The translations under genes were made by a program, and so were the position numbers. The notes below the pieces were generated by a model that saw only the letters and a program-made list of their open reading frames with translations, was not told the origin of the DNA and did not search any database. From positions 2,944,001 to 3,008,000 of the forward strand of contig OZ241889.1 in the NCBI GenBank assembly GCA_965203355.1: a stretch of 64,000 nucleotides of DNA, written 5' to 3'. This DNA is from Candidatus Latescibacterota bacterium (GTDB lineage: Bacteria > Latescibacterota > UBA2968 > UBA8231). This document shows positions 1-64,000 of the stretch, piece by piece; the stretch's first letter is position 1; each line of letters begins with the position of its first letter.

Positions 1-898
1 CGGCTAGGTTGCGCTGCGTTGACCACTCGACCAAGACTCGGGGATACGCTTGGCCGCGCTCGTACGCTGGGTCGTGATAACCAGGACCGGTGCGCGCCGC
101 ACTCCGCACATCCACATTGCCCAGCGCCGCTCCAAAACCATGCGTTACCTGCGCTCCCCCTACGAGGATAATGCGCCCCATGCGATGCGTATCCGGCGCT
201 TGCTTTAGGCTCTGATAGATGGTTGCCAAGGCATTGCTGGCCTCGCCGCCAAAGGCAATGACGCCAAAATCCATGCCATACCCTTGGGTAAATGCCTCGG
301 CCTGCTCGACCACGGCCTGCCCAGCCGGATCGACGACGCGCTCTATGCCCACCTGCCGGGCCAGGTCTCGACGGCGCGCAAAGTAATCGACTCCCAAGAC
401 ATGGCAGCCGCTTAGCTGAGCGAATTGGGCCGTAAACTGACCGACCAAACCCAACCCGACCACGATCCCGTTTTCCCCGTACAAAGGAGCCGTGCGGCGC
501 ACTGCGTGCAATCCAGTCGCTGCCAGATGCACAGACGCCGCCTCGGCAAAGCTAACGCCCTCGGGTATGGCCGCGCACAAGTTCTGCGGAACGCAGACCC
601 AATCGGCGTGTAGGGCGTACCCACCCCCCATGCAGGCCACGCCCTGCCCCACCTCAAATTGCTCTACACCAGCCCCGATCGCCTCAACGACGCCGGCGTT
701 GGTGTAGCCAAAAGGACGCGGGCCCCTGTCGGGTTGCGGTTTTTCTCGCATGGCCCCTACCCTCCCCAGTTCGGTTCCTGGGCTAATCAACGAGGCCTCC
801 ACCTGCACTTTTACCTCGCCAGGGCCGAGAGCAGGCATAGTTTCCTCTATACATACTCCCTGACCACGGCCATCAATAGCCGCGACTTTCCTCTGCAT
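1..898 (-). CDS. MDR-superfamily (zinc-binding alcohol dehydrogenase-like) oxidoreductase, 3' end runs off the window
   Basis: Not in the ORF track; hand translation from ATG 898 (RBS AGGAGGT at 903-909): MQRKVAAIDG...SLISPGTE...FGYTNAGVVEAIGAGV...GLGLVGQ (Rossmann GxGxxG); open to position 1. Confidence 0.85.
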   Translation of the reverse strand, partial: MQRKVAAIDGRGQGVCIEETMPALGPGEVKVQVEASLISPGTELGRVGAMREKPQPDRGPRPFGYTNAGVVEAIGAGVEQFEVGQGVACMGGGYALHADWVCVPQNLCAAIPEGVSFAEAASVHLAATGLHAVRRTAPLYGENGIVVGLGLVGQFTAQFAQLSGCHVLGVDYFARRRDLARQVGIERVVDPAGQAVVEQAEAFTQGYGMDFGVIAFGGEASNALATIYQSLKQAPDTHRMGRIILVGGAQVTHGFGAALGNVDVRSAARTGPGYHDPAYERGQAYPRVLVEWSTQRNLA

Positions 899-993
899 CA
901 GTACCTCCTGCTCGCGCTGGTTGCGCCCTCGTGGACTGCTGTATTACTTATACAACTCATGTTTAATATGTCTATTGCCCTATTCGAGGCGCT

Positions 994-1761
994 GTGAACG
1001 TCATCATTGCCGCAGTTTTAGGAGGCATCCTCTTGGTTTGGGGCGGGTTTTTGGGCCTGCTCCGCATTGCGGATCCCTTTGAGCGCAAACACGTGCTGAT
1101 CCTCGCGGCGTACACCACCCTCGTCGTCGGCTGCATTATGGGCTTGGTGCTCTTTATCAATCACGAGCAGCAAAAGCAGCACCGCTATCAGCTAGATGCG
1201 CAAATGGAGGACTTCTCCAATCGCCTCTCCGAGCTGAGCACCCGGCTCATTGGCCAGCTAGAAGAAAAAGCCAATCTGACCGCCTCTGAATTCGAGATCC
1301 GCACCCTCTTGCAAAACGAAAAGGATCACCACAAGCGCACCCGCAATCAACTAGCAACCCAAATAGATCACAACAACTCGCTGCAAAACAAAATGGAAGC
1401 CGAGCGCAAGGAGCGGCTGAGCTACCAATCCAGCATGGACCGCAAACTCGAAGAACGCTTCCGGCAGGAGGACTTGCGCTACCAAAACCTCGCCGACACC
1501 CAAAAGCGCTCCTTGGCAAATGTGCAGGCGCAGTTCGCCCCCCTCAACAACGAGTTGTCCCGTCTGCAACAACAAACCGCGACCTTGCAACGCAACCAGC
1601 AGGCGACCCTAGACAAAATAGCCGCCAGCCGCGAAACCCAAACGCTCTCAGTCCAAAAACTCGACGCGCTCGCCCGCAGCCTGAGTGCCCTGTACGACGA
1701 CTTGAACCGAACTATGGCCCAAGTTGATAGCCTATATCACAGAACATCGCCAACGCCTTAA
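994..1761 (+). CDS. Hypothetical membrane protein: two N-terminal TM helices followed by a long coiled coil
   Basis: 255 aa ORF; hydrophobic segments at about aa 1-24 and 35-56, then Q/E/L/R-rich heptad pattern. Confidence 0.8.
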   Translation: MNVIIAAVLGGILLVWGGFLGLLRIADPFERKHVLILAAYTTLVVGCIMGLVLFINHEQQKQHRYQLDAQMEDFSNRLSELSTRLIGQLEEKANLTASEFEIRTLLQNEKDHHKRTRNQLATQIDHNNSLQNKMEAERKERLSYQSSMDRKLEERFRQEDLRYQNLADTQKRSLANVQAQFAPLNNELSRLQQQTATLQRNQQATLDKIAASRETQTLSVQKLDALARSLSALYDDLNRTMAQVDSLYHRTSPTP

Positions 1762-1771
1762 GGAGCTGACA

Positions 1772-2596
1772 ATGAAACGTACCCTCATTCCTTTCATCGC
1801 CCTGTTCCTTGCTGCCTGCACCAATAAGGAGCAAGAAATGATCCTGCTCCAATTGCAAAGCGACATGGTCCGCGCCAACGCCGCCATTGACTCGCTGACC
1901 TACTCGCTCGACGACTCCAACCGCTTGCTCGACGACATGCGGGCGCAAGTAGATAGCACCCAACAGGTCAACGACAAGCTCCTCGAAAACGTGCAAAAGC
2001 TCAACAAAGAGTTGCGGCACTGGAGTAAACTGGCCACCGAATACGAGCAGAATAATGAGCGGTTAAAAATCGAAATCAATCAGTTAAGGCAGGAAAAGCA
2101 AGCGGACCGTTACACCATCTCCCAGCTGCGCACCGAGACCGATCGCCTTAACGCCGAGTTGTTGGAAACCCACAGTAGCATCCGCCGCCAGAGCGATCAC
2201 ATCCGCCGCTTAGAGCAGGACTTGGCCGAAGCCAAGACCGAACTGGTCGAGGCCAAGTCCCAAATCGCCGAGCAAAACGCAGTGTACCTCTATGCTGCCA
2301 ACGAAACCCAACTCGTAGAACAGGGCTACCTCAAAACGCACCGCCCCTTTGGCCGGGGGTTCCGCAAGCAGTACGAATTAATTAAAAATATCCGCCCCGA
2401 CAGCCCAGGGGCCCAAGTCGCGCCTATTGGCCAAACCATCGCGCTACCAAGTGAAGTCGAGGCTCTCGTCGATCGCTACGGCAGGCTCAGGAAGGGGGAT
2501 GACTACGAAATGACGCGCAGCGACGCCGGCATACAGGTCGCTTTCCTCAACGAGTTAGCCGGTGGCACGGGCGTCTTGGCGATACTCAAGGAATAG
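1772..2596 (+). CDS. Coiled-coil lipoprotein with C-terminal globular domain, possibly Cbp1-like
   Basis: RBS AAGGAG before ATG 1772; lipobox LAAC; long coiled coil; C-terminal NAVYLYAANETQLVEQGYL segment. Confidence 0.75.
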   Translation: MKRTLIPFIALFLAACTNKEQEMILLQLQSDMVRANAAIDSLTYSLDDSNRLLDDMRAQVDSTQQVNDKLLENVQKLNKELRHWSKLATEYEQNNERLKIEINQLRQEKQADRYTISQLRTETDRLNAELLETHSSIRRQSDHIRRLEQDLAEAKTELVEAKSQIAEQNAVYLYAANETQLVEQGYLKTHRPFGRGFRKQYELIKNIRPDSPGAQVAPIGQTIALPSEVEALVDRYGRLRKGDDYEMTRSDAGIQVAFLNELAGGTGVLAILKE

Positions 2597-2605
2597 CTTG
2601 GCCCC

Positions 2606-3025
2606 TCACCAAGTGTGGACATAGACCGCTGGGCGCACCTTCTCTCCGGTTTGGTCGGTCGAAAGCAGCGAGTCGGCAAACGATGCGTGTTTGGCCAACT
2701 GCTCGCGGCTGCCGCCTTTGAGAAATAAGTGCAAATTAGCCTCAGGTTCGGCGGCGAGGTCCCGCACCATGCGGCGGAAATCCCACTCGCTCAAGGGGCT
2801 GTCGATGGTGTAGCCATTGCGCGATAGCCCCAGGCCCGCGCTCGTGTAGAGCACGACCCGATCCCCAGGCTGTGGGTCGTGGCGATGCACCCGCCAAACG
2901 GGTTGCGTCGCGTTGAGAATCATAATGCCCAGGCTCAACATCAGCATCATAATGCCCAAGAAGAGTTCCTTGCTAATATCGTGCTCTTCAAACTCGGCGG
3001 CTTGGCGCTTGAGATAGCGGCTCAC
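2606..3025 (-). CDS. ExbD/TolR-like single-TM protein, atypical
   Basis: Short charged N-terminus, one TM helix (ELFLGIMMLMLSLGIMILN), small soluble domain; start overlaps the stop of the upstream MotA/ExbB-like gene. Confidence 0.55.
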   Translation of the reverse strand: MSRYLKRQAAEFEEHDISKELFLGIMMLMLSLGIMILNATQPVWRVHRHDPQPGDRVVLYTSAGLGLSRNGYTIDSPLSEWDFRRMVRDLAAEPEANLHLFLKGGSREQLAKHASFADSLLSTDQTGEKVRPAVYVHTW

Positions 3026-3831
3026 AATTTTTTATTCCTCTCTCTGACCCAAGCGTCCTCCTGCCGGGCCAGCCGCTGGACCAAGTAGTCGGCGATTTTG
3101 CGCAGCGGCAAGTAGGCCAAGAGACCGACGAGCGTGGTCTTAAAAGCCAAAACCAAACCCTCGGCCATGGCGCTGAGTGCCTTAAAGGTCTGCGTGGCTT
3201 CGTCAATCTGACTCAATTCCTGCGCGGTCAGCAGGATACCGCAGACCGTGCCCAAGTAACCGTATAGGGGAATCCGCGCCAGATCCCGGCGCACATGCGT
3301 CAAAGGGTCGCCGAGAAAACCAACCAACTCATCTACTAACTCCTCGTCTCTGCTCTTGAGCTCGCTGTAGTCGGCTGCTTGGCCTTCCAATTCCGCTAGT
3401 TTTTCCATTCTCTTGCGGCCCAAGGTGTTAGCATCGAGCTCTCTTCCGCTCTCCCAAGTCTCCCAAGCCCGTCCCTCGCGCCGAAGGTGCAAATTAATGT
3501 AGGCCAAGCTCAACAGATGGCCACCAGCCGCCCAAGCGATCAGCACGTATGAGAAGCGGCCAATCCACGCAAAGGCACTGTCTAGCTGCGGATTGGTAAA
3601 GAGGTAATAAGCCGCCAGTCCCCCGACGATTGCCCCAGTCAGCAAGCCTATAAAGCTGGCTAGGTACTGTAGGCGGGGTAACTTCAGAGCGTGCGATTCG
3701 TCCTGTCGGCGCATACGTCGGGCTCGGCGCAGGTGCAAATAGCTAACGCTAACGCCGCAGGCCAGCACCAACAGGATGCGGCTGACGAAAACTAATTCGT
3801 CGTTCAAGAGATCTTGAAGAGTTTCCACCAC
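3022..3831 (-). CDS. MotA/TolQ/ExbB proton-channel family protein with extra N-terminal TM helices
   Basis: Family signature PLYGYLGTVCGI...GLVLAFKTTLVGL; start uncertain (GTG 3831/3828, ORF open to 3891). Confidence 0.8.
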   Translation of the reverse strand: MVETLQDLLNDELVFVSRILLVLACGVSVSYLHLRRARRMRRQDESHALKLPRLQYLASFIGLLTGAIVGGLAAYYLFTNPQLDSAFAWIGRFSYVLIAWAAGGHLLSLAYINLHLRREGRAWETWESGRELDANTLGRKRMEKLAELEGQAADYSELKSRDEELVDELVGFLGDPLTHVRRDLARIPLYGYLGTVCGILLTAQELSQIDEATQTFKALSAMAEGLVLAFKTTLVGLLAYLPLRKIADYLVQRLARQEDAWVRERNKKL

Positions 3832-5000
3832 TGCCAACTTATCACCCCCAGATAGAACAGCAGGCCCGTTGCAATTCCCCACAGCGCCCACGGCGTGCTG
3901 CGGATACTGTAGATGCCCTGAGCCGACGATTGCTGTCCACCCATTCCCGCTTCCCTAGCCCGTCCATCCCCTTTGGTTGAACCACGGGCAGCCGGGGGTT
4001 TATAATCTCGGCGACGATCTGCTTCCCCACGCGCTGTGCCGACCATGGTACGCTGCGACGCGACATGGCTCGTACCTTTAAGCGTTTGTTTTGGTGGTAA
4101 GATCAAGGCGCGTTCCTCGGCGGGCAGGGCCTCGGCCCAAGCGAGCAATTTTTTTGCCGCACCTATGCTTTCGACTTCGGCCAATTTGCTCGCTTTCCCG
4201 AGGGAAAAAGCCAGCCGCCCGCGGACAAATCCCTCGTAGAGCACGTCCTGGGTGGGGCGGCGGCGCACGCGGAGTTTTTGCGCCAATTCATCGCGTTGCT
4301 TTTGCAGATGCACCAGACGGCTGACGACCCTATGAGTCTCCATGGGCTGGTGCGACACATTGCTGACCACACCTCCGAGCGGCCGACGACGGGCCGCGCG
4401 GGCTAATTGTGCGGCGTCGAACTGGGTCTCTAATTCGACCTCGCCAAACAGTGCCGTCCCCCAGATGACTTCGGCTCCGGGAATGTCGGGTAAGCTGTGG
4501 TTGTAAAAACGCGGCTCGGCCCGCTGGCCAGCGACCCACCACTGGCCAGTGCCGGTAGCCAGCACCTGGCGCAAGCGGCCGCGGCCATCTTGCAAATACA
4601 AACCAGCCATAAAGCCGCTTTCGACTCGGTCTGTGTCCCAGCAATGGGCGCGCAAGACATTGGACTCGCGCAGGTACACGACGGGAATTTCGACTCGGAT
4701 CGGAGTCAAACGCGTCTCCCCGATCCGCTGTCCATTGAGGAACAGCTCGGCTTCGTCGTCGGCCCAAAATATTAGTACCAGTCTGGAATTGGCTGGCAAT
4801 AGCCGACTGCCTTCCTTTCGCTTTGCCAGCTCGCGCAGATGGTCCCCGCCATAGAGACGGACCAAGGTGTCGATGCTGGCGGACACTTGGTTGTATTGTT
4901 GTCTCAGTGCCACCACATCGTCAGCCATAGCCGTAGCAGGCCAGCCGACTCCGTATGCCGCCCAAGCCAACCCACACATCCATTGCCCATAGCCGTTCAT
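3804..5000 (-). CDS. Exported, C-terminally membrane-anchored protein with a jelly-roll/galactose-binding-like domain
   Basis: ATG 5000 overlaps the SDR stop (ATGA); signal peptide ending AMA|DD; WADDEAELFLNG...NVLRAHCWD...GFMAGL resembles sugar-binding accessory domains of glycosidases; C-terminal TM (WALWGIATGLLFYLGVISW) followed by basic residues. Confidence 0.65.
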   Translation of the reverse strand: MNGYGQWMCGLAWAAYGVGWPATAMADDVVALRQQYNQVSASIDTLVRLYGGDHLRELAKRKEGSRLLPANSRLVLIFWADDEAELFLNGQRIGETRLTPIRVEIPVVYLRESNVLRAHCWDTDRVESGFMAGLYLQDGRGRLRQVLATGTGQWWVAGQRAEPRFYNHSLPDIPGAEVIWGTALFGEVELETQFDAAQLARAARRRPLGGVVSNVSHQPMETHRVVSRLVHLQKQRDELAQKLRVRRRPTQDVLYEGFVRGRLAFSLGKASKLAEVESIGAAKKLLAWAEALPAEERALILPPKQTLKGTSHVASQRTMVGTARGEADRRRDYKPPAARGSTKGDGRAREAGMGGQQSSAQGIYSIRSTPWALWGIATGLLFYLGVISWQWWKLFKIS

Positions 5001-5767
5001 ATATTGGACTTGGATTGCCCCCCATCGACATTGATGCAGGCACCGGTCACCCATTTCGCCCGGTCGGATGCCAAAAAGGCCACTACATCGGCCACTTCCT
5101 CCGGGGTGCCAAAGCGACCAAAAGGTATATTGGCGTCGATAAAGGCCTGGATTTGAGCTGGATTTTCCTTCATCCGCCGCTCCCAACTTCCCCCAGGAAA
5201 GAGAATGGAGCCTGGAGCCACAGTATTGACGCGGATGTTCTTTTTTGCCGCTTCAATCGCCAAGTTGGCCCCTAGGCTAATAAGCGCTGCTTTGGCGGCG
5301 TTATAGGAGATAGGCCCGCCGGTTTCGCGGCCAAAAATCGAAGAAATGTGGACGATGCTGCCGCCCCCACGTGCTGCCATTAAGGGAATCGCCGCCCGGC
5401 TCACCCGCACGGCGGAAAGAAAGCTCAAATTGATGATGTCGTTCCACTCGGCATCGTCGATCTCGACAAAGGGGGTCCACTTAGAGCCACCGACATTATT
5501 TACGAGAATGTCTAGCCCGCCAAAGCGACCTCTCGCCGCCTCCACCACAGTGATCGCGCCTTCCGGCGTCGTCATATCTTGCGCGGTCGCCTCTACCTCT
5601 GCGCCTGCATTTGCTAAGTCAGCCGCCGCGTCCGCCAGCGCGTCCGCATCGCGCGCGCAGATGCAAAGCCGGGCACCTTCGGCGGCCAAGGCGGCGGCGA
5701 TGCGCTTGCCAATGCCGCGGCTAGCCCCGGTCACCAAGGCGACTTTGTCTTTGAGTCCTAGATCCAA
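4997..5767 (-). CDS. Short-chain dehydrogenase/reductase (SDR)
   Basis: TGASRGIG, VNNVG, YNAAK, C-terminal VDGG; TTG start at 5767 after AAGGAG. Confidence 0.93.
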   Translation of the reverse strand: MDLGLKDKVALVTGASRGIGKRIAAALAAEGARLCICARDADALADAAADLANAGAEVEATAQDMTTPEGAITVVEAARGRFGGLDILVNNVGGSKWTPFVEIDDAEWNDIINLSFLSAVRVSRAAIPLMAARGGGSIVHISSIFGRETGGPISYNAAKAALISLGANLAIEAAKKNIRVNTVAPGSILFPGGSWERRMKENPAQIQAFIDANIPFGRFGTPEEVADVVAFLASDRAKWVTGACINVDGGQSKSNI

Positions 5768-5768
5768 G

Positions 5769-6755
5769 CTACACTCCTTTTTCAATGCCCGGGGCCAATG
5801 CACCGGGGTTGGTTGCAAAAAGCGCGATCAAATAAGCAATGCACAACACCAACAACACCAAACCCTTCCAGCGGTTTAACGAGTAGCCGAGGCGCATCAA
5901 CCCGAGCATCGTCAGCACGATCGCCAGCATCCACGGGAACATGAAATTGACCACGCTGGCTGGGACCACCAGTGGATTGACCAAAGCCGAAGCACCGGCG
6001 ATCCAGCAGATGTTGAGGATGTCCGCTCCGAGAATGTTGCCCACCGCCAAAGCCCCTTGGCCCTTGCGGGCGGCGACAATGCAGGTGGCGATTTCGGGTA
6101 TCGAAGTGCCCAAGGCCACGACCACCAAGCCGATGACGACATCCGGCAGCCCCAAGGCCCTCGCCACGACCGGCGTGGCTTCGACGATAAAATGGCTACT
6201 GACGACCACGCCAGCTAAGCCACAGGCGAATAGCAACACTACCTTCGAGAGGCTGCGCAGCGGAGCATCCGCCTCCTCGATCTCAGCGCGAGGTCGCCGC
6301 TTCTGTTCCCAGAACGAGTATATTAGGTATAGGACAAAAAGCCCCACCAAGGTACCGCCTTCCACCCGAGCCAGCGTCCCGTCGGAGGCCATGTACCAAG
6401 CCACTAGATCTACGGTAATGAGAAAGACCGCGGCCGAGCGCAGCACAATGCGGTCGATGGCAATGGCCGCAGGAGCAAAAAATGCGGCCATGGGCAGAGC
6501 CACGCCATCGTCGTAAATGACCGACCCTACGGCATTGCCCAGTGCCACTTCGGGTGAGTCCTTGAGGGCGGCGGTCACGGAAACGGCCAATTCGGGCGAG
6601 GTCGTGCCAATGCCGACGATGACGATGCCGATCAATATCGGCGGGGCGTGGAGATAACGCGCAATATCAATGGCTCCCTCGACCAGATAGTCGGCGCATT
6701 TGGCCAACAGCGCGAAGGACAGGACCATCAGGCCCGCAGCTTCCCATACCCCCAT
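5769..6755 (-). CDS. Calcium/sodium antiporter (CaCA, YrbG-like)
   Basis: Two alpha repeats GTTSPE...GNAVGS and GTSIPE...GNILG; about 10 TM helices. Confidence 0.92.
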   Translation of the reverse strand: MGVWEAAGLMVLSFALLAKCADYLVEGAIDIARYLHAPPILIGIVIVGIGTTSPELAVSVTAALKDSPEVALGNAVGSVIYDDGVALPMAAFFAPAAIAIDRIVLRSAAVFLITVDLVAWYMASDGTLARVEGGTLVGLFVLYLIYSFWEQKRRPRAEIEEADAPLRSLSKVVLLFACGLAGVVVSSHFIVEATPVVARALGLPDVVIGLVVVALGTSIPEIATCIVAARKGQGALAVGNILGADILNICWIAGASALVNPLVVPASVVNFMFPWMLAIVLTMLGLMRLGYSLNRWKGLVLLVLCIAYLIALFATNPGALAPGIEKGV

Positions 6756-6757
6756 GA

Positions 6758-7633
6758 TTAGCCCGGCGCGTCTAAGTAGGAAGACAAGAGGCGCTCGGCG
6801 TTTTGGTAGGCGATCTTGTCAAAGGCTTCCGCAGGTAGCTCGAGGGTGCGCAGAAAATCCATTAGCCGAGTGTCAAAATAGTCCCGACCAAAGAGCAATT
6901 TGTCCTGAAATTCGAGGAGAAAATCGCGCCCGAAGTCCTGGTCCCTTTGCAGCGCACGCAAACCCGACCCGGCCGACAGATCGGCATAGAGGTTGCGGTA
7001 CTGGCGCATCATCGGAGCCAAGTGCCCATTGGGCAACACCGGCCCGCACGGATAGCTCTCCTTGGCGTAGCGATCGTCCCCGGAAATATGGGCCCAAAAC
7101 CCAGGGGCATGACCGATAAAGACCGTCTGCGGGCAAGCTACAATCGCCCGTTCAAGTGCGTCAAGGCTGCCGCCGTACCACCAGTTGGGGCGCGGATAAT
7201 CGCCGCGGCCGTGGTCAATTGGATAGTCGAGATGGATCGTAATGGGCAAGCGCATGGCACCGCAAGCCTCGTACAGGCGCAGCGCGTCTGGATCGTCAAA
7301 CGGCAGGCGCACCTTCAGCTCGGAGGCGACTTGCACGCCATGGATCTCGACTGCGGCCCGGAGCCGATCTATCGCGTCGGGCCGCTTGGGATGCGGCATA
7401 TAGCCGAGGACAAAGCGCTCGGGTGCTTCCCGGCCAACGGCCAGCACATCTTCGAAGGGAATCCCCCAGCCCGTAGGAGGCAACACCGAGTGATACGAAG
7501 GCGAGTATTCATCTGCCGGGACTTCCCACGAGAAAAGCCACATCTGGTCAATGCCTTGCTCGTCCATGTTCCGCAGGATTTTGGCCGCGTTAAACCCGTG
7601 CCAATTGGGGTGATTATGTGCGTCAATAAGCAT
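6758..7633 (-). CDS. Amidohydrolase family 2 protein
   Basis: N-terminal IDAHNH, IGHAPG, DLSAGSG, LLFGRD. Confidence 0.88.
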   Translation of the reverse strand: MLIDAHNHPNWHGFNAAKILRNMDEQGIDQMWLFSWEVPADEYSPSYHSVLPPTGWGIPFEDVLAVGREAPERFVLGYMPHPKRPDAIDRLRAAVEIHGVQVASELKVRLPFDDPDALRLYEACGAMRLPITIHLDYPIDHGRGDYPRPNWWYGGSLDALERAIVACPQTVFIGHAPGFWAHISGDDRYAKESYPCGPVLPNGHLAPMMRQYRNLYADLSAGSGLRALQRDQDFGRDFLLEFQDKLLFGRDYFDTRLMDFLRTLELPAEAFDKIAYQNAERLLSSYLDAPG

Positions 7634-7689
7634 TCGTTAATGATATTCTTGCGGGCGAAAACTGTCAAGATAAAGCGCAGTTTATCTAG

Positions 7690-7727
7690 GGTGAATAGTA
7701 ATAATTATTATTGATTTATAATTTTTA
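7690..7727 (+). promoter_or_regulatory. Candidate tandem ARG boxes upstream of argG
   Basis: Very AT-rich island; TGAATAGTAATAAT (7692) and TGATTTATAATTTT (7712) lie 20 bp apart and partly match TGAAT-W4-ATTCA. Confidence 0.4.
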
Positions 7728-7763
7728 TTTATTATATTATGATCTATTCAAAAAGGAGCAACC

Positions 7764-9023
7764 ATGAATATCGCCGATCTAAAAGGGCAGAAGGTCATGC
7801 TGGCCGCATCCGGTGGCCTCGATAGCTGTACCATCACTCATTGGCTGCAAGCCCAAGGCCTAGCGGTCGTCACCTATACCGCCGATCTAGGCCAACCCGA
7901 CGAGGAGCGCATTGAAGACATACAAAGCCGGATGCAGGCTTGTGGAGCCGCTGCGATGCTCCTCGACGACCGCAGAGAGGCTATCTGCCAAGCTGGTATC
8001 CAACTCGTCCAAGCTCAAGCCCGCTACGAGGGGGGCTATTGGAACACCACCGGCATCGCCCGGCACGTGACGGTGGCTGGCATGTTGTCCCACATGCAGG
8101 AGCGCGGCATCCAAATCATGGCGCACGGAGCCACCGGGCGGGGCAACGATCAAGTCCGCTTCCAACTGGCCGCGCAAATGCTCGCCCCGCAGATCGGAGT
8201 ATACGCCCCCTGGCGCGACCCGGCTTTCTTGCAAAACTTTGGCGGGCGCAGCGAAATGATCGCTTACTGTCAGGGACACGGCCTGCCCATAACCGCCACC
8301 CCAGACAAGCCCTACTCCACGGACGCCAACATGCTCGGACTGACGCACGAGGCCGGCCAGCTCGAAGCCTTAGATACCGCGACCAGCCTAATCGCGCCCG
8401 GCATGGGCTGTTTTCCGCCGCAGGCTCCAGACGCAGCAGAGGTTTTTACCGTGCGCTTTGAACGAGGCGTCCCAATCGCCATCAACGGCCACGCCGTCGG
8501 CCCGGTCGAGGCCATTGAGCAGAGCAACGCCATCGCTGGGCGGCACGGGGTCGGCATTGGCTTACACGCCGTGGAAAACCGCTTTGTCGGCGTCAAGTCG
8601 CGCGGCGTCTATGAAGCACCGGCCTTAGAGCTACTTGGCCAGTGCTACGACTACTTGCTCCAACTCATTCTCGATCGCCGCGCCCGGCGGATCTTTACCG
8701 TTGTATCCGGGTTTATTGCCGAGCAAATCTACCAAGGTTATTGGTTTGACACGGCGACTCAAGCGAGTTGGAAGCTCATCGAGCATTTTAATCAGTTGGC
8801 GACTGGGACCATCGCGGTCTCGCTCTACAAGGGTCAAGTCGCCTTTTGTGCAGCCAGCGACGCCCCCCACTCGCTCTACAGCGAGGACACCGCTTCCATG
8901 GAGGCCATCGGCGATTTCGACCACCGCGACTCCGAGGGCTTTCTCGGCGTCTTGGGCGTCAGCGCCCGCGCACTTCATCAGGCTGGGCAGACGGCGCAAC
9001 CCAGTGGCGATACAGCGGCTTGA
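7764..9023 (+). CDS. argG: Argininosuccinate synthase
   Basis: ASGGLDS, HGATGRGNDQVRF, YSTDAN, ENRFVGVKSRGVYEAP; RBS AAGGAG. Confidence 0.96.
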   Translation: MNIADLKGQKVMLAASGGLDSCTITHWLQAQGLAVVTYTADLGQPDEERIEDIQSRMQACGAAAMLLDDRREAICQAGIQLVQAQARYEGGYWNTTGIARHVTVAGMLSHMQERGIQIMAHGATGRGNDQVRFQLAAQMLAPQIGVYAPWRDPAFLQNFGGRSEMIAYCQGHGLPITATPDKPYSTDANMLGLTHEAGQLEALDTATSLIAPGMGCFPPQAPDAAEVFTVRFERGVPIAINGHAVGPVEAIEQSNAIAGRHGVGIGLHAVENRFVGVKSRGVYEAPALELLGQCYDYLLQLILDRRARRIFTVVSGFIAEQIYQGYWFDTATQASWKLIEHFNQLATGTIAVSLYKGQVAFCAASDAPHSLYSEDTASMEAIGDFDHRDSEGFLGVLGVSARALHQAGQTAQPSGDTAA

Positions 9024-9054
9024 CCACTATACCAAAACGCGGCCGGCCGCTCCT

Positions 9055-9120
9055 TCAATCTGGCACTTGCTCAATAATGCAAAAGCCATCGCGCTCAATG
9101 CGCTGTTTGTACGTAGCCAC
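9055..9120 (-). pseudogene. 5' remnant of a phytanoyl-CoA dioxygenase (PhyH)-family gene
   Basis: GTG directly after the DHDPS stop reads MATYKQRIERDGFCIIEQVPD*, resembling the xxRDG(F/Y)xxxxxV N-terminus of PhyH proteins. Confidence 0.5.
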
Positions 9121-9121
9121 T

Positions 9122-10021
9122 TCACCCTCGGAGGAGCGGTGCGACGCCCGACCAAATGACCTCCAATTCGGTCAGCGCGTCGCCATCGAGGACGGGCACG
9201 GGTGCCCGGCAGACCGTCGATCCAATCAAGCCGCGCTTTTGCAAAATCCACTTGTAGATCGCAATCCCGTAGAGCCGCTCGTAGTTCATCAGCGGCAGGA
9301 GCTGATAGAAGTACGCCCGCGCTGTCTCGTCGTCTCCCGCTTCAAGGGCATCCCAAATCGCCGTCATAGCGTCGGTCACGTGACAGCCCGGCATATTGCC
9401 GCAGGCACCGCGACGATATTCGTCGAGCAAATAGACGCCCCCTTTGCCACCCAAGACGCCCTTGCAGGCCGCGCCTGCCAGAGCCAGCGTACGGCTGACC
9501 TGCCAAGGCTCGGGAACAGTCTCTTCCTTGATGTAATCGACGCCTGCTAGTTCGCGGCACATCCGCCCCAACAGCTCCCCGCTCATGGGCGTTCCGACCG
9601 GCGCGTCGAAATTCTGTACGCAGATCGGGACCTCAACTGCGTCTGCCAACTGCTGGTAAAAAGCGTAGCAGCCTTCTGGGCCAACGCGCAGTACGTGCGG
9701 CGGCATGGACATGATCCCGTTGGCTCCTGCGGCTTGGGCAAACTGAGCCAGGGCCACGGCTGGCAGGACATGGCCAGAGGTGACCGAGGCCACTACGGGT
9801 ACTCGGCCAGCGGCCGCAGCGACGACGCACTCGATCCAACGGCGGCGTTCCTCGTCGGCAAGGGTCGAAAATTCGCTAGCATTGGCTGGCCCCACTAAGC
9901 CCGTAGCACCCGCTTCAATACTGAAGGCGACCAAGTCCTGCAAGGCCGCTTCATCGAGCGCGTAGCTCTCGGTAAAGGGGGTCACTACAATCGGCATGAT
10001 TCCGCGCCACGTTTCAGTCAT
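9122..10021 (-). CDS. Dihydrodipicolinate synthase-family (class I aldolase/dehydratase) protein
   Basis: GIMPIVVTPF, PANASEF, Schiff-base YIKEE, GNMPG. Confidence 0.9.
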   Translation of the reverse strand: MTETWRGIMPIVVTPFTESYALDEAALQDLVAFSIEAGATGLVGPANASEFSTLADEERRRWIECVVAAAAGRVPVVASVTSGHVLPAVALAQFAQAAGANGIMSMPPHVLRVGPEGCYAFYQQLADAVEVPICVQNFDAPVGTPMSGELLGRMCRELAGVDYIKEETVPEPWQVSRTLALAGAACKGVLGGKGGVYLLDEYRRGACGNMPGCHVTDAMTAIWDALEAGDDETARAYFYQLLPLMNYERLYGIAIYKWILQKRGLIGSTVCRAPVPVLDGDALTELEVIWSGVAPLLRG

Positions 10022-10685
10022 GAATATCTCCTTTTAAGCCGAGCAAAGCGGGCACGGCAAAAAGCCCATCCACCACAAGGCGTTCGCCAAGTTCCAACCG
10101 CCGCCGACTCTGGTGGCCGGAAGACAGCAGGACGCAATGGACGCCGAGCGCAGCCGCCACCTCAATGTCGTGCAGAGTATCGCCGACGAGCAAAACTTCG
10201 TCACGCCGGCAGTCAAGGTCTACAAGGTGCCGATGTCCGCGCTCAATCTTCCCTTCCCCCAAGCCATTATCCACTCCGGCGACTGCGGTAAAGTGGGACC
10301 GCAACCCATAGTGATCGACCATTTCTTTAAGGTCCACTTCGTTGGAGGCCGATAAGAGGGATTGTCCGATCCCGTTGCGGCCCAGCGCGGCCAGCACTTC
10401 GCACGCTCCTTGGCGCAACCGGCATTCGCGGAGACGCTGGCCGTAGAGGATATTGAATTCGTTGCCCGTGGCCGCAAAGTCCTCGCGCTCGAAGTCAAAA
10501 CCTATGCGCTCGTAGTAAGCCCGCAGGGGAAACCCAAAGACCTCGCCGTATTCGCTCGGCGTGATCGGCGCAATCCCTCGGCGCGTCAAGAGTTCGTTGA
10601 CGATCTCGACGCACAGCCAAGCATCGTCCACCAAAGTGCCGTTCCAGTCCCAAATTACGTGGTGCGGCTTCATAGACAGCGGCAC
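10014..10685 (-). CDS. HAD-family hydrolase (phosphoglycolate phosphatase-like)
   Basis: WDWNGTL motif I, LSAS, VGDTLHD; start may be ATG 10673. Confidence 0.92.
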   Translation of the reverse strand: MPLSMKPHHVIWDWNGTLVDDAWLCVEIVNELLTRRGIAPITPSEYGEVFGFPLRAYYERIGFDFEREDFAATGNEFNILYGQRLRECRLRQGACEVLAALGRNGIGQSLLSASNEVDLKEMVDHYGLRSHFTAVAGVDNGLGEGKIERGHRHLVDLDCRRDEVLLVGDTLHDIEVAAALGVHCVLLSSGHQSRRRLELGERLVVDGLFAVPALLGLKGDIHD

Positions 10686-11429
10686 TTACTCTTTGTAGGC
10701 GACTACGCGCAGACGCCAGTAGTCGGCGTACCAGCCTCCATCGCCGTACAATGCCGGGCGGACAGCCTCCTCCACGGCATCCCACAACTCTGTGCGCATC
10801 AACGGCGGAACGTCCTCTGTAAGCGTCTCGGCGAACATCTCCATCCAGTCGCGCAACCCGCTTTCTCCCGCTAGCGGCGTTGGGCGGGAAAAGTGGCTGG
10901 CATGAGCAACGCGCAGCCCAGCCTGCTCCACGAGCCGTGCGTACTCACCCAAACTGGGAAAATACCAAGGCAACTGCGGATAAAAGCCGCGCGCAGCCAA
11001 TTGATCGATCAGGCTCTGACTTATGGTAGCGATGTTCCGCTCGCCGCCTAGCTCGGCGACAAAACGCCCGCCCGGCCCCAGACAAGCGGCAATACACGCA
11101 AGTGCCGTTTCCGGTGGCTTGACCCAGTGCAGGGTTGCGTTAGAAAAGACCGCATCGAACGACTCGGCAAAGGAAAATTCGCGTACATCGCCGACGGCAA
11201 AGGACAGACTCGGGAACTGCTCGCGGGCAGCCTCGATCATCTCGGCCGACAAATCAATGCCAACGACCGCAGCCCCGGCTGCGGCAATCTGGGCACTCAG
11301 TTGCCCGGTGCCGCAGCCCAAGTCGAGGACGCGTTCTCCAGCTTGGGGGTCCAATACCTCCACCAAGTCGGCACCTGCGGCGGTGACATATTGATGTTTG
11401 GCTTGATAGCGCTTGGGATCTTGGAACAT
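10686..11429 (-). CDS. Class I SAM-dependent methyltransferase
   Basis: VLDLGCGTG, FDAVFSNATLHW. Confidence 0.92.
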   Translation of the reverse strand: MFQDPKRYQAKHQYVTAAGADLVEVLDPQAGERVLDLGCGTGQLSAQIAAAGAAVVGIDLSAEMIEAAREQFPSLSFAVGDVREFSFAESFDAVFSNATLHWVKPPETALACIAACLGPGGRFVAELGGERNIATISQSLIDQLAARGFYPQLPWYFPSLGEYARLVEQAGLRVAHASHFSRPTPLAGESGLRDWMEMFAETLTEDVPPLMRTELWDAVEEAVRPALYGDGGWYADYWRLRVVAYKE

Positions 11430-11430
11430 A

Positions 11431-12420
11431 TTAGCCCAAGAGATCGGCGATGACCGCGCGCTCCTCTTTGAGCTCGTCTTCAGTCGCCTTGATCTTCGCC
11501 CGGGCGAAATCGCTCAATTCCAAGCCTTGCACGATCTCCCGACCGCCTTGGCCGTCGCTGCGAATGGGAAAGGAGAACATCAACCCCTCGTCCATCCCGT
11601 AGCTGCCGTCCGAATAGACGCCAGCCGAGAAAAAGTCGCCCGCTGGCGTGGTGCTCTCCACGCTGACGATGTGGTCGAGCGCGGCATTGGCAGCCGACGC
11701 AGCCGACGACAAGCCGCGGGCTTCAATGACAGCCGCGCCGCGCTGCTGGACGATTTGGATGAATTCCTCGCGCAACCAAGCGTGGTGGCCTATGACGTCG
11801 TGCGCTGGACGCCCTTCAATGCGCGCATTTTCGGCATCCGGGTACTGCGTGGCACTGTGGTTGCCCCAGATGGCCATATGGGTCACCGCCGAAACCTTGA
11901 CGCCAGCCTTTTGGGCAAGCTGGGCTTGGGCGCGGTTTTGATCCAGCCGGGTCATCGCATAGAAGCGGTCGCGGGGGATGCCTGCCTTCTGGCCGTGGCT
12001 CATGGCAATCAAGCCATTAGTATTGGCCGGATTGCCCACCACCAAGACCCGCACATCCGCGGCGGCTCGGGCCAGAGCCTGACCTTGGCCGACGAATATC
12101 GGGCCGTTTTCCCGAATCAAGTCGCCCCGCTCCATGCCGGGACCGCGTGGCTTGGAGCCAATCAGCAGCCCCCAATTAATCCCGTCAAAAGCCACTTCTG
12201 CTCGATCGGTAATTACGATGTCGTCGAGAAGCGGAAAGGCGCAGTCATCAAGTTCCATAACCACGCCCTCAAGGGCTTTGAGTGCCGGAGTAATCTCCAG
12301 CAAGTGCAGCGAAACCCGGACTTCGCGCCCGAAAACCTCGCCCGAAGCTAAACGCGGCAATATAGCGTAGCCGATTTGGCCAGCCGCCCCAGTGACGGCC
12401 ACTTTCACAGTTCGTGCCAT
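11431..12420 (-). CDS. mdh: Malate dehydrogenase (cytosolic/chloroplast-like type)
   Basis: [50 protein letters not shown]. Confidence 0.97.
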
Positions 12421-12579
12421 GTATTCCTCCTAAATAAGGCAGTTTTTAGACAGATAAAATCTGCCAAAAAAAATCGCTCTGTGCAATGCGAGCCCAGCCC
12501 TTGCTCCCACCTTGGCCGACAGTTATTCTCTATGATTCCAACACACAGCCCATAGCCCATGAGCGAAAGGACGGCCATT

Positions 12580-13722
12580 ATGAGCGACGGCTTTGATCTC
12601 ATCATCCAAGGGGGGCATCTGATTGATCCCCAAAATGACCTCAACGGCCCAGCCGATATCGCCATTAAGGACGGGCGAGTCGCTGCGGTAGCCGACCAAA
12701 TTGAGCCCAGTTCAGCAAAGGTCATCAATGTGGCCGGCCTCTATGTCACCCCAGGCTTAATCGATATCCACGTCCACGTCTATGGAGGGTATCAGGGCTG
12801 GCTCTTCCCAGACCAGCACGCTCTGCCCTACGGCGTGACCACCGTAGTAGATACAGGCGGCGCTGGATGGAAGGATTTTGCCGATTTCAAGCGTACCATC
12901 ATTGACCCCGCTCAGACCCGCGTCTTGGCTTTCGTCAATATCGTCGGCGCGGGCATGATCGGTGCTCCCGAACAAGACGTCAGCGAAATGGACCCCGCGC
13001 TCTGCGCCGCGGCGATTGAGCAGTACCGGGAACACGTCGTCGGAGCCAAGTCGGCCCACTTCGGCGGCCCGGGTTGGGAGTCGGCAGGTGGCGCAATCGA
13101 GGCGGCGCGACAGAGCGATTCCATCGCCATGATCGACTTTGCCCCCCGCCCCACCCGCACGTACGAGGAATTGCTCGAGCGCATGAGTCCAGGGGACATC
13201 CACACGCACCTCTATGCCGCCCACATCCCCCTACTCAACGCCGACACAAAAGTAGCAGACTACGTGCGCCAAGCTCGGCAGCGTGGCATCGTCTTTGACA
13301 CGGGCCATGGCAACGGCTCCTTCTGGTTTCGCATTGCCGTGCCCGCCATGGCACAAAATTTTCCCCCGGACACCATAAGTACAGATCTACACAAATCCAG
13401 TCGCATGTTGCCCAACGCCACCATGCCCATAACTATGTCCAAATTCCTGAACCTCGGCATGTCTCTCCAAGAGGTCGTCTATCGCTCGACGTGCAGACCA
13501 GCCGAGGTAATCAGGCACCCCCGGCTAGGACATCTCAGTATCGGAGCGGAAGCCGACCTAGCGGCTTTTGCCCTACACGAAGGGGATTTTGCCTTTGTCG
13601 ATTCGGGCCGAACGCGCATGAAGGGGCGACAAAAACTCGAATGCGAGCTAACGTTGAGAGCGGGCCAAGTCGTCTGGGATCTAAATGGCCGTAGCTTAGT
13701 GGATTGGGACGAGGCTGGCTAA
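12580..13722 (+). CDS. Amidohydrolase/deacetylase, dihydroorotase-like family
   Basis: PGLIDIHVH, GVTTVVDTG, DTGHGNGSF, PDTISTDLH; alternative ATG at 12559. Confidence 0.9.
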   Translation: MSDGFDLIIQGGHLIDPQNDLNGPADIAIKDGRVAAVADQIEPSSAKVINVAGLYVTPGLIDIHVHVYGGYQGWLFPDQHALPYGVTTVVDTGGAGWKDFADFKRTIIDPAQTRVLAFVNIVGAGMIGAPEQDVSEMDPALCAAAIEQYREHVVGAKSAHFGGPGWESAGGAIEAARQSDSIAMIDFAPRPTRTYEELLERMSPGDIHTHLYAAHIPLLNADTKVADYVRQARQRGIVFDTGHGNGSFWFRIAVPAMAQNFPPDTISTDLHKSSRMLPNATMPITMSKFLNLGMSLQEVVYRSTCRPAEVIRHPRLGHLSIGAEADLAAFALHEGDFAFVDSGRTRMKGRQKLECELTLRAGQVVWDLNGRSLVDWDEAG

Positions 13723-13766
13723 TATCGCCGCCTCACTTAGATATGTGCAAACCCCTTGCAGACCCC

Positions 13767-13795
13767 TTGACGCAGCACTGCTCCTTATGTATAAT
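13767..13795 (+). promoter_or_regulatory. Near-consensus sigma-70 promoter of the sigma factor gene
   Basis: TTGACG-N17-TATAAT. Confidence 0.8.
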
Positions 13796-13916
13796 CAATT
13801 AGTTTTGCCAATACTGCAATTCTACGCTTACCATATGCACCGAGGCATTTAGTGCTGTGGCGAGAGACAAAACCTGACGGGCAGATAGCCCTTTGTAGGC
13901 AAAGACGAGAGGCTCT

Positions 13917-14756
13917 ATGCACAATCTGCACGACGAAGAAAACACCCTGAGACTCTATTTCGACGATATTGCTGAGTCCACGCCCCTTTCGAGAGAACGC
14001 GAAGTAGAACTGGCCGACCGCATCAAAAATGGCGATATGAACGCTCGTGAAGAAATGATTAGTGCCAATTTGCGGTTTGTCGTCGATGTCGCCAAGAAGT
14101 ACCAAAACCGCGGATTGTCTCTATCCGACCTGATTAGTGCCGGCAATCTCGGCCTCATCACGGCGGCTGACCGCTTCGATGGCACCAAGGGCTACAAATT
14201 CATTTCATACGCGGTTTGGTGGATCCGTCAGTCCATTCTCCAAACTCTCGCCGAACACGTGCGCACCGTGCGTCTCCCACTCAACAAGGTCAGTTTGCTC
14301 AAGGATATTTCCAAAGCCTCGCGCAAATTGGGGCAGCATCGCGCCAGTGAGCCTGGCATAGAGGAAATCGCCGCGGAACTCGAAGTCCCAGCCGAAGAGG
14401 TTCTAGAGACCATCCTCAGCGCCCGCTCCGTGTGTTCGCTCGACGAATCCTTCACCGACGATGACGAGCGCAGCCTACTCAACACCTTGGCCGACAATAC
14501 GGCTGCAGCCCCAGATGCCGACATCCTGAGCGAATCGGCCCGGGAACAGCTCGAGACAGCTTTGGAAACCCTTGAGGAGCGCGAATTGCGCATTATCAGG
14601 CTCTATTTTGGCCTCGACGGCAATGAAGCCCTGACGCTTGAGGAGATCGGCGACATGATGAATCTCACGCGCGAGCGCATCCGCCAGCTCAAAGAGCGGG
14701 CACTCAGCAAACTGCGCCATCCTTCGCGGCATCAGGTGCTTAAAACGCTAGCTTAG
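13917..14756 (+). CDS. RNA polymerase sigma-70 factor, RpoD/RpoS family, lacking region 1.1
   Basis: ANLRFVVDVAKKY, DLISAGNLGL, KFISYAVWWIRQ, TLEEIG...TRERIRQL; 279 aa. Confidence 0.95.
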   Translation: MHNLHDEENTLRLYFDDIAESTPLSREREVELADRIKNGDMNAREEMISANLRFVVDVAKKYQNRGLSLSDLISAGNLGLITAADRFDGTKGYKFISYAVWWIRQSILQTLAEHVRTVRLPLNKVSLLKDISKASRKLGQHRASEPGIEEIAAELEVPAEEVLETILSARSVCSLDESFTDDDERSLLNTLADNTAAAPDADILSESAREQLETALETLEERELRIIRLYFGLDGNEALTLEEIGDMMNLTRERIRQLKERALSKLRHPSRHQVLKTLA

Positions 14757-14775
14757 CGGCACCTGAAAATTTGCC

Positions 14776-14861
14776 GGGGGGATACCGAAGCGGTCAAACG
14801 GGGCAGACTGTAAATCTGTTGGCTTATGCCTTCGTAGGTTCGAATCCTGCTCCCCCCACCA
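14776..14861 (+). tRNA. tRNA-Tyr (GTA)
   Basis: Acceptor GGGGGGA/TCCCCCC, anticodon arm GCAGA-CTGTAAA-TCTGT, long variable arm, GTTCGAATC T loop, encoded CCA. Confidence 0.97.
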
Positions 14862-14866
14862 TTACT

Positions 14867-14900
14867 AAAAAGGCCGTTCCCAGTAAGGAACGGCCTTTTT
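14867..14900. terminator. Bidirectional rho-independent terminator
   Basis: AAAAAGGCCGTTCC-cagtaa-GGAACGGCCTTTTT between convergent tRNA-Tyr and hemW. Confidence 0.92.
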
Positions 14901-14922
14901 AATTGCAATATCCAAGCGCATC

Positions 14923-16053
14923 TTATTGCCCCTTTTCCACGATCCGGTCCAGTTCCACGCTCAAGGCGTCAGCCAGCAAAAACCCCGCCCTAGTCAAACG
15001 CAATCTCTGGCCTTCAAGCGCGGCGTATCCAACTTTCTCCAGAGCGACAAAGTGCCTGCTGCTCTGTACGCGATCTATTTCTTCCTCGGTCAATGCAACC
15101 CCCTCTATCGTGCGCAGACCCAACCACAGACGTTCTCTGCGAGCCGTGTCCGGGACTATGGTCTCCTCTCCTTCACACGGCGACCGGCCTTGGTACATAG
15201 CGTCGAGATAGGTATTGATATCTCGCGTATTCCAAAATCGCTTCCCACCAATAAAGCTATGCGCCCCAAGCCCAACACCTAAGTAAGGAACTCCTGTCCA
15301 GTATCCCCAATTATGGCACGAGCGATATCCAAGACGGGCGTAGTTTGAAATCTCGTAGTGTTCATAGCCAGCCGCCACTAGCTGTGCATCCGTCCACTCC
15401 AAGGTGCGAGCCTGTCCGTCGTCCGATACAGGTTTTAGCAGGTCCTGATGCTGTCGTTGAGCGAAGATCGTGCCTTCTTCAATAGTAAGGCTATAGACCG
15501 CAAGATGCTCTGGAGCCAAAGCGATAGCCCGCTTGACGCTAAAGTGCCAATCGGCCTCTGAGGCTCTAGGTATATTGGCCACCAAGTCCAAGCTCACATT
15601 GGCGAAACCAGCCGCTCTGGCCGCTGCATACGCTCTTTCGACATCGGCTGCGCTATGTTGCCGACCCAAATGACGCAGATCGGCATCGCGAAAAGCCTGT
15701 GCGCCAATGCTGATGCGGTTGCACCCCAGTGCCTTTAGTCTTGCGAACTTCTCGCGATCAACGGTTCCAGGATTGACTTCAACGGAAATTTCCGCGTCTG
15801 AATGTAGCCCCAAATGCCGCTGAGTTGCCTCGAGCATCTGTCCGATTAGTGCCGGCTCGACTTGGCTGGGAGTACCCCCGCCGAAGAACACAGTCTCCAC
15901 CGGCCCTGACAAATGGGCCCAAGATTCGATTTCTCGGCAGATCGCTTCGGCATATAGGCCGTGGCGGTCTTCTTGGCCAACAACCGTAGCAAAGGCACAG
16001 TAGGGGCAGCGTTGGGGGCAAAACGGCACGTGAATATAGAGGCCCAATGCCAT
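14923..16053 (-). CDS. hemW: Radical SAM heme chaperone HemW (HemN-like)
   Basis: LYIHVPFCPQRCPYCAF (CxxxCxxC), FGGGTPS, YEISNYA, HNWGYW (HNxxYW); follows lepA; ATG 16053. Confidence 0.92.
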   Translation of the reverse strand: MALGLYIHVPFCPQRCPYCAFATVVGQEDRHGLYAEAICREIESWAHLSGPVETVFFGGGTPSQVEPALIGQMLEATQRHLGLHSDAEISVEVNPGTVDREKFARLKALGCNRISIGAQAFRDADLRHLGRQHSAADVERAYAAARAAGFANVSLDLVANIPRASEADWHFSVKRAIALAPEHLAVYSLTIEEGTIFAQRQHQDLLKPVSDDGQARTLEWTDAQLVAAGYEHYEISNYARLGYRSCHNWGYWTGVPYLGVGLGAHSFIGGKRFWNTRDINTYLDAMYQGRSPCEGEETIVPDTARRERLWLGLRTIEGVALTEEEIDRVQSSRHFVALEKVGYAALEGQRLRLTRAGFLLADALSVELDRIVEKGQ

Positions 16054-16112
16054 TATTTGCTTTTTCGGGATTAGGGTACACAGGGCCGGGCAGTACGCCT
16101 CTTGCTCATAAA

Positions 16113-17909
16113 TCAGGCTTCCATCTTGAGCGCGGCCAAAAACGCTTCTTGGGGAATTTCCACCTTCCCAAACTGCTTCATGCGCTTTTTGCCTTCCTTC
16201 TGCCTTTCGAGCAATTTGCGTTTGCGAGTCACGTCGCCGCCATAGCACTTGGCCGTCACATTTTTGCGGAACGGCTTGACCACCTCACGGGCAATCACCT
16301 TACTCCCGACCGCTCCTTGGATGACCACCTCGAACATCTGTCGTGGAATCAACTCCTTGAGTTTAGTACAGAGTTGCCGACCCCACTCATAGGCCTTGTC
16401 GCGATGGATGATCACAGAGAGCGCGTCCAGCGGCTCGCCATTGATCATAATGTCGAGCCTAGATAGTAGGCCAGCCCTCATCTCCAAATGCTCGTAATCG
16501 AATGACGCATAGCCCCGCGACACCGATTTGAGCCGATCGTAGAAGTCGATCACTACTTCGGCCAAAGGCATCTCAAAGCTCAGGATCGCCCGGCTACCAT
16601 CGAGATACTCCGTATTGCGGTAACTCCCGCGTCGGTCAGTGCAAATTTTCATCACTGCGCCGATGTAATCCCTCGGCACCAAGATCTGGACGGCGAGAAT
16701 CGGCTCGCGCACCTCTTCAATCTCAGCAACAGGCGGCAGCAAAGAGGGATTGTCCACGTCGCTCAGTTCCCCATCCTTGGTCAGAATCTCGTAGAGCACA
16801 TTGGGGAGGGTAGTGATGATTTCGACCTGGTACTCGCGGTCGAGACGCTCCTGGACGATCTCCATGTGCAGCAGGCCTAGGAAGCCGCAACGAAAACCAA
16901 AGCCCAATGCCGGCGAGGTCTCCGGCTCATAGGAGAACGCGGCGTCGTTGAGTTTGAGCCGTTCTAAAGCGTCGCGCAGCACCTCGTATTCCTCTGGAAC
17001 AACGGGATAAAGTCCGCTGAAAACCATGGGTTTGAGCGGTTGGTATCCAGGCAACGGTTCTACTTCCGCCTCTATGTCGACGACCGTATCCCCGACATGA
17101 GCCTCGGCCAATTCTTTGATTCCAGCAATGAAATAGCCGACTTCACCGGTCTCAAGTACTTGAGCTGGCACCCGGCTTAAGACCAAGTGGCCGACTTCTT
17201 CGACTTCGTAATGTCGTCCGGTGGAGTGGAAGCGGATCTTCTGCCCCTTGTGGATACATCCATCAACGACTCGGATAAAGCAAATTACCCCTCGGTACTG
17301 GTCGTAGAGCGAATCAAAAATCAGTGCTCGCAACGGCTCCTGCTGACGCCCGGCCGGCGGTGGTATGCGATCGACAATAGCTCCCATCACCTCCTCAACC
17401 CCAACCCCCTTTTTGGCACTGATTTGTAAAATATCTTCGGCTTCCCCCCCCAGCAGGTCAAGCACCTGTTGCTGTACCGCATCGACCTGAGCTGCGGGCA
17501 TGTCGATTTTATTCAGTACCGGGATAACGACCAAGTCGCTGTTTAGTGCCAACAGCAAATTGCTCACGGTCTGGGCTTCTATTCCCTGTGTGGCATCGAC
17601 GACCAATATCGCCCCTTCGCAGGCCGCCAAACTACGCGATACCTCATAGGTAAAATCCACGTGTCCCGGCGTGTCGATCAAGTTGAATTGATAGATCCTA
17701 TCGTCGGCTGCCTGATAGTGCATTCGCACAGCGTGGGCTTTAATTGTAATGCCCCGCTCGCGCTCTAAATCCATGTTGTCGAGGACCTGATTCTGCATCT
17801 GCTTGGCCGTCAGGGTCGCAGTCTTTTCAAGCAGGCGGTCCGCTAGCGTTGATTTCCCGTGATCAATATGGGCAATAATGGAGAAATTGCGAATCTGCGC
17901 GATATTCAT
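16113..17909 (-). CDS. lepA: Elongation factor 4 (LepA)
   Basis: [54 protein letters not shown]. Confidence 0.98.
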
Positions 17910-17952
17910 ACGGTTTGGTCGGTAAGGTTGGTGCGACGAACTCAGCAAGCAG

Positions 17953-18555
17953 TCAGGATATGCGCTGGCGATACAGGCTCTCGTCTACCACGCTAGCCAT
18001 TTGCCGCACATCTAATGGGCGGGCGAGAAAGGTCTTGACTTCGTGGCTCGTGGCCAGCGGGTCGCACAAAACAGCGGAGTAGTTGACATAGAGTACCTCC
18101 ATTTGCGGGTGCTCTGTCAACCACTGTTGTACTGCATTCAAGTGCCGGTCGAAGGCCTCGGCCATCTCGGCGTCAGAAATCCGGTCAGAAGGCTGCCCTC
18201 GCCGTGCTAACATCGCCCGCTGCGAAGCCAAAATCTCGTCCATTTTTCGGTGGACAAAGACGATTTTGTACGGCTTGTGGAGCGGCAATCGGTCGAGCAA
18301 TTGGGATATGACCTTGACGGCTTTACCCTCCGCCGATTCGATCCATGTAGTATCTTTTTCTAGCTGCTTAACCTTCTCGAACTCGTAATATCCCCCGGGA
18401 TTATCGGCATCGGCCCCACGAGTACAATCTGTTAGGATCGGTAAGCCGCCCGCAGCCAACATCTTCATCAACATTGAGGTACCAGAACGAGGCAGACCGG
18501 ACACAATAGTTATGTACTCGTCCGGCTGTGGAGGTGAGGTCGAGTGAGAATACAA
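17953..18555 (-). CDS. Sulfotransferase family protein
   Basis: PAPS-binding loop [26 protein letters not shown]; start uncertain (TTG 18555 or 18600). Confidence 0.85.
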
Positions 18556-18581
18556 AATAGAGAAAGACGGCCCACAGCATA

Positions 18582-18628
18582 ATACGACACACGCTTCCAA
18601 AGCTTAGCTCCGGAAGCGTGTGTCGTAT
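18582..18628. other. Perfect 17-bp inverted repeat (stem-loop) between autotransporter and sulfotransferase
   Basis: ATACGACACACGCTTCC-13 nt-GGAAGCGTGTGTCGTAT; no U-tract. Confidence 0.85.
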
Positions 18629-18653
18629 ACTGTGCTACATATGTATGAATCAA

Positions 18654-21600
18654 TTAAAAGACCAAGCGTCCACGCAACAGGACGCCGTGTTCAGCGGCAC
18701 TGGCCATGCGTTGCCAGCGTGTGCTCTCAAGGCTCACAGACATCGACGAGTCCACCTCAAAGCGCGTACCTAAGCGCAACTGCATTCGCTTTGGCGCTTG
18801 AGTCATTCCGCTGTACACAGTGTACACTCCCCGCCCACCGGGCGCGGCTAAACCGTAACCGACCTCTGCTTTGAGTTGACCTTGCGCGTTCATAGCACCC
18901 CGGTCCGCTATCTCGGCTACGCTGCGCTCCCACAGCGTCAGGCTGTTCGTATGCGTACCGTAGGTCGGCATCACCCGCAACGACAACCCGCGCCCACCGG
19001 TGCCAGCCGAGCGCTGGAGCAAGAGATGTGCACCCCATTCTTGGTGCTCAACCTCGTCGTCGCCGTCACTGACCAGACTCCGCGCCATAGCTTCCAGCGT
19101 GAAACCACCGCCTTCATAGCGCAAGCCACCGCCAATTTCTACACCGGCCCCGGTCTGTCCGTCGCCACCATCTTGGCGCAGAGCAACCTCTAGCTGGGGT
19201 GTCATCTGCCCATCCATGCCCACATCGTAAGCATAGGAGCCTTTGAGTGCCAACCTCAAGCGGTTAGCACTCACGGTTTGCTCGGCAATCCGGTTTCCTT
19301 TTCCATCCTCGACTTCTCCACCCTCGATTTCGACCTGTGCAACAGTAGCAGCAGCCTTGATCCGTAGCTGAGTCGGCCCGCTGGAGAGTAAGTCACCGCT
19401 AGCCCCTACACTTGCAGTCCGCAGCGATGTATCGCTCGACTGCTGGCCTACGGTTCCCTGTTCGTCGTCAATCTCGATGTCGCCGCGCCCTAAGCCCGCC
19501 GTCAACCATACTCCAAGCCGCCCTGGCGAGAACCCGACGTAAGGATGCAGGCTCAACATGCGGGGCGTATAAGTACCGTCAACTCGCTCTTCGCCGAGCA
19601 ACGGGGCGGAATAATCGAACGATCCTTGGGCCCACGATAGAGCTAACCCGGTTAGCACTTCGGCACCTGGCCTGGCATCCAAACCAATCTGAGCACGGGT
19701 TAGGTTGCCCTCCCAATCAAGTGAACCGTCGTCGCTAGACATTTGGCCGTAGTCTCCCCGGCCCCAAAATGTGGGACTACCGGGACAAAGAATGCATCCT
19801 CTACCAAAACCAAACGGCGTTGCAAAAGACGAGCCATTCATAACCTGTGCTAGATTAACCGGACGATTCTCGAATATCCGGCCAGACTGAATCATGTTGT
19901 AAAGAGTGGACTCAGCAGCGAAGCGAAAAGACCTATTCTTATCGCCAACTCTGTCCATCTGCTCAAGGCGATCTTCGATGGCGCGATTCGTTCCATCGGC
20001 AATAGCCAATGCGTACTTGGACAAGATCTGTTCATTGAGTTCCGCAAAACGATCCGTAGCCGATTCTTCCACCCGGACCTCAAAGCTAAGAATAGCGGCG
20101 TCCTCAGCAGTCATATTGGCGTCGGTATCGTGGGCCGTATATGTCAACGTATACGTTCCAACCTCTGTCGGTGCCCCCGAAAGCATCGGCGACATGGGGT
20201 TGGGGTCAAAGGTCAGACCCGGAGGCACGTTATCTAGAGTATAAGTCAACTCGCCGAACACAGCCTCGCCGTCTGGATTTAGCGAGAGCAAATTGCCGCC
20301 CGAAGCCAGAGGCAACACCAAGTCTTCAATCGCCTCACCTTCTATGTACGTCTGGTTGGCCACGTCCCCGCTAAAGCTGGGCGCACCATCTACCGTTATG
20401 TGAAAGGTTAACTCAGCCGAATCGCCATCGATATCCTCCACCTGATAGATCAAGCGATATACCCCAGTGTCCGTCGGCGTACCCGAAAGCGTCCGAGATG
20501 CAGCGTCGAAATTCAGACCCGGCACATTCATATCTAAACTATATGCCAACTCACCGTTGCCGCCCGCCGCCACTGGTAATTCCCACGGATTCATCGCCTC
20601 ATTCTGACGCAAAATTCGATCCTCAATGGTCGCGTCAAAAAAGGTAGGTGTACCGTCGACTGTTAGAAAGAAGCTCAACTCAGCCGAGTCGCCATCTTCA
20701 TCTTCTACCCGATACGTCAATTCATATCCCTCGGCAGGATGTGACACATTAAGCTCTGGCGTACCCGAAAGCGTCCGAGACGTGGGATCGAACGCCAGAC
20801 CCGGAGGCAAGTTCTCCTCATTCAAACTATACGTCAATTCGCCGTTGCCGCCCAAAGCCGCAGGTAACTCCAACGGAGCCATCTCCTCCCCTTCAGGAAT
20901 CCACTGATTCGTAACGGATCCTTCAAAGAAGGGCATACCATTCACCGAGATCGTGAAGCTCAACTCAGCCGAATCACCATCTTCATCCGCCACCCGATAC
21001 GTCAACGCATATGCCTCGGGAGAATATGACACATTAGGCGACAACTCACCCGAAATCGTCTGGGACGTGGCATCAAATGCCAGACCCGGAGGCAACTCAC
21101 CGTCCAAGGTATAGGTCAACACCACATTCCCACCTACCGCCGTCGGCAGAGATAAGCTCACCTCATCGCCTGCGGTGTACATCTGGTCTTCCACGACCTG
21201 ATCGCCGAAGCTAGGCATACCATTCACCACAATCGTGAAGGTCAATTCCGCCGAATCGCCATCCTCATCCACGCCCCGATACGTCAACACACATCCCTCG
21301 AAGTACAACACATCCGTCGGCAGCGTACCCGAAATCGTCTGGGACGTGGGATCAAACGTCAACCCCGGATGCAACTCACCGTCCAAGGTATAGGTCAATG
21401 CCACATTCCCGCCTACCGCCGTCGGCAGAGATAAACTCACCTCATCGCCTGCGGTGTACATCTGGTCTTCCACGACCTGATCGCCAAAGCTGGGCATGCC
21501 ATTCACCACAATCGTGAAGGTCAACTCTGCCGAATCGCCATCCACATCTGCCACCTGATAAGTCAGCGGATAGCCCGCAGCATACAACATATCAGCCGCC

Positions 21601-23561
21601 AGATCCCCCGAAAGCGTCCGAGACGCGGCATCAAATGTCAGACCCGACGGCAAATCGCCATCTAGGCTATATGTCAACGCCTCATTACCACCCGAAGCCG
21701 AGGGCAATTCCCAGCTCTCTATCGACGTCCCCGCGGAAAAAGTAATTTCATTCGCCACGGTTCCATCGAAGCTGGGCATACCATTCACCGAGATACTGAA
21801 GCTCAGTTCCACAGCATCGCCATCCACGTCCGCCACCCGATACGTCAACGGATAGCCCGCGGCAGCATATAGTACATCAGTCGACAGATGACCCGCTATC
21901 GTCTGAGACGCGGGATCAAACGTCAGACCCAGAGGCAAATCGCCATCCAAACTATACGTCAATGCCACATTCCCACCTGCCGCCATCGGCAGACCTAAGA
22001 TCACCTCATCGCCTGCGGTGTACATTTGGTCTTCCACGACCTGATCGCCAAAACTCGGCATAGCAGCTATCACAATCGCGTAGCTCAACGTCGCATCATC
22101 GCCATCCACATCCGCCACCCGATACGTGAACGCATATGACTCGTCGTACAGTACATCCGCAGGCGGCACACCCGCTATCGTCCGAGCATCGGCATCAAAC
22201 GTCAGACCCAGAGGCAAATCGCCGTCCAAACTATACGTCAATGCCACATTCCCACCTGCCGCCATCGGCAGACCTAAGATCACCTCATCGCCCGCTGCGT
22301 ACATTTGGTCTTCCACGACCTGATCGCCAAAACTCGGCATAGCAGCTATCACAATCGCGAAGGTCAACTCTGCCGAATCGCCATCGGAATCCACCGCCCG
22401 ATACGTGAACGCATATGACTCGTCGTACAGCACATCCGCAGGCGGCACACCCGCTATCGTCCGAGCATCGGCATCAAACGTCAGACCCAGAGGCAAATCG
22501 CCGTCCAAACTATACGTCAATGCGTCGGTGGACCGACCTACTGGCAACTCCCAAGGCTGTTTTATCTCTTCGCCTGCAGTAAAGGTCGTTTGACCCGCAG
22601 CGACCGCTGCAAAGGTAAGTTCCACTGAGATCGTAAAGGCCAATTCCTCCCCGTCGCTCTCCTCCATATTGGTATCGGAATCTTCTACCCGATAGGTCAT
22701 TCCATACGTCCCAGCTACAGTCGGCGTACCCGAAAGCGTCCGAGACGCAGCATCAAACGTTAGACCTGGCACCTCCGGCGACAAGCTATATCTCGGCGGT
22801 GCCTCATATTCTCCCACCGAAGCCATAGGCAGTTCCAGCGTTCCTATATCCTCGCCTGTCTGGTATGACTGATCGGCAACCATCGCCCCCTCAAAGCTCG
22901 GCCTTGTATCGACTTCTACCTCAAATTTCAACGTGGCCGTATCGCCGTCGGCATCCATTACTTCGTAAGTCATCAAGAAAATAGCCACTTCCGAAGGCGT
23001 ACCCGAAAGCGTCCGAGACGCAGCATCAAATTCCAAACCCGGTGGCAAGGGACTTAGAGCATATTTCAACTCGCCGTTACCACCCGAAGCCACAGGCAAC
23101 TCTAAAGCCTCTATCGCCAACCCGGCCGAGAACATCTGATTGGCAACCGTAGCACCGCCAAAGCTCGGAGCTACATCCTCTTCATTTACTAAAATATTGA
23201 ATTTCAACGTGGCTGTAGCACCGTCGGCATCCATTACTTCGTAAGTCATTAAGAAAATAGCCACTTCCGAAGGCGTACCCGAAAGCGTCCGAGACGCAGC
23301 ATCAAATTCCAAACCCGGTGGCAAGGGACTTAGAGCATATTTCAACTCGCCGTTACCACCCGAAGCCACAGGCAACTCTAAAGCCTCTATCGCCAACCCG
23401 GCCGAGAACATCTGATTGGCAACCGCCGCATCGCCAAAGCTCGGCACATCCTGGGCTTCAGCCGCCGGAGCCGACATCAAAGTGGTCGCCAGAAAGAACA
23501 TACTCAGGCAGGACAGCAATCTATTCCGAACAAGTTTGTTACTAACTACACAACCGCTCAT
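18654..23561 (-). CDS. Autotransporter adhesin with about 12 putative Ig (cadherin-like) domains and C-terminal beta-barrel
   Basis: Signal peptide; repeats PSF...LP.A.GGN..L.Y.L...LP.GL.FD...T.SG...TY...D.DGD; helical linker; amphipathic beta strands ending in terminal Phe; RBS GGAGG. Confidence 0.9.
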   Translation of the reverse strand: MSGCVVSNKLVRNRLLSCLSMFFLATTLMSAPAAEAQDVPSFGDAAVANQMFSAGLAIEALELPVASGGNGELKYALSPLPPGLEFDAASRTLSGTPSEVAIFLMTYEVMDADGATATLKFNILVNEEDVAPSFGGATVANQMFSAGLAIEALELPVASGGNGELKYALSPLPPGLEFDAASRTLSGTPSEVAIFLMTYEVMDADGDTATLKFEVEVDTRPSFEGAMVADQSYQTGEDIGTLELPMASVGEYEAPPRYSLSPEVPGLTFDAASRTLSGTPTVAGTYGMTYRVEDSDTNMEESDGEELAFTISVELTFAAVAAGQTTFTAGEEIKQPWELPVGRSTDALTYSLDGDLPLGLTFDADARTIAGVPPADVLYDESYAFTYRAVDSDGDSAELTFAIVIAAMPSFGDQVVEDQMYAAGDEVILGLPMAAGGNVALTYSLDGDLPLGLTFDADARTIAGVPPADVLYDESYAFTYRVADVDGDDATLSYAIVIAAMPSFGDQVVEDQMYTAGDEVILGLPMAAGGNVALTYSLDGDLPLGLTFDPASQTIAGHLSTDVLYAAAGYPLTYRVADVDGDAVELSFSISVNGMPSFDGTVANEITFSAGTSIESWELPSASGGNEALTYSLDGDLPSGLTFDAASRTLSGDLAADMLYAAGYPLTYQVADVDGDSAELTFTIVVNGMPSFGDQVVEDQMYTAGDEVSLSLPTAVGGNVALTYTLDGELHPGLTFDPTSQTISGTLPTDVLYFEGCVLTYRGVDEDGDSAELTFTIVVNGMPSFGDQVVEDQMYTAGDEVSLSLPTAVGGNVVLTYTLDGELPPGLAFDATSQTISGELSPNVSYSPEAYALTYRVADEDGDSAELSFTISVNGMPFFEGSVTNQWIPEGEEMAPLELPAALGGNGELTYSLNEENLPPGLAFDPTSRTLSGTPELNVSHPAEGYELTYRVEDEDGDSAELSFFLTVDGTPTFFDATIEDRILRQNEAMNPWELPVAAGGNGELAYSLDMNVPGLNFDAASRTLSGTPTDTGVYRLIYQVEDIDGDSAELTFHITVDGAPSFSGDVANQTYIEGEAIEDLVLPLASGGNLLSLNPDGEAVFGELTYTLDNVPPGLTFDPNPMSPMLSGAPTEVGTYTLTYTAHDTDANMTAEDAAILSFEVRVEESATDRFAELNEQILSKYALAIADGTNRAIEDRLEQMDRVGDKNRSFRFAAESTLYNMIQSGRIFENRPVNLAQVMNGSSFATPFGFGRGCILCPGSPTFWGRGDYGQMSSDDGSLDWEGNLTRAQIGLDARPGAEVLTGLALSWAQGSFDYSAPLLGEERVDGTYTPRMLSLHPYVGFSPGRLGVWLTAGLGRGDIEIDDEQGTVGQQSSDTSLRTASVGASGDLLSSGPTQLRIKAAATVAQVEIEGGEVEDGKGNRIAEQTVSANRLRLALKGSYAYDVGMDGQMTPQLEVALRQDGGDGQTGAGVEIGGGLRYEGGGFTLEAMARSLVSDGDDEVEHQEWGAHLLLQRSAGTGGRGLSLRVMPTYGTHTNSLTLWERSVAEIADRGAMNAQGQLKAEVGYGLAAPGGRGVYTVYSGMTQAPKRMQLRLGTRFEVDSSMSVSLESTRWQRMASAAEHGVLLRGRLVF
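21050..21545. repeat. Intragenic tandem repeat, period 279 bp (Ig domains 8/9)
   Basis: GCAACTCACCGTCCAAGGTATAGG at 21092 and 21371 with near-identical flanks; boundaries approximate. Confidence 0.85.
21916..22523. repeat. Intragenic tandem repeat, period 279 bp (Ig domains 4/5/6)
   Basis: TCAAACGTCAGACCCAGAGGCAAATCGCC at 21916, 22195 and 22474. Confidence 0.9.
22925..23444. repeat. Intragenic tandem repeat, period 276 bp (Ig domains 1/2)
   Basis: 22925-23168 nearly identical to 23201-23444. Confidence 0.92.
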
Positions 23562-23583
23562 AATTCATCCTCCAATGAGAGAT

Positions 23584-23673
23584 TTAAGTTTTAAGATGTT
23601 GTAGCGCAGCGTTGTGCGCTAGACCGCCGCCTCGCCGCTCCAAGGCCGCACCACCTCCCATCACCACACTCAT
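23584..23673 (-). CDS. Possible 29-aa leader ORF upstream of the autotransporter
   Basis: RBS AGAGAGGA then MSVVMGGGAALERRGGGLAHNAALQHLKT*. Confidence 0.3.
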   Translation of the reverse strand: MSVVMGGGAALERRGGGLAHNAALQHLKT

Positions 23674-23760
23674 GGTTCCTCTCTCTTAGCGACCCTTACA
23701 ATAATAGCTTAATTGAAGAGCGTGTAGAGAAGCCTGAGATCGTTTCACGTAACTCAATAC

Positions 23761-23789
23761 AAAATACGCATCTAATATCCAAGATGCAA
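23761..23789 (-). promoter_or_regulatory. Candidate autotransporter promoter overlapped by an inverted repeat
   Basis: Minus strand TTGCAT-N17-TATTTT; GCATCT-N8-AGATGC at 23768-23787. Confidence 0.45.
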
Positions 23790-23839
23790 GAGGTAGTTTC
23801 TAAAACATATGGCCTATCAGCACCTAGCACACAGAAAGG

Positions 23840-24325
23840 TCAAAATTTTGCAAAAAGAGGAATATCTTGACGCAACTCGGCTTCCAACCTAGAGTGGCAA
23901 GAAGGGCAAACCGCAATCAGATGTTCCAGTTTATTGGCCTCTATATTGGAAGAGAAACTGCGATAGGGAATCTTGTGATGTACGTCAAGCTGACGCCCCA
24001 GTTCCTCTTCGCTGACCCCACATACTTGGCATATGAAACCATCGCGAGTCCGCGCCTTTAGCGCTTGGAGTTCCCAATTGGCCCCTCGCCGTTTGGAATT
24101 TTCCCCTAAGCAAACCTCTAACGAGGGCATAGCCTCTGTCCAAGCACGGCGGCAGGACGCGTCGCAAAAGTGCAACTGCGCTTGATCAGCATACCAAGTC
24201 GGCACCTCAATCTCTAGCCGACAATGCACACAGCGCGTAGCGGCCTGTACACTGTCGCCAGCGGGGCATCGTTCGCCAAAATCAAATCCCATCTGATTAG
24301 AAGAAGCCATGAGACCACAGGGCAT
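23840..24325 (-). CDS. HNH endonuclease with N-terminal zinc-finger
   Basis: CVHC...FCDASC; RDGFICQVC...LDVHHKIPY...N...CPSCH; start uncertain. Confidence 0.85.
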   Translation of the reverse strand: MPCGLMASSNQMGFDFGERCPAGDSVQAATRCVHCRLEIEVPTWYADQAQLHFCDASCRRAWTEAMPSLEVCLGENSKRRGANWELQALKARTRDGFICQVCGVSEEELGRQLDVHHKIPYRSFSSNIEANKLEHLIAVCPSCHSRLEAELRQDIPLFAKF

Positions 24326-24442
24326 AATTTTATGTGGGATCCAGTTCGCTTCTGGTCTTCGCTAGTCTCTTGTTTGAAGACTCGACTTGCCCCGCCTCCC
24401 CACCTCCTATATATTTAACAATTTTATTGAAGGAGCGCAAAG

Positions 24443-24697
24443 TTGCCTAAACTCAAGTCCGCCAAAAAGCATCAGATCACTAGTGCCAAAGCCTACGAAC
24501 GGAACCGTGCACTTCGCTCGCGGATGCGCACGGCCCTCAAGAAAGTCCGTCAAGCTCGGGACAAAGCCTCAGCAGAGATCGCTCTACAGACGGCGATCTC
24601 GACTGTCGATAGGACCACCAATAAGGGCATCATCCATAAAAATACTGCCGCCCGCTACAAGTCGCAGTTGAGCCGCCTCGTGCAGACGATGGCCTGA
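24443..24697 (+). CDS. rpsT: 30S ribosomal protein S20
   Basis: KSAKK...RNRALRSRMRTALKK...KGIIHKNTAARYKS; TTG start after AAGGAG. Confidence 0.97.
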   Translation: MPKLKSAKKHQITSAKAYERNRALRSRMRTALKKVRQARDKASAEIALQTAISTVDRTTNKGIIHKNTAARYKSQLSRLVQTMA

Positions 24698-24704
24698 TGG
24701 CCCC

Positions 24705-25622
24705 TCATTCAAAAGCGCGACTACTCAAGTAGCGCAATCCGCTGTCGCAGAGGATGGTCGCGACCCGAGCATTTCTGCCCATCTCCCGAGCGACTTGGGA
24801 GGCGATGTAGGCGTTGGCTCCTGCTGAAATTCCCACCAAAAGCCCTTCCTCTCGAGCCAAGCGGCGGGCCATTTCATACGCGTCGTCGTCAGTAATGACC
24901 CTCACCTCGTCGATAATCTCGCGGTTGAGAATTGGTGGTACAAAACCCGCGCCAATACCTTCTATATAACTGAATCCAGCCCTCCCGCCTGAAAGCACAG
25001 GCGACCCTGCAGGCTCGATGGCGATGACCCGCACTGTGGACATCGCTTCCTTAAGTACTTCGCCGACGCCAGTCAACGATCCCCCAGTACCCACTCCCGC
25101 TACAAAGGCATCGATCCGGCCATCTAGCTGTTCTAATATCTCACGGCCGGTCGTGCGGCGATGTACTTCGGGGTTCGCTGCATTCATAAACTGCTGTGGC
25201 AAAAAGTAATCTGGATGCTCGCGCTTGAGTTCAAGTGCTTTGTCAATAGCTCCGCGCATACCCTCGACCGCTGGCGTCAACACAACTTCGGCACCGTACG
25301 CCTGCATCTGTAAGCGGCGCTCGCGGCTAGCCGTGTCGAACATGGTGACGATGAGTTTGTAGCCCTTGTAGGCAGCCACCATGGCCAAGCCAATGCCGGT
25401 ATTACCACTAGTGGGTTCAATGATCGTGCCGCTTTTAGCCAGCAGCCCTTGCTTTTCGGCGGCTTCAATCATGGCTAGGGCGATACGGTCCTTGACACTG
25501 CCACCGGGATTGGTCACCTCCAACTTGCCCCATACCTCGGCAGCATCCTCCCCGACCACTCGGCTGAGGCGGACTATAGGCGTAGCCCCGATTAACTCCA
25601 GCACATTGTGAGCGCGTTTCAT
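24705..25622 (-). CDS. cysK: Cysteine synthase A
   Basis: NPGGSVKDR, PTSGNTG, QQF.N.AN, GVGTGG, IEGIG, GISAG. Confidence 0.93.
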   Translation of the reverse strand: MKRAHNVLELIGATPIVRLSRVVGEDAAEVWGKLEVTNPGGSVKDRIALAMIEAAEKQGLLAKSGTIIEPTSGNTGIGLAMVAAYKGYKLIVTMFDTASRERRLQMQAYGAEVVLTPAVEGMRGAIDKALELKREHPDYFLPQQFMNAANPEVHRRTTGREILEQLDGRIDAFVAGVGTGGSLTGVGEVLKEAMSTVRVIAIEPAGSPVLSGGRAGFSYIEGIGAGFVPPILNREIIDEVRVITDDDAYEMARRLAREEGLLVGISAGANAYIASQVAREMGRNARVATILCDSGLRYLSSRAFE

Positions 25623-25663
25623 CCGGTCTCCAAACCTAACGCCTGTCGTCTGTACGGTAGTCT

Positions 25664-25942
25664 TTAACTCCCGCCGGCAATAGCCGGGACGATGGAGACA
25701 CTGTCACCATCGTTGAGGGGCGTGTCCTTACCGTCGAGGAAGCGAATATCTTCGTCGTTGACAAAAATATTGACGTAGCGGCGGATCTCGCGCCCCTCGT
25801 CAAGCAGTTTATCGGCCAAACCCTCGTAGGAGCGGTCGAGGCCATCTACCAACTCGCTAATAGTCCCCGCCTCCAACTCGACCTCAGCCTGATTGTGGGT
25901 CAATTTCCGCAACGGCGTGGGAATGTGAACAGTAACCGGCAT
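25664..25942 (-). CDS. MoaD/ThiS-family sulfur carrier (CysO-like) ending ...IAGGS
   Basis: VHIPTPLR...YVNIFVNDEDIRFL...IVPAIAGG-S; ATG 25942 after GGAGGA. Confidence 0.92.
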   Translation of the reverse strand: MPVTVHIPTPLRKLTHNQAEVELEAGTISELVDGLDRSYEGLADKLLDEGREIRRYVNIFVNDEDIRFLDGKDTPLNDGDSVSIVPAIAGGS

Positions 25943-26005
25943 TTCATCCTCCATGTGGTTAATTTAAGCGGCTCTGCCGCTCGCATTCTATCAATAACTG
26001 TTTGA

Positions 26006-26500
26006 CTAAACTATTTCAACACCCGTTTCGGCGTAGCGGCTACCATCCCAAGCAAAACATTTGTAGCCTTGCACTTTTCGTCGGCTACCCGTCTCCTCGC
26101 CATAAACTGAAAGTACCAGATACATCGCATCCGGAGCATCTGGGTCGTCCCCGGCCTCTCGGCTGTTGAATATCCAAGTGCGTCTTTCGTCTTCTTCCGA
26201 GAAGTAAGCCGCACAATCAATGTGGGAATGGTAGCACCCTGAGATCCGCCCCCCTGCCTTTTCAGCCGCTTCCGCGATGTGCAATTGCTCGCTGGGGTCA
26301 ATCAGATAGGCCATGCGTGCATCGCGGGGATAGTGCCCGGGGTCTTCTTCGTGCCGCTGTTGTTGTATATTAGCGCAAGCATGGGCAGCGGACACCCCAC
26401 TTTGCACCTCCTCCACCAACAGACCGCAACACTCGTGTGGGTACTCGGCCAAGGCTTGGACGCAAATCCGATCAAAATCCTCGCGGGCGATGTGCAGCAT
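26006..26500 (-). CDS. JAB/JAMM metallopeptidase (Mec-like, M67 family)
   Basis: YPHECCGLL and YHSH...FSEED (E...HxH...S..D). Confidence 0.92.
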   Translation of the reverse strand: MLHIAREDFDRICVQALAEYPHECCGLLVEEVQSGVSAAHACANIQQQRHEEDPGHYPRDARMAYLIDPSEQLHIAEAAEKAGGRISGCYHSHIDCAAYFSEEDERRTWIFNSREAGDDPDAPDAMYLVLSVYGEETGSRRKVQGYKCFAWDGSRYAETGVEIV

Positions 26501-26512
26501 TCGGCTATCCCT

Positions 26513-27433
26513 TCACTTAGTAACGCCCTCAAGGGCCAGCCGCCACATAGGCGTACTCATATACTTGTCGCCACCATCGCAAAATATCGTCACCACGACC
26601 CCTGTATCTAGCTGACGGGCAACTTCCAGCGCGGCCCAATAAGCTCCGCCCGAAGACTGGCCAACGAGAATCCCCTGCTCGACCGGCAGCCGCAGTGCCG
26701 TATCATAAGCATCATCGGTATCTATCGGTATTTTGTAGTCGAAGAGCGTCTCGTCGTAGATACCAGGGACAATTGAACTCTCCATGTGCTTAAGTCCTTC
26801 AATACCGTGAAACGGCTCAGCTGGCTCAGCGGCGATGATCTGGATCGCTGGATTGAACTTCCTAAGACCTCGGCCAGTGCCCATCAAGGTACCGCTGGTA
26901 CCAATAGTGGCAACAAAATGAGTGACGCGGCCTTGGGTTTGCTCCCAGATTTCGGGTGCCGTAGTATCGCGATGGGCGTACCAATTCGCGGGATTGTTGT
27001 ATTGATCGGGCTTGAAATACCGGTCGGGGTCGGCTTCGTATATCCGCCGTGCTTCCCGTATGGCCCCATCGGAAAGCTCTCCTGGGTCGGTGCATACCAC
27101 TTCGGCACCATAGGCGGCGAGAATGGCCTTGCGCTCGCGGCTGACGTTGGCCGGCATGGCCAATTTTACCCGATAGCCCTTGGCCGCCCCGATCATCGCG
27201 TAAGCAATGCCGGTATTTCCAGAAGTAGAGTCCAAAATGATCTTGCCTGGACCCAGCGACCCGTCCTGCTCGCCCTCCTCGATCATCCGCCGCGCCGGCC
27301 GGTCCTTGACGGACCCTCCAGGATTAAAAAACTCCAGCTTGGCATACACTTCCACCCTCGGTGGAATCGCCGGATCCCTCAGCCGCAAAAGCGGCGTATC
27401 ACCAATCTGTTCGACGACCGATAGACCAATCAC
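26513..27433 (-). CDS. cysM: PLP-dependent cysteine synthase, CysM-like
   Basis: NPGGSVKDR, STSGNTG, DQYNNPAN, GTSGT, HGIEGLK; first gene of the cysM-mec-cysO-cysK cluster. Confidence 0.88.
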   Translation of the reverse strand: MIGLSVVEQIGDTPLLRLRDPAIPPRVEVYAKLEFFNPGGSVKDRPARRMIEEGEQDGSLGPGKIILDSTSGNTGIAYAMIGAAKGYRVKLAMPANVSRERKAILAAYGAEVVCTDPGELSDGAIREARRIYEADPDRYFKPDQYNNPANWYAHRDTTAPEIWEQTQGRVTHFVATIGTSGTLMGTGRGLRKFNPAIQIIAAEPAEPFHGIEGLKHMESSIVPGIYDETLFDYKIPIDTDDAYDTALRLPVEQGILVGQSSGGAYWAALEVARQLDTGVVVTIFCDGGDKYMSTPMWRLALEGVTK

Positions 27434-27450
27434 AAAAATCTCCTCTCACG

Positions 27451-27479
27451 ATTAAAAGAACCAAAATCCACTATGTCAA
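27451..27479 (-). promoter_or_regulatory. Sigma-70 promoter of the cys cluster
   Basis: Minus strand TTGACA-N17-TTTAAT. Confidence 0.65.
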
Positions 27480-27494
27480 CTAATTCCGTCTTTT

Positions 27495-27546
27495 CTTGAC
27501 ACGCTCCAAGCTACCTTCTACTTGACACGCTCCAAGCTACCTTCTA
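27495..27546 (+). repeat. Perfect 26-bp tandem duplication spanning the aspS promoter
   Basis: CTTGACACGCTCCAAGCTACCTTCTA x2; copy 2 gives TTGACA-N17-TATTTT (27522-27550). Confidence 0.95.
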
Positions 27547-27601
27547 TTTTTTGTTGTTTCCCATCTAAAATCCAATTTATTTTATCTTTTAGGTATAACT
27601 T

Positions 27602-29386
27602 ATGGAAGAGCCGAGCGAAGGCTTGGGCAACTGGGAGCGCACACACGATTGCGGCGCGCTCACAGATAAAGACATCGGTCAGCGCGTCCTGATAATGGGC
27701 TGGGTCTGGCGCCGTCGCGACCATGGCGGCGTCATTTTTATAGATCTCCGCGACCGCTATGGCATTACCCAAATCGTCTTCAATCCGCAGCGCGATCCCA
27801 CCTCCTACCAGCAGGCCGACCACTTGCGCAGTGAGTACGTCATCGCCGTACAAGGCGAAGTCGAGGCCCGCCCTGAAGGTATGGTCAACCCGCAGTTGCC
27901 CACCGGGGCTATTGAAGTAAACTGCGATCAGTTACGTCTCCTCAACCGCTGTCGGACCCCGCCTTTTCTCATTGAAGACCAAACCGACGCTGGAGAGGAA
28001 ATTCGGCTCAAGTATCGCTATCTGGACCTGCGGCGACCTCGTATTCAAGGCAATTTGCTACTCAGGCACCAGGGCTATCAGATCGTACGCCATCTGCTCA
28101 ACCAGCGCGACTTCATCGAAGTTGAAACGCCGTTTCTGACCAAGAGCACCCCCGAAGGGGCCCGAGATTATCTCGTCCCCAGTCGAGTACATCCCGGGCA
28201 GTTTTTCGCGCTGCCCCAATCGCCTCAAACTTACAAACAACTCTTGATGATCGCCGGCTACGACCGCTACTTCCAAATCGTCAAGTGCTTCCGCGACGAG
28301 GATTTGCGTGCCGACCGCCAGCCCGAATTTACCCAAATCGACATCGAAATGGCCTTCGTGCGCGAGGATCACGTCATGGCTATTGCCGAGGATATAACCC
28401 GCGCCCTTTTTGCTCAGTTGCGCCAAATCGAGTTACCCAATCCCTTTCCTCGACTCACCTATCGCGAAGCCATAGAGCACTTTGGATCCGATAAACCCGA
28501 CCTGCGTTTCGGTTTAGAGCTCAAAGATGTAGCGGCAGCAGCGCGCACGTCCCAATTCCAAGTCTTTCATTCCGTTCTTGACAGTGGTGGTCAAGTTAAA
28601 GGTATAAATGCCAAGGGCTGCAGTGGGTTCTCGAGGGGACAAATAGACGATTTAATCGCCTTCGCCCAAGGATTAGGTGCCAAGGGTCTTAGCTGGATCA
28701 AACACACCGACGCTGGCCTTGAATCCTCCATTGTCAAATTCTTCCCTCAAGCCGCTCAAACCGAGTTGATCGAGGCGCTCGCATCCGCCCCTGGCGATCT
28801 GATGCTTTTTGTCGCCGACGAGCCCAAGCAGGTCGCTCGGATACTCGGAGCACTGCGCTTGGAGTTGGCTCAGCGCCTCTCATTAGTAACCGAGGATTCT
28901 TGGCAACCCCTTTGGGTCAGCCAATTTCCACTGCTAGAACGCGACGAGGAAGCCAACCGCTTTACAGCCGTGCATCATCCCTTCACAGCGCCCTTGGAAG
29001 AGGATTTTCCCCTCTTGGATAGTGCCCCTGCCGACGCTAGAGCTCGAGCCTATGACTTGGTCCTCAACGGCAATGAAATTGCCGGGGGCAGCATACGAAT
29101 TTTCCAGCACTCAGTACAAGCCCGTCTTTTTCAGCTCTTAGAAATCGGGGCCGAAGAAGCCGCGGCCAAATTCGGCTTCCTCCTAGAAGCCCTCGACTAC
29201 GGAGCCCCGCCACACGGTGGTATTGCCTTTGGCTTTGACCGACTGATCGCCTTGCTCGCCAACGAAGATTCAATCCGCGAAGTCATCGCCTTCCCCAAGA
29301 CCAATAAGGCCGTGGGTTTGATGGAAAACACCCCTTCTTCCGTCGATTTGGGCCAGTTGCGCGAATTGGGTATTCGGTCTGCTTGA
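27602..29386 (+). CDS. aspS: Aspartate-tRNA ligase, probably non-discriminating
   Basis: RRRDHGG..FIDLRD, RLKYRYLDLR, PEGARDY, FRDEDLRADRQPEF, PPHGGIAFG.DR. Confidence 0.98.
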   Translation: MEEPSEGLGNWERTHDCGALTDKDIGQRVLIMGWVWRRRDHGGVIFIDLRDRYGITQIVFNPQRDPTSYQQADHLRSEYVIAVQGEVEARPEGMVNPQLPTGAIEVNCDQLRLLNRCRTPPFLIEDQTDAGEEIRLKYRYLDLRRPRIQGNLLLRHQGYQIVRHLLNQRDFIEVETPFLTKSTPEGARDYLVPSRVHPGQFFALPQSPQTYKQLLMIAGYDRYFQIVKCFRDEDLRADRQPEFTQIDIEMAFVREDHVMAIAEDITRALFAQLRQIELPNPFPRLTYREAIEHFGSDKPDLRFGLELKDVAAAARTSQFQVFHSVLDSGGQVKGINAKGCSGFSRGQIDDLIAFAQGLGAKGLSWIKHTDAGLESSIVKFFPQAAQTELIEALASAPGDLMLFVADEPKQVARILGALRLELAQRLSLVTEDSWQPLWVSQFPLLERDEEANRFTAVHHPFTAPLEEDFPLLDSAPADARARAYDLVLNGNEIAGGSIRIFQHSVQARLFQLLEIGAEEAAAKFGFLLEALDYGAPPHGGIAFGFDRLIALLANEDSIREVIAFPKTNKAVGLMENTPSSVDLGQLRELGIRSA

Positions 29387-29422
29387 AAACTTACAAATAG
29401 GGTAGATTTTCACTTGTTCTGC

Positions 29423-29450
29423 TTGACATCCACTCTAGGTCGCCTATATT
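29423..29450 (+). promoter_or_regulatory. Candidate promoter of the lipoprotein-LysM pair
   Basis: TTGACA-N16-TATATT. Confidence 0.55.
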
Positions 29451-29520
29451 TGTGGCCATATTCCGTTTATTAATGTAAGATCGCTGTTTGATCCTTAAGC
29501 TTAGGTGGAGGAATTACTTA

Positions 29521-29805
29521 ATGAACCGTCTTTCCACTTTATCCAACTTGAGATACTCGGGCGTCGCCTTGGCGGTAGTAGTTCTGTCGCTTGTCGCTAG
29601 CTGTTCGCGTGTTCCGTCACAGGAGGACATGGCATACCTAGAGCAACAGCGCCAAGCCACTCTGGCCGCCGAAGCGAAAGTAACCGAGCTACAAGCCGCA
29701 AAAGCACAGCTCGAGCGCGAACTCGCCGAGCGGCAAGCCACCCAAAAAGCACTAGAAGAAAAACTAGCCGCTACTAAGAACAACCTCGCCAACCAAGGTA
29801 AATAA
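29521..29805 (+). CDS. Small coiled-coil lipoprotein (Lpp/OprI-like architecture)
   Basis: RBS GGAGG; lipobox VASC; Ala/Glu/Gln-rich helix; C-terminal Lys. Confidence 0.82.
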   Translation: MNRLSTLSNLRYSGVALAVVVLSLVASCSRVPSQEDMAYLEQQRQATLAAEAKVTELQAAKAQLERELAERQATQKALEEKLAATKNNLANQGK

Positions 29806-29831
29806 GAAAGGTAACAAGAAAGGGTCTGACC

Positions 29832-30662
29832 ATGAAGAAGTTGTCCGTTGGTGGGTTGGTTTTAGCATTGCTAGTCCTAGCGAGCGGAAACATCTCTGCT
29901 CAAGAGCAGCAGATGACCTGCGAGGAGTACATGGCTCTAGGGAATGAGCTCGTCAACCGCGAAAGCGCAGCCAACACCCAGATCGAAGAGCTAAACGCCC
30001 AGCTTGAAGCACTTAATATGCAGATTGTCCAGCTCGACCGGGCCAATGCCGAACTTAATGCCCAAACCCTCGCAGCAATCGGCCACTCTGAATCCGAAGT
30101 CATGGCCTTTGGGCGCGAGCTCGACGCTATTATCGCCCAACTCGAAGGGCTGATGGCACTGGCTCCAGAAGTGCTTATCATGCGGCGCGGTGAAATTACC
30201 GCCGTCGATTCTCGAGTCGCTGAACTCAAGCAGAGCAACATAGCCGCCCTGCCCGAAATGATGGACAAGCTAGCTACCATTGACCAGATGCTCGCAGACC
30301 TCAAAGCGCGCGTAGCCCAACCCGTGGCCATTGACTACAAGGTCGAGCGGGGAGACAACTTGTGGAATATCTCCAAAAAAGAACAAATCTACGACGATCC
30401 CTATATGTGGCCCCGCATCTACCGCAAGAATAAGGAGCAAATCAAAGACCCAGATTTAATTTATCCCAACCAAGTCTTGGCCGTGCCGTTTGGGGTAGCC
30501 GAAAATCAGTATTTGGTCTCCCGAGGAGATTTTCTCTTCAAAATTGCCGCCGAGCTTTATAACAATGCTGGCAAATGGCACAAAATCTACGAGGCCAACA
30601 AGCAACAAATTGTCGCGCCAGATGTGATTTTTCCTGCTCAAGTCCTCGAAATTCCCAAGTAA
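29832..30662 (+). CDS. Exported coiled-coil protein with two LysM domains
   Basis: Signal peptide; YKVERGDNLWNIS...DPDLIYPNQVL and YLVSRGDFLFKIA...PDVIFPAQVLEIP. Confidence 0.92.
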   Translation: MKKLSVGGLVLALLVLASGNISAQEQQMTCEEYMALGNELVNRESAANTQIEELNAQLEALNMQIVQLDRANAELNAQTLAAIGHSESEVMAFGRELDAIIAQLEGLMALAPEVLIMRRGEITAVDSRVAELKQSNIAALPEMMDKLATIDQMLADLKARVAQPVAIDYKVERGDNLWNISKKEQIYDDPYMWPRIYRKNKEQIKDPDLIYPNQVLAVPFGVAENQYLVSRGDFLFKIAAELYNNAGKWHKIYEANKQQIVAPDVIFPAQVLEIPK

Positions 30663-30697
30663 TTACAACTGCTTGATTTAAATACGGTTCAAGACTT

Positions 30698-30750
30698 AAA
30701 GGGGTTTGATTCTTCCGGGTTTTTGAGGGAAGGATTTCAAACCCCTTTTT
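30698..30750 (+). terminator. Rho-independent terminator after the LysM gene
   Basis: AAAGGGGTTTGA...TCAAACCCCTTTTT. Confidence 0.75.
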
Positions 30751-30776
30751 GTATTTTTATTTAGCTACCAAGACCT

Positions 30777-31733
30777 ATGAAGGACATTTCTATCGCCGGC
30801 ATTGATCGCCGCTCTCTTTTCGGGCGCAACGATCAACACTTGGCTCATCTCGAAAAGAGATACGGCATTCGCTTAGTCGCTCGCGGCGACAAGCTCACGA
30901 TTAAGGGATCGGATGCCTCGGTACGCGAGGCCAATAGCTTCCTCAGTCCCCTCATAAAACGCATGCGCCACGGTCCGCCCATTGAAGCAGCCGAGCTAGA
31001 GAGCTTGATTCGCTGCAGCTCGATTCTGCCTAAGGGCACCCCCAGCACTCGCTCAAACTCCGTTGCTTATACCTATAAGACGAATATCTATGCCCGCACC
31101 GAAGGCCAAGCGAAATATCTCGCAGCCATCGACAACAACGACGTGGTCTTCGGCATCGGTCCGGCTGGCACCGGCAAGACGTACCTCGCGGTGGCCATGG
31201 CCGTTGCTGCGCTGCGGCAGAAGCAAATATCTCGCATCCTGCTCGCTCGGCCCGCGGTCGAAGCTGGAGAGAAGCTCGGTTTTTTACCTGGTTCTTTTGA
31301 GGATAAAGTCGATCCCTACTTGCGCCCACTCTACGACGCACTACAGGATCTCATGGAACCCGAGCGCCTGAGGCGGATGCAGGATATGAAAATTGTCGAG
31401 GTCGTGCCGCTGGCCTACATGCGCGGCCGCACTCTCAACGACTCGTTTATTATTCTCGACGAAGCCCAAAATACTACGCCACAGCAGATGAAGATGTTTC
31501 TCACTCGATTGGGTAGCCACTCAAAGGCCGTAGTTACTGGCGATATTACCCAAACTGACCTCCGCGATGACCAGCCTTCGGGCTTGGTCGTCGCACCCAA
31601 AATTCTAACCGGGATCGCAGGCCTGGCCTTTGTTCGGCTCAACGAACGAGATGTGGTGCGCAACCCGCTCGTGCAGAAGATCATCAAAGCCTACGACAGC
31701 TATGAGGAAACCCACGTCTCGGCCGATCCATGA
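30777..31733 (+). CDS. phoH: PhoH-like ATPase (YbeZ)
   Basis: GPAGTGKT, RPAVEAGEKLGFLPG, YMRGRTL, DEAQN, TGDITQ. Confidence 0.96.
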   Translation: MKDISIAGIDRRSLFGRNDQHLAHLEKRYGIRLVARGDKLTIKGSDASVREANSFLSPLIKRMRHGPPIEAAELESLIRCSSILPKGTPSTRSNSVAYTYKTNIYARTEGQAKYLAAIDNNDVVFGIGPAGTGKTYLAVAMAVAALRQKQISRILLARPAVEAGEKLGFLPGSFEDKVDPYLRPLYDALQDLMEPERLRRMQDMKIVEVVPLAYMRGRTLNDSFIILDEAQNTTPQQMKMFLTRLGSHSKAVVTGDITQTDLRDDQPSGLVVAPKILTGIAGLAFVRLNERDVVRNPLVQKIIKAYDSYEETHVSADP

Positions 31734-33970
31734 ACGCCCTTAAACTCAAGTGGTTTGGTTCTAAACGCCGCAGCAATCAGCCCCAGCCTTGGCACCCGCA
31801 TAGCTCGTGGGTGTTCCACATTGCCTTGGCAGGACTAGTCATCGGCCTGCTCACCTATCTATCGCCTTACCAGCGTCCCTACAACGTTGCCCGGCTGCGC
31901 GTCGGCAGCGTCGCGCAAGAGCGCATCGAGGCTCCTTTTCTCTTTAACGTGCCCAAAAGCGATGCCGAATTGGAGCGCGAACGACAAGCAGCCAGCGCCG
32001 AGGTCCCCACTATCTTGCACCGCGATCCCCTAATTCGGGAGGAGCAACTAGCTCAGTTAGACTCAGTCTTTGCAGTGATGATCCCAAGGATCCGGGTCCA
32101 GATGGCCGACTCCTTAAAGCAACGCGAACTCCAACGCGCCCTACCTCAAGTCGTAGGTTCGCTCTCGCTCGATGCGCTTTCGACCCTCATTGACGTCCTA
32201 TCCACAGCCAGCAAACCTTATGTACACGATTTCCAAGCCATCTGTCGGCAGATTCTGGCCAATTACTACACTGCGGGCATCATCGCCTCCAAACAACCAA
32301 TCCTCCTAAGCCCTTCGACCCAAGTCCGCCTCGGAGACCGGGAACAGCACATAGAAACCCTTTATAGCGAAGAAAAGATCAAACAAGGCGAATTAATCTC
32401 TCACATCCAAACGTACCACACGATTGCCGACCGCAGTGCCGTCCAAGCCGTACACGAGCTGCTAAGCCTCTTTGTGGTTCCCAATATAACTATTGACGAG
32501 CCAGAGACCGCCCGCCTCAGAGACGCAGCGCGGCGCGGCGTGGCTAGCATCAAGCGGATCTATGCCCAAAACGACCTCATCATCGACAAAAACGCCACCG
32601 TCGCCGAGGAGCACGTCAATGCACTCAACGCACTAGCCGCCCACATCGCCCAAGATCAATCTCAACATCCGGTTCAGCGCGTGATTCAAGTGGCTGCGGC
32701 CGCGACGATTTCTGGGCTCCTGATCTTCGTCTTCGGCTATTTCCTCGCCACGCACGAACGGGCTGTTTTTGACCATCCCGGCCAACTTGTCCTCTTAGCC
32801 ATTCTAACTATGGCCACAGCCGCCGCAGCCTCCTATATCAAAACGCACGACCTCTCTCCCTACTGGGTGCCGATCCCGCTCGCCGCCATGCTAGCGACGA
32901 TCCTGCTAACGCCACAAATTGGCTTAGTGCTCTCGTTTGTGCTCGCGCTTTTTGTCGGCAACCTCTTTGCCGACTTCTACGTAGTCATAATCTGCGCCCT
33001 AACGGCGGCCATCGCCGTCTATGCGGTGCGGCACGTGCGCCACCGCAATCAGTTCTATCGGCCCATGATCTTCCTGCCGATTTCTTACGCATTGCTCATC
33101 GCAGCGGCGGATCTATTGCGCTTCTTTCCGGTCGAACAGATATACGATCATATTCTGCCCGGGATCGTCATTGGCGTGGCCGCTCCCATCCTCACCATCG
33201 GCCTGCTGCCGATCTTTGAAAGTCTCTTTCACATCACCACGGATATCACCCTGCTAGAGCTGTCGGATCCCAATCGGACCTTGCTCCGTCAATTGGCTAT
33301 CCGGGCCCCAGGAACCTATACTCATAGCCTGATTATGGCCAACCTCTCCGAGAGCGCTGCCGAGGCCATTGCCGCTAATCCGCTCTTGGCCCGCGTTGGC
33401 TGTTATTACCACGACATCGGCAAGGTGAACAAACCTGAGTACTTCAGCGAAAATCAGGGGCTACAAGGTGGACACAATCCCCACGATCGTCTGATGCCCT
33501 ACCTGAGCATGCTCATCATCGCCGCGCACGTCCGTGAAGGGCTCGAGTTGGCCGAGGAACACGGCCTTCCCCAGTCTATCCGCGACCTAATCGCCCAGCA
33601 CCACGGCACCACCGTCATTGAGTACTTTTACGAGCGTGCCGTAGAATTGGGTGACCGAAGTGTGCGCGAGGAAGATTTCAAGTACGACGGCCCCAGACCC
33701 CAGACCAAAGAGGCCGGTATCTTGATGTTGGCCGACTCAGTCGAAGCGGCGGCCCGCACCCTCCCCGAGCGCACACCCAGCCGGATGCGCCAGTTAGTGC
33801 ATAAAATTATCCAGCAGAAGTTCACCACTGGCGAACTCGACGAATGTGCGCTGACCCTGCGGGATTTGCTCAAAATAGAGGACAGCTTCATCCGCGTACT
33901 GATGGGCGTTCTCCACAGCCGGATGGCATACCCTTGGCAGAAGGCCAATCGCAAATGGCAGACCGTCTAG
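31730..33970 (+). CDS. pgpH: 7TM-HD phosphohydrolase (PgpH-like, putative c-di-AMP phosphodiesterase)
   Basis: Extracellular domain plus multi-TM block; APGTYTHS, YYHDIGK, YFSENQ, HHGT, LADSVEAA; typical phoH-pgpH-ybeY order. Confidence 0.88.
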   Translation: MNALKLKWFGSKRRSNQPQPWHPHSSWVFHIALAGLVIGLLTYLSPYQRPYNVARLRVGSVAQERIEAPFLFNVPKSDAELERERQAASAEVPTILHRDPLIREEQLAQLDSVFAVMIPRIRVQMADSLKQRELQRALPQVVGSLSLDALSTLIDVLSTASKPYVHDFQAICRQILANYYTAGIIASKQPILLSPSTQVRLGDREQHIETLYSEEKIKQGELISHIQTYHTIADRSAVQAVHELLSLFVVPNITIDEPETARLRDAARRGVASIKRIYAQNDLIIDKNATVAEEHVNALNALAAHIAQDQSQHPVQRVIQVAAAATISGLLIFVFGYFLATHERAVFDHPGQLVLLAILTMATAAAASYIKTHDLSPYWVPIPLAAMLATILLTPQIGLVLSFVLALFVGNLFADFYVVIICALTAAIAVYAVRHVRHRNQFYRPMIFLPISYALLIAAADLLRFFPVEQIYDHILPGIVIGVAAPILTIGLLPIFESLFHITTDITLLELSDPNRTLLRQLAIRAPGTYTHSLIMANLSESAAEAIAANPLLARVGCYYHDIGKVNKPEYFSENQGLQGGHNPHDRLMPYLSMLIIAAHVREGLELAEEHGLPQSIRDLIAQHHGTTVIEYFYERAVELGDRSVREEDFKYDGPRPQTKEAGILMLADSVEAAARTLPERTPSRMRQLVHKIIQQKFTTGELDECALTLRDLLKIEDSFIRVLMGVLHSRMAYPWQKANRKWQTV

Positions 33971-34407
33971 CGAGCTCCCTCCACATAGTCCATGCCGCCG
34001 GGCTAGCCCCACTACACGGAGACGCGCTTGCAACCCTACACCACATCGCCGCACAGGTCGCTTACTCCCACACACTGCCGGATGCGGTCCAGCTAGTCCT
34101 CATTGACGACGATTACATGAGTGCTCTCAACGCCGCCTATCGAAGCAAGGAGGGTACCACGGATGTCCTGTCTTTCGACTTAGGAACCATACCGGGTCAG
34201 AGCAGCAGCGGCGAAGTGTACATTTCGCTGCCCCAAGCGCAACGGCAAGCTGCTGCGATCAGCGTCCCCCTCTTAGTGGAGCTATCCCGCCTGTTAGTAC
34301 ACGGCCTACTACACCTAGCCGGCTGGGTACACGACACACCCGAGCAACTAGACGCTATGGAGCACGAAACAGACCACTTCCTCACCACAGCCTCCCTCGT
34401 CCCCTAA
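33955..34407 (+). CDS. ybeY: rRNA maturation endoribonuclease YbeY
   Basis: LNAAYR.K..TTDVLSF, GEVYIS, HGLLHLAGWVH; ATG 33955. Confidence 0.93.
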   Translation: MADRLASSLHIVHAAGLAPLHGDALATLHHIAAQVAYSHTLPDAVQLVLIDDDYMSALNAAYRSKEGTTDVLSFDLGTIPGQSSSGEVYISLPQAQRQAAAISVPLLVELSRLLVHGLLHLAGWVHDTPEQLDAMEHETDHFLTTASLVP

Positions 34408-34444
34408 GCGACTTTGGCCGATCGCTTTACCGAAAGGATCCTTT

Positions 34445-35761
34445 TTGGAACCCCCGCAAGTTGACTTATCCTTGGTCGCATACGCCGCGCTGGCCGGCAC
34501 GACCAGCCTCGTTTGGCTCTTCGTGGTAGCCAGCTATGAAACAACCTTCTCCATTCTCTCCAAATCCGTGCTAGAGAAAATGGCCGAAAGCGGCGTATCC
34601 CACGCGCACGCCATGCTCCGCATCTACGAGCCGCGCCTGCGCCTGCGCTTGATGGCTCGCCTCGGCGAAGCCATCGGCATCATCGTCCTCGCCCTCGCCC
34701 TGTTCTTTCTCGCACAGGCTCTCACCCTTGCGAACTATATCTCCGCAGCCATAGCTGTATTGGGTGCGCTAGGGCTTTTTATGGTCGTGGCGACGCCGCG
34801 ACGCATTCGCTTTGACGAAGAGGGCGAAGAAGCACACATCTCCGTCCTAGCTTTAGCTTATGTGCCGGTACACGCACTGCTTCTCCCGGCGACCGACCTC
34901 CTCCAACTTCTCAGCAGTTTCGATTACAGCGACGAGGACTTCCGCGCGGAAAAGGAAGAAGAACTGCGCAGCATCGTCGAGTCAGAAGGCGAGTCTGGCG
35001 TCCTAGAAGAAGGCGAGCGCGAGATGATTGAGGGCGTTTTTGGTTTCCACGACCGCATCGTCCGCGAAGTTATGATCCCCCGCGTTGATATGGTTGCCAT
35101 TGACCAAGCGGCCTCCTTAAAAGACTTGATCGATCTCATCCGGGATAAAGGACACTCGCGCCTGCCCATTTACCGAGAAAGCCTCGACCACATCCAAGGG
35201 ATCGTATACGCCAAAGATCTGCTACAGATCTTAGTGTCCCGTCCCGAAATCGATCTAGCGACACCTATAAACCAACTACTGACCGGCCAGCAAGAGGACG
35301 GTCTGCCCTTTACCCATGAGCCTTATTACATCCCTGAGACCAAGAAAATCGACATCCTGCTCAACGACTTGAGATCCAACAAGATTCGCCTCGCCATCGT
35401 CTTAGACGAATACGGCGGCACGGCCGGCTTGGTCACCACCGAAGATCTCGTCGAGGAAATCGTCGGGGAAATCCAAGACGAGTATGACGAAGAAGAAGCA
35501 TTGCACCACTGGGAGATACCCGACGAAGTACTCATAGCCAATGCCCGCATCGACATAGAAGATCTCAACAAGTTGCTTTCTACCGATCTGCCGAGGACGG
35601 GTTTTGAAACCTTGGGGGGATTTATCTACGACCACTTGGGGAGCATTCCCGTGGAGGGCTTGGCCTTCAAGGTAAACGATCTAGAGCTCGATATTCTCAA
35701 AGTGGAGGGCCAGCGCATCGCCCAAGTCAAACTCCGGCGCTTGACACCCGTCGGCCATTGA
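34445..35761 (+). CDS. Hemolysin/CorC (YbeX-like) CBS-domain membrane protein
   Basis: N-terminal TM region; VREVMIPRVD, HSRLP, DEYGGTAGLVT.ED..EEIVGEIQDEYD, ETLGG. Confidence 0.93.
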   Translation: MEPPQVDLSLVAYAALAGTTSLVWLFVVASYETTFSILSKSVLEKMAESGVSHAHAMLRIYEPRLRLRLMARLGEAIGIIVLALALFFLAQALTLANYISAAIAVLGALGLFMVVATPRRIRFDEEGEEAHISVLALAYVPVHALLLPATDLLQLLSSFDYSDEDFRAEKEEELRSIVESEGESGVLEEGEREMIEGVFGFHDRIVREVMIPRVDMVAIDQAASLKDLIDLIRDKGHSRLPIYRESLDHIQGIVYAKDLLQILVSRPEIDLATPINQLLTGQQEDGLPFTHEPYYIPETKKIDILLNDLRSNKIRLAIVLDEYGGTAGLVTTEDLVEEIVGEIQDEYDEEEALHHWEIPDEVLIANARIDIEDLNKLLSTDLPRTGFETLGGFIYDHLGSIPVEGLAFKVNDLELDILKVEGQRIAQVKLRRLTPVGH

Positions 35762-35817
35762 GAAGAGAGGGTTGCGCGTGCCTGCCCCATCCTTTAGATT
35801 AATTGCACATAGCTTGT

Positions 35818-35894
<77 letters not shown>

Positions 35895-35899
35895 CCTTT

Positions 35900-35932
35900 T
35901 CAGGGAGTCGCTTGCGGCTCCCTGATTTTTTC
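35900..35932 (+). terminator. Rho-independent terminator after tRNA-fMet
   Basis: TCAGGGAGTCGC-tt-GCGGCTCCCTGA followed by a T-tract. Confidence 0.82.
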
Positions 35933-35933
35933 T

Positions 35934-36260
35934 ATGCCTATCTATAACAAGGTTCCGGCCAATCCCACCACTGCTCCGGCCGAGCGCATCCGCCTCGACG
36001 AGCGCTTCGTATCCTTGCTCGTCGCCGAAGACGCCCAAGATCGCCTCGAAGCCCAAGAGTTGCGCCAGCTCGTCCACCGGGCCCTCCAAGCCCTCTCCGA
36101 CGACGAAATGCGCGTTGTTCAACTTCGCTATCAGTACAAGAAATCGCCCGGCCAAGTCGCAACGCGCCTAGGCATTTCCCGCGACGCGATGGCTGCGCTT
36201 GAGCAGAGCGGGTTAGCAAAATTGCGTCAAGGGCTTGAGGATTGGCACCGAGGCGTCTGA
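35934..36260 (+). CDS. Stand-alone sigma-70 region-4-like HTH protein
   Basis: ALQALSDDEMRVVQLRY...QVATRLGISR...GLAKLR; no region 2. Confidence 0.75.
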   Translation: MPIYNKVPANPTTAPAERIRLDERFVSLLVAEDAQDRLEAQELRQLVHRALQALSDDEMRVVQLRYQYKKSPGQVATRLGISRDAMAALEQSGLAKLRQGLEDWHRGV

Positions 36261-37776
36261 ATTGCAGCAGTGGTTCTTTCCCCTGCTCGCCCCAGCCTTA
36301 CTCTCGGGCCTGCTCTTCGTAGTTAGCATTCCCAAATTCGATCAGTATTACCTCGCTTGGATTTGCCTGCTGCCGCTTTTTGCGGCTCGGCAGTGGCTGC
36401 CAAGCCAAAGCCATTTCGCCCTCGGGCTGATCACGGGCGTCGTCTGGGCTATCGGGCGCACGTACTGGATTACCGAGACCTTGCAATTGTACGGTGCGCT
36501 GGCCTGGGCAACCGCTGCGGCGACGAATGCGCTACTCATCTTATACCTGGCCTTGTATCTGGCCTGTTTTGTCGCCGTGTGCCGCCGCATAAACTTTTCT
36601 TCCCCCCTCTTTGCTTGGTCGGCGGCTAGCGTCTGGATCCTTTTGGAATGGGCGCAAAACTGGATGTTGAGCGGCTTTCCTTGGCAGCTACTAGGCTATT
36701 CGCAGTACCTCAATCTCCCCTTTCTACAATGGGCGGGCATAACTGGCGTTTACGGCCTGAGTTTCCTCATCGTCCTATTCAACGCCGCGTTGGCCCAAGC
36801 CCTCTCGCACCGCACCTTCATCCCCTATCTGAGCCTGCCCCTTTTCCTGCTAGTCGCCGTTCATCTATGGGGGTTCTACCGGCTGCACGACGCGCCCGAT
36901 CCGCCACCTGCGACCCTAAAGGTCGGCGTCGTTCAAGGCAATATCCCCCAAGACCGCAAGTGGGCGGAGAATCGGCTAGCCTGGACGGCTCGGCACTACG
37001 CTGCACTCACTCGGGATTTGGCAGCCGCGGAAAAACCTGCCCTGATCATCTACCCCGAGACAGCCCTGCCGCTCTATTTTAGCGACCCTTTGTACGCGCC
37101 CTATGTTGATTCAATAACAGCCCTAGCGCCCGAACTAGATACGCCCATGCTGGTGGGCAGCCTCAAGGGGGATTCGCAAAACCGCACGGCTCCGGTCTAT
37201 AACCGAGCTTTCCTGCTCAACGCTCAAGGGGATGTCGTGGATTACGCCGACAAGGTTCACTTGGTGCCGTTTGGCGAGTTCCTGCCTTTCCCATCTATCT
37301 TTCAGTATTTGGGAGGACTTACCGCAGAAAGCGGCATCTTCACCCCTGGGGAAAGGCACAAAGTACTGCGGCTTCCGCGCAGCGGCACCTCATTCGGGGT
37401 CTTTATTTGCTACGAGTCCATCTTTCCGGAAATCACCCGCGCACTGATGGCCCAAGATCCAGACTTTCTGGTCAATACCACCAACGACGCTTGGTTTGGC
37501 ACCACTGCGGCCCCGCATCAGCACTTGGCGCAGGCTGTCCTGCGGGCCGTAGAAAGCGGGCGGGCCGTAGTCCGCGCCGCCAATACCGGCATTTCCGGCT
37601 TAATCGAACCGAGCGGACGCATTGCCTATCGCACACCGCTTTTCACGACCGTGGGCTTTGCCATAGACGTGCCCCTACACCAGGGACAGACGCTCTACAC
37701 GCGTTGGGGGGACTGGCCGCTCCTGCTCTGTGCCCTCGCACTAACGCTAGCCGCGATCCGCAAAAATTGGAATTAG
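36235..37776 (+). CDS. lnt: Apolipoprotein N-acyltransferase
   Basis: GFPW, VQGNI, YPETA, KVHLVPFGE, ICYE, TNDAWFG, RAANTGIS. Confidence 0.96.
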   Translation: MRIGTEASELQQWFFPLLAPALLSGLLFVVSIPKFDQYYLAWICLLPLFAARQWLPSQSHFALGLITGVVWAIGRTYWITETLQLYGALAWATAAATNALLILYLALYLACFVAVCRRINFSSPLFAWSAASVWILLEWAQNWMLSGFPWQLLGYSQYLNLPFLQWAGITGVYGLSFLIVLFNAALAQALSHRTFIPYLSLPLFLLVAVHLWGFYRLHDAPDPPPATLKVGVVQGNIPQDRKWAENRLAWTARHYAALTRDLAAAEKPALIIYPETALPLYFSDPLYAPYVDSITALAPELDTPMLVGSLKGDSQNRTAPVYNRAFLLNAQGDVVDYADKVHLVPFGEFLPFPSIFQYLGGLTAESGIFTPGERHKVLRLPRSGTSFGVFICYESIFPEITRALMAQDPDFLVNTTNDAWFGTTAAPHQHLAQAVLRAVESGRAVVRAANTGISGLIEPSGRIAYRTPLFTTVGFAIDVPLHQGQTLYTRWGDWPLLLCALALTLAAIRKNWN

Positions 37777-37894
37777 GAATGCTGGCCGAACACCACCGGG
37801 CCGGGCGTTGGATCGTCCAGACCCTCCCGCTTGCCGCCCGTACCTCGGGGCGCACACTTCTCCGGGCCATACCGTCGTGGATGTATCTTCTCTC

Positions 37895-39001
37895 CTAAAC
37901 CGGACAAGCGGGAATATCGACCCACCGCCGCTCGGCCGCGGCTTGGAGGATGGAGTCGGCAACGGCCTGCGCCCGCATCCCGTGATAAAACGAGGGGATG
38001 CAATCGCGGCCCTCGCGGATGGCACTGACGAATTCCCAGGCTTGGTCGTAGCGGAAGGTCTGCATCGGGTCGCCAACGGACGGGTCGCGCGGCGCATTGG
38101 GACGCTTGAGGAACTCGGCGGGCACGGGCTGGCTCTGATAAGGTTCGCCGCGGGGCGCGAAGAGCACCTCGTGTGGCGCGTGCAGGCGATAGACGACCGA
38201 AGCATCCTCCCCATTGAACTCGGCTAAGTCGTGGTCGCCCTGCGGGCCGTAGCCCTTGCTCAACTTGCCCATCTCAAAGACGCCCGTAGTGCCGCTTTTG
38301 AATTCGGCGATCCACGCGACCCAATCTTCCACATCCTGTGGTGGGCACGATACACCTTCCTTAGTTCGATCCCTCGGAACCAACTGCTTGGCCGCGCTGC
38401 ACACAGCCTCTATCGGCCCTAGCAGATCCTCGGCAAAATCAATGCGATGAATGCCCATATCGCCCAGTTCACCCGACCCGGCGTAGCACTTGTACTGCCG
38501 CCAGCCAATGGCACACTCTCCCCAGTCTTGCAGGCGCTGGAAACGGGCGTGGCGAATGGGTCCTAAAGCTCCGGTCTGCACCAAGTGGCGGATGTAGTTC
38601 ATGGCCGGCACAAAGCGATAGGTAAACGCCGTCATGTGACGACGCCCTGACGCCTTGCCCTGAGCGTATATTTTTTGAGTTTGGGCAAAGTCCATACCTA
38701 AAGGCTTCTCGCACAGCACGTGGCAGTCGGCGTCTAAGGCTTGGACGATCAATTCGCCGTGATAGACGTTGGGAACGGCAATGCAGACCGCATCCGGGAC
38801 CACCGCATCTAAGAGCGCGTCCAACCGATCAAAAGCGGCCACAATGCCCCACTCCGCTTGCCGCTTTTGCCGCAGCGTCTCGTCTGGCTCGCAGATCCCA
38901 GCAATCTCGACTCCGGGAATCAGCCGCAACCCTGGATAGTGTACCCCCGCACAGACACCGCCGGTACCCACCAGCCCTACGCGCAGTGCATCTTGGTTCA
39001 T
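37895..39001 (-). CDS. Gfo/Idh/MocA oxidoreductase
   Basis: VGLVGTG, HVLCEKP, GELGDMGIH. Confidence 0.93.
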   Translation of the reverse strand: MNQDALRVGLVGTGGVCAGVHYPGLRLIPGVEIAGICEPDETLRQKRQAEWGIVAAFDRLDALLDAVVPDAVCIAVPNVYHGELIVQALDADCHVLCEKPLGMDFAQTQKIYAQGKASGRRHMTAFTYRFVPAMNYIRHLVQTGALGPIRHARFQRLQDWGECAIGWRQYKCYAGSGELGDMGIHRIDFAEDLLGPIEAVCSAAKQLVPRDRTKEGVSCPPQDVEDWVAWIAEFKSGTTGVFEMGKLSKGYGPQGDHDLAEFNGEDASVVYRLHAPHEVLFAPRGEPYQSQPVPAEFLKRPNAPRDPSVGDPMQTFRYDQAWEFVSAIREGRDCIPSFYHGMRAQAVADSILQAAAERRWVDIPACPV

Positions 39002-39921
39002 ACGACCTCTTTCGCTTGCATTTGCATTTCCACCGCGGCTAACTCATCGACGAGCGCGTGTAACCTTGGCAGGTCCTCAGCGGCCACGTCTTCGGCAAAA
39101 GGCACCACCGGCCCTCCAGCCAGCCCGAACCGCTCCATAGCCGTGTGTAGTGCCGAGCCACTATAGCGCGCGCCGCGCTCACCGCGCAGGTCCTCAAACG
39201 GCACCATCTGCCGCCGAATCTCCTCGGCCCCGGCGCGATCCCCGGCCGCAAAGCGCGCTAGGAGCGTCAAGCTCATGCCGGGAACGAAGTTGGCCATCCC
39301 CGAGCTAAATCCAACTGCGCCAGCGGCCATATAGTCGATACAGGGTTCCTCGGCCATCCCGCAAACCATGGCGGCGGCGTCCCCAGCACCAGCGACAATC
39401 CGCTGGAATGCCTCTAAATCGTCAACGGCGTACTTGAGCCCCACCACTTCGTCTAGCTGACATAGTGCCACTACTTGATCAACCGGCATAATATCCAGAC
39501 GGCGCTGATACAGAATCGCGGGCAACTGAGTCTTCTCGGCCAGCTCGCGCAGGCCAGCGGCAACGCCCCCGGCCGAGGCTGGCCCAACAATGGGCATAAT
39601 CATCACCCCGGCGACGCCCAGAGAGCGGGCGATCCGTCCCATTTCGAGGGCCCGCCCATACCCCGGCCCGATCCCGGGCACCACCAGCGCCTCTTTGGCG
39701 GCCGCTTCCACAAAGGCCCCAACGACCGCTTCGTATTCGTCTAAGGTCATATCGTACACCAACCCCGTGCCGCACGCTGGCATGATAAAATCAACGCCTC
39801 GCTCGCAGAGGAACCGCACATTGCGATCAATGCCCGCCAAGTCAATGCCCCGTGCCGCGTCGCGAGGTGTAATCGCCACAACTAGCACGTTGTGGCCGTG
39901 TTCTTGTTGCAACATCTGCAT
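38998..39921 (-). CDS. DHDPS-family protein, KdgD (5-dehydro-4-deoxyglucarate dehydratase)-like
   Basis: ITP, CGTG, ILYQR, GLKYA, GFSSG.ANF.P. Confidence 0.82.
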   Translation of the reverse strand: MQMLQQEHGHNVLVVAITPRDAARGIDLAGIDRNVRFLCERGVDFIMPACGTGLVYDMTLDEYEAVVGAFVEAAAKEALVVPGIGPGYGRALEMGRIARSLGVAGVMIMPIVGPASAGGVAAGLRELAEKTQLPAILYQRRLDIMPVDQVVALCQLDEVVGLKYAVDDLEAFQRIVAGAGDAAAMVCGMAEEPCIDYMAAGAVGFSSGMANFVPGMSLTLLARFAAGDRAGAEEIRRQMVPFEDLRGERGARYSGSALHTAMERFGLAGGPVVPFAEDVAAEDLPRLHALVDELAAVEMQMQAKEVV

Positions 39922-39939
39922 AGAATTCTCTCTTGTCTG

Positions 39940-40311
39940 CTAGGCCCAGATGGTCTCGGTAGAAGTTGTGGCGTGTTTGTTGTAGTGCGCCAGATAGTCC
40001 TCGCGCGGCGGACTGAAGATGTCGAGGATTCGGGCCGGCCCCGCTTCGACGAGGCCCCAGTGGACCGTGTTCGGCGGAATCAAAAAGGCGTCGCCCGGGC
40101 CGGTGACGCGCTCCTCGGACCCAATGCGAAAGCGGAAACGCCCAGCCAGCACCAAACCGGCCTGCTCGTGCGGGTGGCTGTGCTCGGGCACTTCGCAGCC
40201 TTCTTCCAGGTCCAAAAACGAAAGCATCAGCCGCTCGCCAGCCACCAAGCCGCTGTTGATTTGGGGAAAAAGCTCTACAGCCGCAAGTTCGGCAGGATTG
40301 ATAAAGGGCAT
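39940..40311 (-). CDS. Cupin domain protein
   Basis: HSHPHEQ...IPPNTVH...LDIFSPPREDY. Confidence 0.93.
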   Translation of the reverse strand: MPFINPAELAAVELFPQINSGLVAGERLMLSFLDLEEGCEVPEHSHPHEQAGLVLAGRFRFRIGSEERVTGPGDAFLIPPNTVHWGLVEAGPARILDIFSPPREDYLAHYNKHATTSTETIWA

Positions 40312-40320
40312 AGTCTCCTC

Positions 40321-41652
40321 CTATTCGACAAAGCTCCGCAACCAAGCATCGCCGCGATAGCGCGGCCACAGCGTAACAAATCGGCCGACCATTAGGCCGC
40401 TGTAGGCCATCCACGCACCGGCCAATTCCCAATCCAACCAGTATATAAAAACCAACACCCCAGGCAAAAACACCCCAAAGGTGGCCAGCACCATCGCCTT
40501 GAACAGATACCCCATATCGCTAGCGCCGATGAAAATTCCATCCAAGACGAAGACCACGGCGTTCAGCGGTTGGAGCAGCGCGATGAGTACGCAAAGTGCG
40601 CCGACCTGTTGTACAACTTCCCGATGCGGAGTAAACAGCGCGGCAATAGGCTCCAAGGCCAAAAAGTACGCCGCGCCAAACCCCGCTCCTAGCCCCAATC
40701 CCCAGCCCATGATCCGCCGAGCGAACTGCCGGGCCTCGGCAAAAAGCTGTGCTCCTAGGCAGCGGCCAACCAGCGTCTCGGCGGCGTGGGCAAAACCGTC
40801 CACGGCAAAGCTGGTCAACCCCCAGACCTGCAAAATTACGGCGTTGGCCGCCAGCGGTGCTTCGCCCATCCGCGAGACCATGCCGAGCGTGAAGAAACTG
40901 GCAAATTGCAGACAGAAGGTGCGTCCGAAGAGGAAGGCGTTGGTCTGCATCAAGCGCTTCATCGCCCGCAGGTCCCAAAGCCTTGTAGGCCACTCCCGTA
41001 GATAGGATCGGTAGCGGGAGACCAACCAAAAAACCCCGGTGGCCAGCGCCGCCGCATTGCCCAGCACGGAAGCCCAAGCCGCCCCTTCGACGCCCAGCTT
41101 GGGAGCACCCAATTGGCCGTAAATAAGCGCGTAGTCCGCGCCGATGTTGACCAAGTTGGCGACGGTCGTAACCCAAAGGGGGGCTATGACATTGGCGGTG
41201 CCGAGGAAAAAGCCATTGAGCGTCATAACGCTCAGTGCCAAGGGTGCTTCCCATACTCGGATGGCGAAGTATCGCATACCCCAGTGCTGAACTTGGGCAG
41301 ACCCACCGGCCAACTCGAACCCAAGCCGACTGATCCAGCCACTGGCCGCCACGGTCCCCATGCCGAGGCAGACAGCCACAATAAGCGAGCGGTAGAGTAC
41401 TCCTGCGCTCTGCCGTCGATCCCCCGCCCCACTGTACTGGGCCACCAGTGCCGTGGTCCCCATCCGCAGAAAGGCCAAGCTCCAGAATATGCCATTGAAG
41501 ATCAAACTCGCCGTAGAGACCGCGCCCATAAAGGCCACTTCTGGCAAATGGCCGATCAGCGCGGTGTCGGCAATGCCGATCAGCGGTGTCGATAGGGCCG
41601 CGAGGATATTGGGGATGGCGAGGCCAAAAATCCGGCGGTCGAGTGAATTCAA
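40321..41652 (-). CDS. MATE efflux transporter (DinF-like)
   Basis: PLIGIADTALIGH, FLRMGTT, N..N..D, DGFAHAAE; about 12 TM helices. Confidence 0.93.
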   Translation of the reverse strand: MNSLDRRIFGLAIPNILAALSTPLIGIADTALIGHLPEVAFMGAVSTASLIFNGIFWSLAFLRMGTTALVAQYSGAGDRRQSAGVLYRSLIVAVCLGMGTVAASGWISRLGFELAGGSAQVQHWGMRYFAIRVWEAPLALSVMTLNGFFLGTANVIAPLWVTTVANLVNIGADYALIYGQLGAPKLGVEGAAWASVLGNAAALATGVFWLVSRYRSYLREWPTRLWDLRAMKRLMQTNAFLFGRTFCLQFASFFTLGMVSRMGEAPLAANAVILQVWGLTSFAVDGFAHAAETLVGRCLGAQLFAEARQFARRIMGWGLGLGAGFGAAYFLALEPIAALFTPHREVVQQVGALCVLIALLQPLNAVVFVLDGIFIGASDMGYLFKAMVLATFGVFLPGVLVFIYWLDWELAGAWMAYSGLMVGRFVTLWPRYRGDAWLRSFVE

Positions 41653-41987
41653 TCCTCCGCCTCAGGGCACCAGCCAAACCGTTTCAGGTCGATGCGTTGT
41701 GCCGTAAAAACGACGCCTTCGCCGGCCAAAAGCTCGTATTGCAACAGATGACTGCTGCCGCTGCGCGGCGAGACCTTGCCGTGGGCGTTGATGATGCGGT
41801 GCCAAGGTAGGTCCCATTCCTCGGGCATACCCGACAAGGCGAACCCAACCTGCCGCGCACGCCCCGGGTAACCGGCCAAAGTGGCAATCTGCCCGTAGGT
41901 AGCTACCTTGCCGTGGGGCACGCAGGCGATGGTTTCGTAGAACGCCCGGCGCATGGAGCTTTCAGCCGTTGGGAGCCTCGGCCTCAT
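41649..41987 (-). CDS. Alkyltransferase-like protein (ATL, MGMT family)
   Basis: GKVATYGQIA...ARQVG...PWHRII (Trp in place of the catalytic Cys); alternative start 41954. Confidence 0.92.
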   Translation of the reverse strand: MRPRLPTAESSMRRAFYETIACVPHGKVATYGQIATLAGYPGRARQVGFALSGMPEEWDLPWHRIINAHGKVSPRSGSSHLLQYELLAGEGVVFTAQRIDLKRFGWCPEAED

Positions 41988-42186
41988 CGCGCCCTTCCAA
42001 CAGATCGAGGGCCTTGGCGTAACTGCGCTTTTTCAAGTAGTGGCGCAACATCGACGGGGCTTCGTTGCCCAGCTTTTGGCTGAGTTCGTCAAGCTGCCGC
42101 AGATGCGCGGCAATTGACTCGCCCTCGCGGTTGTCGATAGCCGCCATCAGCGCTTGTAGTTCGGTGTGCAATTGGTCTAGTGCCAT
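41962..42186 (-). CDS. Small hypothetical helical protein
   Basis: 74 aa, tightly packed in the operon; LRHYLKKRSYAKAL segment. Confidence 0.75.
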   Translation of the reverse strand: MALDQLHTELQALMAAIDNREGESIAAHLRQLDELSQKLGNEAPSMLRHYLKKRSYAKALDLLEGRDEAEAPNG

Positions 42187-42189
42187 GGC

Positions 42190-42921
42190 TCAAGCCGCCA
42201 TAATAAGATAGGAAAGCCACTCGGCCTGCGGATTGCGAATCGCGTAGCGCGTACCCGGTGGCAGGTGGATCATATCCCCTTCCCGAATCTCCTGCGCGTC
42301 GCCATCCGCTGCCAAAACGCCGCTGTTTTCCAGCACGTAATAGACCTGCTCCAGTTCCTCATAGCACCGCTCAACCGCCTGTCCACGCGGCTGTACTGCC
42401 TCCCGATCAACACAGCGCAATCCCCGTGTAAAACCCACCGCCTCCTCACCAACTAAACCGAGTTGGTGCCAGCGCACCGCGCCCGCACCGTCGCTCATCG
42501 CCGGCACATCGCGCCAGTTGCGGATGGCAAACTCGCCGCCGTTAGCCGCGATCTTTTGGCTGATCACGTGGTGTTCGAGCCAGTCCTCGCTCGTGTCGTT
42601 AAACATCTGGTGATGGATGCCCGACGGCAGGTACACGGCGTCGCCCTCCTGCACGGGAAAGCGCTCTTTATCAAAAAGAACGTGGCCGCGGCCCGAGAGC
42701 ACGTAGTACACCTGTTCGAGGTTTTCGTGCTTGTGGTAATCCGAATTCTTGCGGCCTTGGAGGGCATGACGGGCAAAGCCTTGGAGGCACTCCAAGCGCT
42801 GGCGCGGATCCGGGGCGTCGCCGCCGTCGCGGTCGCGCAACCCGCCCCAATGCACGGCACTCAGGTGGGCTATGTTGGGTTGGACATCGCGCCAGTTAAT
42901 GATGTACACCATCTCTAGCAT
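42190..42921 (-). CDS. Bicupin protein
   Basis: Two cupin repeats (HKHENLEQVYY...PSGIHH; EQVYY...PPGTRY, the second lacking the His ligands); start may be 42912. Confidence 0.88.
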   Translation of the reverse strand: MLEMVYIINWRDVQPNIAHLSAVHWGGLRDRDGGDAPDPRQRLECLQGFARHALQGRKNSDYHKHENLEQVYYVLSGRGHVLFDKERFPVQEGDAVYLPSGIHHQMFNDTSEDWLEHHVISQKIAANGGEFAIRNWRDVPAMSDGAGAVRWHQLGLVGEEAVGFTRGLRCVDREAVQPRGQAVERCYEELEQVYYVLENSGVLAADGDAQEIREGDMIHLPPGTRYAIRNPQAEWLSYLIMAA

Positions 42922-42932
42922 TCCTCCTATGT

Positions 42933-43724
42933 TTACAAAGCGACAATTTGGCGCATACGCGCCCCGAGATCAATGAGTTCCTCGCGGCTGCCGCCCACCT
43001 CGTGGATCAGCGTCGAATCGTACCCTACGGCCCTTAACTCGGCCATCACTGTCGGCCAGTCTGTATCCCCTTCGAGCAGGTTGACGAAGCGGTGCTCGCT
43101 GCGGCGAAAATCCTTGAAATGGACCTTCTTGATACGCGGCCCCAACTCGCGGATCCAGTGCTCGGGATAGCCATAGGCCATCATGTTGGCCGTGTCGAGG
43201 TAGATCCCCACCCACTCGCTGCCGATTTCATCGACGAAAAGCCGAGCTTCGCACGGACTGAGCAGGAACTTGTTCCAGACATTTTCCAAGCCAATGGCCG
43301 CGCCCATTTCCTCGGCCAAGGGGGCCGTGTCAATTAGCGCGTCCCGCAACCCATCCCAAGCCTGCTGATAGGTCCCCTCAACCGCTAGCTGGCCCGGATG
43401 CAACAGCACGCCATCGACCGACAGCGCACCGGCGATCTCGAGCGAGCGCCGCAAGCCCTTGAGGCACCGCTCGCGCTCGCTGGCATCGCGGCTGAGCAGG
43501 TTGCCGCGCTCGGGATACCAGACGATGACGCTGCCGATTTCAACGCCAGCATCCTCGCACTGCCGCCCGACCTGTGCGATTTCGTCGGCGCTCATACCCG
43601 GCTCCAAGTCCTTGCCCTCGGCAAAGACCAACTCCACGGTTTGGTAGCCAGCGTCCTCGCACAACCTCAGCGTGTCTGCCAGCGACATATTCCCCAAAAT
43701 GATCTGCGTGATTCCTATTCTCAT
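42933..43724 (-). CDS. Sugar phosphate isomerase/epimerase (xylose-isomerase-like TIM barrel)
   Basis: LENVWNKFL, LDTAN, VHFKD. Confidence 0.92.
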   Translation of the reverse strand: MRIGITQIILGNMSLADTLRLCEDAGYQTVELVFAEGKDLEPGMSADEIAQVGRQCEDAGVEIGSVIVWYPERGNLLSRDASERERCLKGLRRSLEIAGALSVDGVLLHPGQLAVEGTYQQAWDGLRDALIDTAPLAEEMGAAIGLENVWNKFLLSPCEARLFVDEIGSEWVGIYLDTANMMAYGYPEHWIRELGPRIKKVHFKDFRRSEHRFVNLLEGDTDWPTVMAELRAVGYDSTLIHEVGGSREELIDLGARMRQIVAL

Positions 43725-43856
43725 AGCACCCCTCTATTGAATGTATCTAACGCGCTCAGTATGTTATGGGCCGTCGCATTCGGCCCGCGATTCGTTTTGC
43801 GCCGCCTGCTTTGGTCGGCGGTTAGGATATTTTACCCCTTTAACAAGGAGAACAAA

Positions 43857-44750
43857 ATGGCTCAAAGAAAAATCGGCTTTGTCGGCGTCGGGCGCATGGG
43901 AGCCAACATGGCCCGCAACCTGGCGGACAAAGGCTTCAACATCGCGGCTGTATTCGACGCCAACGGCCGTGCAGTCCGCAGCCTAGCCAAAGAGCTTGAT
44001 TGCGCCGCTGCCAAAACGCTAGCCGAAGTTACGGCCCTTTCCGACGTGGTCATCACCGTAGTAACCGACGATGCGGCCATGCGTTCGATCTTCTCCACGG
44101 CCGGCGATTCGCTGCTGACCGACGCCAAAGGCACGACCTTTATCAACTGCGCCACCATCTCGCCAGCGGTCCACGTCGAGGTCGAAGCGCGTGCCGCAGC
44201 AGTCGGAGCTTCCTCGCTCGAAGGCTGCATGGCCTCCAGCATCACCCAAGCGCGCCAAGGCACGCTGTACCTGATGTGCGGCGGCAAGCGCAGCGTCTTC
44301 AACCGCGTCCGGCCCATTCTCGAGGCCCTGAGCGTCGATCTGCGCTACATCGGCCCGGCCGGCCAAGCCGCCCAAGTCAAGGCCCTCGTCAACATGGTCA
44401 TGAACATCAACACCGCTGGGCTAGCCGAAGGACTCGGCTTGGGCGCGGCACTCGGCTTGGATCTGGAGATGCTAATGAAGGTCTTCTCCCAGACCGGGGC
44501 CAACTCGCGGGTTTTAGAAACCGACGGCGAGGACATGACCATCCGCGACCACGAGTGCTATTTCTCCGCGGACCACGCGGCCAAGGACGCTGGCATCGCC
44601 CTCGCTCTCGCCCGCCAAAATAAACTCAGTCTGCCGCTGGCGGAGGCAACCAAGTGCCAGTACGACAAAATGAAAAAACTGGGCCTCGGCGACCTCGACA
44701 AATCAGGCATTGCCGAGCTGACCTTTCCCGGCCGCAAAGGTGCCAAGTAG
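43857..44750 (+). CDS. Beta-hydroxyacid dehydrogenase family (3-hydroxyisobutyrate dehydrogenase-like)
   Basis: IGFVGVGRMGANMA, VKALVN, KD; ATG 43857 after AAGGAG. Confidence 0.92.
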   Translation: MAQRKIGFVGVGRMGANMARNLADKGFNIAAVFDANGRAVRSLAKELDCAAAKTLAEVTALSDVVITVVTDDAAMRSIFSTAGDSLLTDAKGTTFINCATISPAVHVEVEARAAAVGASSLEGCMASSITQARQGTLYLMCGGKRSVFNRVRPILEALSVDLRYIGPAGQAAQVKALVNMVMNINTAGLAEGLGLGAALGLDLEMLMKVFSQTGANSRVLETDGEDMTIRDHECYFSADHAAKDAGIALALARQNKLSLPLAEATKCQYDKMKKLGLGDLDKSGIAELTFPGRKGAK

Positions 44751-44762
44751 TAGCTATTTTTC

Positions 44763-44792
44763 GGGGCCGGTCTGCGGTGACCGGCCTCTTTT
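44763..44792 (+). terminator. Rho-independent terminator
   Basis: GGCCGGTC-tgcggt-GACCGGCC-TCTTTT. Confidence 0.7.
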
Positions 44793-44816
44793 CCCGCTAG
44801 ATCCGCCCCCATCGCC

Positions 44817-45845
44817 TCACTCCAACCGCGTGGCGAGCCATTCGACGGCCGCTTGCCGCCGCGCCTGCGGCGTGTCTGCGTTGGCTGGCAAGCGGTGCAA
44901 TGCCCAAGCGATTTCGTGCGTCAAGGTTTCGCCCACCTGCAAATAGACCCAAGGGCTTAACAGCTCTAGCTCGGTGTAATCTGGACAGGTATAGACCTCA
45001 GCACTCAAGCCCCCGTCCGGGTAGTGCTGGGTCCCATCGCGGCGAAAAAACTCAGCCATAACCACGTCGCCGACAATACCAGCCAGCCAGCGATCCGAGT
45101 CGGCTCCGGTCTTCTGCGCTTCTTCTGGGTCGGGCACAAAAATGCCTAGGTCGCCCTCGATAGTGAAGTTGCGCAGGGCCGCGCCCTCGGCAAAGCCAAA
45201 GGGATGATAGCGCAGATCAAAATGACTGTGCGGATTGAGCGGATAAAGGGTCTGCTCAGGCGACCGGATCTGGGTGACATTCCAAATGGTGTAGCGCAAC
45301 GGCTCAACCTTGGCGTCGGCCAGCTTTTCGATGCGCTGGTGAATTTTCACGTGCGTACCCCGTTTTGCCAAGCGGATTTCGCGTACGCTACGCGCCCCAT
45401 TGTACTCGCTCACCGGACTGGTGATCACCACCCCTTCGGGCAGCAGCCCAACCTCGTGTACCGCGCCGTCAAAAGCCGGGTCGGGCGGCCAAGAGTAGCC
45501 GTTGATTTTGGCAAACTCGCTCTGCTGGTTGGGCCAGACCTTGTCGCCGCCGAAATTGGTCCACACGTACTGGCCTTTTTCATCGACCTTGGGTTGACCA
45601 TCGGGCAGTACCTCGCCGTGTAGATCGGGATCGGACCAGAGGATGTTTTCGCCGCCGACCAATCCGTAGTACATGATGCGACCAATGGCCGGCACCACGA
45701 CTACGCGCACGTCGGGATTGGCAATTTCAATCGAATTTGCCCAGCCTTCGTACTCGATTTCCTCGACTGTAACTTGGGCCATGGCCGGCAGGGCCAGCAC
45801 CGCCAACATAAAGCACTGTAACAATTTCATCGTATGCGTCCTCAT
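44817..45845 (-). CDS. Exported galactose-mutarotase-like protein (DUF4380-like)
   Basis: Signal peptide AMA|Q; VVPAIGRIM, NFGGDKVWP, ELELLSP; start 45845 (ATGA overlap) or 45830. Confidence 0.72.
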   Translation of the reverse strand: MRTHTMKLLQCFMLAVLALPAMAQVTVEEIEYEGWANSIEIANPDVRVVVVPAIGRIMYYGLVGGENILWSDPDLHGEVLPDGQPKVDEKGQYVWTNFGGDKVWPNQQSEFAKINGYSWPPDPAFDGAVHEVGLLPEGVVITSPVSEYNGARSVREIRLAKRGTHVKIHQRIEKLADAKVEPLRYTIWNVTQIRSPEQTLYPLNPHSHFDLRYHPFGFAEGAALRNFTIEGDLGIFVPDPEEAQKTGADSDRWLAGIVGDVVMAEFFRRDGTQHYPDGGLSAEVYTCPDYTELELLSPWVYLQVGETLTHEIAWALHRLPANADTPQARRQAAVEWLATRLE

Positions 45846-46972
45846 CTGAGCGCCGAAACGCCGCCGCCTTTGAGGGCCCGGGCGACTTCCTTTTCGACGT
45901 CGTCTCGCGTGACCATGGTAGTATCGCCGATGCACTCCTGCACTAGGATGCCGTGGGCGGCTCCCCACTGCACGGCGTCGCTGGCTCCTCGGCCATTGAG
46001 CAGGGCCGCGATCACGCCCGAGGCAAAGGAGTCGCCACCGCCGGTGCGATCGGCGATTTCAATGTTTTCGCGCACGGCAGCTTGGTATATTTCGCCCTCC
46101 TCGACATCGAAGAGCACCGCGCCCCAGTTGATGCGGTCCGCCGTCAGCGCACCGCGCAACTGCGTGCCGATGTACTTGAGGTTCGGATAGTCGTTGGCGA
46201 CTTGGTGCAGCATCTTGGTGTAGATCGCCAACCACTGATCGAAGCTGGCGTCTTGGGCCACTTTTTCGGTTTCGTAGCCCAGCGCGTCGTCAAAATCGTC
46301 TTGATTGCCAACGAGGAACTCAACGTGCGGCACAATAGCGCGATTGATCTGGCGGGCGCGCTCTTTGTCCGGCTCCACCTTAGAGCGGTAGTTGAGATCA
46401 AAGGAGCGGCCAGCACCGTGCTCGCCGGCCTTCTGCATACCCTCTAGCGCCAAGGCGGCCGTCTTCTCCGAGAGCAAGGTGTAAATCCCGCCAGTGCTAA
46501 ACCACCGCGTCCCCACCGCGCCGAACAGATGATCCCAGTCCACATCGCCCGGCCCGATTTCTCGCACCGGGGTATGGGCGCGATAATATTCGGTCACCGA
46601 AGGCAAAAGGCCCTTGCCAGCCCAAGTGAAGTTGATCCCATTGTGCAAGGTTCCCTTGGCGTCCGTGCTGAACGGGCCCTTGCCGCTGTTGTCGAACCAG
46701 ATGATATGCCCGGTGTCGATCCCGGCTTCGCGCAGTTGGTTTTCAATGTTGCGGCCAATTCCATCATCGACGAGAGCCGTGATGACGGCGGCGCGCAAGC
46801 CAAAGCAATAGCTTAAGCCCTCGGCGACATTGGTCTCGCCGCCCCCGTGCCAGATCCGGGCCGTGCGCGCCCGGGCCGTGGGCACTTGGCCGGGATCAAT
46901 GCGCATGAGGACTTCGCCTAGGGCGATGGCGTCGTAGCGGGTTTGGTCTGCTGATTTAAGCTGCATACTCAT
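45842..46972 (-). CDS. PfkB sugar kinase, KdgK-like
   Basis: LGEVLMR, GGGETNVA, SFDLNYR, DRTGGGDSF. Confidence 0.9.
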   Translation of the reverse strand: MSMQLKSADQTRYDAIALGEVLMRIDPGQVPTARARTARIWHGGGETNVAEGLSYCFGLRAAVITALVDDGIGRNIENQLREAGIDTGHIIWFDNSGKGPFSTDAKGTLHNGINFTWAGKGLLPSVTEYYRAHTPVREIGPGDVDWDHLFGAVGTRWFSTGGIYTLLSEKTAALALEGMQKAGEHGAGRSFDLNYRSKVEPDKERARQINRAIVPHVEFLVGNQDDFDDALGYETEKVAQDASFDQWLAIYTKMLHQVANDYPNLKYIGTQLRGALTADRINWGAVLFDVEEGEIYQAAVRENIEIADRTGGGDSFASGVIAALLNGRGASDAVQWGAAHGILVQECIGDTTMVTRDDVEKEVARALKGGGVSALR

Positions 46973-47012
46973 GGAACTGTCTTCCTCCTTGATTTATGTA
47001 AGGTTTTCTCGG

Positions 47013-47879
47013 TCATAGCGGCACTCGCACTCGGCTCTTTCTCGCCAGAGACTTCTCCAGCGCCTCTAACACGGCCACCGGCCCCAGCATAGTCTGCGCG
47101 GTCTCGTCGGTTTTGCCCGTGCGAAACATGGCGCAAAAATCGCGGACGCCGCTCAGATACGAGCTCTCGTCAAATGAGATCGGCTCGTCCATGCGGCCCT
47201 TTTCGCCGATGGCACTCAGATGGAAACCAGGTGAAGCCCCTCCCACCAAGTTCAGGGTGGCCACGCAGCCATCGCGGTATGTGAGGGTGGCCGTGTGGTT
47301 GGCACCAGCCCCGCGATGTATCTCGGCCCAGCGTATATCCGCACCGAGCAGGCGCAGCACCATATCCACTTGGTGAATGCCGTAAAAAAAGACGCCACCC
47401 CACCTCGATTTGATGTCGCAAGGCCCAGTGGCGACCACGGCCTGAATGGCACCGAGATTGCGCATCTCCTTGGCAAAAGCCCTATACGAAGCCTGTTTGG
47501 GCAGCGTCGAAAAAGAGCAAACCGGCACACCCAACTCCTCGGCCCGCGCCAAAAAACCCTTCCCCTCGGCCAAACGGTAGCAAAACGGCTTGTCGATAAA
47601 AAGTGGGATTTTGGCCTCCAACAGCGGTCGGGCTGCTGGCAGATGTTCCTTGCCGTGGCGGTGATCGACCACCGCCGCATCCACTTGGCCGATCAACGCT
47701 TCGGGGGCGCGAACAATGTGCGGGATTTGACCGGCGGCCGCAGCCGTTTGCGCGTATTGGGCGGTCTCGCCCCACACGTGGGTCACCCGCACCCCGCGCA
47801 CCCTTTTTTCGACGTTGAGCACTTGGGCGATAGCGGCCGCGTGGCTGTTTTCCGCCCCGACGATACCGATGTTGAGCAT
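47013..47879 (-). CDS. Gfo/Idh/MocA oxidoreductase
   Basis: IGIVGAENSHA, FIDKP, FYGIH. Confidence 0.88.
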   Translation of the reverse strand: MLNIGIVGAENSHAAAIAQVLNVEKRVRGVRVTHVWGETAQYAQTAAAAGQIPHIVRAPEALIGQVDAAVVDHRHGKEHLPAARPLLEAKIPLFIDKPFCYRLAEGKGFLARAEELGVPVCSFSTLPKQASYRAFAKEMRNLGAIQAVVATGPCDIKSRWGGVFFYGIHQVDMVLRLLGADIRWAEIHRGAGANHTATLTYRDGCVATLNLVGGASPGFHLSAIGEKGRMDEPISFDESSYLSGVRDFCAMFRTGKTDETAQTMLGPVAVLEALEKSLARKSRVRVPL

Positions 47880-47880
47880 C

Positions 47881-48705
47881 TTATACCTCCCCGAATGGCC
47901 ACAGCTTCAACGCCGTCTTGCCCAGCACCCATTCCAAATCCTCCGGCGCGATAAATTTCATTTCGTCGCGCACCACCGCCAAGGGCTGGGCGTATTCGGC
48001 CAGCGACAGGCACACTGGCCAATCCGTGCCCCACATAATGCGCTGCGGCCCAAAGGTCTGATACACTTCCTCGACCATCTCGTGCGTATCGGCCCAAGGG
48101 TAGCCCTGCTTGGACAACGACCAAGTGTGGCTGATCTTGACGTACACGCCGGGGTAGCGGGCCAGGTCCATCAGCAATTGCCGCTCCTCCGGGTGGTCGG
48201 GATGCGCACTGGCCATGTGGTCAATGCAGCAATTCACATCCGGGTAGCGGTCGAGGATCCGCGCCAAATCCGGCATCCGACGCGGCCCAGTCAAAATCAA
48301 CATCGGGATCCCCAAATCTCGGGCGCGCGCAAAAATCGGGTCCATCCCCGGCCCCTTAAACCAATCGCCCGCCGCATCCTGCGATGGCGAGAGCCGCATC
48401 CCGTGCAGGCCGTGTTCCTCGGTCCACATCGACATGTGGTCGGGCGCGGCCGGGTCTTCGGGATTGATGCGTCCCACGGCCATGAAGCGGTCGGGATATT
48501 GTTTGCTGGCGTGGGCGACATAGCTGTTGTCCCAGCGGTAGTGGATGACTTGCACCAGCACGGTCTTTTCCACGCCATGGGCGTCCATCAGTGCCAGTAG
48601 TTCTTCCGCCGTGTGGTCTTCGGCGGGCGGGTTTGGATTTTCTGCCGGCCACGGAAAAGTCGGATCGTTGATCCACACGTGGACATGAGGGTCAATGATG
48701 CGCAT
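47881..48705 (-). CDS. Amidohydrolase family 2, sugar-lactonase (L-fuconolactonase)-like
   Basis: IIDPHVHVW, IDH, YVKIS, MWGTDWPV; ATG 48705. Confidence 0.88.
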   Translation of the reverse strand: MRIIDPHVHVWINDPTFPWPAENPNPPAEDHTAEELLALMDAHGVEKTVLVQVIHYRWDNSYVAHASKQYPDRFMAVGRINPEDPAAPDHMSMWTEEHGLHGMRLSPSQDAAGDWFKGPGMDPIFARARDLGIPMLILTGPRRMPDLARILDRYPDVNCCIDHMASAHPDHPEERQLLMDLARYPGVYVKISHTWSLSKQGYPWADTHEMVEEVYQTFGPQRIMWGTDWPVCLSLAEYAQPLAVVRDEMKFIAPEDLEWVLGKTALKLWPFGEV

Positions 48706-48850
48706 GAAGGATTCCTTTCTGCGAAATGAGCCGCGATAAGATGCGAAAAAGGGACGCGCCCGTCCAGCGATACGCCGCTTGCGAGGCCGCGTCCAGCCGC
48801 CTAGATTGACCGGCACCTTTCTTCACCCGGCGTTCCACAGGAGACGTACC

Positions 48851-50419
48851 TTGTTCGACCTGATCATTCGCAACGGCACCATCATCGACGGCCTCCGCGC
48901 CGACCGCTATCCCGCGGATATTGGCCTCCGCGCCGACCGCATCGCGGCCATCGGCGACCTCGGCGACACCCCAGCACCGCACAGCCTCGACGCCCAAGGT
49001 AAAATCGTCGCCCCGGGCTTTGTCGATGTCCACAACCACTCCGACGGCTGGCTCTTACAAAAGCCCAACTTCCGCCCCAAAACCCGCCAGGGCTTTACCA
49101 CCGAAGTCCTCATGGCCGACGGCATCTCCTACGCCCCGGTCGACGCCGCCACCCGCGCCCACTGGCTTTATTATATGCGCGCCCTCAACGGCCTGATGCA
49201 AAGCCACTACTCAGGCTGGGAGAGCCTCGCCGATTACATGCAGTTGCTCGACGGTCGCACCGCGCAAAACACCATCACCCACCTCCCCTATGCTCATCTG
49301 CGGGCCATGGCCTGTGGCTGGGACCGCCGCGTTCCCGACGACGGGCAAATGGAAGAGATTCTCGCCGGAGTCGAGCGCGGTATGGCCGAAGGGGCCGTCG
49401 GCCTTTCGACCGGGCTCGACTACATCGCCGAATGCTTTGCCACCACCGACGAACTCGTCGCTGCCTGTACGCCAATGGCAGAGCAACAGGGCCTCTACGT
49501 CACGCACGTGCGCTACAAAAAGGGCACCCTCGCCGGCGTGCAGGAAGCCGTCGAAGTGGGTCGGCGCGCCGGCGTCCCGGTCCACATTTCCCACTTCAAG
49601 GGCACCACGCCCCAGCAAATTGACGAACTGCTGTCGTACGTGGATCAAGTCGCGGTCAACGAAGTCGATTTCACCTTTGACGTGTACCCGTACCTGCCCG
49701 GCTCGACCATGCTCAACTTCATGTTGCCCTATGAGGTGTGGGAGGACGGTCCGTTGGGCGTCTTGCCCAAACTCAACGATCCCACAATCCGCCGCCGCTT
49801 CGCCCGCGTCCTCGACCGCTATGTCAATCCCCTCGACCGCATGACCATCGCTTGGCTGCCCGGGCGGGACAACGCTCGCTTTATTGGCCGCACCTTAGAC
49901 GAATACGTCCAACAAGCCGGTGCGCTTCCGGCCGACGCGCTCTGCGACCTGCTAATCGAAGAAAACTTGGCGGTCCTCCTCGTCTTCCACCACGGCGACG
50001 ACGCCTTGGTGCATCCCTTCCTGTCGCATGAAAAATACATGCTGGGCAGCGACGGGATTTACTTCCCCGACGGCGCAGTCCATCCGCGTTTATACGGATC
50101 CGCCGCGCGCCTGCTAGGGCCTTGCGTCCGCGACCACAAGCTCTTCTCGCTCGAAGACGCGGTGTACAAGCTGAGCGGCCACCCAGCATCGCGGTTTGGG
50201 CTGACACAACGAGGGCAAGTCGCCGAGGGCTTTTACGCGGACTTAGTCGTCTTTGACGCCGAGACTGTTGCCGATCGCGCCACGTACGCCGACCCTCACC
50301 AGTATTCGATCGGGGTCGAGCACGTCCTCGTCAACGGGGTTCCGATCGTCCGCAACGGATGCGCGGTCGAAGACTTGGGGCCGACTTGGCCGGGTCGCTA
50401 TCTGAAGTTCAGGGCCTGA
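48851..50419 (+). CDS. N-acyl-D-amino-acid deacylase family amidohydrolase
   Basis: PGFVDVHNHSD, GLSTGLDY, HISHFK, DVYPY, GSDG, HPRLYG; TTG start after AGGAG. Confidence 0.92.
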   Translation: MFDLIIRNGTIIDGLRADRYPADIGLRADRIAAIGDLGDTPAPHSLDAQGKIVAPGFVDVHNHSDGWLLQKPNFRPKTRQGFTTEVLMADGISYAPVDAATRAHWLYYMRALNGLMQSHYSGWESLADYMQLLDGRTAQNTITHLPYAHLRAMACGWDRRVPDDGQMEEILAGVERGMAEGAVGLSTGLDYIAECFATTDELVAACTPMAEQQGLYVTHVRYKKGTLAGVQEAVEVGRRAGVPVHISHFKGTTPQQIDELLSYVDQVAVNEVDFTFDVYPYLPGSTMLNFMLPYEVWEDGPLGVLPKLNDPTIRRRFARVLDRYVNPLDRMTIAWLPGRDNARFIGRTLDEYVQQAGALPADALCDLLIEENLAVLLVFHHGDDALVHPFLSHEKYMLGSDGIYFPDGAVHPRLYGSAARLLGPCVRDHKLFSLEDAVYKLSGHPASRFGLTQRGQVAEGFYADLVVFDAETVADRATYADPHQYSIGVEHVLVNGVPIVRNGCAVEDLGPTWPGRYLKFRA

Positions 50420-50785
50420 TTAGTACTTGCTCCGCCGGCCGCCGTTCCAGCACTCGGCCGTCTCGCCCTTGGGGTTGAGCAGCGTGGCCGAGTGCTCGCT
50501 TAACTTGACCCATACCGTCTCACCGACGTACATCCAGCACCAAGAGCAATGTTCTTTCGGATCGAGCAACCAGACGTCCCCGTCCGGCAACCGCACCAAT
50601 AAGAGTCCCTCGGCAAGGCGACGCATCAGGTGCGCTTCCACATAGTCGCCGGTGGCCAAAAGTTGCGCGGCTTGGAGCGAGGGTTCTGGGGATGGGACCG
50701 GCGCGGCGATCAGCGCACAGCCCCCGATCAACGCGACGCAGACGACCGCACTGTGCAGCTTGTGTATTGGAGTAAGCGACGACAT
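50420..50785 (-). CDS. Small exported hypothetical protein with CxWC and CW motifs
   Basis: 121 aa; hydrophobic N-terminus, beta-rich body. Confidence 0.6.
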   Translation of the reverse strand: MSSLTPIHKLHSAVVCVALIGGCALIAAPVPSPEPSLQAAQLLATGDYVEAHLMRRLAEGLLLVRLPDGDVWLLDPKEHCSWCWMYVGETVWVKLSEHSATLLNPKGETAECWNGGRRSKY

Positions 50786-51094
50786 CTTCTTCTTTGGCTT
50801 AGGATTGACGCTGATTTATACTCTCATTAATATTTAGTATATAAAGACGCCCCTATCCAAGATAACACTATGACCTCGACAGATACCATTGAACCCACCG
50901 CTCTTTAAGGCGTCACCTCAACTTTGAAGGAGTTTTGTTATGGCCTCTTTACAGTTACATGTAAAACGTTGGAGATGAAAGAAAATTTTGGGATAAGTGT
51001 ATTTTCCATCTTATCCGCGCTAATCGCACTTCAGTGACTGTGGAGGAGATAGTAATGGTTGCTGATCAAATCGTGATGGAGAGAAGGAAACGAA

Positions 51095-51190
51095 TTACTG
51101 CATCTGCTCTCCATTCCTGAGATGCGTAAATCTATCATCGAGGGCCTGAAAACGCCCGTAGAGGAGTGCGCCGAGGAACTTGACTGGTGA
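51095..51190 (+). pseudogene. yefM: C-terminal remnant of a Phd/YefM antitoxin
   Basis: LHLLSIPEMRKSIIEGLKTPVEECAEELDW* overlaps the toxin start (GTGA); in-frame stop at 51074 and no N-terminal domain. Confidence 0.82.
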
Positions 51191-51456
51191 GTTGGAAGCT
51201 GGTCTTTACTCGGCAAGCACAGCGGGACGCCAAGAAGCTCCAAGCGGCGGGCTTGCGACCCCGAGCGGAAAAGCTGCTCGATTTGCTTAAAGAAAATCCT
51301 TTCTGTACGCCGCCCCCATTTGAAAAACTGCTCGGCGATGTAAGTGGTGCCTACTCCCGTCGGATCAACATCCAGCACCGTCTACGTCTAGTTTATCAGG
51401 TCTTAAAAAAAGAAAAAGTCGTCAAGGTGCTCCGCCTGTGGACACACTATGAGTAG
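51187..51456 (+). CDS. yoeB: Txe/YoeB-family toxin carrying a 2-aa insertion
   Basis: PPFEKLLGD..GAYSRRINIQHRLRLVYQV...LWTHYE. Confidence 0.9.
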   Translation: MSWKLVFTRQAQRDAKKLQAAGLRPRAEKLLDLLKENPFCTPPPFEKLLGDVSGAYSRRINIQHRLRLVYQVLKKEKVVKVLRLWTHYE

Positions 51457-51495
51457 GCGAGCCCATGGCACCGCGTTGTGTAACACTCAAGCCCG

Positions 51496-52047
51496 TTAGA
51501 ATACGTCTGCAAGCGGCACATTCCACCCAGGGACCACCTCGCCGCCATCGAGCACATCGCCTTCGGTTAGCATGCACATGTCGTCGGGAGCGCGGTACAC
51601 CGTTGCAGTGCGTTGGTCGGGGTCAATCACAACGACCATCTGCGTACCCGCCCGCAGCCAGTCAAACACTTTTTCTTTCATCTCGCTGTAGCGATCATTG
51701 GGTGAAACAACTTCAACGGCGAGGTCTGGGGCACCGGGGAAAAAACCTCGTTCTTCTGCGGTAGCCTCAGCGCGTTCCCGCGACACAAAGCTGACATCGG
51801 GTGCCCGGACCGTATCAGGCGCAGTGTCAATGAGGAAGCCGGTCTCGGCGGCATAGGTTTCGCCCAAGCTATTGTTTGCAACAAATGCTTCGAGATAGCT
51901 ACCGATTTTTGCGGCGATGCGTCCGCGTCGTCTGCCGACAGGTGCCATCTGGCGCAATTCTCCTTGTACAAGTTCGCAGCAATAGCCATTGTGCGGCATC
52001 GCCAGCAGTTCATCGGCGGTCATCTGGGCAACTGTTTGTGTAGCCAT
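51496..52047 (-). CDS. Uma2 (DUF820) family endonuclease
   Basis: ELVQGEL..M.P, VRAPDVSFV, APDLAVEVVSPND, VVPGW; ATG 52047. Confidence 0.92.
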   Translation of the reverse strand: MATQTVAQMTADELLAMPHNGYCCELVQGELRQMAPVGRRRGRIAAKIGSYLEAFVANNSLGETYAAETGFLIDTAPDTVRAPDVSFVSRERAEATAEERGFFPGAPDLAVEVVSPNDRYSEMKEKVFDWLRAGTQMVVVIDPDQRTATVYRAPDDMCMLTEGDVLDGGEVVPGWNVPLADVF

Positions 52048-52141
52048 AATAGCAGCTTTGCGGTGGGAGTTAAATTTGATACTAGCCAAATGCCATAGCG
52101 AGGCTACCCCAATAGTTGAACTGCGAATCCAGCAACATCGA

Positions 52142-52205
52142 GCGATCCCAGCTCCAGCCGGCCGCAAGATTCCACCATGCACCCGCGTACTCTCAATGCG
52201 ATCCG
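52142..52205 (-). pseudogene. Possible degraded DUF433 fragment
   Basis: Frameshifted pieces DRIESTRV / MVE / LAAGWSWDR. Confidence 0.3.
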
Positions 52206-52243
52206 AGGCATCAACTGGACTATTTAGGCGCATTCCCCGCTTC

Positions 52244-53431
52244 TCATATAATGCCCTCGGCCTGCAACGCCGCTATCTCTTCCTCCGTCAGCCCCAACAC
52301 GCCGCCTAAGACCTGCTCGGTGTGCTGCCCCAACAAGGGCGCCGGCCCGCGCAACTCGACCGGCGTCGCAGAAAACCGCAGCGGTGAGTTGGCCACCGTT
52401 TGTCGGCCCGCGACTGGATGCTCCAACTCGACGATCATCTTCCGCGCCGCCACCTGCTCATCGCCAAAGACCTGTTCCACATCGCACAACGGCCCGCTCG
52501 GCACACCGGCCGCCGCTAGTATGGCGCACCATTCATCAACGGTTTTATCGGCCAACACCGGCTCCAACACCGACTCCAAGGCCGCGTGATTTTCCGTGCG
52601 CAGCGCGTTGTTGGCAAAACGCGGATCGTCGGCCAGCGAACTGAGGCCCAAGGCATCGCAAAGCTGACGCCAGAGCCGGTCGTTGCCCGCCGCAATGACG
52701 ATGTACCCATCGCGGGCGGCAAAAAACTGAAAAGGCGTAATGGCCGGATGCCGCGACCCGAGCGGCTTGGGCACTTCGCCGGATACGGCGTAGCGGGCGA
52801 GGGCATTTTCCAGCAGGGCCACCTGACAGTCGAGCATGGAAATATCGACTTGCTGCCCCTCGCCAGTGCGCCGCGCCCGATCCAAGGCCGCGAGGATGCC
52901 GATGGCCCCAAAAAGCGCCGCACTCAAGTCGGCCATGGACGAGCCGACCCGCACCGGCGGACCGTCGGGCTGTCCGGTGATGCTGGCCAGCCCCCCCATC
53001 GCCTGGATGAGCACGTCGTACGCGGGCCGCTGCGCGTACGGGCCGGTCTGGCCAAAACCCGAAATCGACGCGTACACTAAGCGCGGATACCGCGCATGCA
53101 GGTCGGTGTATCCCAAACCGAAGCGATCCATGCTGCCGGGACGAAAGTTCTCAATCAACACGTCGCACTCGCCAGCCAAACGCCGCGCCAAATCTTGGCC
53201 ACGCGCCTGCCGCAAGTCGATCGTCGCGCTTTTTTTGCCTCGGTTGACGCTGGCAAAGTACGCGCTCTCGCCGTTTTGAAACGGCCCAAACCCCCGCGCC
53301 TCATCGCCCACACCCGGTAGCTCGATCTTGATCACTTCCGCGCCCAAGTCGGCCAACACCATGGACGCGTACGGCCCGGCCAACACCCGCGTCAAGTCGA
53401 GTATCCGCACGCCAGCCAATAAAGGTTCCAT
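52244..53431 (-). CDS. CaiB/BaiF family III CoA-transferase
   Basis: LDLTRVLAGP, NRGKKS, ENFRPG, SGFGQTGP, catalytic Asp in MADL. Confidence 0.95.
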   Translation of the reverse strand: MEPLLAGVRILDLTRVLAGPYASMVLADLGAEVIKIELPGVGDEARGFGPFQNGESAYFASVNRGKKSATIDLRQARGQDLARRLAGECDVLIENFRPGSMDRFGLGYTDLHARYPRLVYASISGFGQTGPYAQRPAYDVLIQAMGGLASITGQPDGPPVRVGSSMADLSAALFGAIGILAALDRARRTGEGQQVDISMLDCQVALLENALARYAVSGEVPKPLGSRHPAITPFQFFAARDGYIVIAAGNDRLWRQLCDALGLSSLADDPRFANNALRTENHAALESVLEPVLADKTVDEWCAILAAAGVPSGPLCDVEQVFGDEQVAARKMIVELEHPVAGRQTVANSPLRFSATPVELRGPAPLLGQHTEQVLGGVLGLTEEEIAALQAEGII

Positions 53432-53432
53432 C

Positions 53433-55139
53433 TCAATCTCCTTGGGGCGCGGCGAGCAAACCGGCTCCTTCGCCGGGCACGGCCATCGTCAACGCCGGCT
53501 CATGGCCTAACTCCGTGCGCAACATCGCGGCAAACGCATCGCGGCGTTCCCCATCGACGAATGCCCGGTGGACTAAGCCGCCGATGTTGCCACCCCAACC
53601 AGCCCCCAACCGCTGCACGGCTCCCGCTGTTGGTCCCTCGGCGGCGAGAAAGCGATTGACCACCCGCGCGGTCCGATCATAGGCCGGCGTCATCCGCCCG
53701 TAGCCCCCGGGCAAAAAGCGCAGTTGCGCCCGCGCTTCCCCGCGCTCGGCGCACGCGGCAAGCTGCGCCAAGACCTGGTCTTCAACTTCCCGGTCCAGAT
53801 CGCCGTCGTGGGAAAGGCGAATCAATGCTAGGGCCGTGGCCATATCGCCCGCATTGAGGTATGCGAGCATACCAGCCACCCGGTCCTGCTCGGCCAAGCC
53901 GTAAACGCAGCGCCGGCGAATAAACAACGGCGTGTCCTCGGCTAAGAGTTGAAACTTGCCGGCGATCTCTTGCTGGTACATGGCGTCGAAATGCGCCCCG
54001 ACGCCAGCCGCTTGCGCGGCAGTGGCTAGCTGCGCCAGACTAGTCTGCCGCGGCAACTGGCCCAAGACTCGGTATAGCTCGGCCAGCGACAACTCCAACG
54101 GCTCGGGCGCAATATCCCGGATGTAGCGAATGCGCTCGCATACGGCCCGGTCTTTGCCCAGTCGCGGCAAAATCAGCGAGCGAGCGATAAACGCGCCGAG
54201 CGGATAGGCGATGACCGTCTCTTCCTTGACGGCCTCGTCGTATGCGCGCACGATGCCGCTGTCGAGCACTAAAGCGGCGTACTCGTCGGGCAGGATCGCC
54301 TCGCCTTGCACGCGGGCCGGAAAGACGCCGACGCCGACCAGTTTGCCCGCCCGACCCAAGATCATCCCTCCGTGATCAGCCGTGCCGCCGCGCGTACCGC
54401 GCATCCACTCCGAGGTGCCCAGCCCATCGACCAAATCCGCTTCGGGCATATCGCGGCGCGGTGCCAATCCATGCACCCCCATCGCCGCCAACGCGGTCGC
54501 CACAACTAGGGCCGAAGACGAACTCATACCCCCACTGGGCGAGACATTGCTCCACACGAGCCCGTCGAAGCCGCCCAAAGCCACGCGACCGCGAAAGTAA
54601 CTCTCCAAATACACGAGTTGGCCTTCCACCAGCGCGGACCAGTCGCGGGCTAGGGCACTACCCGTGCGCGCTAATCGCTGGCGGCAAACTTGGCCCGCGT
54701 AGTCCATCAGCGCCTGCCGCTCAGCCACGCACGCCTGCGGCAGAATCGTCCCCAACGCTAGCGCAATGGGCGCGAAGCGATCCGCGGCCGCCCCGCGGCT
54801 GCGCAGCAAGCTGGCCAGCCGCACTCGACGACTGGCGGTTGCCCGCGCCACCACCAACGTATCCGCGCCGCGCACGGCCATCCGCACCGAGGGCATGCCT
54901 CCGTAGTCAATGTGCATCCCCATGACATTCATCTGCCCGGGACAGCGGACGATGACCACGCGGCCGTAGCGGCCGTAGCGCGCGGCAAAGTGCCGCAGGG
55001 CTTCCAAGTAATTGGCCCGCCAAGCCGCCACCTGCTCCCGCCCATAGATCCGCCTGAACTCGCCGTCGAAGCGGCCCTGCTCAATGGCGGCTTGCCACTG
55101 GTCTAGACTCGCTGTATAGGGATTGTTAGAGCGCACCAT
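53433..55139 (-). CDS. Divergent GHMP kinase (galactokinase-like)
   Basis: CPGQMNVMGMHIDY, SGGMSSSSA, GGTADH, LGAGWGG, PGEGA. Confidence 0.85.
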   Translation of the reverse strand: MVRSNNPYTASLDQWQAAIEQGRFDGEFRRIYGREQVAAWRANYLEALRHFAARYGRYGRVVIVRCPGQMNVMGMHIDYGGMPSVRMAVRGADTLVVARATASRRVRLASLLRSRGAAADRFAPIALALGTILPQACVAERQALMDYAGQVCRQRLARTGSALARDWSALVEGQLVYLESYFRGRVALGGFDGLVWSNVSPSGGMSSSSALVVATALAAMGVHGLAPRRDMPEADLVDGLGTSEWMRGTRGGTADHGGMILGRAGKLVGVGVFPARVQGEAILPDEYAALVLDSGIVRAYDEAVKEETVIAYPLGAFIARSLILPRLGKDRAVCERIRYIRDIAPEPLELSLAELYRVLGQLPRQTSLAQLATAAQAAGVGAHFDAMYQQEIAGKFQLLAEDTPLFIRRRCVYGLAEQDRVAGMLAYLNAGDMATALALIRLSHDGDLDREVEDQVLAQLAACAERGEARAQLRFLPGGYGRMTPAYDRTARVVNRFLAAEGPTAGAVQRLGAGWGGNIGGLVHRAFVDGERRDAFAAMLRTELGHEPALTMAVPGEGAGLLAAPQGD

Positions 55140-57378
55140 CCACGCTCAGAGAGATGCGGCGCAAGGGGCGTATTTGGCGCTCGATCGTCGCGTAGTAATA
55201 CTGCAGCGCATTGTCCACCCGCAGGTTGATCTGCAGGACGCCTAGCTTGCGGCTCAACTGCACATCGAGCAAGTAAATGGGCACATAGTCGCGCCCACAC
55301 TCGGCAAACAGGCCGGATACTCGTTCAAAACGGCTGAGGTATTGGAAGTTTACCTGCCCACTCGTGGGGCCGCGCTTCCCCTCGAGACCCAGATTGAGGA
55401 CGTGGCGCGACCGGTAAGGCAGCGGTGCCCGCGCACCGTAGTCGCCGTGGCAATAAGGCGGCAACACTTGATCCGCCGCGAGAAACTCCACGCCATCAAC
55501 CAAGGTATAGGCCGCCCTAGCCCCCAAGCCCAGCGGCAGGGCAACCCAGAGCTCGCTTTCAAACCCACCGCCCCGCGCCCGCGCCAAGTTCAGGAAGCGC
55601 GCCACGGGTACCGTCCCGCCGGCATAGGGGTCTGGACGCGCCTCAATCAGCCCGCGGTACTCGTTCCAAAACACGGCCATATCCAACGCCAACCACGGCG
55701 CCAACTCCTGTTTAACCCCGATCTCGCTCGACCAAGCCCGCTCGGGATCCAAGGCCGGGTTGGGACAGACCCGAATACCAGAGGCCTCGGCTTGAGAAAA
55801 AACCTCGAGCACCGATGGCACGCGAAAACCCCGGCCGATCGAAGCCCGCAGCGCAGTCGCCTCGGACAGCCGATAGGAAAAGCCGGTCTGGGGGCTAAAT
55901 TCCCCTACACTTTTACTCTCGACCGGCGGCGCTCCGCACGGCCCTTCGGTCAACTGAGAAGCCGCCGAGCGCCGACTCCAGTCGTAGCGCAACCCGACGG
56001 TCCACTCGGCCAGCGGACTGAGCTCGTACACGCCTTGGGCATAGCCCGAGGTGGTTATCAGGGAACGCGTACCGAGAAAATCGCTGGGCGAGCGCACCAG
56101 ATCGGCCACTGAGGCCAACCCCAGCGTCCAATTCCAACCGCGCAATCCCGTGTAGTCGAGCTGACCTTCGCCCGAAATTTTGTGCCCATCCGAGACCAAG
56201 CCGCCAGCCGCCGCATTGTTGGTAAAACCCGTGCGGTAATATCCCGTCTTAAGTCGATAGCCTAACTCGCTGTGTACCAAGCGATAGTACTCAGAATTGA
56301 GGTGTAGCTTCCACGAGTTCGTATGGGCCGGGGCGTCGTTTTCTGGCACGGCCAGCGGATGGCTGCGGTCGCGCCACTGGATGAAAACCCCGTGGTCGTC
56401 CAGTGCCCAATGGCCCATCACGCGCCAATAGCTCGTCGGCGAGAACCGATGTATCGCCTTGGTATAGAGGTGATAGCGGCGATTGTCGCCGTTTTGGTGG
56501 TATCCCGTGCCCCGGTTGTGGCCCCCGCTCAGCGCCAAGCCGGTCCGCCCCAACACCCGCTGGTGGCTTACGTCGAATCCGACAAAGTGCATCGGCGACT
56601 CGCTCCAGCGCCACGGGCTATACGCTGGCTGGCTATACAACCCACTGAGCAGCCGAAAGCGGGTGCCCGGATCGCGTGCTGGATCGCGGGTGAGCACGTT
56701 GATCACCCCACCCAACGCTCCGGTGCCGTACAGGGCCGAGCCAGCCCCTTTGACCACCTCCACGCGCTCGACTTGCTGTAAGGGCACGGCATCCCACTTG
56801 ATGTCGCCCAGATCCGACGACAGCATTGGGAATCCATCCACCAACATCAGCAGCCGACTGCCCGTGCCGCGACTGTAGCCGCTCGAACCGCGGACGACCG
56901 GCTCGCTACCTACTTGGCTGATGCCCGAGACATAGCGCAGGGGGCCAGTCAGCGAGAAGGCGTTGTGCGCGGCGATGCGCTCGGCATCGGCTACTGAGAT
57001 GCTAATGGGAGCTTGGGCAAAGGTCTGAGAGCGGCGGGCAGCCGAGACGACCAGCTCGGGCACTGCGACCGCTGTCGGTTCGAGGGCGACGACGCGTTCC
57101 TCGGCTCCGGGCGCAACGCCGCGCAGCGCGTACGAGCGATAGCCAATATGCGAACAAAGCAGATCGTATTGGCCGGGCGGCAAGCCCTCGACCCGGGCGT
57201 AGCCTTCTTCGTTGGCGGACCCGCCAAATTCCGTCCCCAGCACCGCCAACGTCGCGCCAGGCAGTGGGGTTTGGTCGCTGGCGTCGAGGACGCGGACGAC
57301 GATATCAGCGGCCGAGCTCGGCCAGCAATTCAGCAGGCAAAGCGCGCTCGCATAGCGCAGTGCTGCGATCGGTCTCAT
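55126..57378 (-). CDS. TonB-dependent receptor with N-terminal carboxypeptidase-regulatory-like domain
   Basis: Signal peptide from ATG 57378; LPGAT, VVSAARR, VDG, RVEVVKGAGSALYG.GALGGVIN, LDPERA. Confidence 0.93.
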   Translation of the reverse strand: MRPIAALRYASALCLLNCWPSSAADIVVRVLDASDQTPLPGATLAVLGTEFGGSANEEGYARVEGLPPGQYDLLCSHIGYRSYALRGVAPGAEERVVALEPTAVAVPELVVSAARRSQTFAQAPISISVADAERIAAHNAFSLTGPLRYVSGISQVGSEPVVRGSSGYSRGTGSRLLMLVDGFPMLSSDLGDIKWDAVPLQQVERVEVVKGAGSALYGTGALGGVINVLTRDPARDPGTRFRLLSGLYSQPAYSPWRWSESPMHFVGFDVSHQRVLGRTGLALSGGHNRGTGYHQNGDNRRYHLYTKAIHRFSPTSYWRVMGHWALDDHGVFIQWRDRSHPLAVPENDAPAHTNSWKLHLNSEYYRLVHSELGYRLKTGYYRTGFTNNAAAGGLVSDGHKISGEGQLDYTGLRGWNWTLGLASVADLVRSPSDFLGTRSLITTSGYAQGVYELSPLAEWTVGLRYDWSRRSAASQLTEGPCGAPPVESKSVGEFSPQTGFSYRLSEATALRASIGRGFRVPSVLEVFSQAEASGIRVCPNPALDPERAWSSEIGVKQELAPWLALDMAVFWNEYRGLIEARPDPYAGGTVPVARFLNLARARGGGFESELWVALPLGLGARAAYTLVDGVEFLAADQVLPPYCHGDYGARAPLPYRSRHVLNLGLEGKRGPTSGQVNFQYLSRFERVSGLFAECGRDYVPIYLLDVQLSRKLGVLQINLRVDNALQYYYATIERQIRPLRRISLSVDGAL

Positions 57379-57817
57379 GGTCCAATACAGCGAAATTGAC
57401 CTCGATGTCGATGCCGGAGACAACCTCCCCGGGGCCGACTTCCACCGGCGAAGGGCGGTCGGCTTCGGGCAGGTAATAGCAGCCCAAAAGCGAGGTAAGA
57501 TCCCAGAACTGATCCTCGCGGCGCCAAGCCACGACAATCCACTGATATACGCCTTCTCCATCTAAGGGGACGAAATAGTCGTACGACTCGACCCGGAGCG
57601 CGACCTCGGTATCCCAGCCGTTGATTCGCAAAAAATCGGCCAGCGAAGCAGGGGGCGCGCGATAGACGGCCACGGCCACCTGCCCCACGTTGGCAGGCCA
57701 CTCGCCGACAAAGCGCAGCTGGCCAGCGATGCCAGCCTGCCCAGTGGCCTCGGCGTCGAGCCCGCGGTCGCAGCCCCAGCACAAGGCCAAGGCCGCGACC
57801 CAACGCCAAAACGGCAC
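57305..57817 (-). CDS. Lipoprotein associated with the TonB-dependent receptor
   Basis: Lipobox-like CWGC followed by DRGL; beta-sandwich-like body; overlaps the receptor start by 74 bp. Confidence 0.75.
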   Translation of the reverse strand: MPFWRWVAALALCWGCDRGLDAEATGQAGIAGQLRFVGEWPANVGQVAVAVYRAPPASLADFLRINGWDTEVALRVESYDYFVPLDGEGVYQWIVVAWRREDQFWDLTSLLGCYYLPEADRPSPVEVGPGEVVSGIDIEVNFAVLDHETDRSTALCERALPAELLAELGR

Positions 57818-57820
57818 GGC

Positions 57821-58324
57821 CTACTCGGCCGCGGCTGCCGCTTCGGCCGCGGCCGAAAGTTCCGCGACGTCAAATTCTGTATCGTCGATGGTTATAGTCC
57901 CGGTCGCCGATAAATCGGTGCCTTCGACGGCAATCGCCATGTCCAGCACGAGTTCGGCGTCCTGGGAGCCAGACAGGACAATCGTCCCGCTCAGCGGAAT
58001 GGGCGTCTCCGACGCCACGACGGTCAAGGTGCCGTTGATTATCAACTCGCCGTCGGGCGAATAATCCTGCAACGTCCATTCGTTGCCTTCGATGGTCACC
58101 GAGCCACCGCCCTCGCCTGCCACTTCCGTCCCACCGACCAACACGGTGAAGAAGACACTCGTAAAACTTTCGACCAACGTGCCGTACAAGCCAACAACGG
58201 CCGGCGGAATCTCAGCCGGCGGCTCAGGCTGCACGGGTGCGGCTTTGTCGTCGTCGCCACAGGCGGCCAGCCCCAGCGCGCCGCAAAGGAATAAGGCCGT
58301 TGTTTTATCCAGCCATTTGCGCAT
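57821..58324 (-). CDS. Highly acidic lipoprotein
   Basis: ATG 58324 after GGAGGA; lipobox LAAC followed by GDDDK and a Pro-rich linker; beta-rich body. Confidence 0.82.
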   Translation of the reverse strand: MRKWLDKTTALFLCGALGLAACGDDDKAAPVQPEPPAEIPPAVVGLYGTLVESFTSVFFTVLVGGTEVAGEGGGSVTIEGNEWTLQDYSPDGELIINGTLTVVASETPIPLSGTIVLSGSQDAELVLDMAIAVEGTDLSATGTITIDDTEFDVAELSAAAEAAAAAE

Positions 58325-58400
58325 GATACTATCCTCCAATTAAGGAATTAAGTACGCCAAGCCATGCCCGACGCACAGAATGGTAAATAGACCGCCCCGC

Positions 58401-59507
58401 TCAAGAGGCGATTTCGTGCCCCCGAACGTAGCGTCCCAAGGCTTTTTCGTCCAGCACACAGCCCAACCCCGGCTGCATGGGCGTGGGCACGTATCCATCG
58501 ACAAAGGGAATCGGCTCGACGATCAGATCGTCCTCGCGGGTCCAACTCCCGACAAAATCCGAGGCCATCGTGCAGTTGGGCGCGGCCGCGGCCGCGTGGA
58601 CGTATGCCGTATCGACAATCCCCAAGTCGTTGCCCGAGCCGTGCCAGCAACGCAGGCCCGCGGCAGCCGCTATGGCCGCGTTCTTCTGAAAGCCAACGAG
58701 ACTACCGCCCAAATTCAGGCAATCGACGACCTCGGCCTTAATGGCGCGGATGATAGCCGGTCCACTCCCCACGTGCATGGCCACCGGCAGGTTGATGGCC
58801 TCGTGGATCTGGATATAGCCTGCTAAATCGGACTTGGGGATTGGGTCTTCAAACACCTCGACATTGCCCACGGCCGCTAGCTGCTGCGCCAACTCAATGG
58901 TCTGCTCGGCTGTGTGGAAGCGCTCGTTGGGATCGACCGTCACCTTGAAATCCACCCCGCCCACCTCGCGCATGGCCGCGAGCCTTTCGACCATCGGCTC
59001 CTCGATCTTGCACTTGATCTTGACGCCTTTGAACCCGTGCGCGAGTGCGCGCTCGACCGCTCGCTTGCCGTCTTCCGGCGTCTGATGCCCCATCCAGTAG
59101 TCGGCCCGCACCCGGTCGCGCACCGCACCGCCCAACAGCGCGTGTACTGGCACCTGACGCGCCTGGCCCACCAAGTCAAAAACCGCCATCTCAAAGGCAT
59201 CGTACGCCGGACCAGCCCCCACCGTCGGCAGTTCCTCGGTGCCGTCGCGACGAGCAGCAAAAATATCCTGCGCGATTAACAGCTCAGGGTCTTTGCCCAA
59301 GAGTTGGGTGGCCCCCTCTCTGACTTGTTCTATGGGGACGCCGCGCCCGGTCTCGCCGAGGCCCACCAGTTCGGTATCCGTATTCAGGCGCACGATGTGT
59401 TTGGGCACTTGGTCCCACCCGGTTTCGGCGACCCATTCCGGGCTGTGTACCCGTCCGGGTATCGTCGGCACCACTACGGTCCAAATATGTACAGCCGTTA
59501 TTTTCAT
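58401..59507 (-). CDS. Enolase superfamily (mandelate racemase/muconate lactonizing-like) enzyme
   Basis: GLGE, EMAVFDL.G, LLGG, KIK, DPN, EDP, PGLG. Confidence 0.92.
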   Translation of the reverse strand: MKITAVHIWTVVVPTIPGRVHSPEWVAETGWDQVPKHIVRLNTDTELVGLGETGRGVPIEQVREGATQLLGKDPELLIAQDIFAARRDGTEELPTVGAGPAYDAFEMAVFDLVGQARQVPVHALLGGAVRDRVRADYWMGHQTPEDGKRAVERALAHGFKGVKIKCKIEEPMVERLAAMREVGGVDFKVTVDPNERFHTAEQTIELAQQLAAVGNVEVFEDPIPKSDLAGYIQIHEAINLPVAMHVGSGPAIIRAIKAEVVDCLNLGGSLVGFQKNAAIAAAAGLRCWHGSGNDLGIVDTAYVHAAAAAPNCTMASDFVGSWTREDDLIVEPIPFVDGYVPTPMQPGLGCVLDEKALGRYVRGHEIAS

Positions 59508-60568
59508 GGGATGAAACTCGTCCTTTCATCGACGGTCAGCGCAAACTCCGCCAATAACTGGGCGGTGTGGTCCAAGTCGGCCAAGGACGCGACTTCGACC
59601 GGCGTGTGCATGTAGCGCTGCGGTACGCTGACCAAGCCGGTGGCCACGCCAGCCCGACTGAGCTGAATAGCGTTGGCGTCCGTGCCCGTACCGGCTGGGT
59701 CGGCTTGAATCTGATAGGGAATTTTCTTCTTTTTGGCCACCTGTACCAGCCGCTCATGCACGACTGGATTGGCGTTGGCTCCGCGCAAAATGACCGGCCC
59801 GCCGCCTAGCTTGCACTCGCCGACTTGGCGCTTATCAATGTCTGGGTGATCGGTCGCCCAAGTAACATCTACGGCAAGGCCCACCAGCGGATCGATTCCG
59901 TAGGTGCTGGTCTTGGCTCCCCGCAGCCCCACCTCCTCCTGTACGGTAGCCACCGCATACACGGCGGCGCGGCATTTGCGCTTGGCGCGGCCGACCCGCC
60001 TGAGTGCCTCAGCGACGACCCAAGCACCGGCCTTATTGTCAATCCCCCGCGACATCACCAGTCCATTGCGTAGCTCTTCAAAGTTGGCGTCGTAGGTCGC
60101 CGGGTCGCCGATGGCCACCAGTTGCCGCGCTTCGTTCGCGTCGGCTGCGCCGATGTCGATCCACAAGTCGTGTTTGTCCGGTACTTTGGTGCGATCCGCC
60201 GCCTTCATCAGGTGGATGGGCTTTTTGCCCAACACGCCCAAGACCGGCCCTTGCGCCGTGTGGATGCGCACCTTGCGGCCCGGCACGATCTGCAAGTCAA
60301 AGCCGCCGATGGTGTCAAAGTACAGATAGCCTTTGTCGTCGATGTAAACGATCTGGAAACCCAACTCGTCGGCGTGCCCGGCGAACATGATCTTGGAGCC
60401 ACCCGCCTCGTTGTAGCAGCCAATGGTGTTGCCGTGTACATCGACTTCGACGCGGTCCGCGTACTTTTTCACGGCGTCCTTCCATACGGCCCGCACTGGC
60501 CCCTCGTAACCCGAAGGACCCGGGGCACTGAGTAAATCGACGAGAAACTGCTTGGATGCTGGGCGCAT
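59504..60568 (-). CDS. M42 family metallopeptidase
   Basis: GPSGYE, GHADE, IDNK, VQEEVG, GTDA, RYMHTPVE. Confidence 0.95.
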   Translation of the reverse strand: MRPASKQFLVDLLSAPGPSGYEGPVRAVWKDAVKKYADRVEVDVHGNTIGCYNEAGGSKIMFAGHADELGFQIVYIDDKGYLYFDTIGGFDLQIVPGRKVRIHTAQGPVLGVLGKKPIHLMKAADRTKVPDKHDLWIDIGAADANEARQLVAIGDPATYDANFEELRNGLVMSRGIDNKAGAWVVAEALRRVGRAKRKCRAAVYAVATVQEEVGLRGAKTSTYGIDPLVGLAVDVTWATDHPDIDKRQVGECKLGGGPVILRGANANPVVHERLVQVAKKKKIPYQIQADPAGTGTDANAIQLSRAGVATGLVSVPQRYMHTPVEVASLADLDHTAQLLAEFALTVDERTSFIP

Positions 60569-60583
60569 AAGTCTCCTTCTAGT

Positions 60584-62035
60584 CTAAATGTCATGTCGCG
60601 GTTTATAATAGGTGCCGATGGCGCAGACCGCCGCGTTGACGACGAGCCCAAGCACCCCGGCGTGAAAGCCCCCGATCATCGGCTTGCCGCCCAAGGTCAA
60701 CCCCACTGCCACCGCCAGCCCGCACACCATGCCGGTCAGCGCGGTCCGCGCCGACAGCCGCTGCCAGTACAGCCCCAAAAAGAAACAGGGCACAACCTGG
60801 ATGAGGATCTCGAACTTCAATTCTAGGAGGCGGACTAAGGTGATGTCCACGCCAATCGCCACCCAGACTAAGGCGATGACGATCACCCAAGTACTGATTT
60901 TGCCCACTTTTGTCAGCTCGGCCTCTTTGGCTTGGGGCCGGAAATAGGGCAGGTACACGTCCTTGGTGAACATCGACGAGATCGACAAGAGCGCCGAATC
61001 GGCCGTTGACATCAGCGCGGCCAGCGCAGCGGCGAAGACCGCCACCACCAGCCAGTAGGCCAGCGCGGAATCACCCATCACCATCGCGCAGAGCCGAGCC
61101 AACACTTGGTCGCTGTCTTCTCGGCTTAGCTCGGGCAAGGCCACGGCGGCCGTCAGGCCGCAGATCAAGGCTACCAAGGTTGTAGTAAGCGGCATGAAAG
61201 CCATCAGGATCAGCGAGCGTTTGAGCACCGCCACCGAGCGGCTGGCGTAGAGCCGCTGAATGGCCTGCGGATAAATGGCCGCACCGCACCCTAGGAGCAG
61301 AGCGTAGCTAATCCACTTGTTCGCGCCCTCCAAGCTGGGTGCTTGGACCTTGGACGGATCCATTTCGCTGAGTTGGGCAACCACCTGCGCCAAGCCTCCC
61401 CACTTTGCCGGAATGAGGAAGACCAAGATACCAAATCCCAGCAACAGGACCGCCCCCTGCATGACATCGGTCCACGCCACCGAGCGCATCCCTCCGAGGG
61501 TCTCGTACACGACCATGATCACCGCTAGGCCGATGATGCCGTACGCGGCCGGGACGGCCCCACTGGTGATCCCTTCTACGGCCGCGCCCATAGCCGCAAG
61601 CTGGGCCAGTGCGTAGTTGCACAAGGCGTAGATCATCAAAACCGTACTCAGCAGGGTCAGTACCGGCGAGGAGAAGCGATAGGAGATATAGTCACCCGGG
61701 GTGATGAACCCCTCGCGGCGCGCTAGTGCCACAAGGCGCGGGGCAAAGAGCATGTAGCCGACGATGACCGAAAACATAAAGAGCACCGACGCCGTCCACT
61801 CAAAGCCGATGCGATAGGTTTTGCCCGTGTAGCCAAAGAGTGTGTTGCCGCTGTATTGGGTAGCGTACAGCGTCAGGAAGAGCACGGCCAAGCCCATTGA
61901 GCGCCCGGCCAGATAGAAGTCGGCCATGCTGTTGGAGCGCCGCTTCTGCCGCGCAATCCAGCCCACGCCGATCATGGACAGCAGATACAGCCCCACCGCC
62001 ACGAGCGCGCCCGGACCAAAGGCCAGTTGGTCCAT
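60584..62035 (-). CDS. Sodium:solute symporter family protein
   Basis: FYLAGR, YETLGGMRSVAWTD, AALMSTADS; multi-TM. Confidence 0.95.
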   Translation of the reverse strand: MDQLAFGPGALVAVGLYLLSMIGVGWIARQKRRSNSMADFYLAGRSMGLAVLFLTLYATQYSGNTLFGYTGKTYRIGFEWTASVLFMFSVIVGYMLFAPRLVALARREGFITPGDYISYRFSSPVLTLLSTVLMIYALCNYALAQLAAMGAAVEGITSGAVPAAYGIIGLAVIMVVYETLGGMRSVAWTDVMQGAVLLLGFGILVFLIPAKWGGLAQVVAQLSEMDPSKVQAPSLEGANKWISYALLLGCGAAIYPQAIQRLYASRSVAVLKRSLILMAFMPLTTTLVALICGLTAAVALPELSREDSDQVLARLCAMVMGDSALAYWLVVAVFAAALAALMSTADSALLSISSMFTKDVYLPYFRPQAKEAELTKVGKISTWVIVIALVWVAIGVDITLVRLLELKFEILIQVVPCFFLGLYWQRLSARTALTGMVCGLAVAVGLTLGGKPMIGGFHAGVLGLVVNAAVCAIGTYYKPRHDI

Positions 62036-62275
62036 CTAGCCGGCCTCCTCGCCTTCGGTCCAGTAGCGGCGAATCACAAAGCCCGTCCAAGCGGCCAACA
62101 GCAGCACCGCCCCCAACGACACCGCCACCCAAAGCGGAAAGCCCAGCACCAGCGGCCCGCGATACCCGGCGGGCCAGTACCAAGGAACGGCCAGCGCGTA
62201 GAGCAGCAAATAGACGATCCAGACATAGCCGACCTTGCGCGGCTCGGCGACGAGTTGTTCTTGAGCATCATTCAT
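62036..62275 (-). CDS. Small 2-TM symporter accessory protein (DUF3311-like)
   Basis: PWYWP...PLVLGFPLW; directly upstream of the symporter; ATG 62275. Confidence 0.78.
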   Translation of the reverse strand: MNDAQEQLVAEPRKVGYVWIVYLLLYALAVPWYWPAGYRGPLVLGFPLWVAVSLGAVLLLAAWTGFVIRRYWTEGEEAG

Positions 62276-62462
62276 AAGCAGCAAATCAAAGCGCATACAC
62301 CGGAATTGACAAGGCCGCTTGCGCGTACGGAGCGTTCCACAATCGCCTTGGAAACGCTGGCCATCTCGCAAAAAAACCGGCCGCATTTACTTCGTTGGCC
62401 TATTTGGCCTATTTATATTTATCGCCTATTCCCAGTAAAATTAGGTCGCAGGAGGTTCTTCA

Positions 62463-63458
62463 ATGACCAATGTACGTCCCATCAGATGGGGCATTCTCAG
62501 CACCGCCAGAATCGGCGTCACCGCCTTCATTCCCGCGGCCCGCGCCACGCCCGGTGCCCAAGTCCATGCAGTGGCCAGCCGCAGCCAAGCCACCGCCGAC
62601 GCCTTTGCCCGCGACCACGATATTCCCGTGGCACTGGGCCGTTACCAAGCCCTGCTCGACCACCCGGACATCGACGCGGTCTATATCTCGCTGCCCAATT
62701 CGCTGCACGCCGAGTGGACCATCAAAGCCGCCGAGGCTGGCAAACACGTCTTTTGCGAAAAACCCCTCGCCGTCACCGCGGCCGAAGGTCGGCAAATGGT
62801 CGAGGCGTGCCACCAGGCCGACGTGCTGCTCTTTGAGGCATTCGTCTTTATGCAGCATCCCCAAAGCCACCGCCTCAAGGAAATCATCGCCGCGGGCGAG
62901 ATTGGCACCCTGCGCCACATTAACGCGGGCATGACCTACGTCATCGACGACCCCAGCAACATCCGCCTGATTAAAGCGTTGGGCGGCGGCAGTATGTACG
63001 ACGGCGGCGTGTATCCCGTCACTTTTTCGCGCTTCATCGCCGGCACCGATCCGGTTAGCGTCCAGGCGCACATGCGCTTTGCCGCGCAAGCCGGGGTGGA
63101 CGTGGCCACCTCGCTCATCCTCGAATACCCCGACGGCCTCACCGCGACCTTGTACTGCAGCTTCGAGGGCCGCGGCGGACCGCATGCTCTCATCACCGGC
63201 GATCAGGGTCGCTTGATTGTGCCCGCCCCGTACCATCCCGGGGCCGAGAGCCGCTTTGACGTGGTCATCGGTTCCAAGAGCCGTAGCGAGACCTTCCAGA
63301 CCGGCACCCCGCCATTCCAGCCGGCCATTGCCTTTTTCCAGCAATGTCTGCGCGGAGCAGCAACCCCGGCCTATATGGCCAACCACGCCGACGGTACGCT
63401 CAAAGTGGTCGAAGCGGCCTTTGAATCGGCGCGCAGCGGAAGGCGAGTGGAGCTATAG
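62463..63458 (+). CDS. Gfo/Idh/MocA oxidoreductase
   Basis: WGILSTARI, YISLPNSLH, HVFCEKP, GGGSMYDGGVY; RBS AGGAGG. Confidence 0.95.
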   Translation: MTNVRPIRWGILSTARIGVTAFIPAARATPGAQVHAVASRSQATADAFARDHDIPVALGRYQALLDHPDIDAVYISLPNSLHAEWTIKAAEAGKHVFCEKPLAVTAAEGRQMVEACHQADVLLFEAFVFMQHPQSHRLKEIIAAGEIGTLRHINAGMTYVIDDPSNIRLIKALGGGSMYDGGVYPVTFSRFIAGTDPVSVQAHMRFAAQAGVDVATSLILEYPDGLTATLYCSFEGRGGPHALITGDQGRLIVPAPYHPGAESRFDVVIGSKSRSETFQTGTPPFQPAIAFFQQCLRGAATPAYMANHADGTLKVVEAAFESARSGRRVEL

Positions 63459-63558
63459 GAAGGATTGCTCGGGGGGACGCTCGGGGATTCTCTTGAGCAA
63501 TTCCTCAACGGCTTCCCAAGCGCAAGCCGTGAGCAAGCCTCGGCATTGGGGTCTTGAG
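63459..63558 (+). pseudogene. Internally deleted DUF433 antitoxin remnant
   Basis: EGLLGGT-L-GDSLEQFLNGFPSASREQA; resembles DUF433 (ILGGTP...GDSL.EFL..FPSVSREQA) with the middle missing and no start codon. Confidence 0.62.
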
Positions 63559-63635
63559 TTCTGCTTGCGGATCTTTAGGGTATTCATCCCGATCCGATAA
63601 TCAGAAGAAGCACCAAAATCGCGTCGGGCGGTTCT

Positions 63636-64000
63636 TTAGGTTGCTTTCTCCAAAGAGCGCAAAATCGCCTGAGGTTCGCACGCCGCCACATAGAGTAACA
63701 CCCGTGCTGGTCCTTTAGGGACCCGATCACCGCGCTCCCAGTGCCGTAGGGTGCTGGGACTAATGCCCAAGGCGGCAGCAAAGGCCGTTTGGGTCATCCC
63801 GACCTGCTCTCGGATAGCTTTCACATCAATGCTTTTGGGCGGATGTACGACCGCCTCGCTTGGCTGGCCTGCCGCGTACTCAATCGCTTCAGTCAATCCT
63901 TGTTTAATACTCGCTAGCTGGTTCGTGTTTTTAGCGCGAGCGATTGCATCCAAGGCATGGGCTATAAAGGCGTGATCATCTCCGGCTTCTTCAAGGCAGG
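63636..64000 (-). CDS. Xre-HTH antitoxin (HigA/NadS-like) fused to an HI1420-like N-terminal part; 5' end outside the window
   Basis: Frame open to the window edge: CLEEAGDDHAFIAHALDAIARAKNTNQLA-SIKQGLTEAIEYA...DVKAIR...MTQ..FA...TLRHWERGDR.PKGPA. Confidence 0.8.
   Translation of the reverse strand, partial: CLEEAGDDHAFIAHALDAIARAKNTNQLASIKQGLTEAIEYAAGQPSEAVVHPPKSIDVKAIREQVGMTQTAFAAALGISPSTLRHWERGDRVPKGPARVLLYVAACEPQAILRSLEKAT

Follow-up and report, generated by a model that had tools for sequence, protein, structure and literature searches.

The described systems closest to the locus considered here are the proton-driven TolQ–TolR(–TolA) and ExbB–ExbD–TonB motors. The motor class also contains non-canonical types whose output domains are unusual, among them ZorA–ZorB of Zorya and GldL–GldM/PorL–PorM. 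Williams-Jones et al. (2025; PMC12204202) present vWA “force transducers” that adjoin tolQR-like motors and are proposed to take up the motor force; a word search of the main text of that paper did not find “Latescibacter”. SiiA–SiiB, in the account given in 10.1101/641415, is a divergent MotAB/ExbBD-like proton channel that serves neither flagella nor Ton or Tol, and was recognized only through weak similarity of its membrane helices.

Here, we describe a locus in a 64,000-nucleotide stretch of DNA (the window) from a Candidatus Latescibacterota bacterium, in which a candidate motor operon (genes E, D and C) converges on a pair of coiled-coil genes (A and B). Like the vWA systems as presented in PMC12204202, it encodes a periplasmic protein that is neither TonB nor TolA together with a TolQ/TolR-like motor. 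Those transducers, however, combine the vWA domain with an N-terminal helix (of the SHLS/His type, or an Asp-bearing pore helix), whereas protein E has a predicted β-sandwich and a C-terminal helix. SiiA, as described in 10.1101/641415, differs in its MotB-like peptidoglycan-binding domain, its Asp13 and its place within a type 1 secretion operon; E-D-C has no operon of this kind around it.

Organization of the Locus

All five open reading frames were confirmed by an ORF check at the positions and on the strands originally predicted (Table 1). E, D and C form an apparent operon in which start and stop codons overlap between consecutive genes: the start of E shares ATGA with the stop of an upstream SDR gene, the stop of E overlaps the start region of D, and the stop of D overlaps the start of C in GTGA. 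The 9 bp said to separate the two convergent groups correspond to the 9 nt between the stops of B (2596) and C (2606).

Table 1. Genes of the five-gene locus, in window coordinates.
Gene	Position	Strand	Product	Length (aa)	Reading frame and start	Basis
A	994..1761	+	Inner-membrane protein	255		ORF, hydropathy, alignment
B	1772..2596	+	Lipoprotein, lipobox L-A-A-C	274	ORF 1724–2596; likely start ATG 1772	
C	2606..3025	-	Channel partner with one hydrophobic helix; periplasmic domain modelled with the ExbD/TolR fold	139		
D	3022..3831	-	Channel subunit of the MotA/ExbB/TolQ type; five hydrophobic helices	269	ORF 3022–3891; real start GTG 3831 (269 aa, database gene call P0001) or TTG 3807 (261 aa)	Pfam PF01618, hydropathy
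E	3804..5000	-	Exported protein, β-sandwich and C-terminal membrane helix	398	ORF 3804–5186; real start ATG 5000; identical to database protein P0289	

The absence of TonB/TolA, OmpA, flagellar and Zorya genes from the vicinity, also part of the original prediction, was borne out by a Pfam scan of 20 chosen ORFs between position 1 and ≈27.4 kb, which found none of these families. Nor were tolB, pal or cpoB, as would accompany a Tol–Pal system, or any exporter gene found among the neighbouring ORFs scanned. A TonB-dependent receptor is encoded far from the five genes, at 55126–57561 of the window.

The Motor Subunits D and C

D matched PF01618 (MotA_ExbB) at E = 2.5e-9, and its score of 37.4 bits exceeds the cut-off of 22.9. 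The match is confined to ≈75 residues (207–281), corresponding to the last two of the five hydrophobic helices, and hydropathy places three more helices N-terminal of it, in agreement with the extra transmembrane segments that had been proposed; TolQ, by comparison, has three helices in all. The last two helices of D carry the family motifs GT..G and TT, present in 80/80 and 79/80 related loci, respectively, and it is over these two helices, which line the pore in TolQ, that D aligns both with TolQ (8odt, E = 0.031), its nearest solved relative, and with the ExbB of its own phylum, the latter with an hhalign probability of only 63.5% (E = 6.8e-5). Judged from its sequence, D would be the “wheel”, or channel, subunit of a very divergent motor of the MotA/ExbB/TolQ class.

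C is strongly conserved but isolated in sequence. Its median identities in three tiers of relatives were 92.8, 64.1 and 61.6%, compared to 92.8 and 70.2% for ArgG, so that C equals argininosuccinate synthase in conservation in the first tier and falls somewhat below it in the second. Sequence and profile searches found no relatives outside its own family, and there was no sequence similarity to ExbD or TolR, with an hhalign probability of 0.07% for ExbD and equally negative Pfam and NCBIfam scans. The motif HD[VI]SKE[LI]FLG, which includes Asp16 and Glu20, lies at the cytoplasmic end of the single helix and is invariant in 79/79 sequences. MotB, PomB, ExbD and TolR have their essential Asp residues at the positions given in 10.1101/641415. 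Glu20 of C, with Asp16 one turn before it, appears to be located where ExbD, TolR and MotB hold this residue (Asp23 in TolR), and is a putative ion site.

AlphaFold2 (AF2) models of C (pLDDT 78.8) and E (pLDDT 72.9) were built on shallow alignments of 30 sequences of one family. The C model consists of one helix followed by a β-β-α-β-α-β domain. Against 48,161 chains, TolR ranked first (Z = 6.9, rmsd 4.6, 94 residues aligned); in a second comparison with 996 chains, only six reached Z ≥ 5, all of them TolR or ExbD, and the next had Z = 4.4. The model also superposed on periplasmic domains of ExbD with a TonB D-box peptide (8p9r and 8vgc; Z = 6.5, rmsd 2.9, 71–72 residues aligned). In the model, then, the periplasmic domain of C has the TolR/ExbD fold, at modest structural Z-scores of 6–7. 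Foldseek returned nothing at E ≤ 0.001 for the models of either C or E.

The Anchored β-Sandwich Protein E

E has a signal-like N-terminus, a long helix, a carbohydrate-binding-like β-sandwich (residues ≈65–223) and a second helix, followed by the conserved juxtamembrane motif R329...Y333.PP, a Gly/charged linker and a membrane helix (371–397). The C-terminal hydrophobic stretch is kept in 77/77 orthologues, many of which have a K/R-bearing tail after it. By VIA, the sandwich resembled the lectin 6kbj (Z = 8.5) and the CBM67 of 3w5n (Z = 8.2), and lectins, CBMs and rhamnosidase sandwiches took the first 12 places among 997 chains (Z = 8.4–6.2). In sequence, the match to a GH2 sugar-binding domain was weak (E = 0.071), in agreement with a weak language-model hint. 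The modelled E is thus a carbohydrate-binding-like β-sandwich with a C-terminal anchor, consistent with the prediction of a divergent MotA/ExbB-type motor (D with the single-helix C) coupled to an exported, C-terminally anchored jelly-roll protein.

As in the Tol operon, the third product would be a membrane-anchored periplasmic protein. Unlike TolA or TonB, however, E is anchored by its C-terminus, has no TolA fold or TonB_C domain in Pfam, and in the alignment its helix shows neither a conserved His nor an SHLS-like motif. By analogy, the short conserved motif, which lies in a disordered stretch near the membrane helix, could play a role like that of the TonB D-box.

The Coiled-Coil Proteins A and B

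A begins with a hairpin of two hydrophobic helices (1–27 and 32–57 by hydropathy), joined by a short, K/R-rich loop that carries a near-invariant His33. The following ≈190 residues are helical or coiled-coil, with weak coiled-coil-type matches, and are presumably periplasmic; they contain an invariant block, E91-K92...T96-S98-E99...H113. No Pfam family scored above cut-off.

B consists of ≈150 residues of coiled coil plus a globular domain of ≈100 residues at the C-terminus. Among 71 orthologues, 45 had a lipobox-like Cys, 21 had an anchor without Cys and five were unclear by pattern; members of the deep clade have a hydrophobic N-terminal anchor instead of the Cys. The search for B yielded 222 homologues, and the 120 listed resemble one family, with no functional name that holds among them. 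B also has stand-alone paralogues.

Conservation of the Locus

The E-D-C trio was complete in 77 of the 80 related loci, and contig ends truncate the remaining three. In 70 of the 80, A and B face C in convergent orientation, and one further locus has B alone at a contig end, so that A–B adjoin E-D-C in 70 (+1) of the 79 loci informative on this point. The predicted co-occurrence of the five genes is therefore upheld, and an arrangement that recurs in 70 of 80 loci is far beyond chance. The gap between C and A–B is 10–274 bp in 69 loci, the outer flanks on both sides vary among clades, and A and B are only ≈30% identical across the divergence over which the adjacency persists. On a tree of C+D+E, the adjacency was lost only twice, and A–B have accompanied the motor from the base of the clade onwards. 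C was found in 106 of 167 genomes, all 106 of which also carry B, and as a single match in 105 (in the exception, G074, it is in two pieces); B without C was found in 10 of the 167. In all our searches, the E-D-C motor was met solely in records mostly titled Latescibacterota, and much of the co-occurrence is explained by shared descent, since it is confined to one phylum.

The non-adjacent clade comprises seven loci. In the three of its genomes that were checked, A, B and E-D-C are all dispersed: the A-like gene has a sigma-70 gene on one side and HlyD_3 and ACR_tran genes on the other, and the B-like gene comes immediately after one for an OEP (TolC-like) lipoprotein. Among the related loci, an OEP query matched L081–L083 only.

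Discussion

With slightly better than even confidence, we interpret E-D-C as the operon of a very divergent ion-driven motor and A–B as its probable, undemonstrated, envelope-spanning partners. A single machine made up of all five gene products is a plausible proposal. The position of A–B on the opposite strand and their dispersal beside efflux genes in one clade mean, however, that they may serve something else. A tentative, clearly less favoured explanation is that E-D-C alone is the functional unit and that A–B are an independent coiled-coil envelope pair, which may assist a TolC-dependent RND exporter and would owe its place beside the motor solely to inherited gene order. A–B have their own start region, and the stand-alone paralogues of B, the ten genomes with B and no C, and the HlyD_3, ACR_tran and OEP neighbours in the dispersed clade all fit such a pair. 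However, the ten genomes may be merely incomplete, and an MFP–RND–OMF operon that inserted between A and B, with later splitting of the locus, would give the same RND context. An independent pair also accords poorly with only two losses of an adjacency that outlasted changes in flanking genes and divergence to ≈30% identity.

The remaining alternatives concern the motor itself. D/C could be a spare motor of the Ton or Tol type, served by a TonB or TolA from another locus, with E an unrelated, co-transcribed periplasmic protein. TolQ is indeed the nearest solved relative of D, and three related genomes have 2, 11 and 12 TonB_C matches. The same three genomes, however, have canonical ExbB–ExbD(–ExbD)–TonB clusters at other places, whose ExbB scores ≈81–113 bits against PF01618, compared to 28–38 bits for D. 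These clusters substantiate the claim that the pair is not an ordinary ExbBD/TolQR, and the view that D/C is an additional motor, distinct from the ordinary Ton or Tol motor of the organism, is supported. Together with the two extra helices of D, the dissimilarity of C to ExbD, the overlapping codons of E and D and the presence of E in all 77 uncut loci, they make a spare motor improbable.

We consider it very unlikely that the motor drives a surface machine in the manner of GldLM/PorLM, or a trans-envelope exporter as a SiiAB-like helper of a TolC-dependent system, with A–B linking it to an outer-membrane channel. Latescibacterota belong to the FCB group, in which GldLM/PorLM motors occur, and the A-like and B-like genes adjoin RND, MFP and OEP genes in one clade. 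SiiAB, described in 10.1101/641415 as a MotAB-like, proton-conducting accessory to the Salmonella SPI4 type 1 secretion system, offers a precedent. Against this, the five genes had no exporter gene near them, OEP was matched only at the three loci given above, and the NCBIfam scan found no similarity to GldL or GldM, while D still scores against PF01618. A Zorya-like anti-phage system is the most improbable reading of all. A PADLOC search, which covered the five proteins only, gave weak ZorA matches for D (E = 0.008–0.016) and for the A and B coiled coils (E = 2e-4 to 0.5), which are explained by the shared MotA domain and by coiled-coil composition. D lacks the long ZorA tail, the ZorC and ZorD models matched none of the five proteins and none were found among the Pfam-scanned neighbours, and the single copy per genome, vertical inheritance and fixed locus are unlike a defence island.

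In the favoured interpretation of a motor with A–B as partners, D would form a pentamer around a dimer of the “axle” subunit C, as in the rest of the family. Ions passing through D/C would power a cycle of conformational change or rotation, and the work would be handed to E, the product of the same message, through a presumed contact with the motor. The C-terminal helix would keep E beside the motor, in a topology opposite to that of TonB and TolA, and E, with a stalk of helix below its lectin- or CBM-like sandwich, would offer that sandwich to a glycan in the wall, the periplasm or the outer membrane, which it may bind and thereby sense. A–B, as membrane-anchored periplasmic coiled-coil proteins, would probably be the envelope-spanning partners of the motor, with coiled coils that may cross the periplasm. 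The Latescibacterota motor would be an unstudied relative of the proton-driven Tol and Ton motors.

Gene Organization and Expression

ORF analysis of the window identified five real genes between positions 994 and 5000. The original prediction had described a plus-strand pair encoding coiled-coil envelope proteins (A and B), facing three minus-strand genes in the order E-D-C that encode an exported jelly-roll protein with a C-terminal anchor (E), a MotA/ExbB-type channel subunit (D) and a single-helix partner (C), and the ORFs, junctions and hydropathy agreed with this description in all details that could be checked. The stop codon of E falls within the start region of D or directly abuts it, and the TGA of D is overlapped by the GTG of C. 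The stop codons of B and C are separated by 9 nt, and A-B transcription is directed towards E-D-C, not together with them. By hydropathy, A begins with two helices, C has a single one and D has four that are clear.

Genes of the module and neighboring genes in the window
Gene	Position (nt)	Strand	Length	Remarks
A	994–1761	plus	255 aa	
B	1772–2596	plus	274 aa	ATG at 1772, 10 nt after A
C	3025–2606	minus	139 aa	
D	3831 or 3807 to 3022	minus	269 or 261 aa	
E	5000–3804	minus	398 aa	
Short-chain dehydrogenase (SDR)	4997–5818	minus		upstream of E; TGA overlaps ATG of E (ATGA)
Amidohydro_2	6758–7633	minus		further upstream of E
Sigma-70 family	13917–14753	plus	279 aa	regions 1.2, 2, 3 and 4; about 9 kb from E
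He_PIG and Ig-like repeat protein	18654–23561	minus	1,635 aa	autotransporter beta-domain
Lnt apolipoprotein N-acyltransferase	36235–37776			fits a diderm with triacylated lipoproteins
GHMP/galactokinase-like	53433–55139	minus		beside the receptor gene
TonB-dependent receptor	55126–57561	minus		CarboxypepD_reg domain

Predicted promoters and terminators between 700 and 5400 were about as frequent as in shuffled sequences (1 versus 1.9 expected; 7 versus 6.0 expected). Contigs from RNA libraries of two studies (marine and sponge), 90–95% alike to the window, cover positions 900–3320, which comprise genes A to C and the beginning of D. Since such contigs are blind to strand, ends and level, and may reflect DNA carry-over, this coverage is a mere hint of expression. 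No contig of this likeness covers 3438–4847, a gap that is not interpretable. The 900–5100 region was found in its entirety in three sequencing runs of one study, and runs labeled as sponge metagenome contained about half of the sampled words. Sequences of some relatives likewise occur in sponge and marine sequencing runs.

Conservation of the Locus

One genome per species was scanned for related loci, yielding 96, of which the best 80 were kept. These carry the labels Latescibacterota or Latescibacteria (54 loci), Gemmatimonadota-type (17), Planctomycetota (1) or simply "bacterium" (8). A profile census found E, D and C complete and in the same order in 77 of the 80 loci, the other three being truncated at contig ends. 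In 70 loci A and B are convergent with C, so that the five genes do co-occur, as the original prediction required; B alone is present at a contig end in one further locus. B and C are separated by 10–274 bp in 69 loci and by 3,024 bp in a further one. In eight of the 80 loci, neither A nor B was found within 7.5 kb. On a FastTree phylogeny of C+D+E from 77 loci, rooted at the midpoint, these eight formed one clade of seven and a singleton, indicating that A-B adjacency was lost twice.

The outer flanks differ by clade. In the clade that includes the window, the core is bordered by SDR, Na/Ca exchanger, amidohydrolase and argG genes at one end and by an ADH-like gene at the opposite end, while the loci of the deep branch are flanked by an enolase-family gene and an epimerase and by a sigma-70 gene. 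The five-gene core has thus outlasted its surroundings. The gene upstream of E depends on the clade, yet is always of a sugar-acid type, such as the NAD-epimerase and enolase-family (MR_MLE) genes of the deep clade (L054:4161-6442). The sigma-70 gene of deep-clade loci lies directly upstream of A and is similar in size to the one in the window.

Among 167 species genomes of the phylum, C was present in 106, once in each, and B in 116. Every one of the 106 genomes with C also carries B; of the rest, ten carry B alone and 51 lack both.

In the singleton (L054), genes for a 2,466-residue fn3/He_PIG/dockerin protein and a 749-residue WD40 protein have been inserted between B and C (L084:9659-19330, genome G001), which are now 11 kb apart. 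Three genomes from the clade of seven have A, B and E-D-C as three units that are hundreds of kilobases apart. Within this clade, a gene for a TolC-like OEP lipoprotein directly precedes the B-like gene (L081:9100-10527, L082:9288-10841 and L083:8844-10292), and the A-like gene has a sigma-70 gene on one side and an HlyD_3 plus AcrB-type pair on the other (L085:6090-12481). A and B may act together with trans-envelope exporters; the arrangement also fits a history in which A and B were at one time separated by the insertion of an MFP-RND-OMF operon, followed by breakage of the locus. In one lineage (locus L058), an AAA_21/AAA_15 ATPase gene and a small gene without a family are found downstream of C (L058:9194-11021); the pair has a defense-like look and seems to have replaced A-B.

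The Channel Subunit D

D matched the Pfam MotA_ExbB family, PF01618, with 37.4 bits (cut-off 22.9, E = 2.5e-9), as had been anticipated, but the match is limited to residues 207–281 of a 289-residue ORF, corresponding to the last two helices. The same two helices were aligned to TolQ when the D profile was compared with the PDB (E = 0.031; aligned sequence PYIGLFGTVWGI). Scores for the NCBIfam ExbB and TolQ equivalog models were far under the cut-offs (23.8 versus 135), and D is therefore not an ExbB or TolQ orthologue. Comparison by hhalign with a profile of seven canonical ExbB proteins from the same phylum gave a probability of 63.5% and E = 6.8e-5. Searches of a 5.8-billion-protein collection returned 233 homologues of D.

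The pore motif YGY[LM]GT[VI]xGI is present in all 80 related loci and the motif LAFxTTL in 79 of them. Thr residues of these pore helices ring the Asp, as stated in PMC12204202. There are five hydrophobic segments in D, four evident from hydropathy and a fifth, more polar one at approximately 208–228, under the Pfam match. The pore helices are preceded by three further helices and a cytoplasmic stretch of ≈70 residues, and only 26 residues follow the last helix. ExbB and TolQ have three helices and MotA has four, which makes D a topological variant of the family. By its sequence, we assign D to the MotA/ExbB/TolQ channel proteins as a predicted five-helix variant.

In three related genomes, canonical ExbB genes, scoring ≈81–113 bits for PF01618, are followed by one or two ExbD genes, and at least one such cluster in each genome is also followed by a TonB_C gene. 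D scored 28–38 bits in the same search. The canonical ExbB-ExbD-TonB clusters are thus separate from the locus, and with its far lower score D, together with C, appears as an extra, divergent motor, rather than an ordinary ExbBD/TolQR pair whose TonB or TolA is encoded elsewhere.

A relationship to Zorya was also considered. PADLOC gave D just E = 0.008–0.016, to the MotA part of the ZorA models. Zorya membership was rejected because the PADLOC matches were weak and of the MotA-domain or coiled-coil type. No ZorC or ZorD model matched any of the five proteins in PADLOC (neighboring genes were scanned by Pfam), and ZorA has a long cytoplasmic tail, unlike the short C-terminus of D. The ZorB of such systems has a peptidoglycan-binding domain. 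Neither GldL nor GldM was matched among the NCBIfam models.

The Partner Protein C

Searches of Pfam, NCBIfam, PADLOC and the PDB revealed no sequence relatives of C. A C profile run against 1.84 billion representative proteins gave 12 matches, ten of which were its own family or fragments thereof, while the remaining two were marginal (E = 1.7e-4 and 3e-4). The ExbD family expected for the motor partner (PF02472) was not matched in Pfam, NCBIfam or hhalign; against 11 ExbD proteins of the same phylum, hhalign returned a probability of 0.07%, i.e., no sequence link.

An AlphaFold2 model of C (pLDDT 78.8) consists of one long helix followed by a β-β-α-β-α-β domain. Compared with 48,161 chains, the top match was E. 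coli TolR (PDB 5by4; Z = 6.9, rmsd 4.6 over 94 residues), and only three chains reached Z ≥ 5, two of them TolR. Foldseek against the PDB gave no match for the C model at E ≤ 0.001; among its best 996 chains, six had Z ≥ 5, all of them TolR or ExbD periplasmic domains, with the next at Z = 4.4. In addition to 5by4, the matches comprised ExbD (8p9r/8vgc, Z = 6.5), 8pek (Z = 6.3) and TolR (2jwk, Z = 5.2). C is therefore modeled as one N-terminal membrane helix and a periplasmic ExbD/TolR fold, at modest Z scores.

The cytoplasmic end of the helix carries the motif HD[VI]SKE[LI]FLG in all 79 orthologues. Within it, the invariant Glu20 immediately precedes a hydrophobic core of 17 residues, with an invariant Asp16 one turn earlier. 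The position of Glu20 would be structurally equivalent to that of the essential ExbD Asp25, TolR Asp23 and MotB Asp33, which are listed in 10.1101/641415; either Glu20 or Asp16 may be the ion site. Of the five proteins, C evolves most slowly. Across three tiers of relatives, its orthologues have median identities of 92.8, 64.1 and 61.6% to the C of the window, with corresponding values of 80.8, 50.1 and 40.1% for D. For argininosuccinate synthase, the first tier gives 92.8% and the second 70.2%.

The Jelly-Roll Protein E

E had no family match in Pfam or NCBIfam. Its AlphaFold2 model (pLDDT 72.9) starts with a helix that includes a poorly conserved, signal-like hydrophobic stretch, followed by a β-sandwich at ≈65–223 (confident at ≈73–220, with pLDDT ≈90) and another long helix. 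Disordered stretches come next, in which a W288 helix and the motif R329...Y333.PP are conserved, and the protein ends with a Gly/charged linker and a C-terminal helix (residues 371–397). The C-terminal hydrophobic stretch is present in all 77 orthologues, and many have K/R-bearing tails after this helix, which implies a predicted topology with the N-terminus outside and the C-terminus inside, the reverse of TonB, TolA and ExbD.

The jelly roll originally proposed for E was recovered at the level of the fold: the best 12 of 997 chains matched by the sandwich are all carbohydrate-binding modules. The matches include a Pleurotus ostreatus lectin (Z = 8.0–8.5; 6kbq, Z = 8.4), the CBM67 of a Streptomyces rhamnosidase (3w5n, Z = 8.2), the sandwiches of GH78 rhamnosidases (Z = 7.0–7.4) and CBM60 (Z = 6.2–6.7). 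Foldseek found no match to the E model in the PDB at E ≤ 0.001. The E profile weakly matched a GH2 sugar-binding domain (E = 0.071), and the protein atlas placed E weakly with Bac_rhamnosid_N clusters (score 0.78). The invariant acidic motifs WADDEA and WDTD are a suggestive pointer to sugar or calcium binding; from the modeled fold, the sandwich may bind sugar. Taken with the rhamnosidase/CBM67-like sandwich, the sugar-acid flanking genes might point to a connection with deoxy-sugar metabolism, or be a coincidence. A profile search with E found 349 proteins; the 120 listed look like one family, for which the few automatically assigned names do not stand up.

TonB and TolA transducers have an N-terminal SHLS/His helix, an extended linker and a TonB_C or TolA_C domain. 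E shares a disordered linker with them, but is anchored by its C-terminus; it has no TonB_C or TolA match in Pfam, and the conserved His is absent from its C-terminal anchor. E may be transducer-like in its action, yet outside the TonB/TolA family.

The Coiled-Coil Proteins A and B

The loop between the two helices of A is short and K/R-rich with a near-invariant His33, which suggests that the coiled coil is periplasmic and that the hairpin could dock on a partner. The window B has the lipobox F-L-A-A-C and is a predicted bacterial lipoprotein. A lipobox-like Cys was found in 45 of 71 B orthologues, while 21, all in the deep clade, have a hydrophobic anchor that is without Cys and looks uncleaved. 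A B profile search found 222 proteins, the 120 listed again resembling a single family in which the few automatic names do not hold, and the atlas gave a weak association (0.88) with unnamed Bacteroidota clusters. Second, weaker B-like lipoprotein genes stand alone in three genomes (G001, G045 and G104; loci L088-L090; profile E ≈ 1e-50), and none of the genes neighboring these three paralogues is conserved.

Discussion

The systems closest to E-D-C are TolQ-TolR-TolA and ExbB-ExbD-TonB. By analogy with that family, from which the stoichiometry is taken, D and C would form a 5:2-type motor driven by protons or sodium. E, produced from the same mRNA and held in the membrane next to the motor, would be its output or its anchor. 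The juxtamembrane motif of E may contact the ExbD-like domain of C in the way that the TonB D-box binds ExbD (PDB 8p9r and 8vgc), the sandwich may hold a glycan, and A-B may form a link across the periplasm. We consider this reading as a whole slightly better than even. The envelope machine of the original prediction is partly supported, with respect to the divergent extra motor, the jelly-roll fold of E and the conservation of the five genes; the dispersal of A-B and their location on the opposite strand speak against it.

These same observations would be explained if E-D-C alone were the unit and A-B unrelated to it. A-B are on the opposite strand and are transcribed towards E-D-C, the insertion at L054 left B and C 11 kb apart, and three genomes of the seven-locus clade have the units dispersed, with TolC-like and RND genes beside B and A. 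We regard such independence of A-B as rather unlikely. A fuller version of the proposal is more doubtful: that the five genes encode one undescribed trans-envelope machine, in which a 5:2-type motor with a Glu axle pulls on, or is gated by, E as a lectin-like transducer of reverse topology, and A (as an inner-membrane hairpin) and B (as a lipoprotein) form a heteromeric coiled coil that reaches the outer membrane. If true, force transduction would have a third solution in addition to those of TonB and TolA. The remaining explanations, a spare Ton/Tol motor, a drive for an exporter or a Zorya-like system, all seem very improbable.

Among published ideas, the nearest is that of PMC12204202, in which vWA "force transducers" stand next to tolQR-like motors. 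The term "Latescibacter" is absent from the main texts of that paper and of the MotAB-diversity paper PMC12505986. Literature searches on Latescibacteria or Latescibacterota and on the motor families turned up no published description of an E-D-C module.

Motors of the ion-driven 5:2 type drive flagella, gliding, the import of nutrients, envelope division and phage defense, and each new motor output has taught something about how proton flow is turned into mechanical work. E-D-C retains the pore helices of the class and differs in its other parts: an axle, C, that belongs to no recognizable sequence family and has Glu where the canonical Asp would lie, a channel subunit with two added helices, and a partner of inverted topology with a sugar-binding-like head. 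It thereby offers an expressible three-protein target for probing how far the 5:2 design can diverge. The single copy, the housekeeping-like conservation and the occurrence in 106 of 167 species genomes suggest that the module has a core envelope function in this uncultured phylum.
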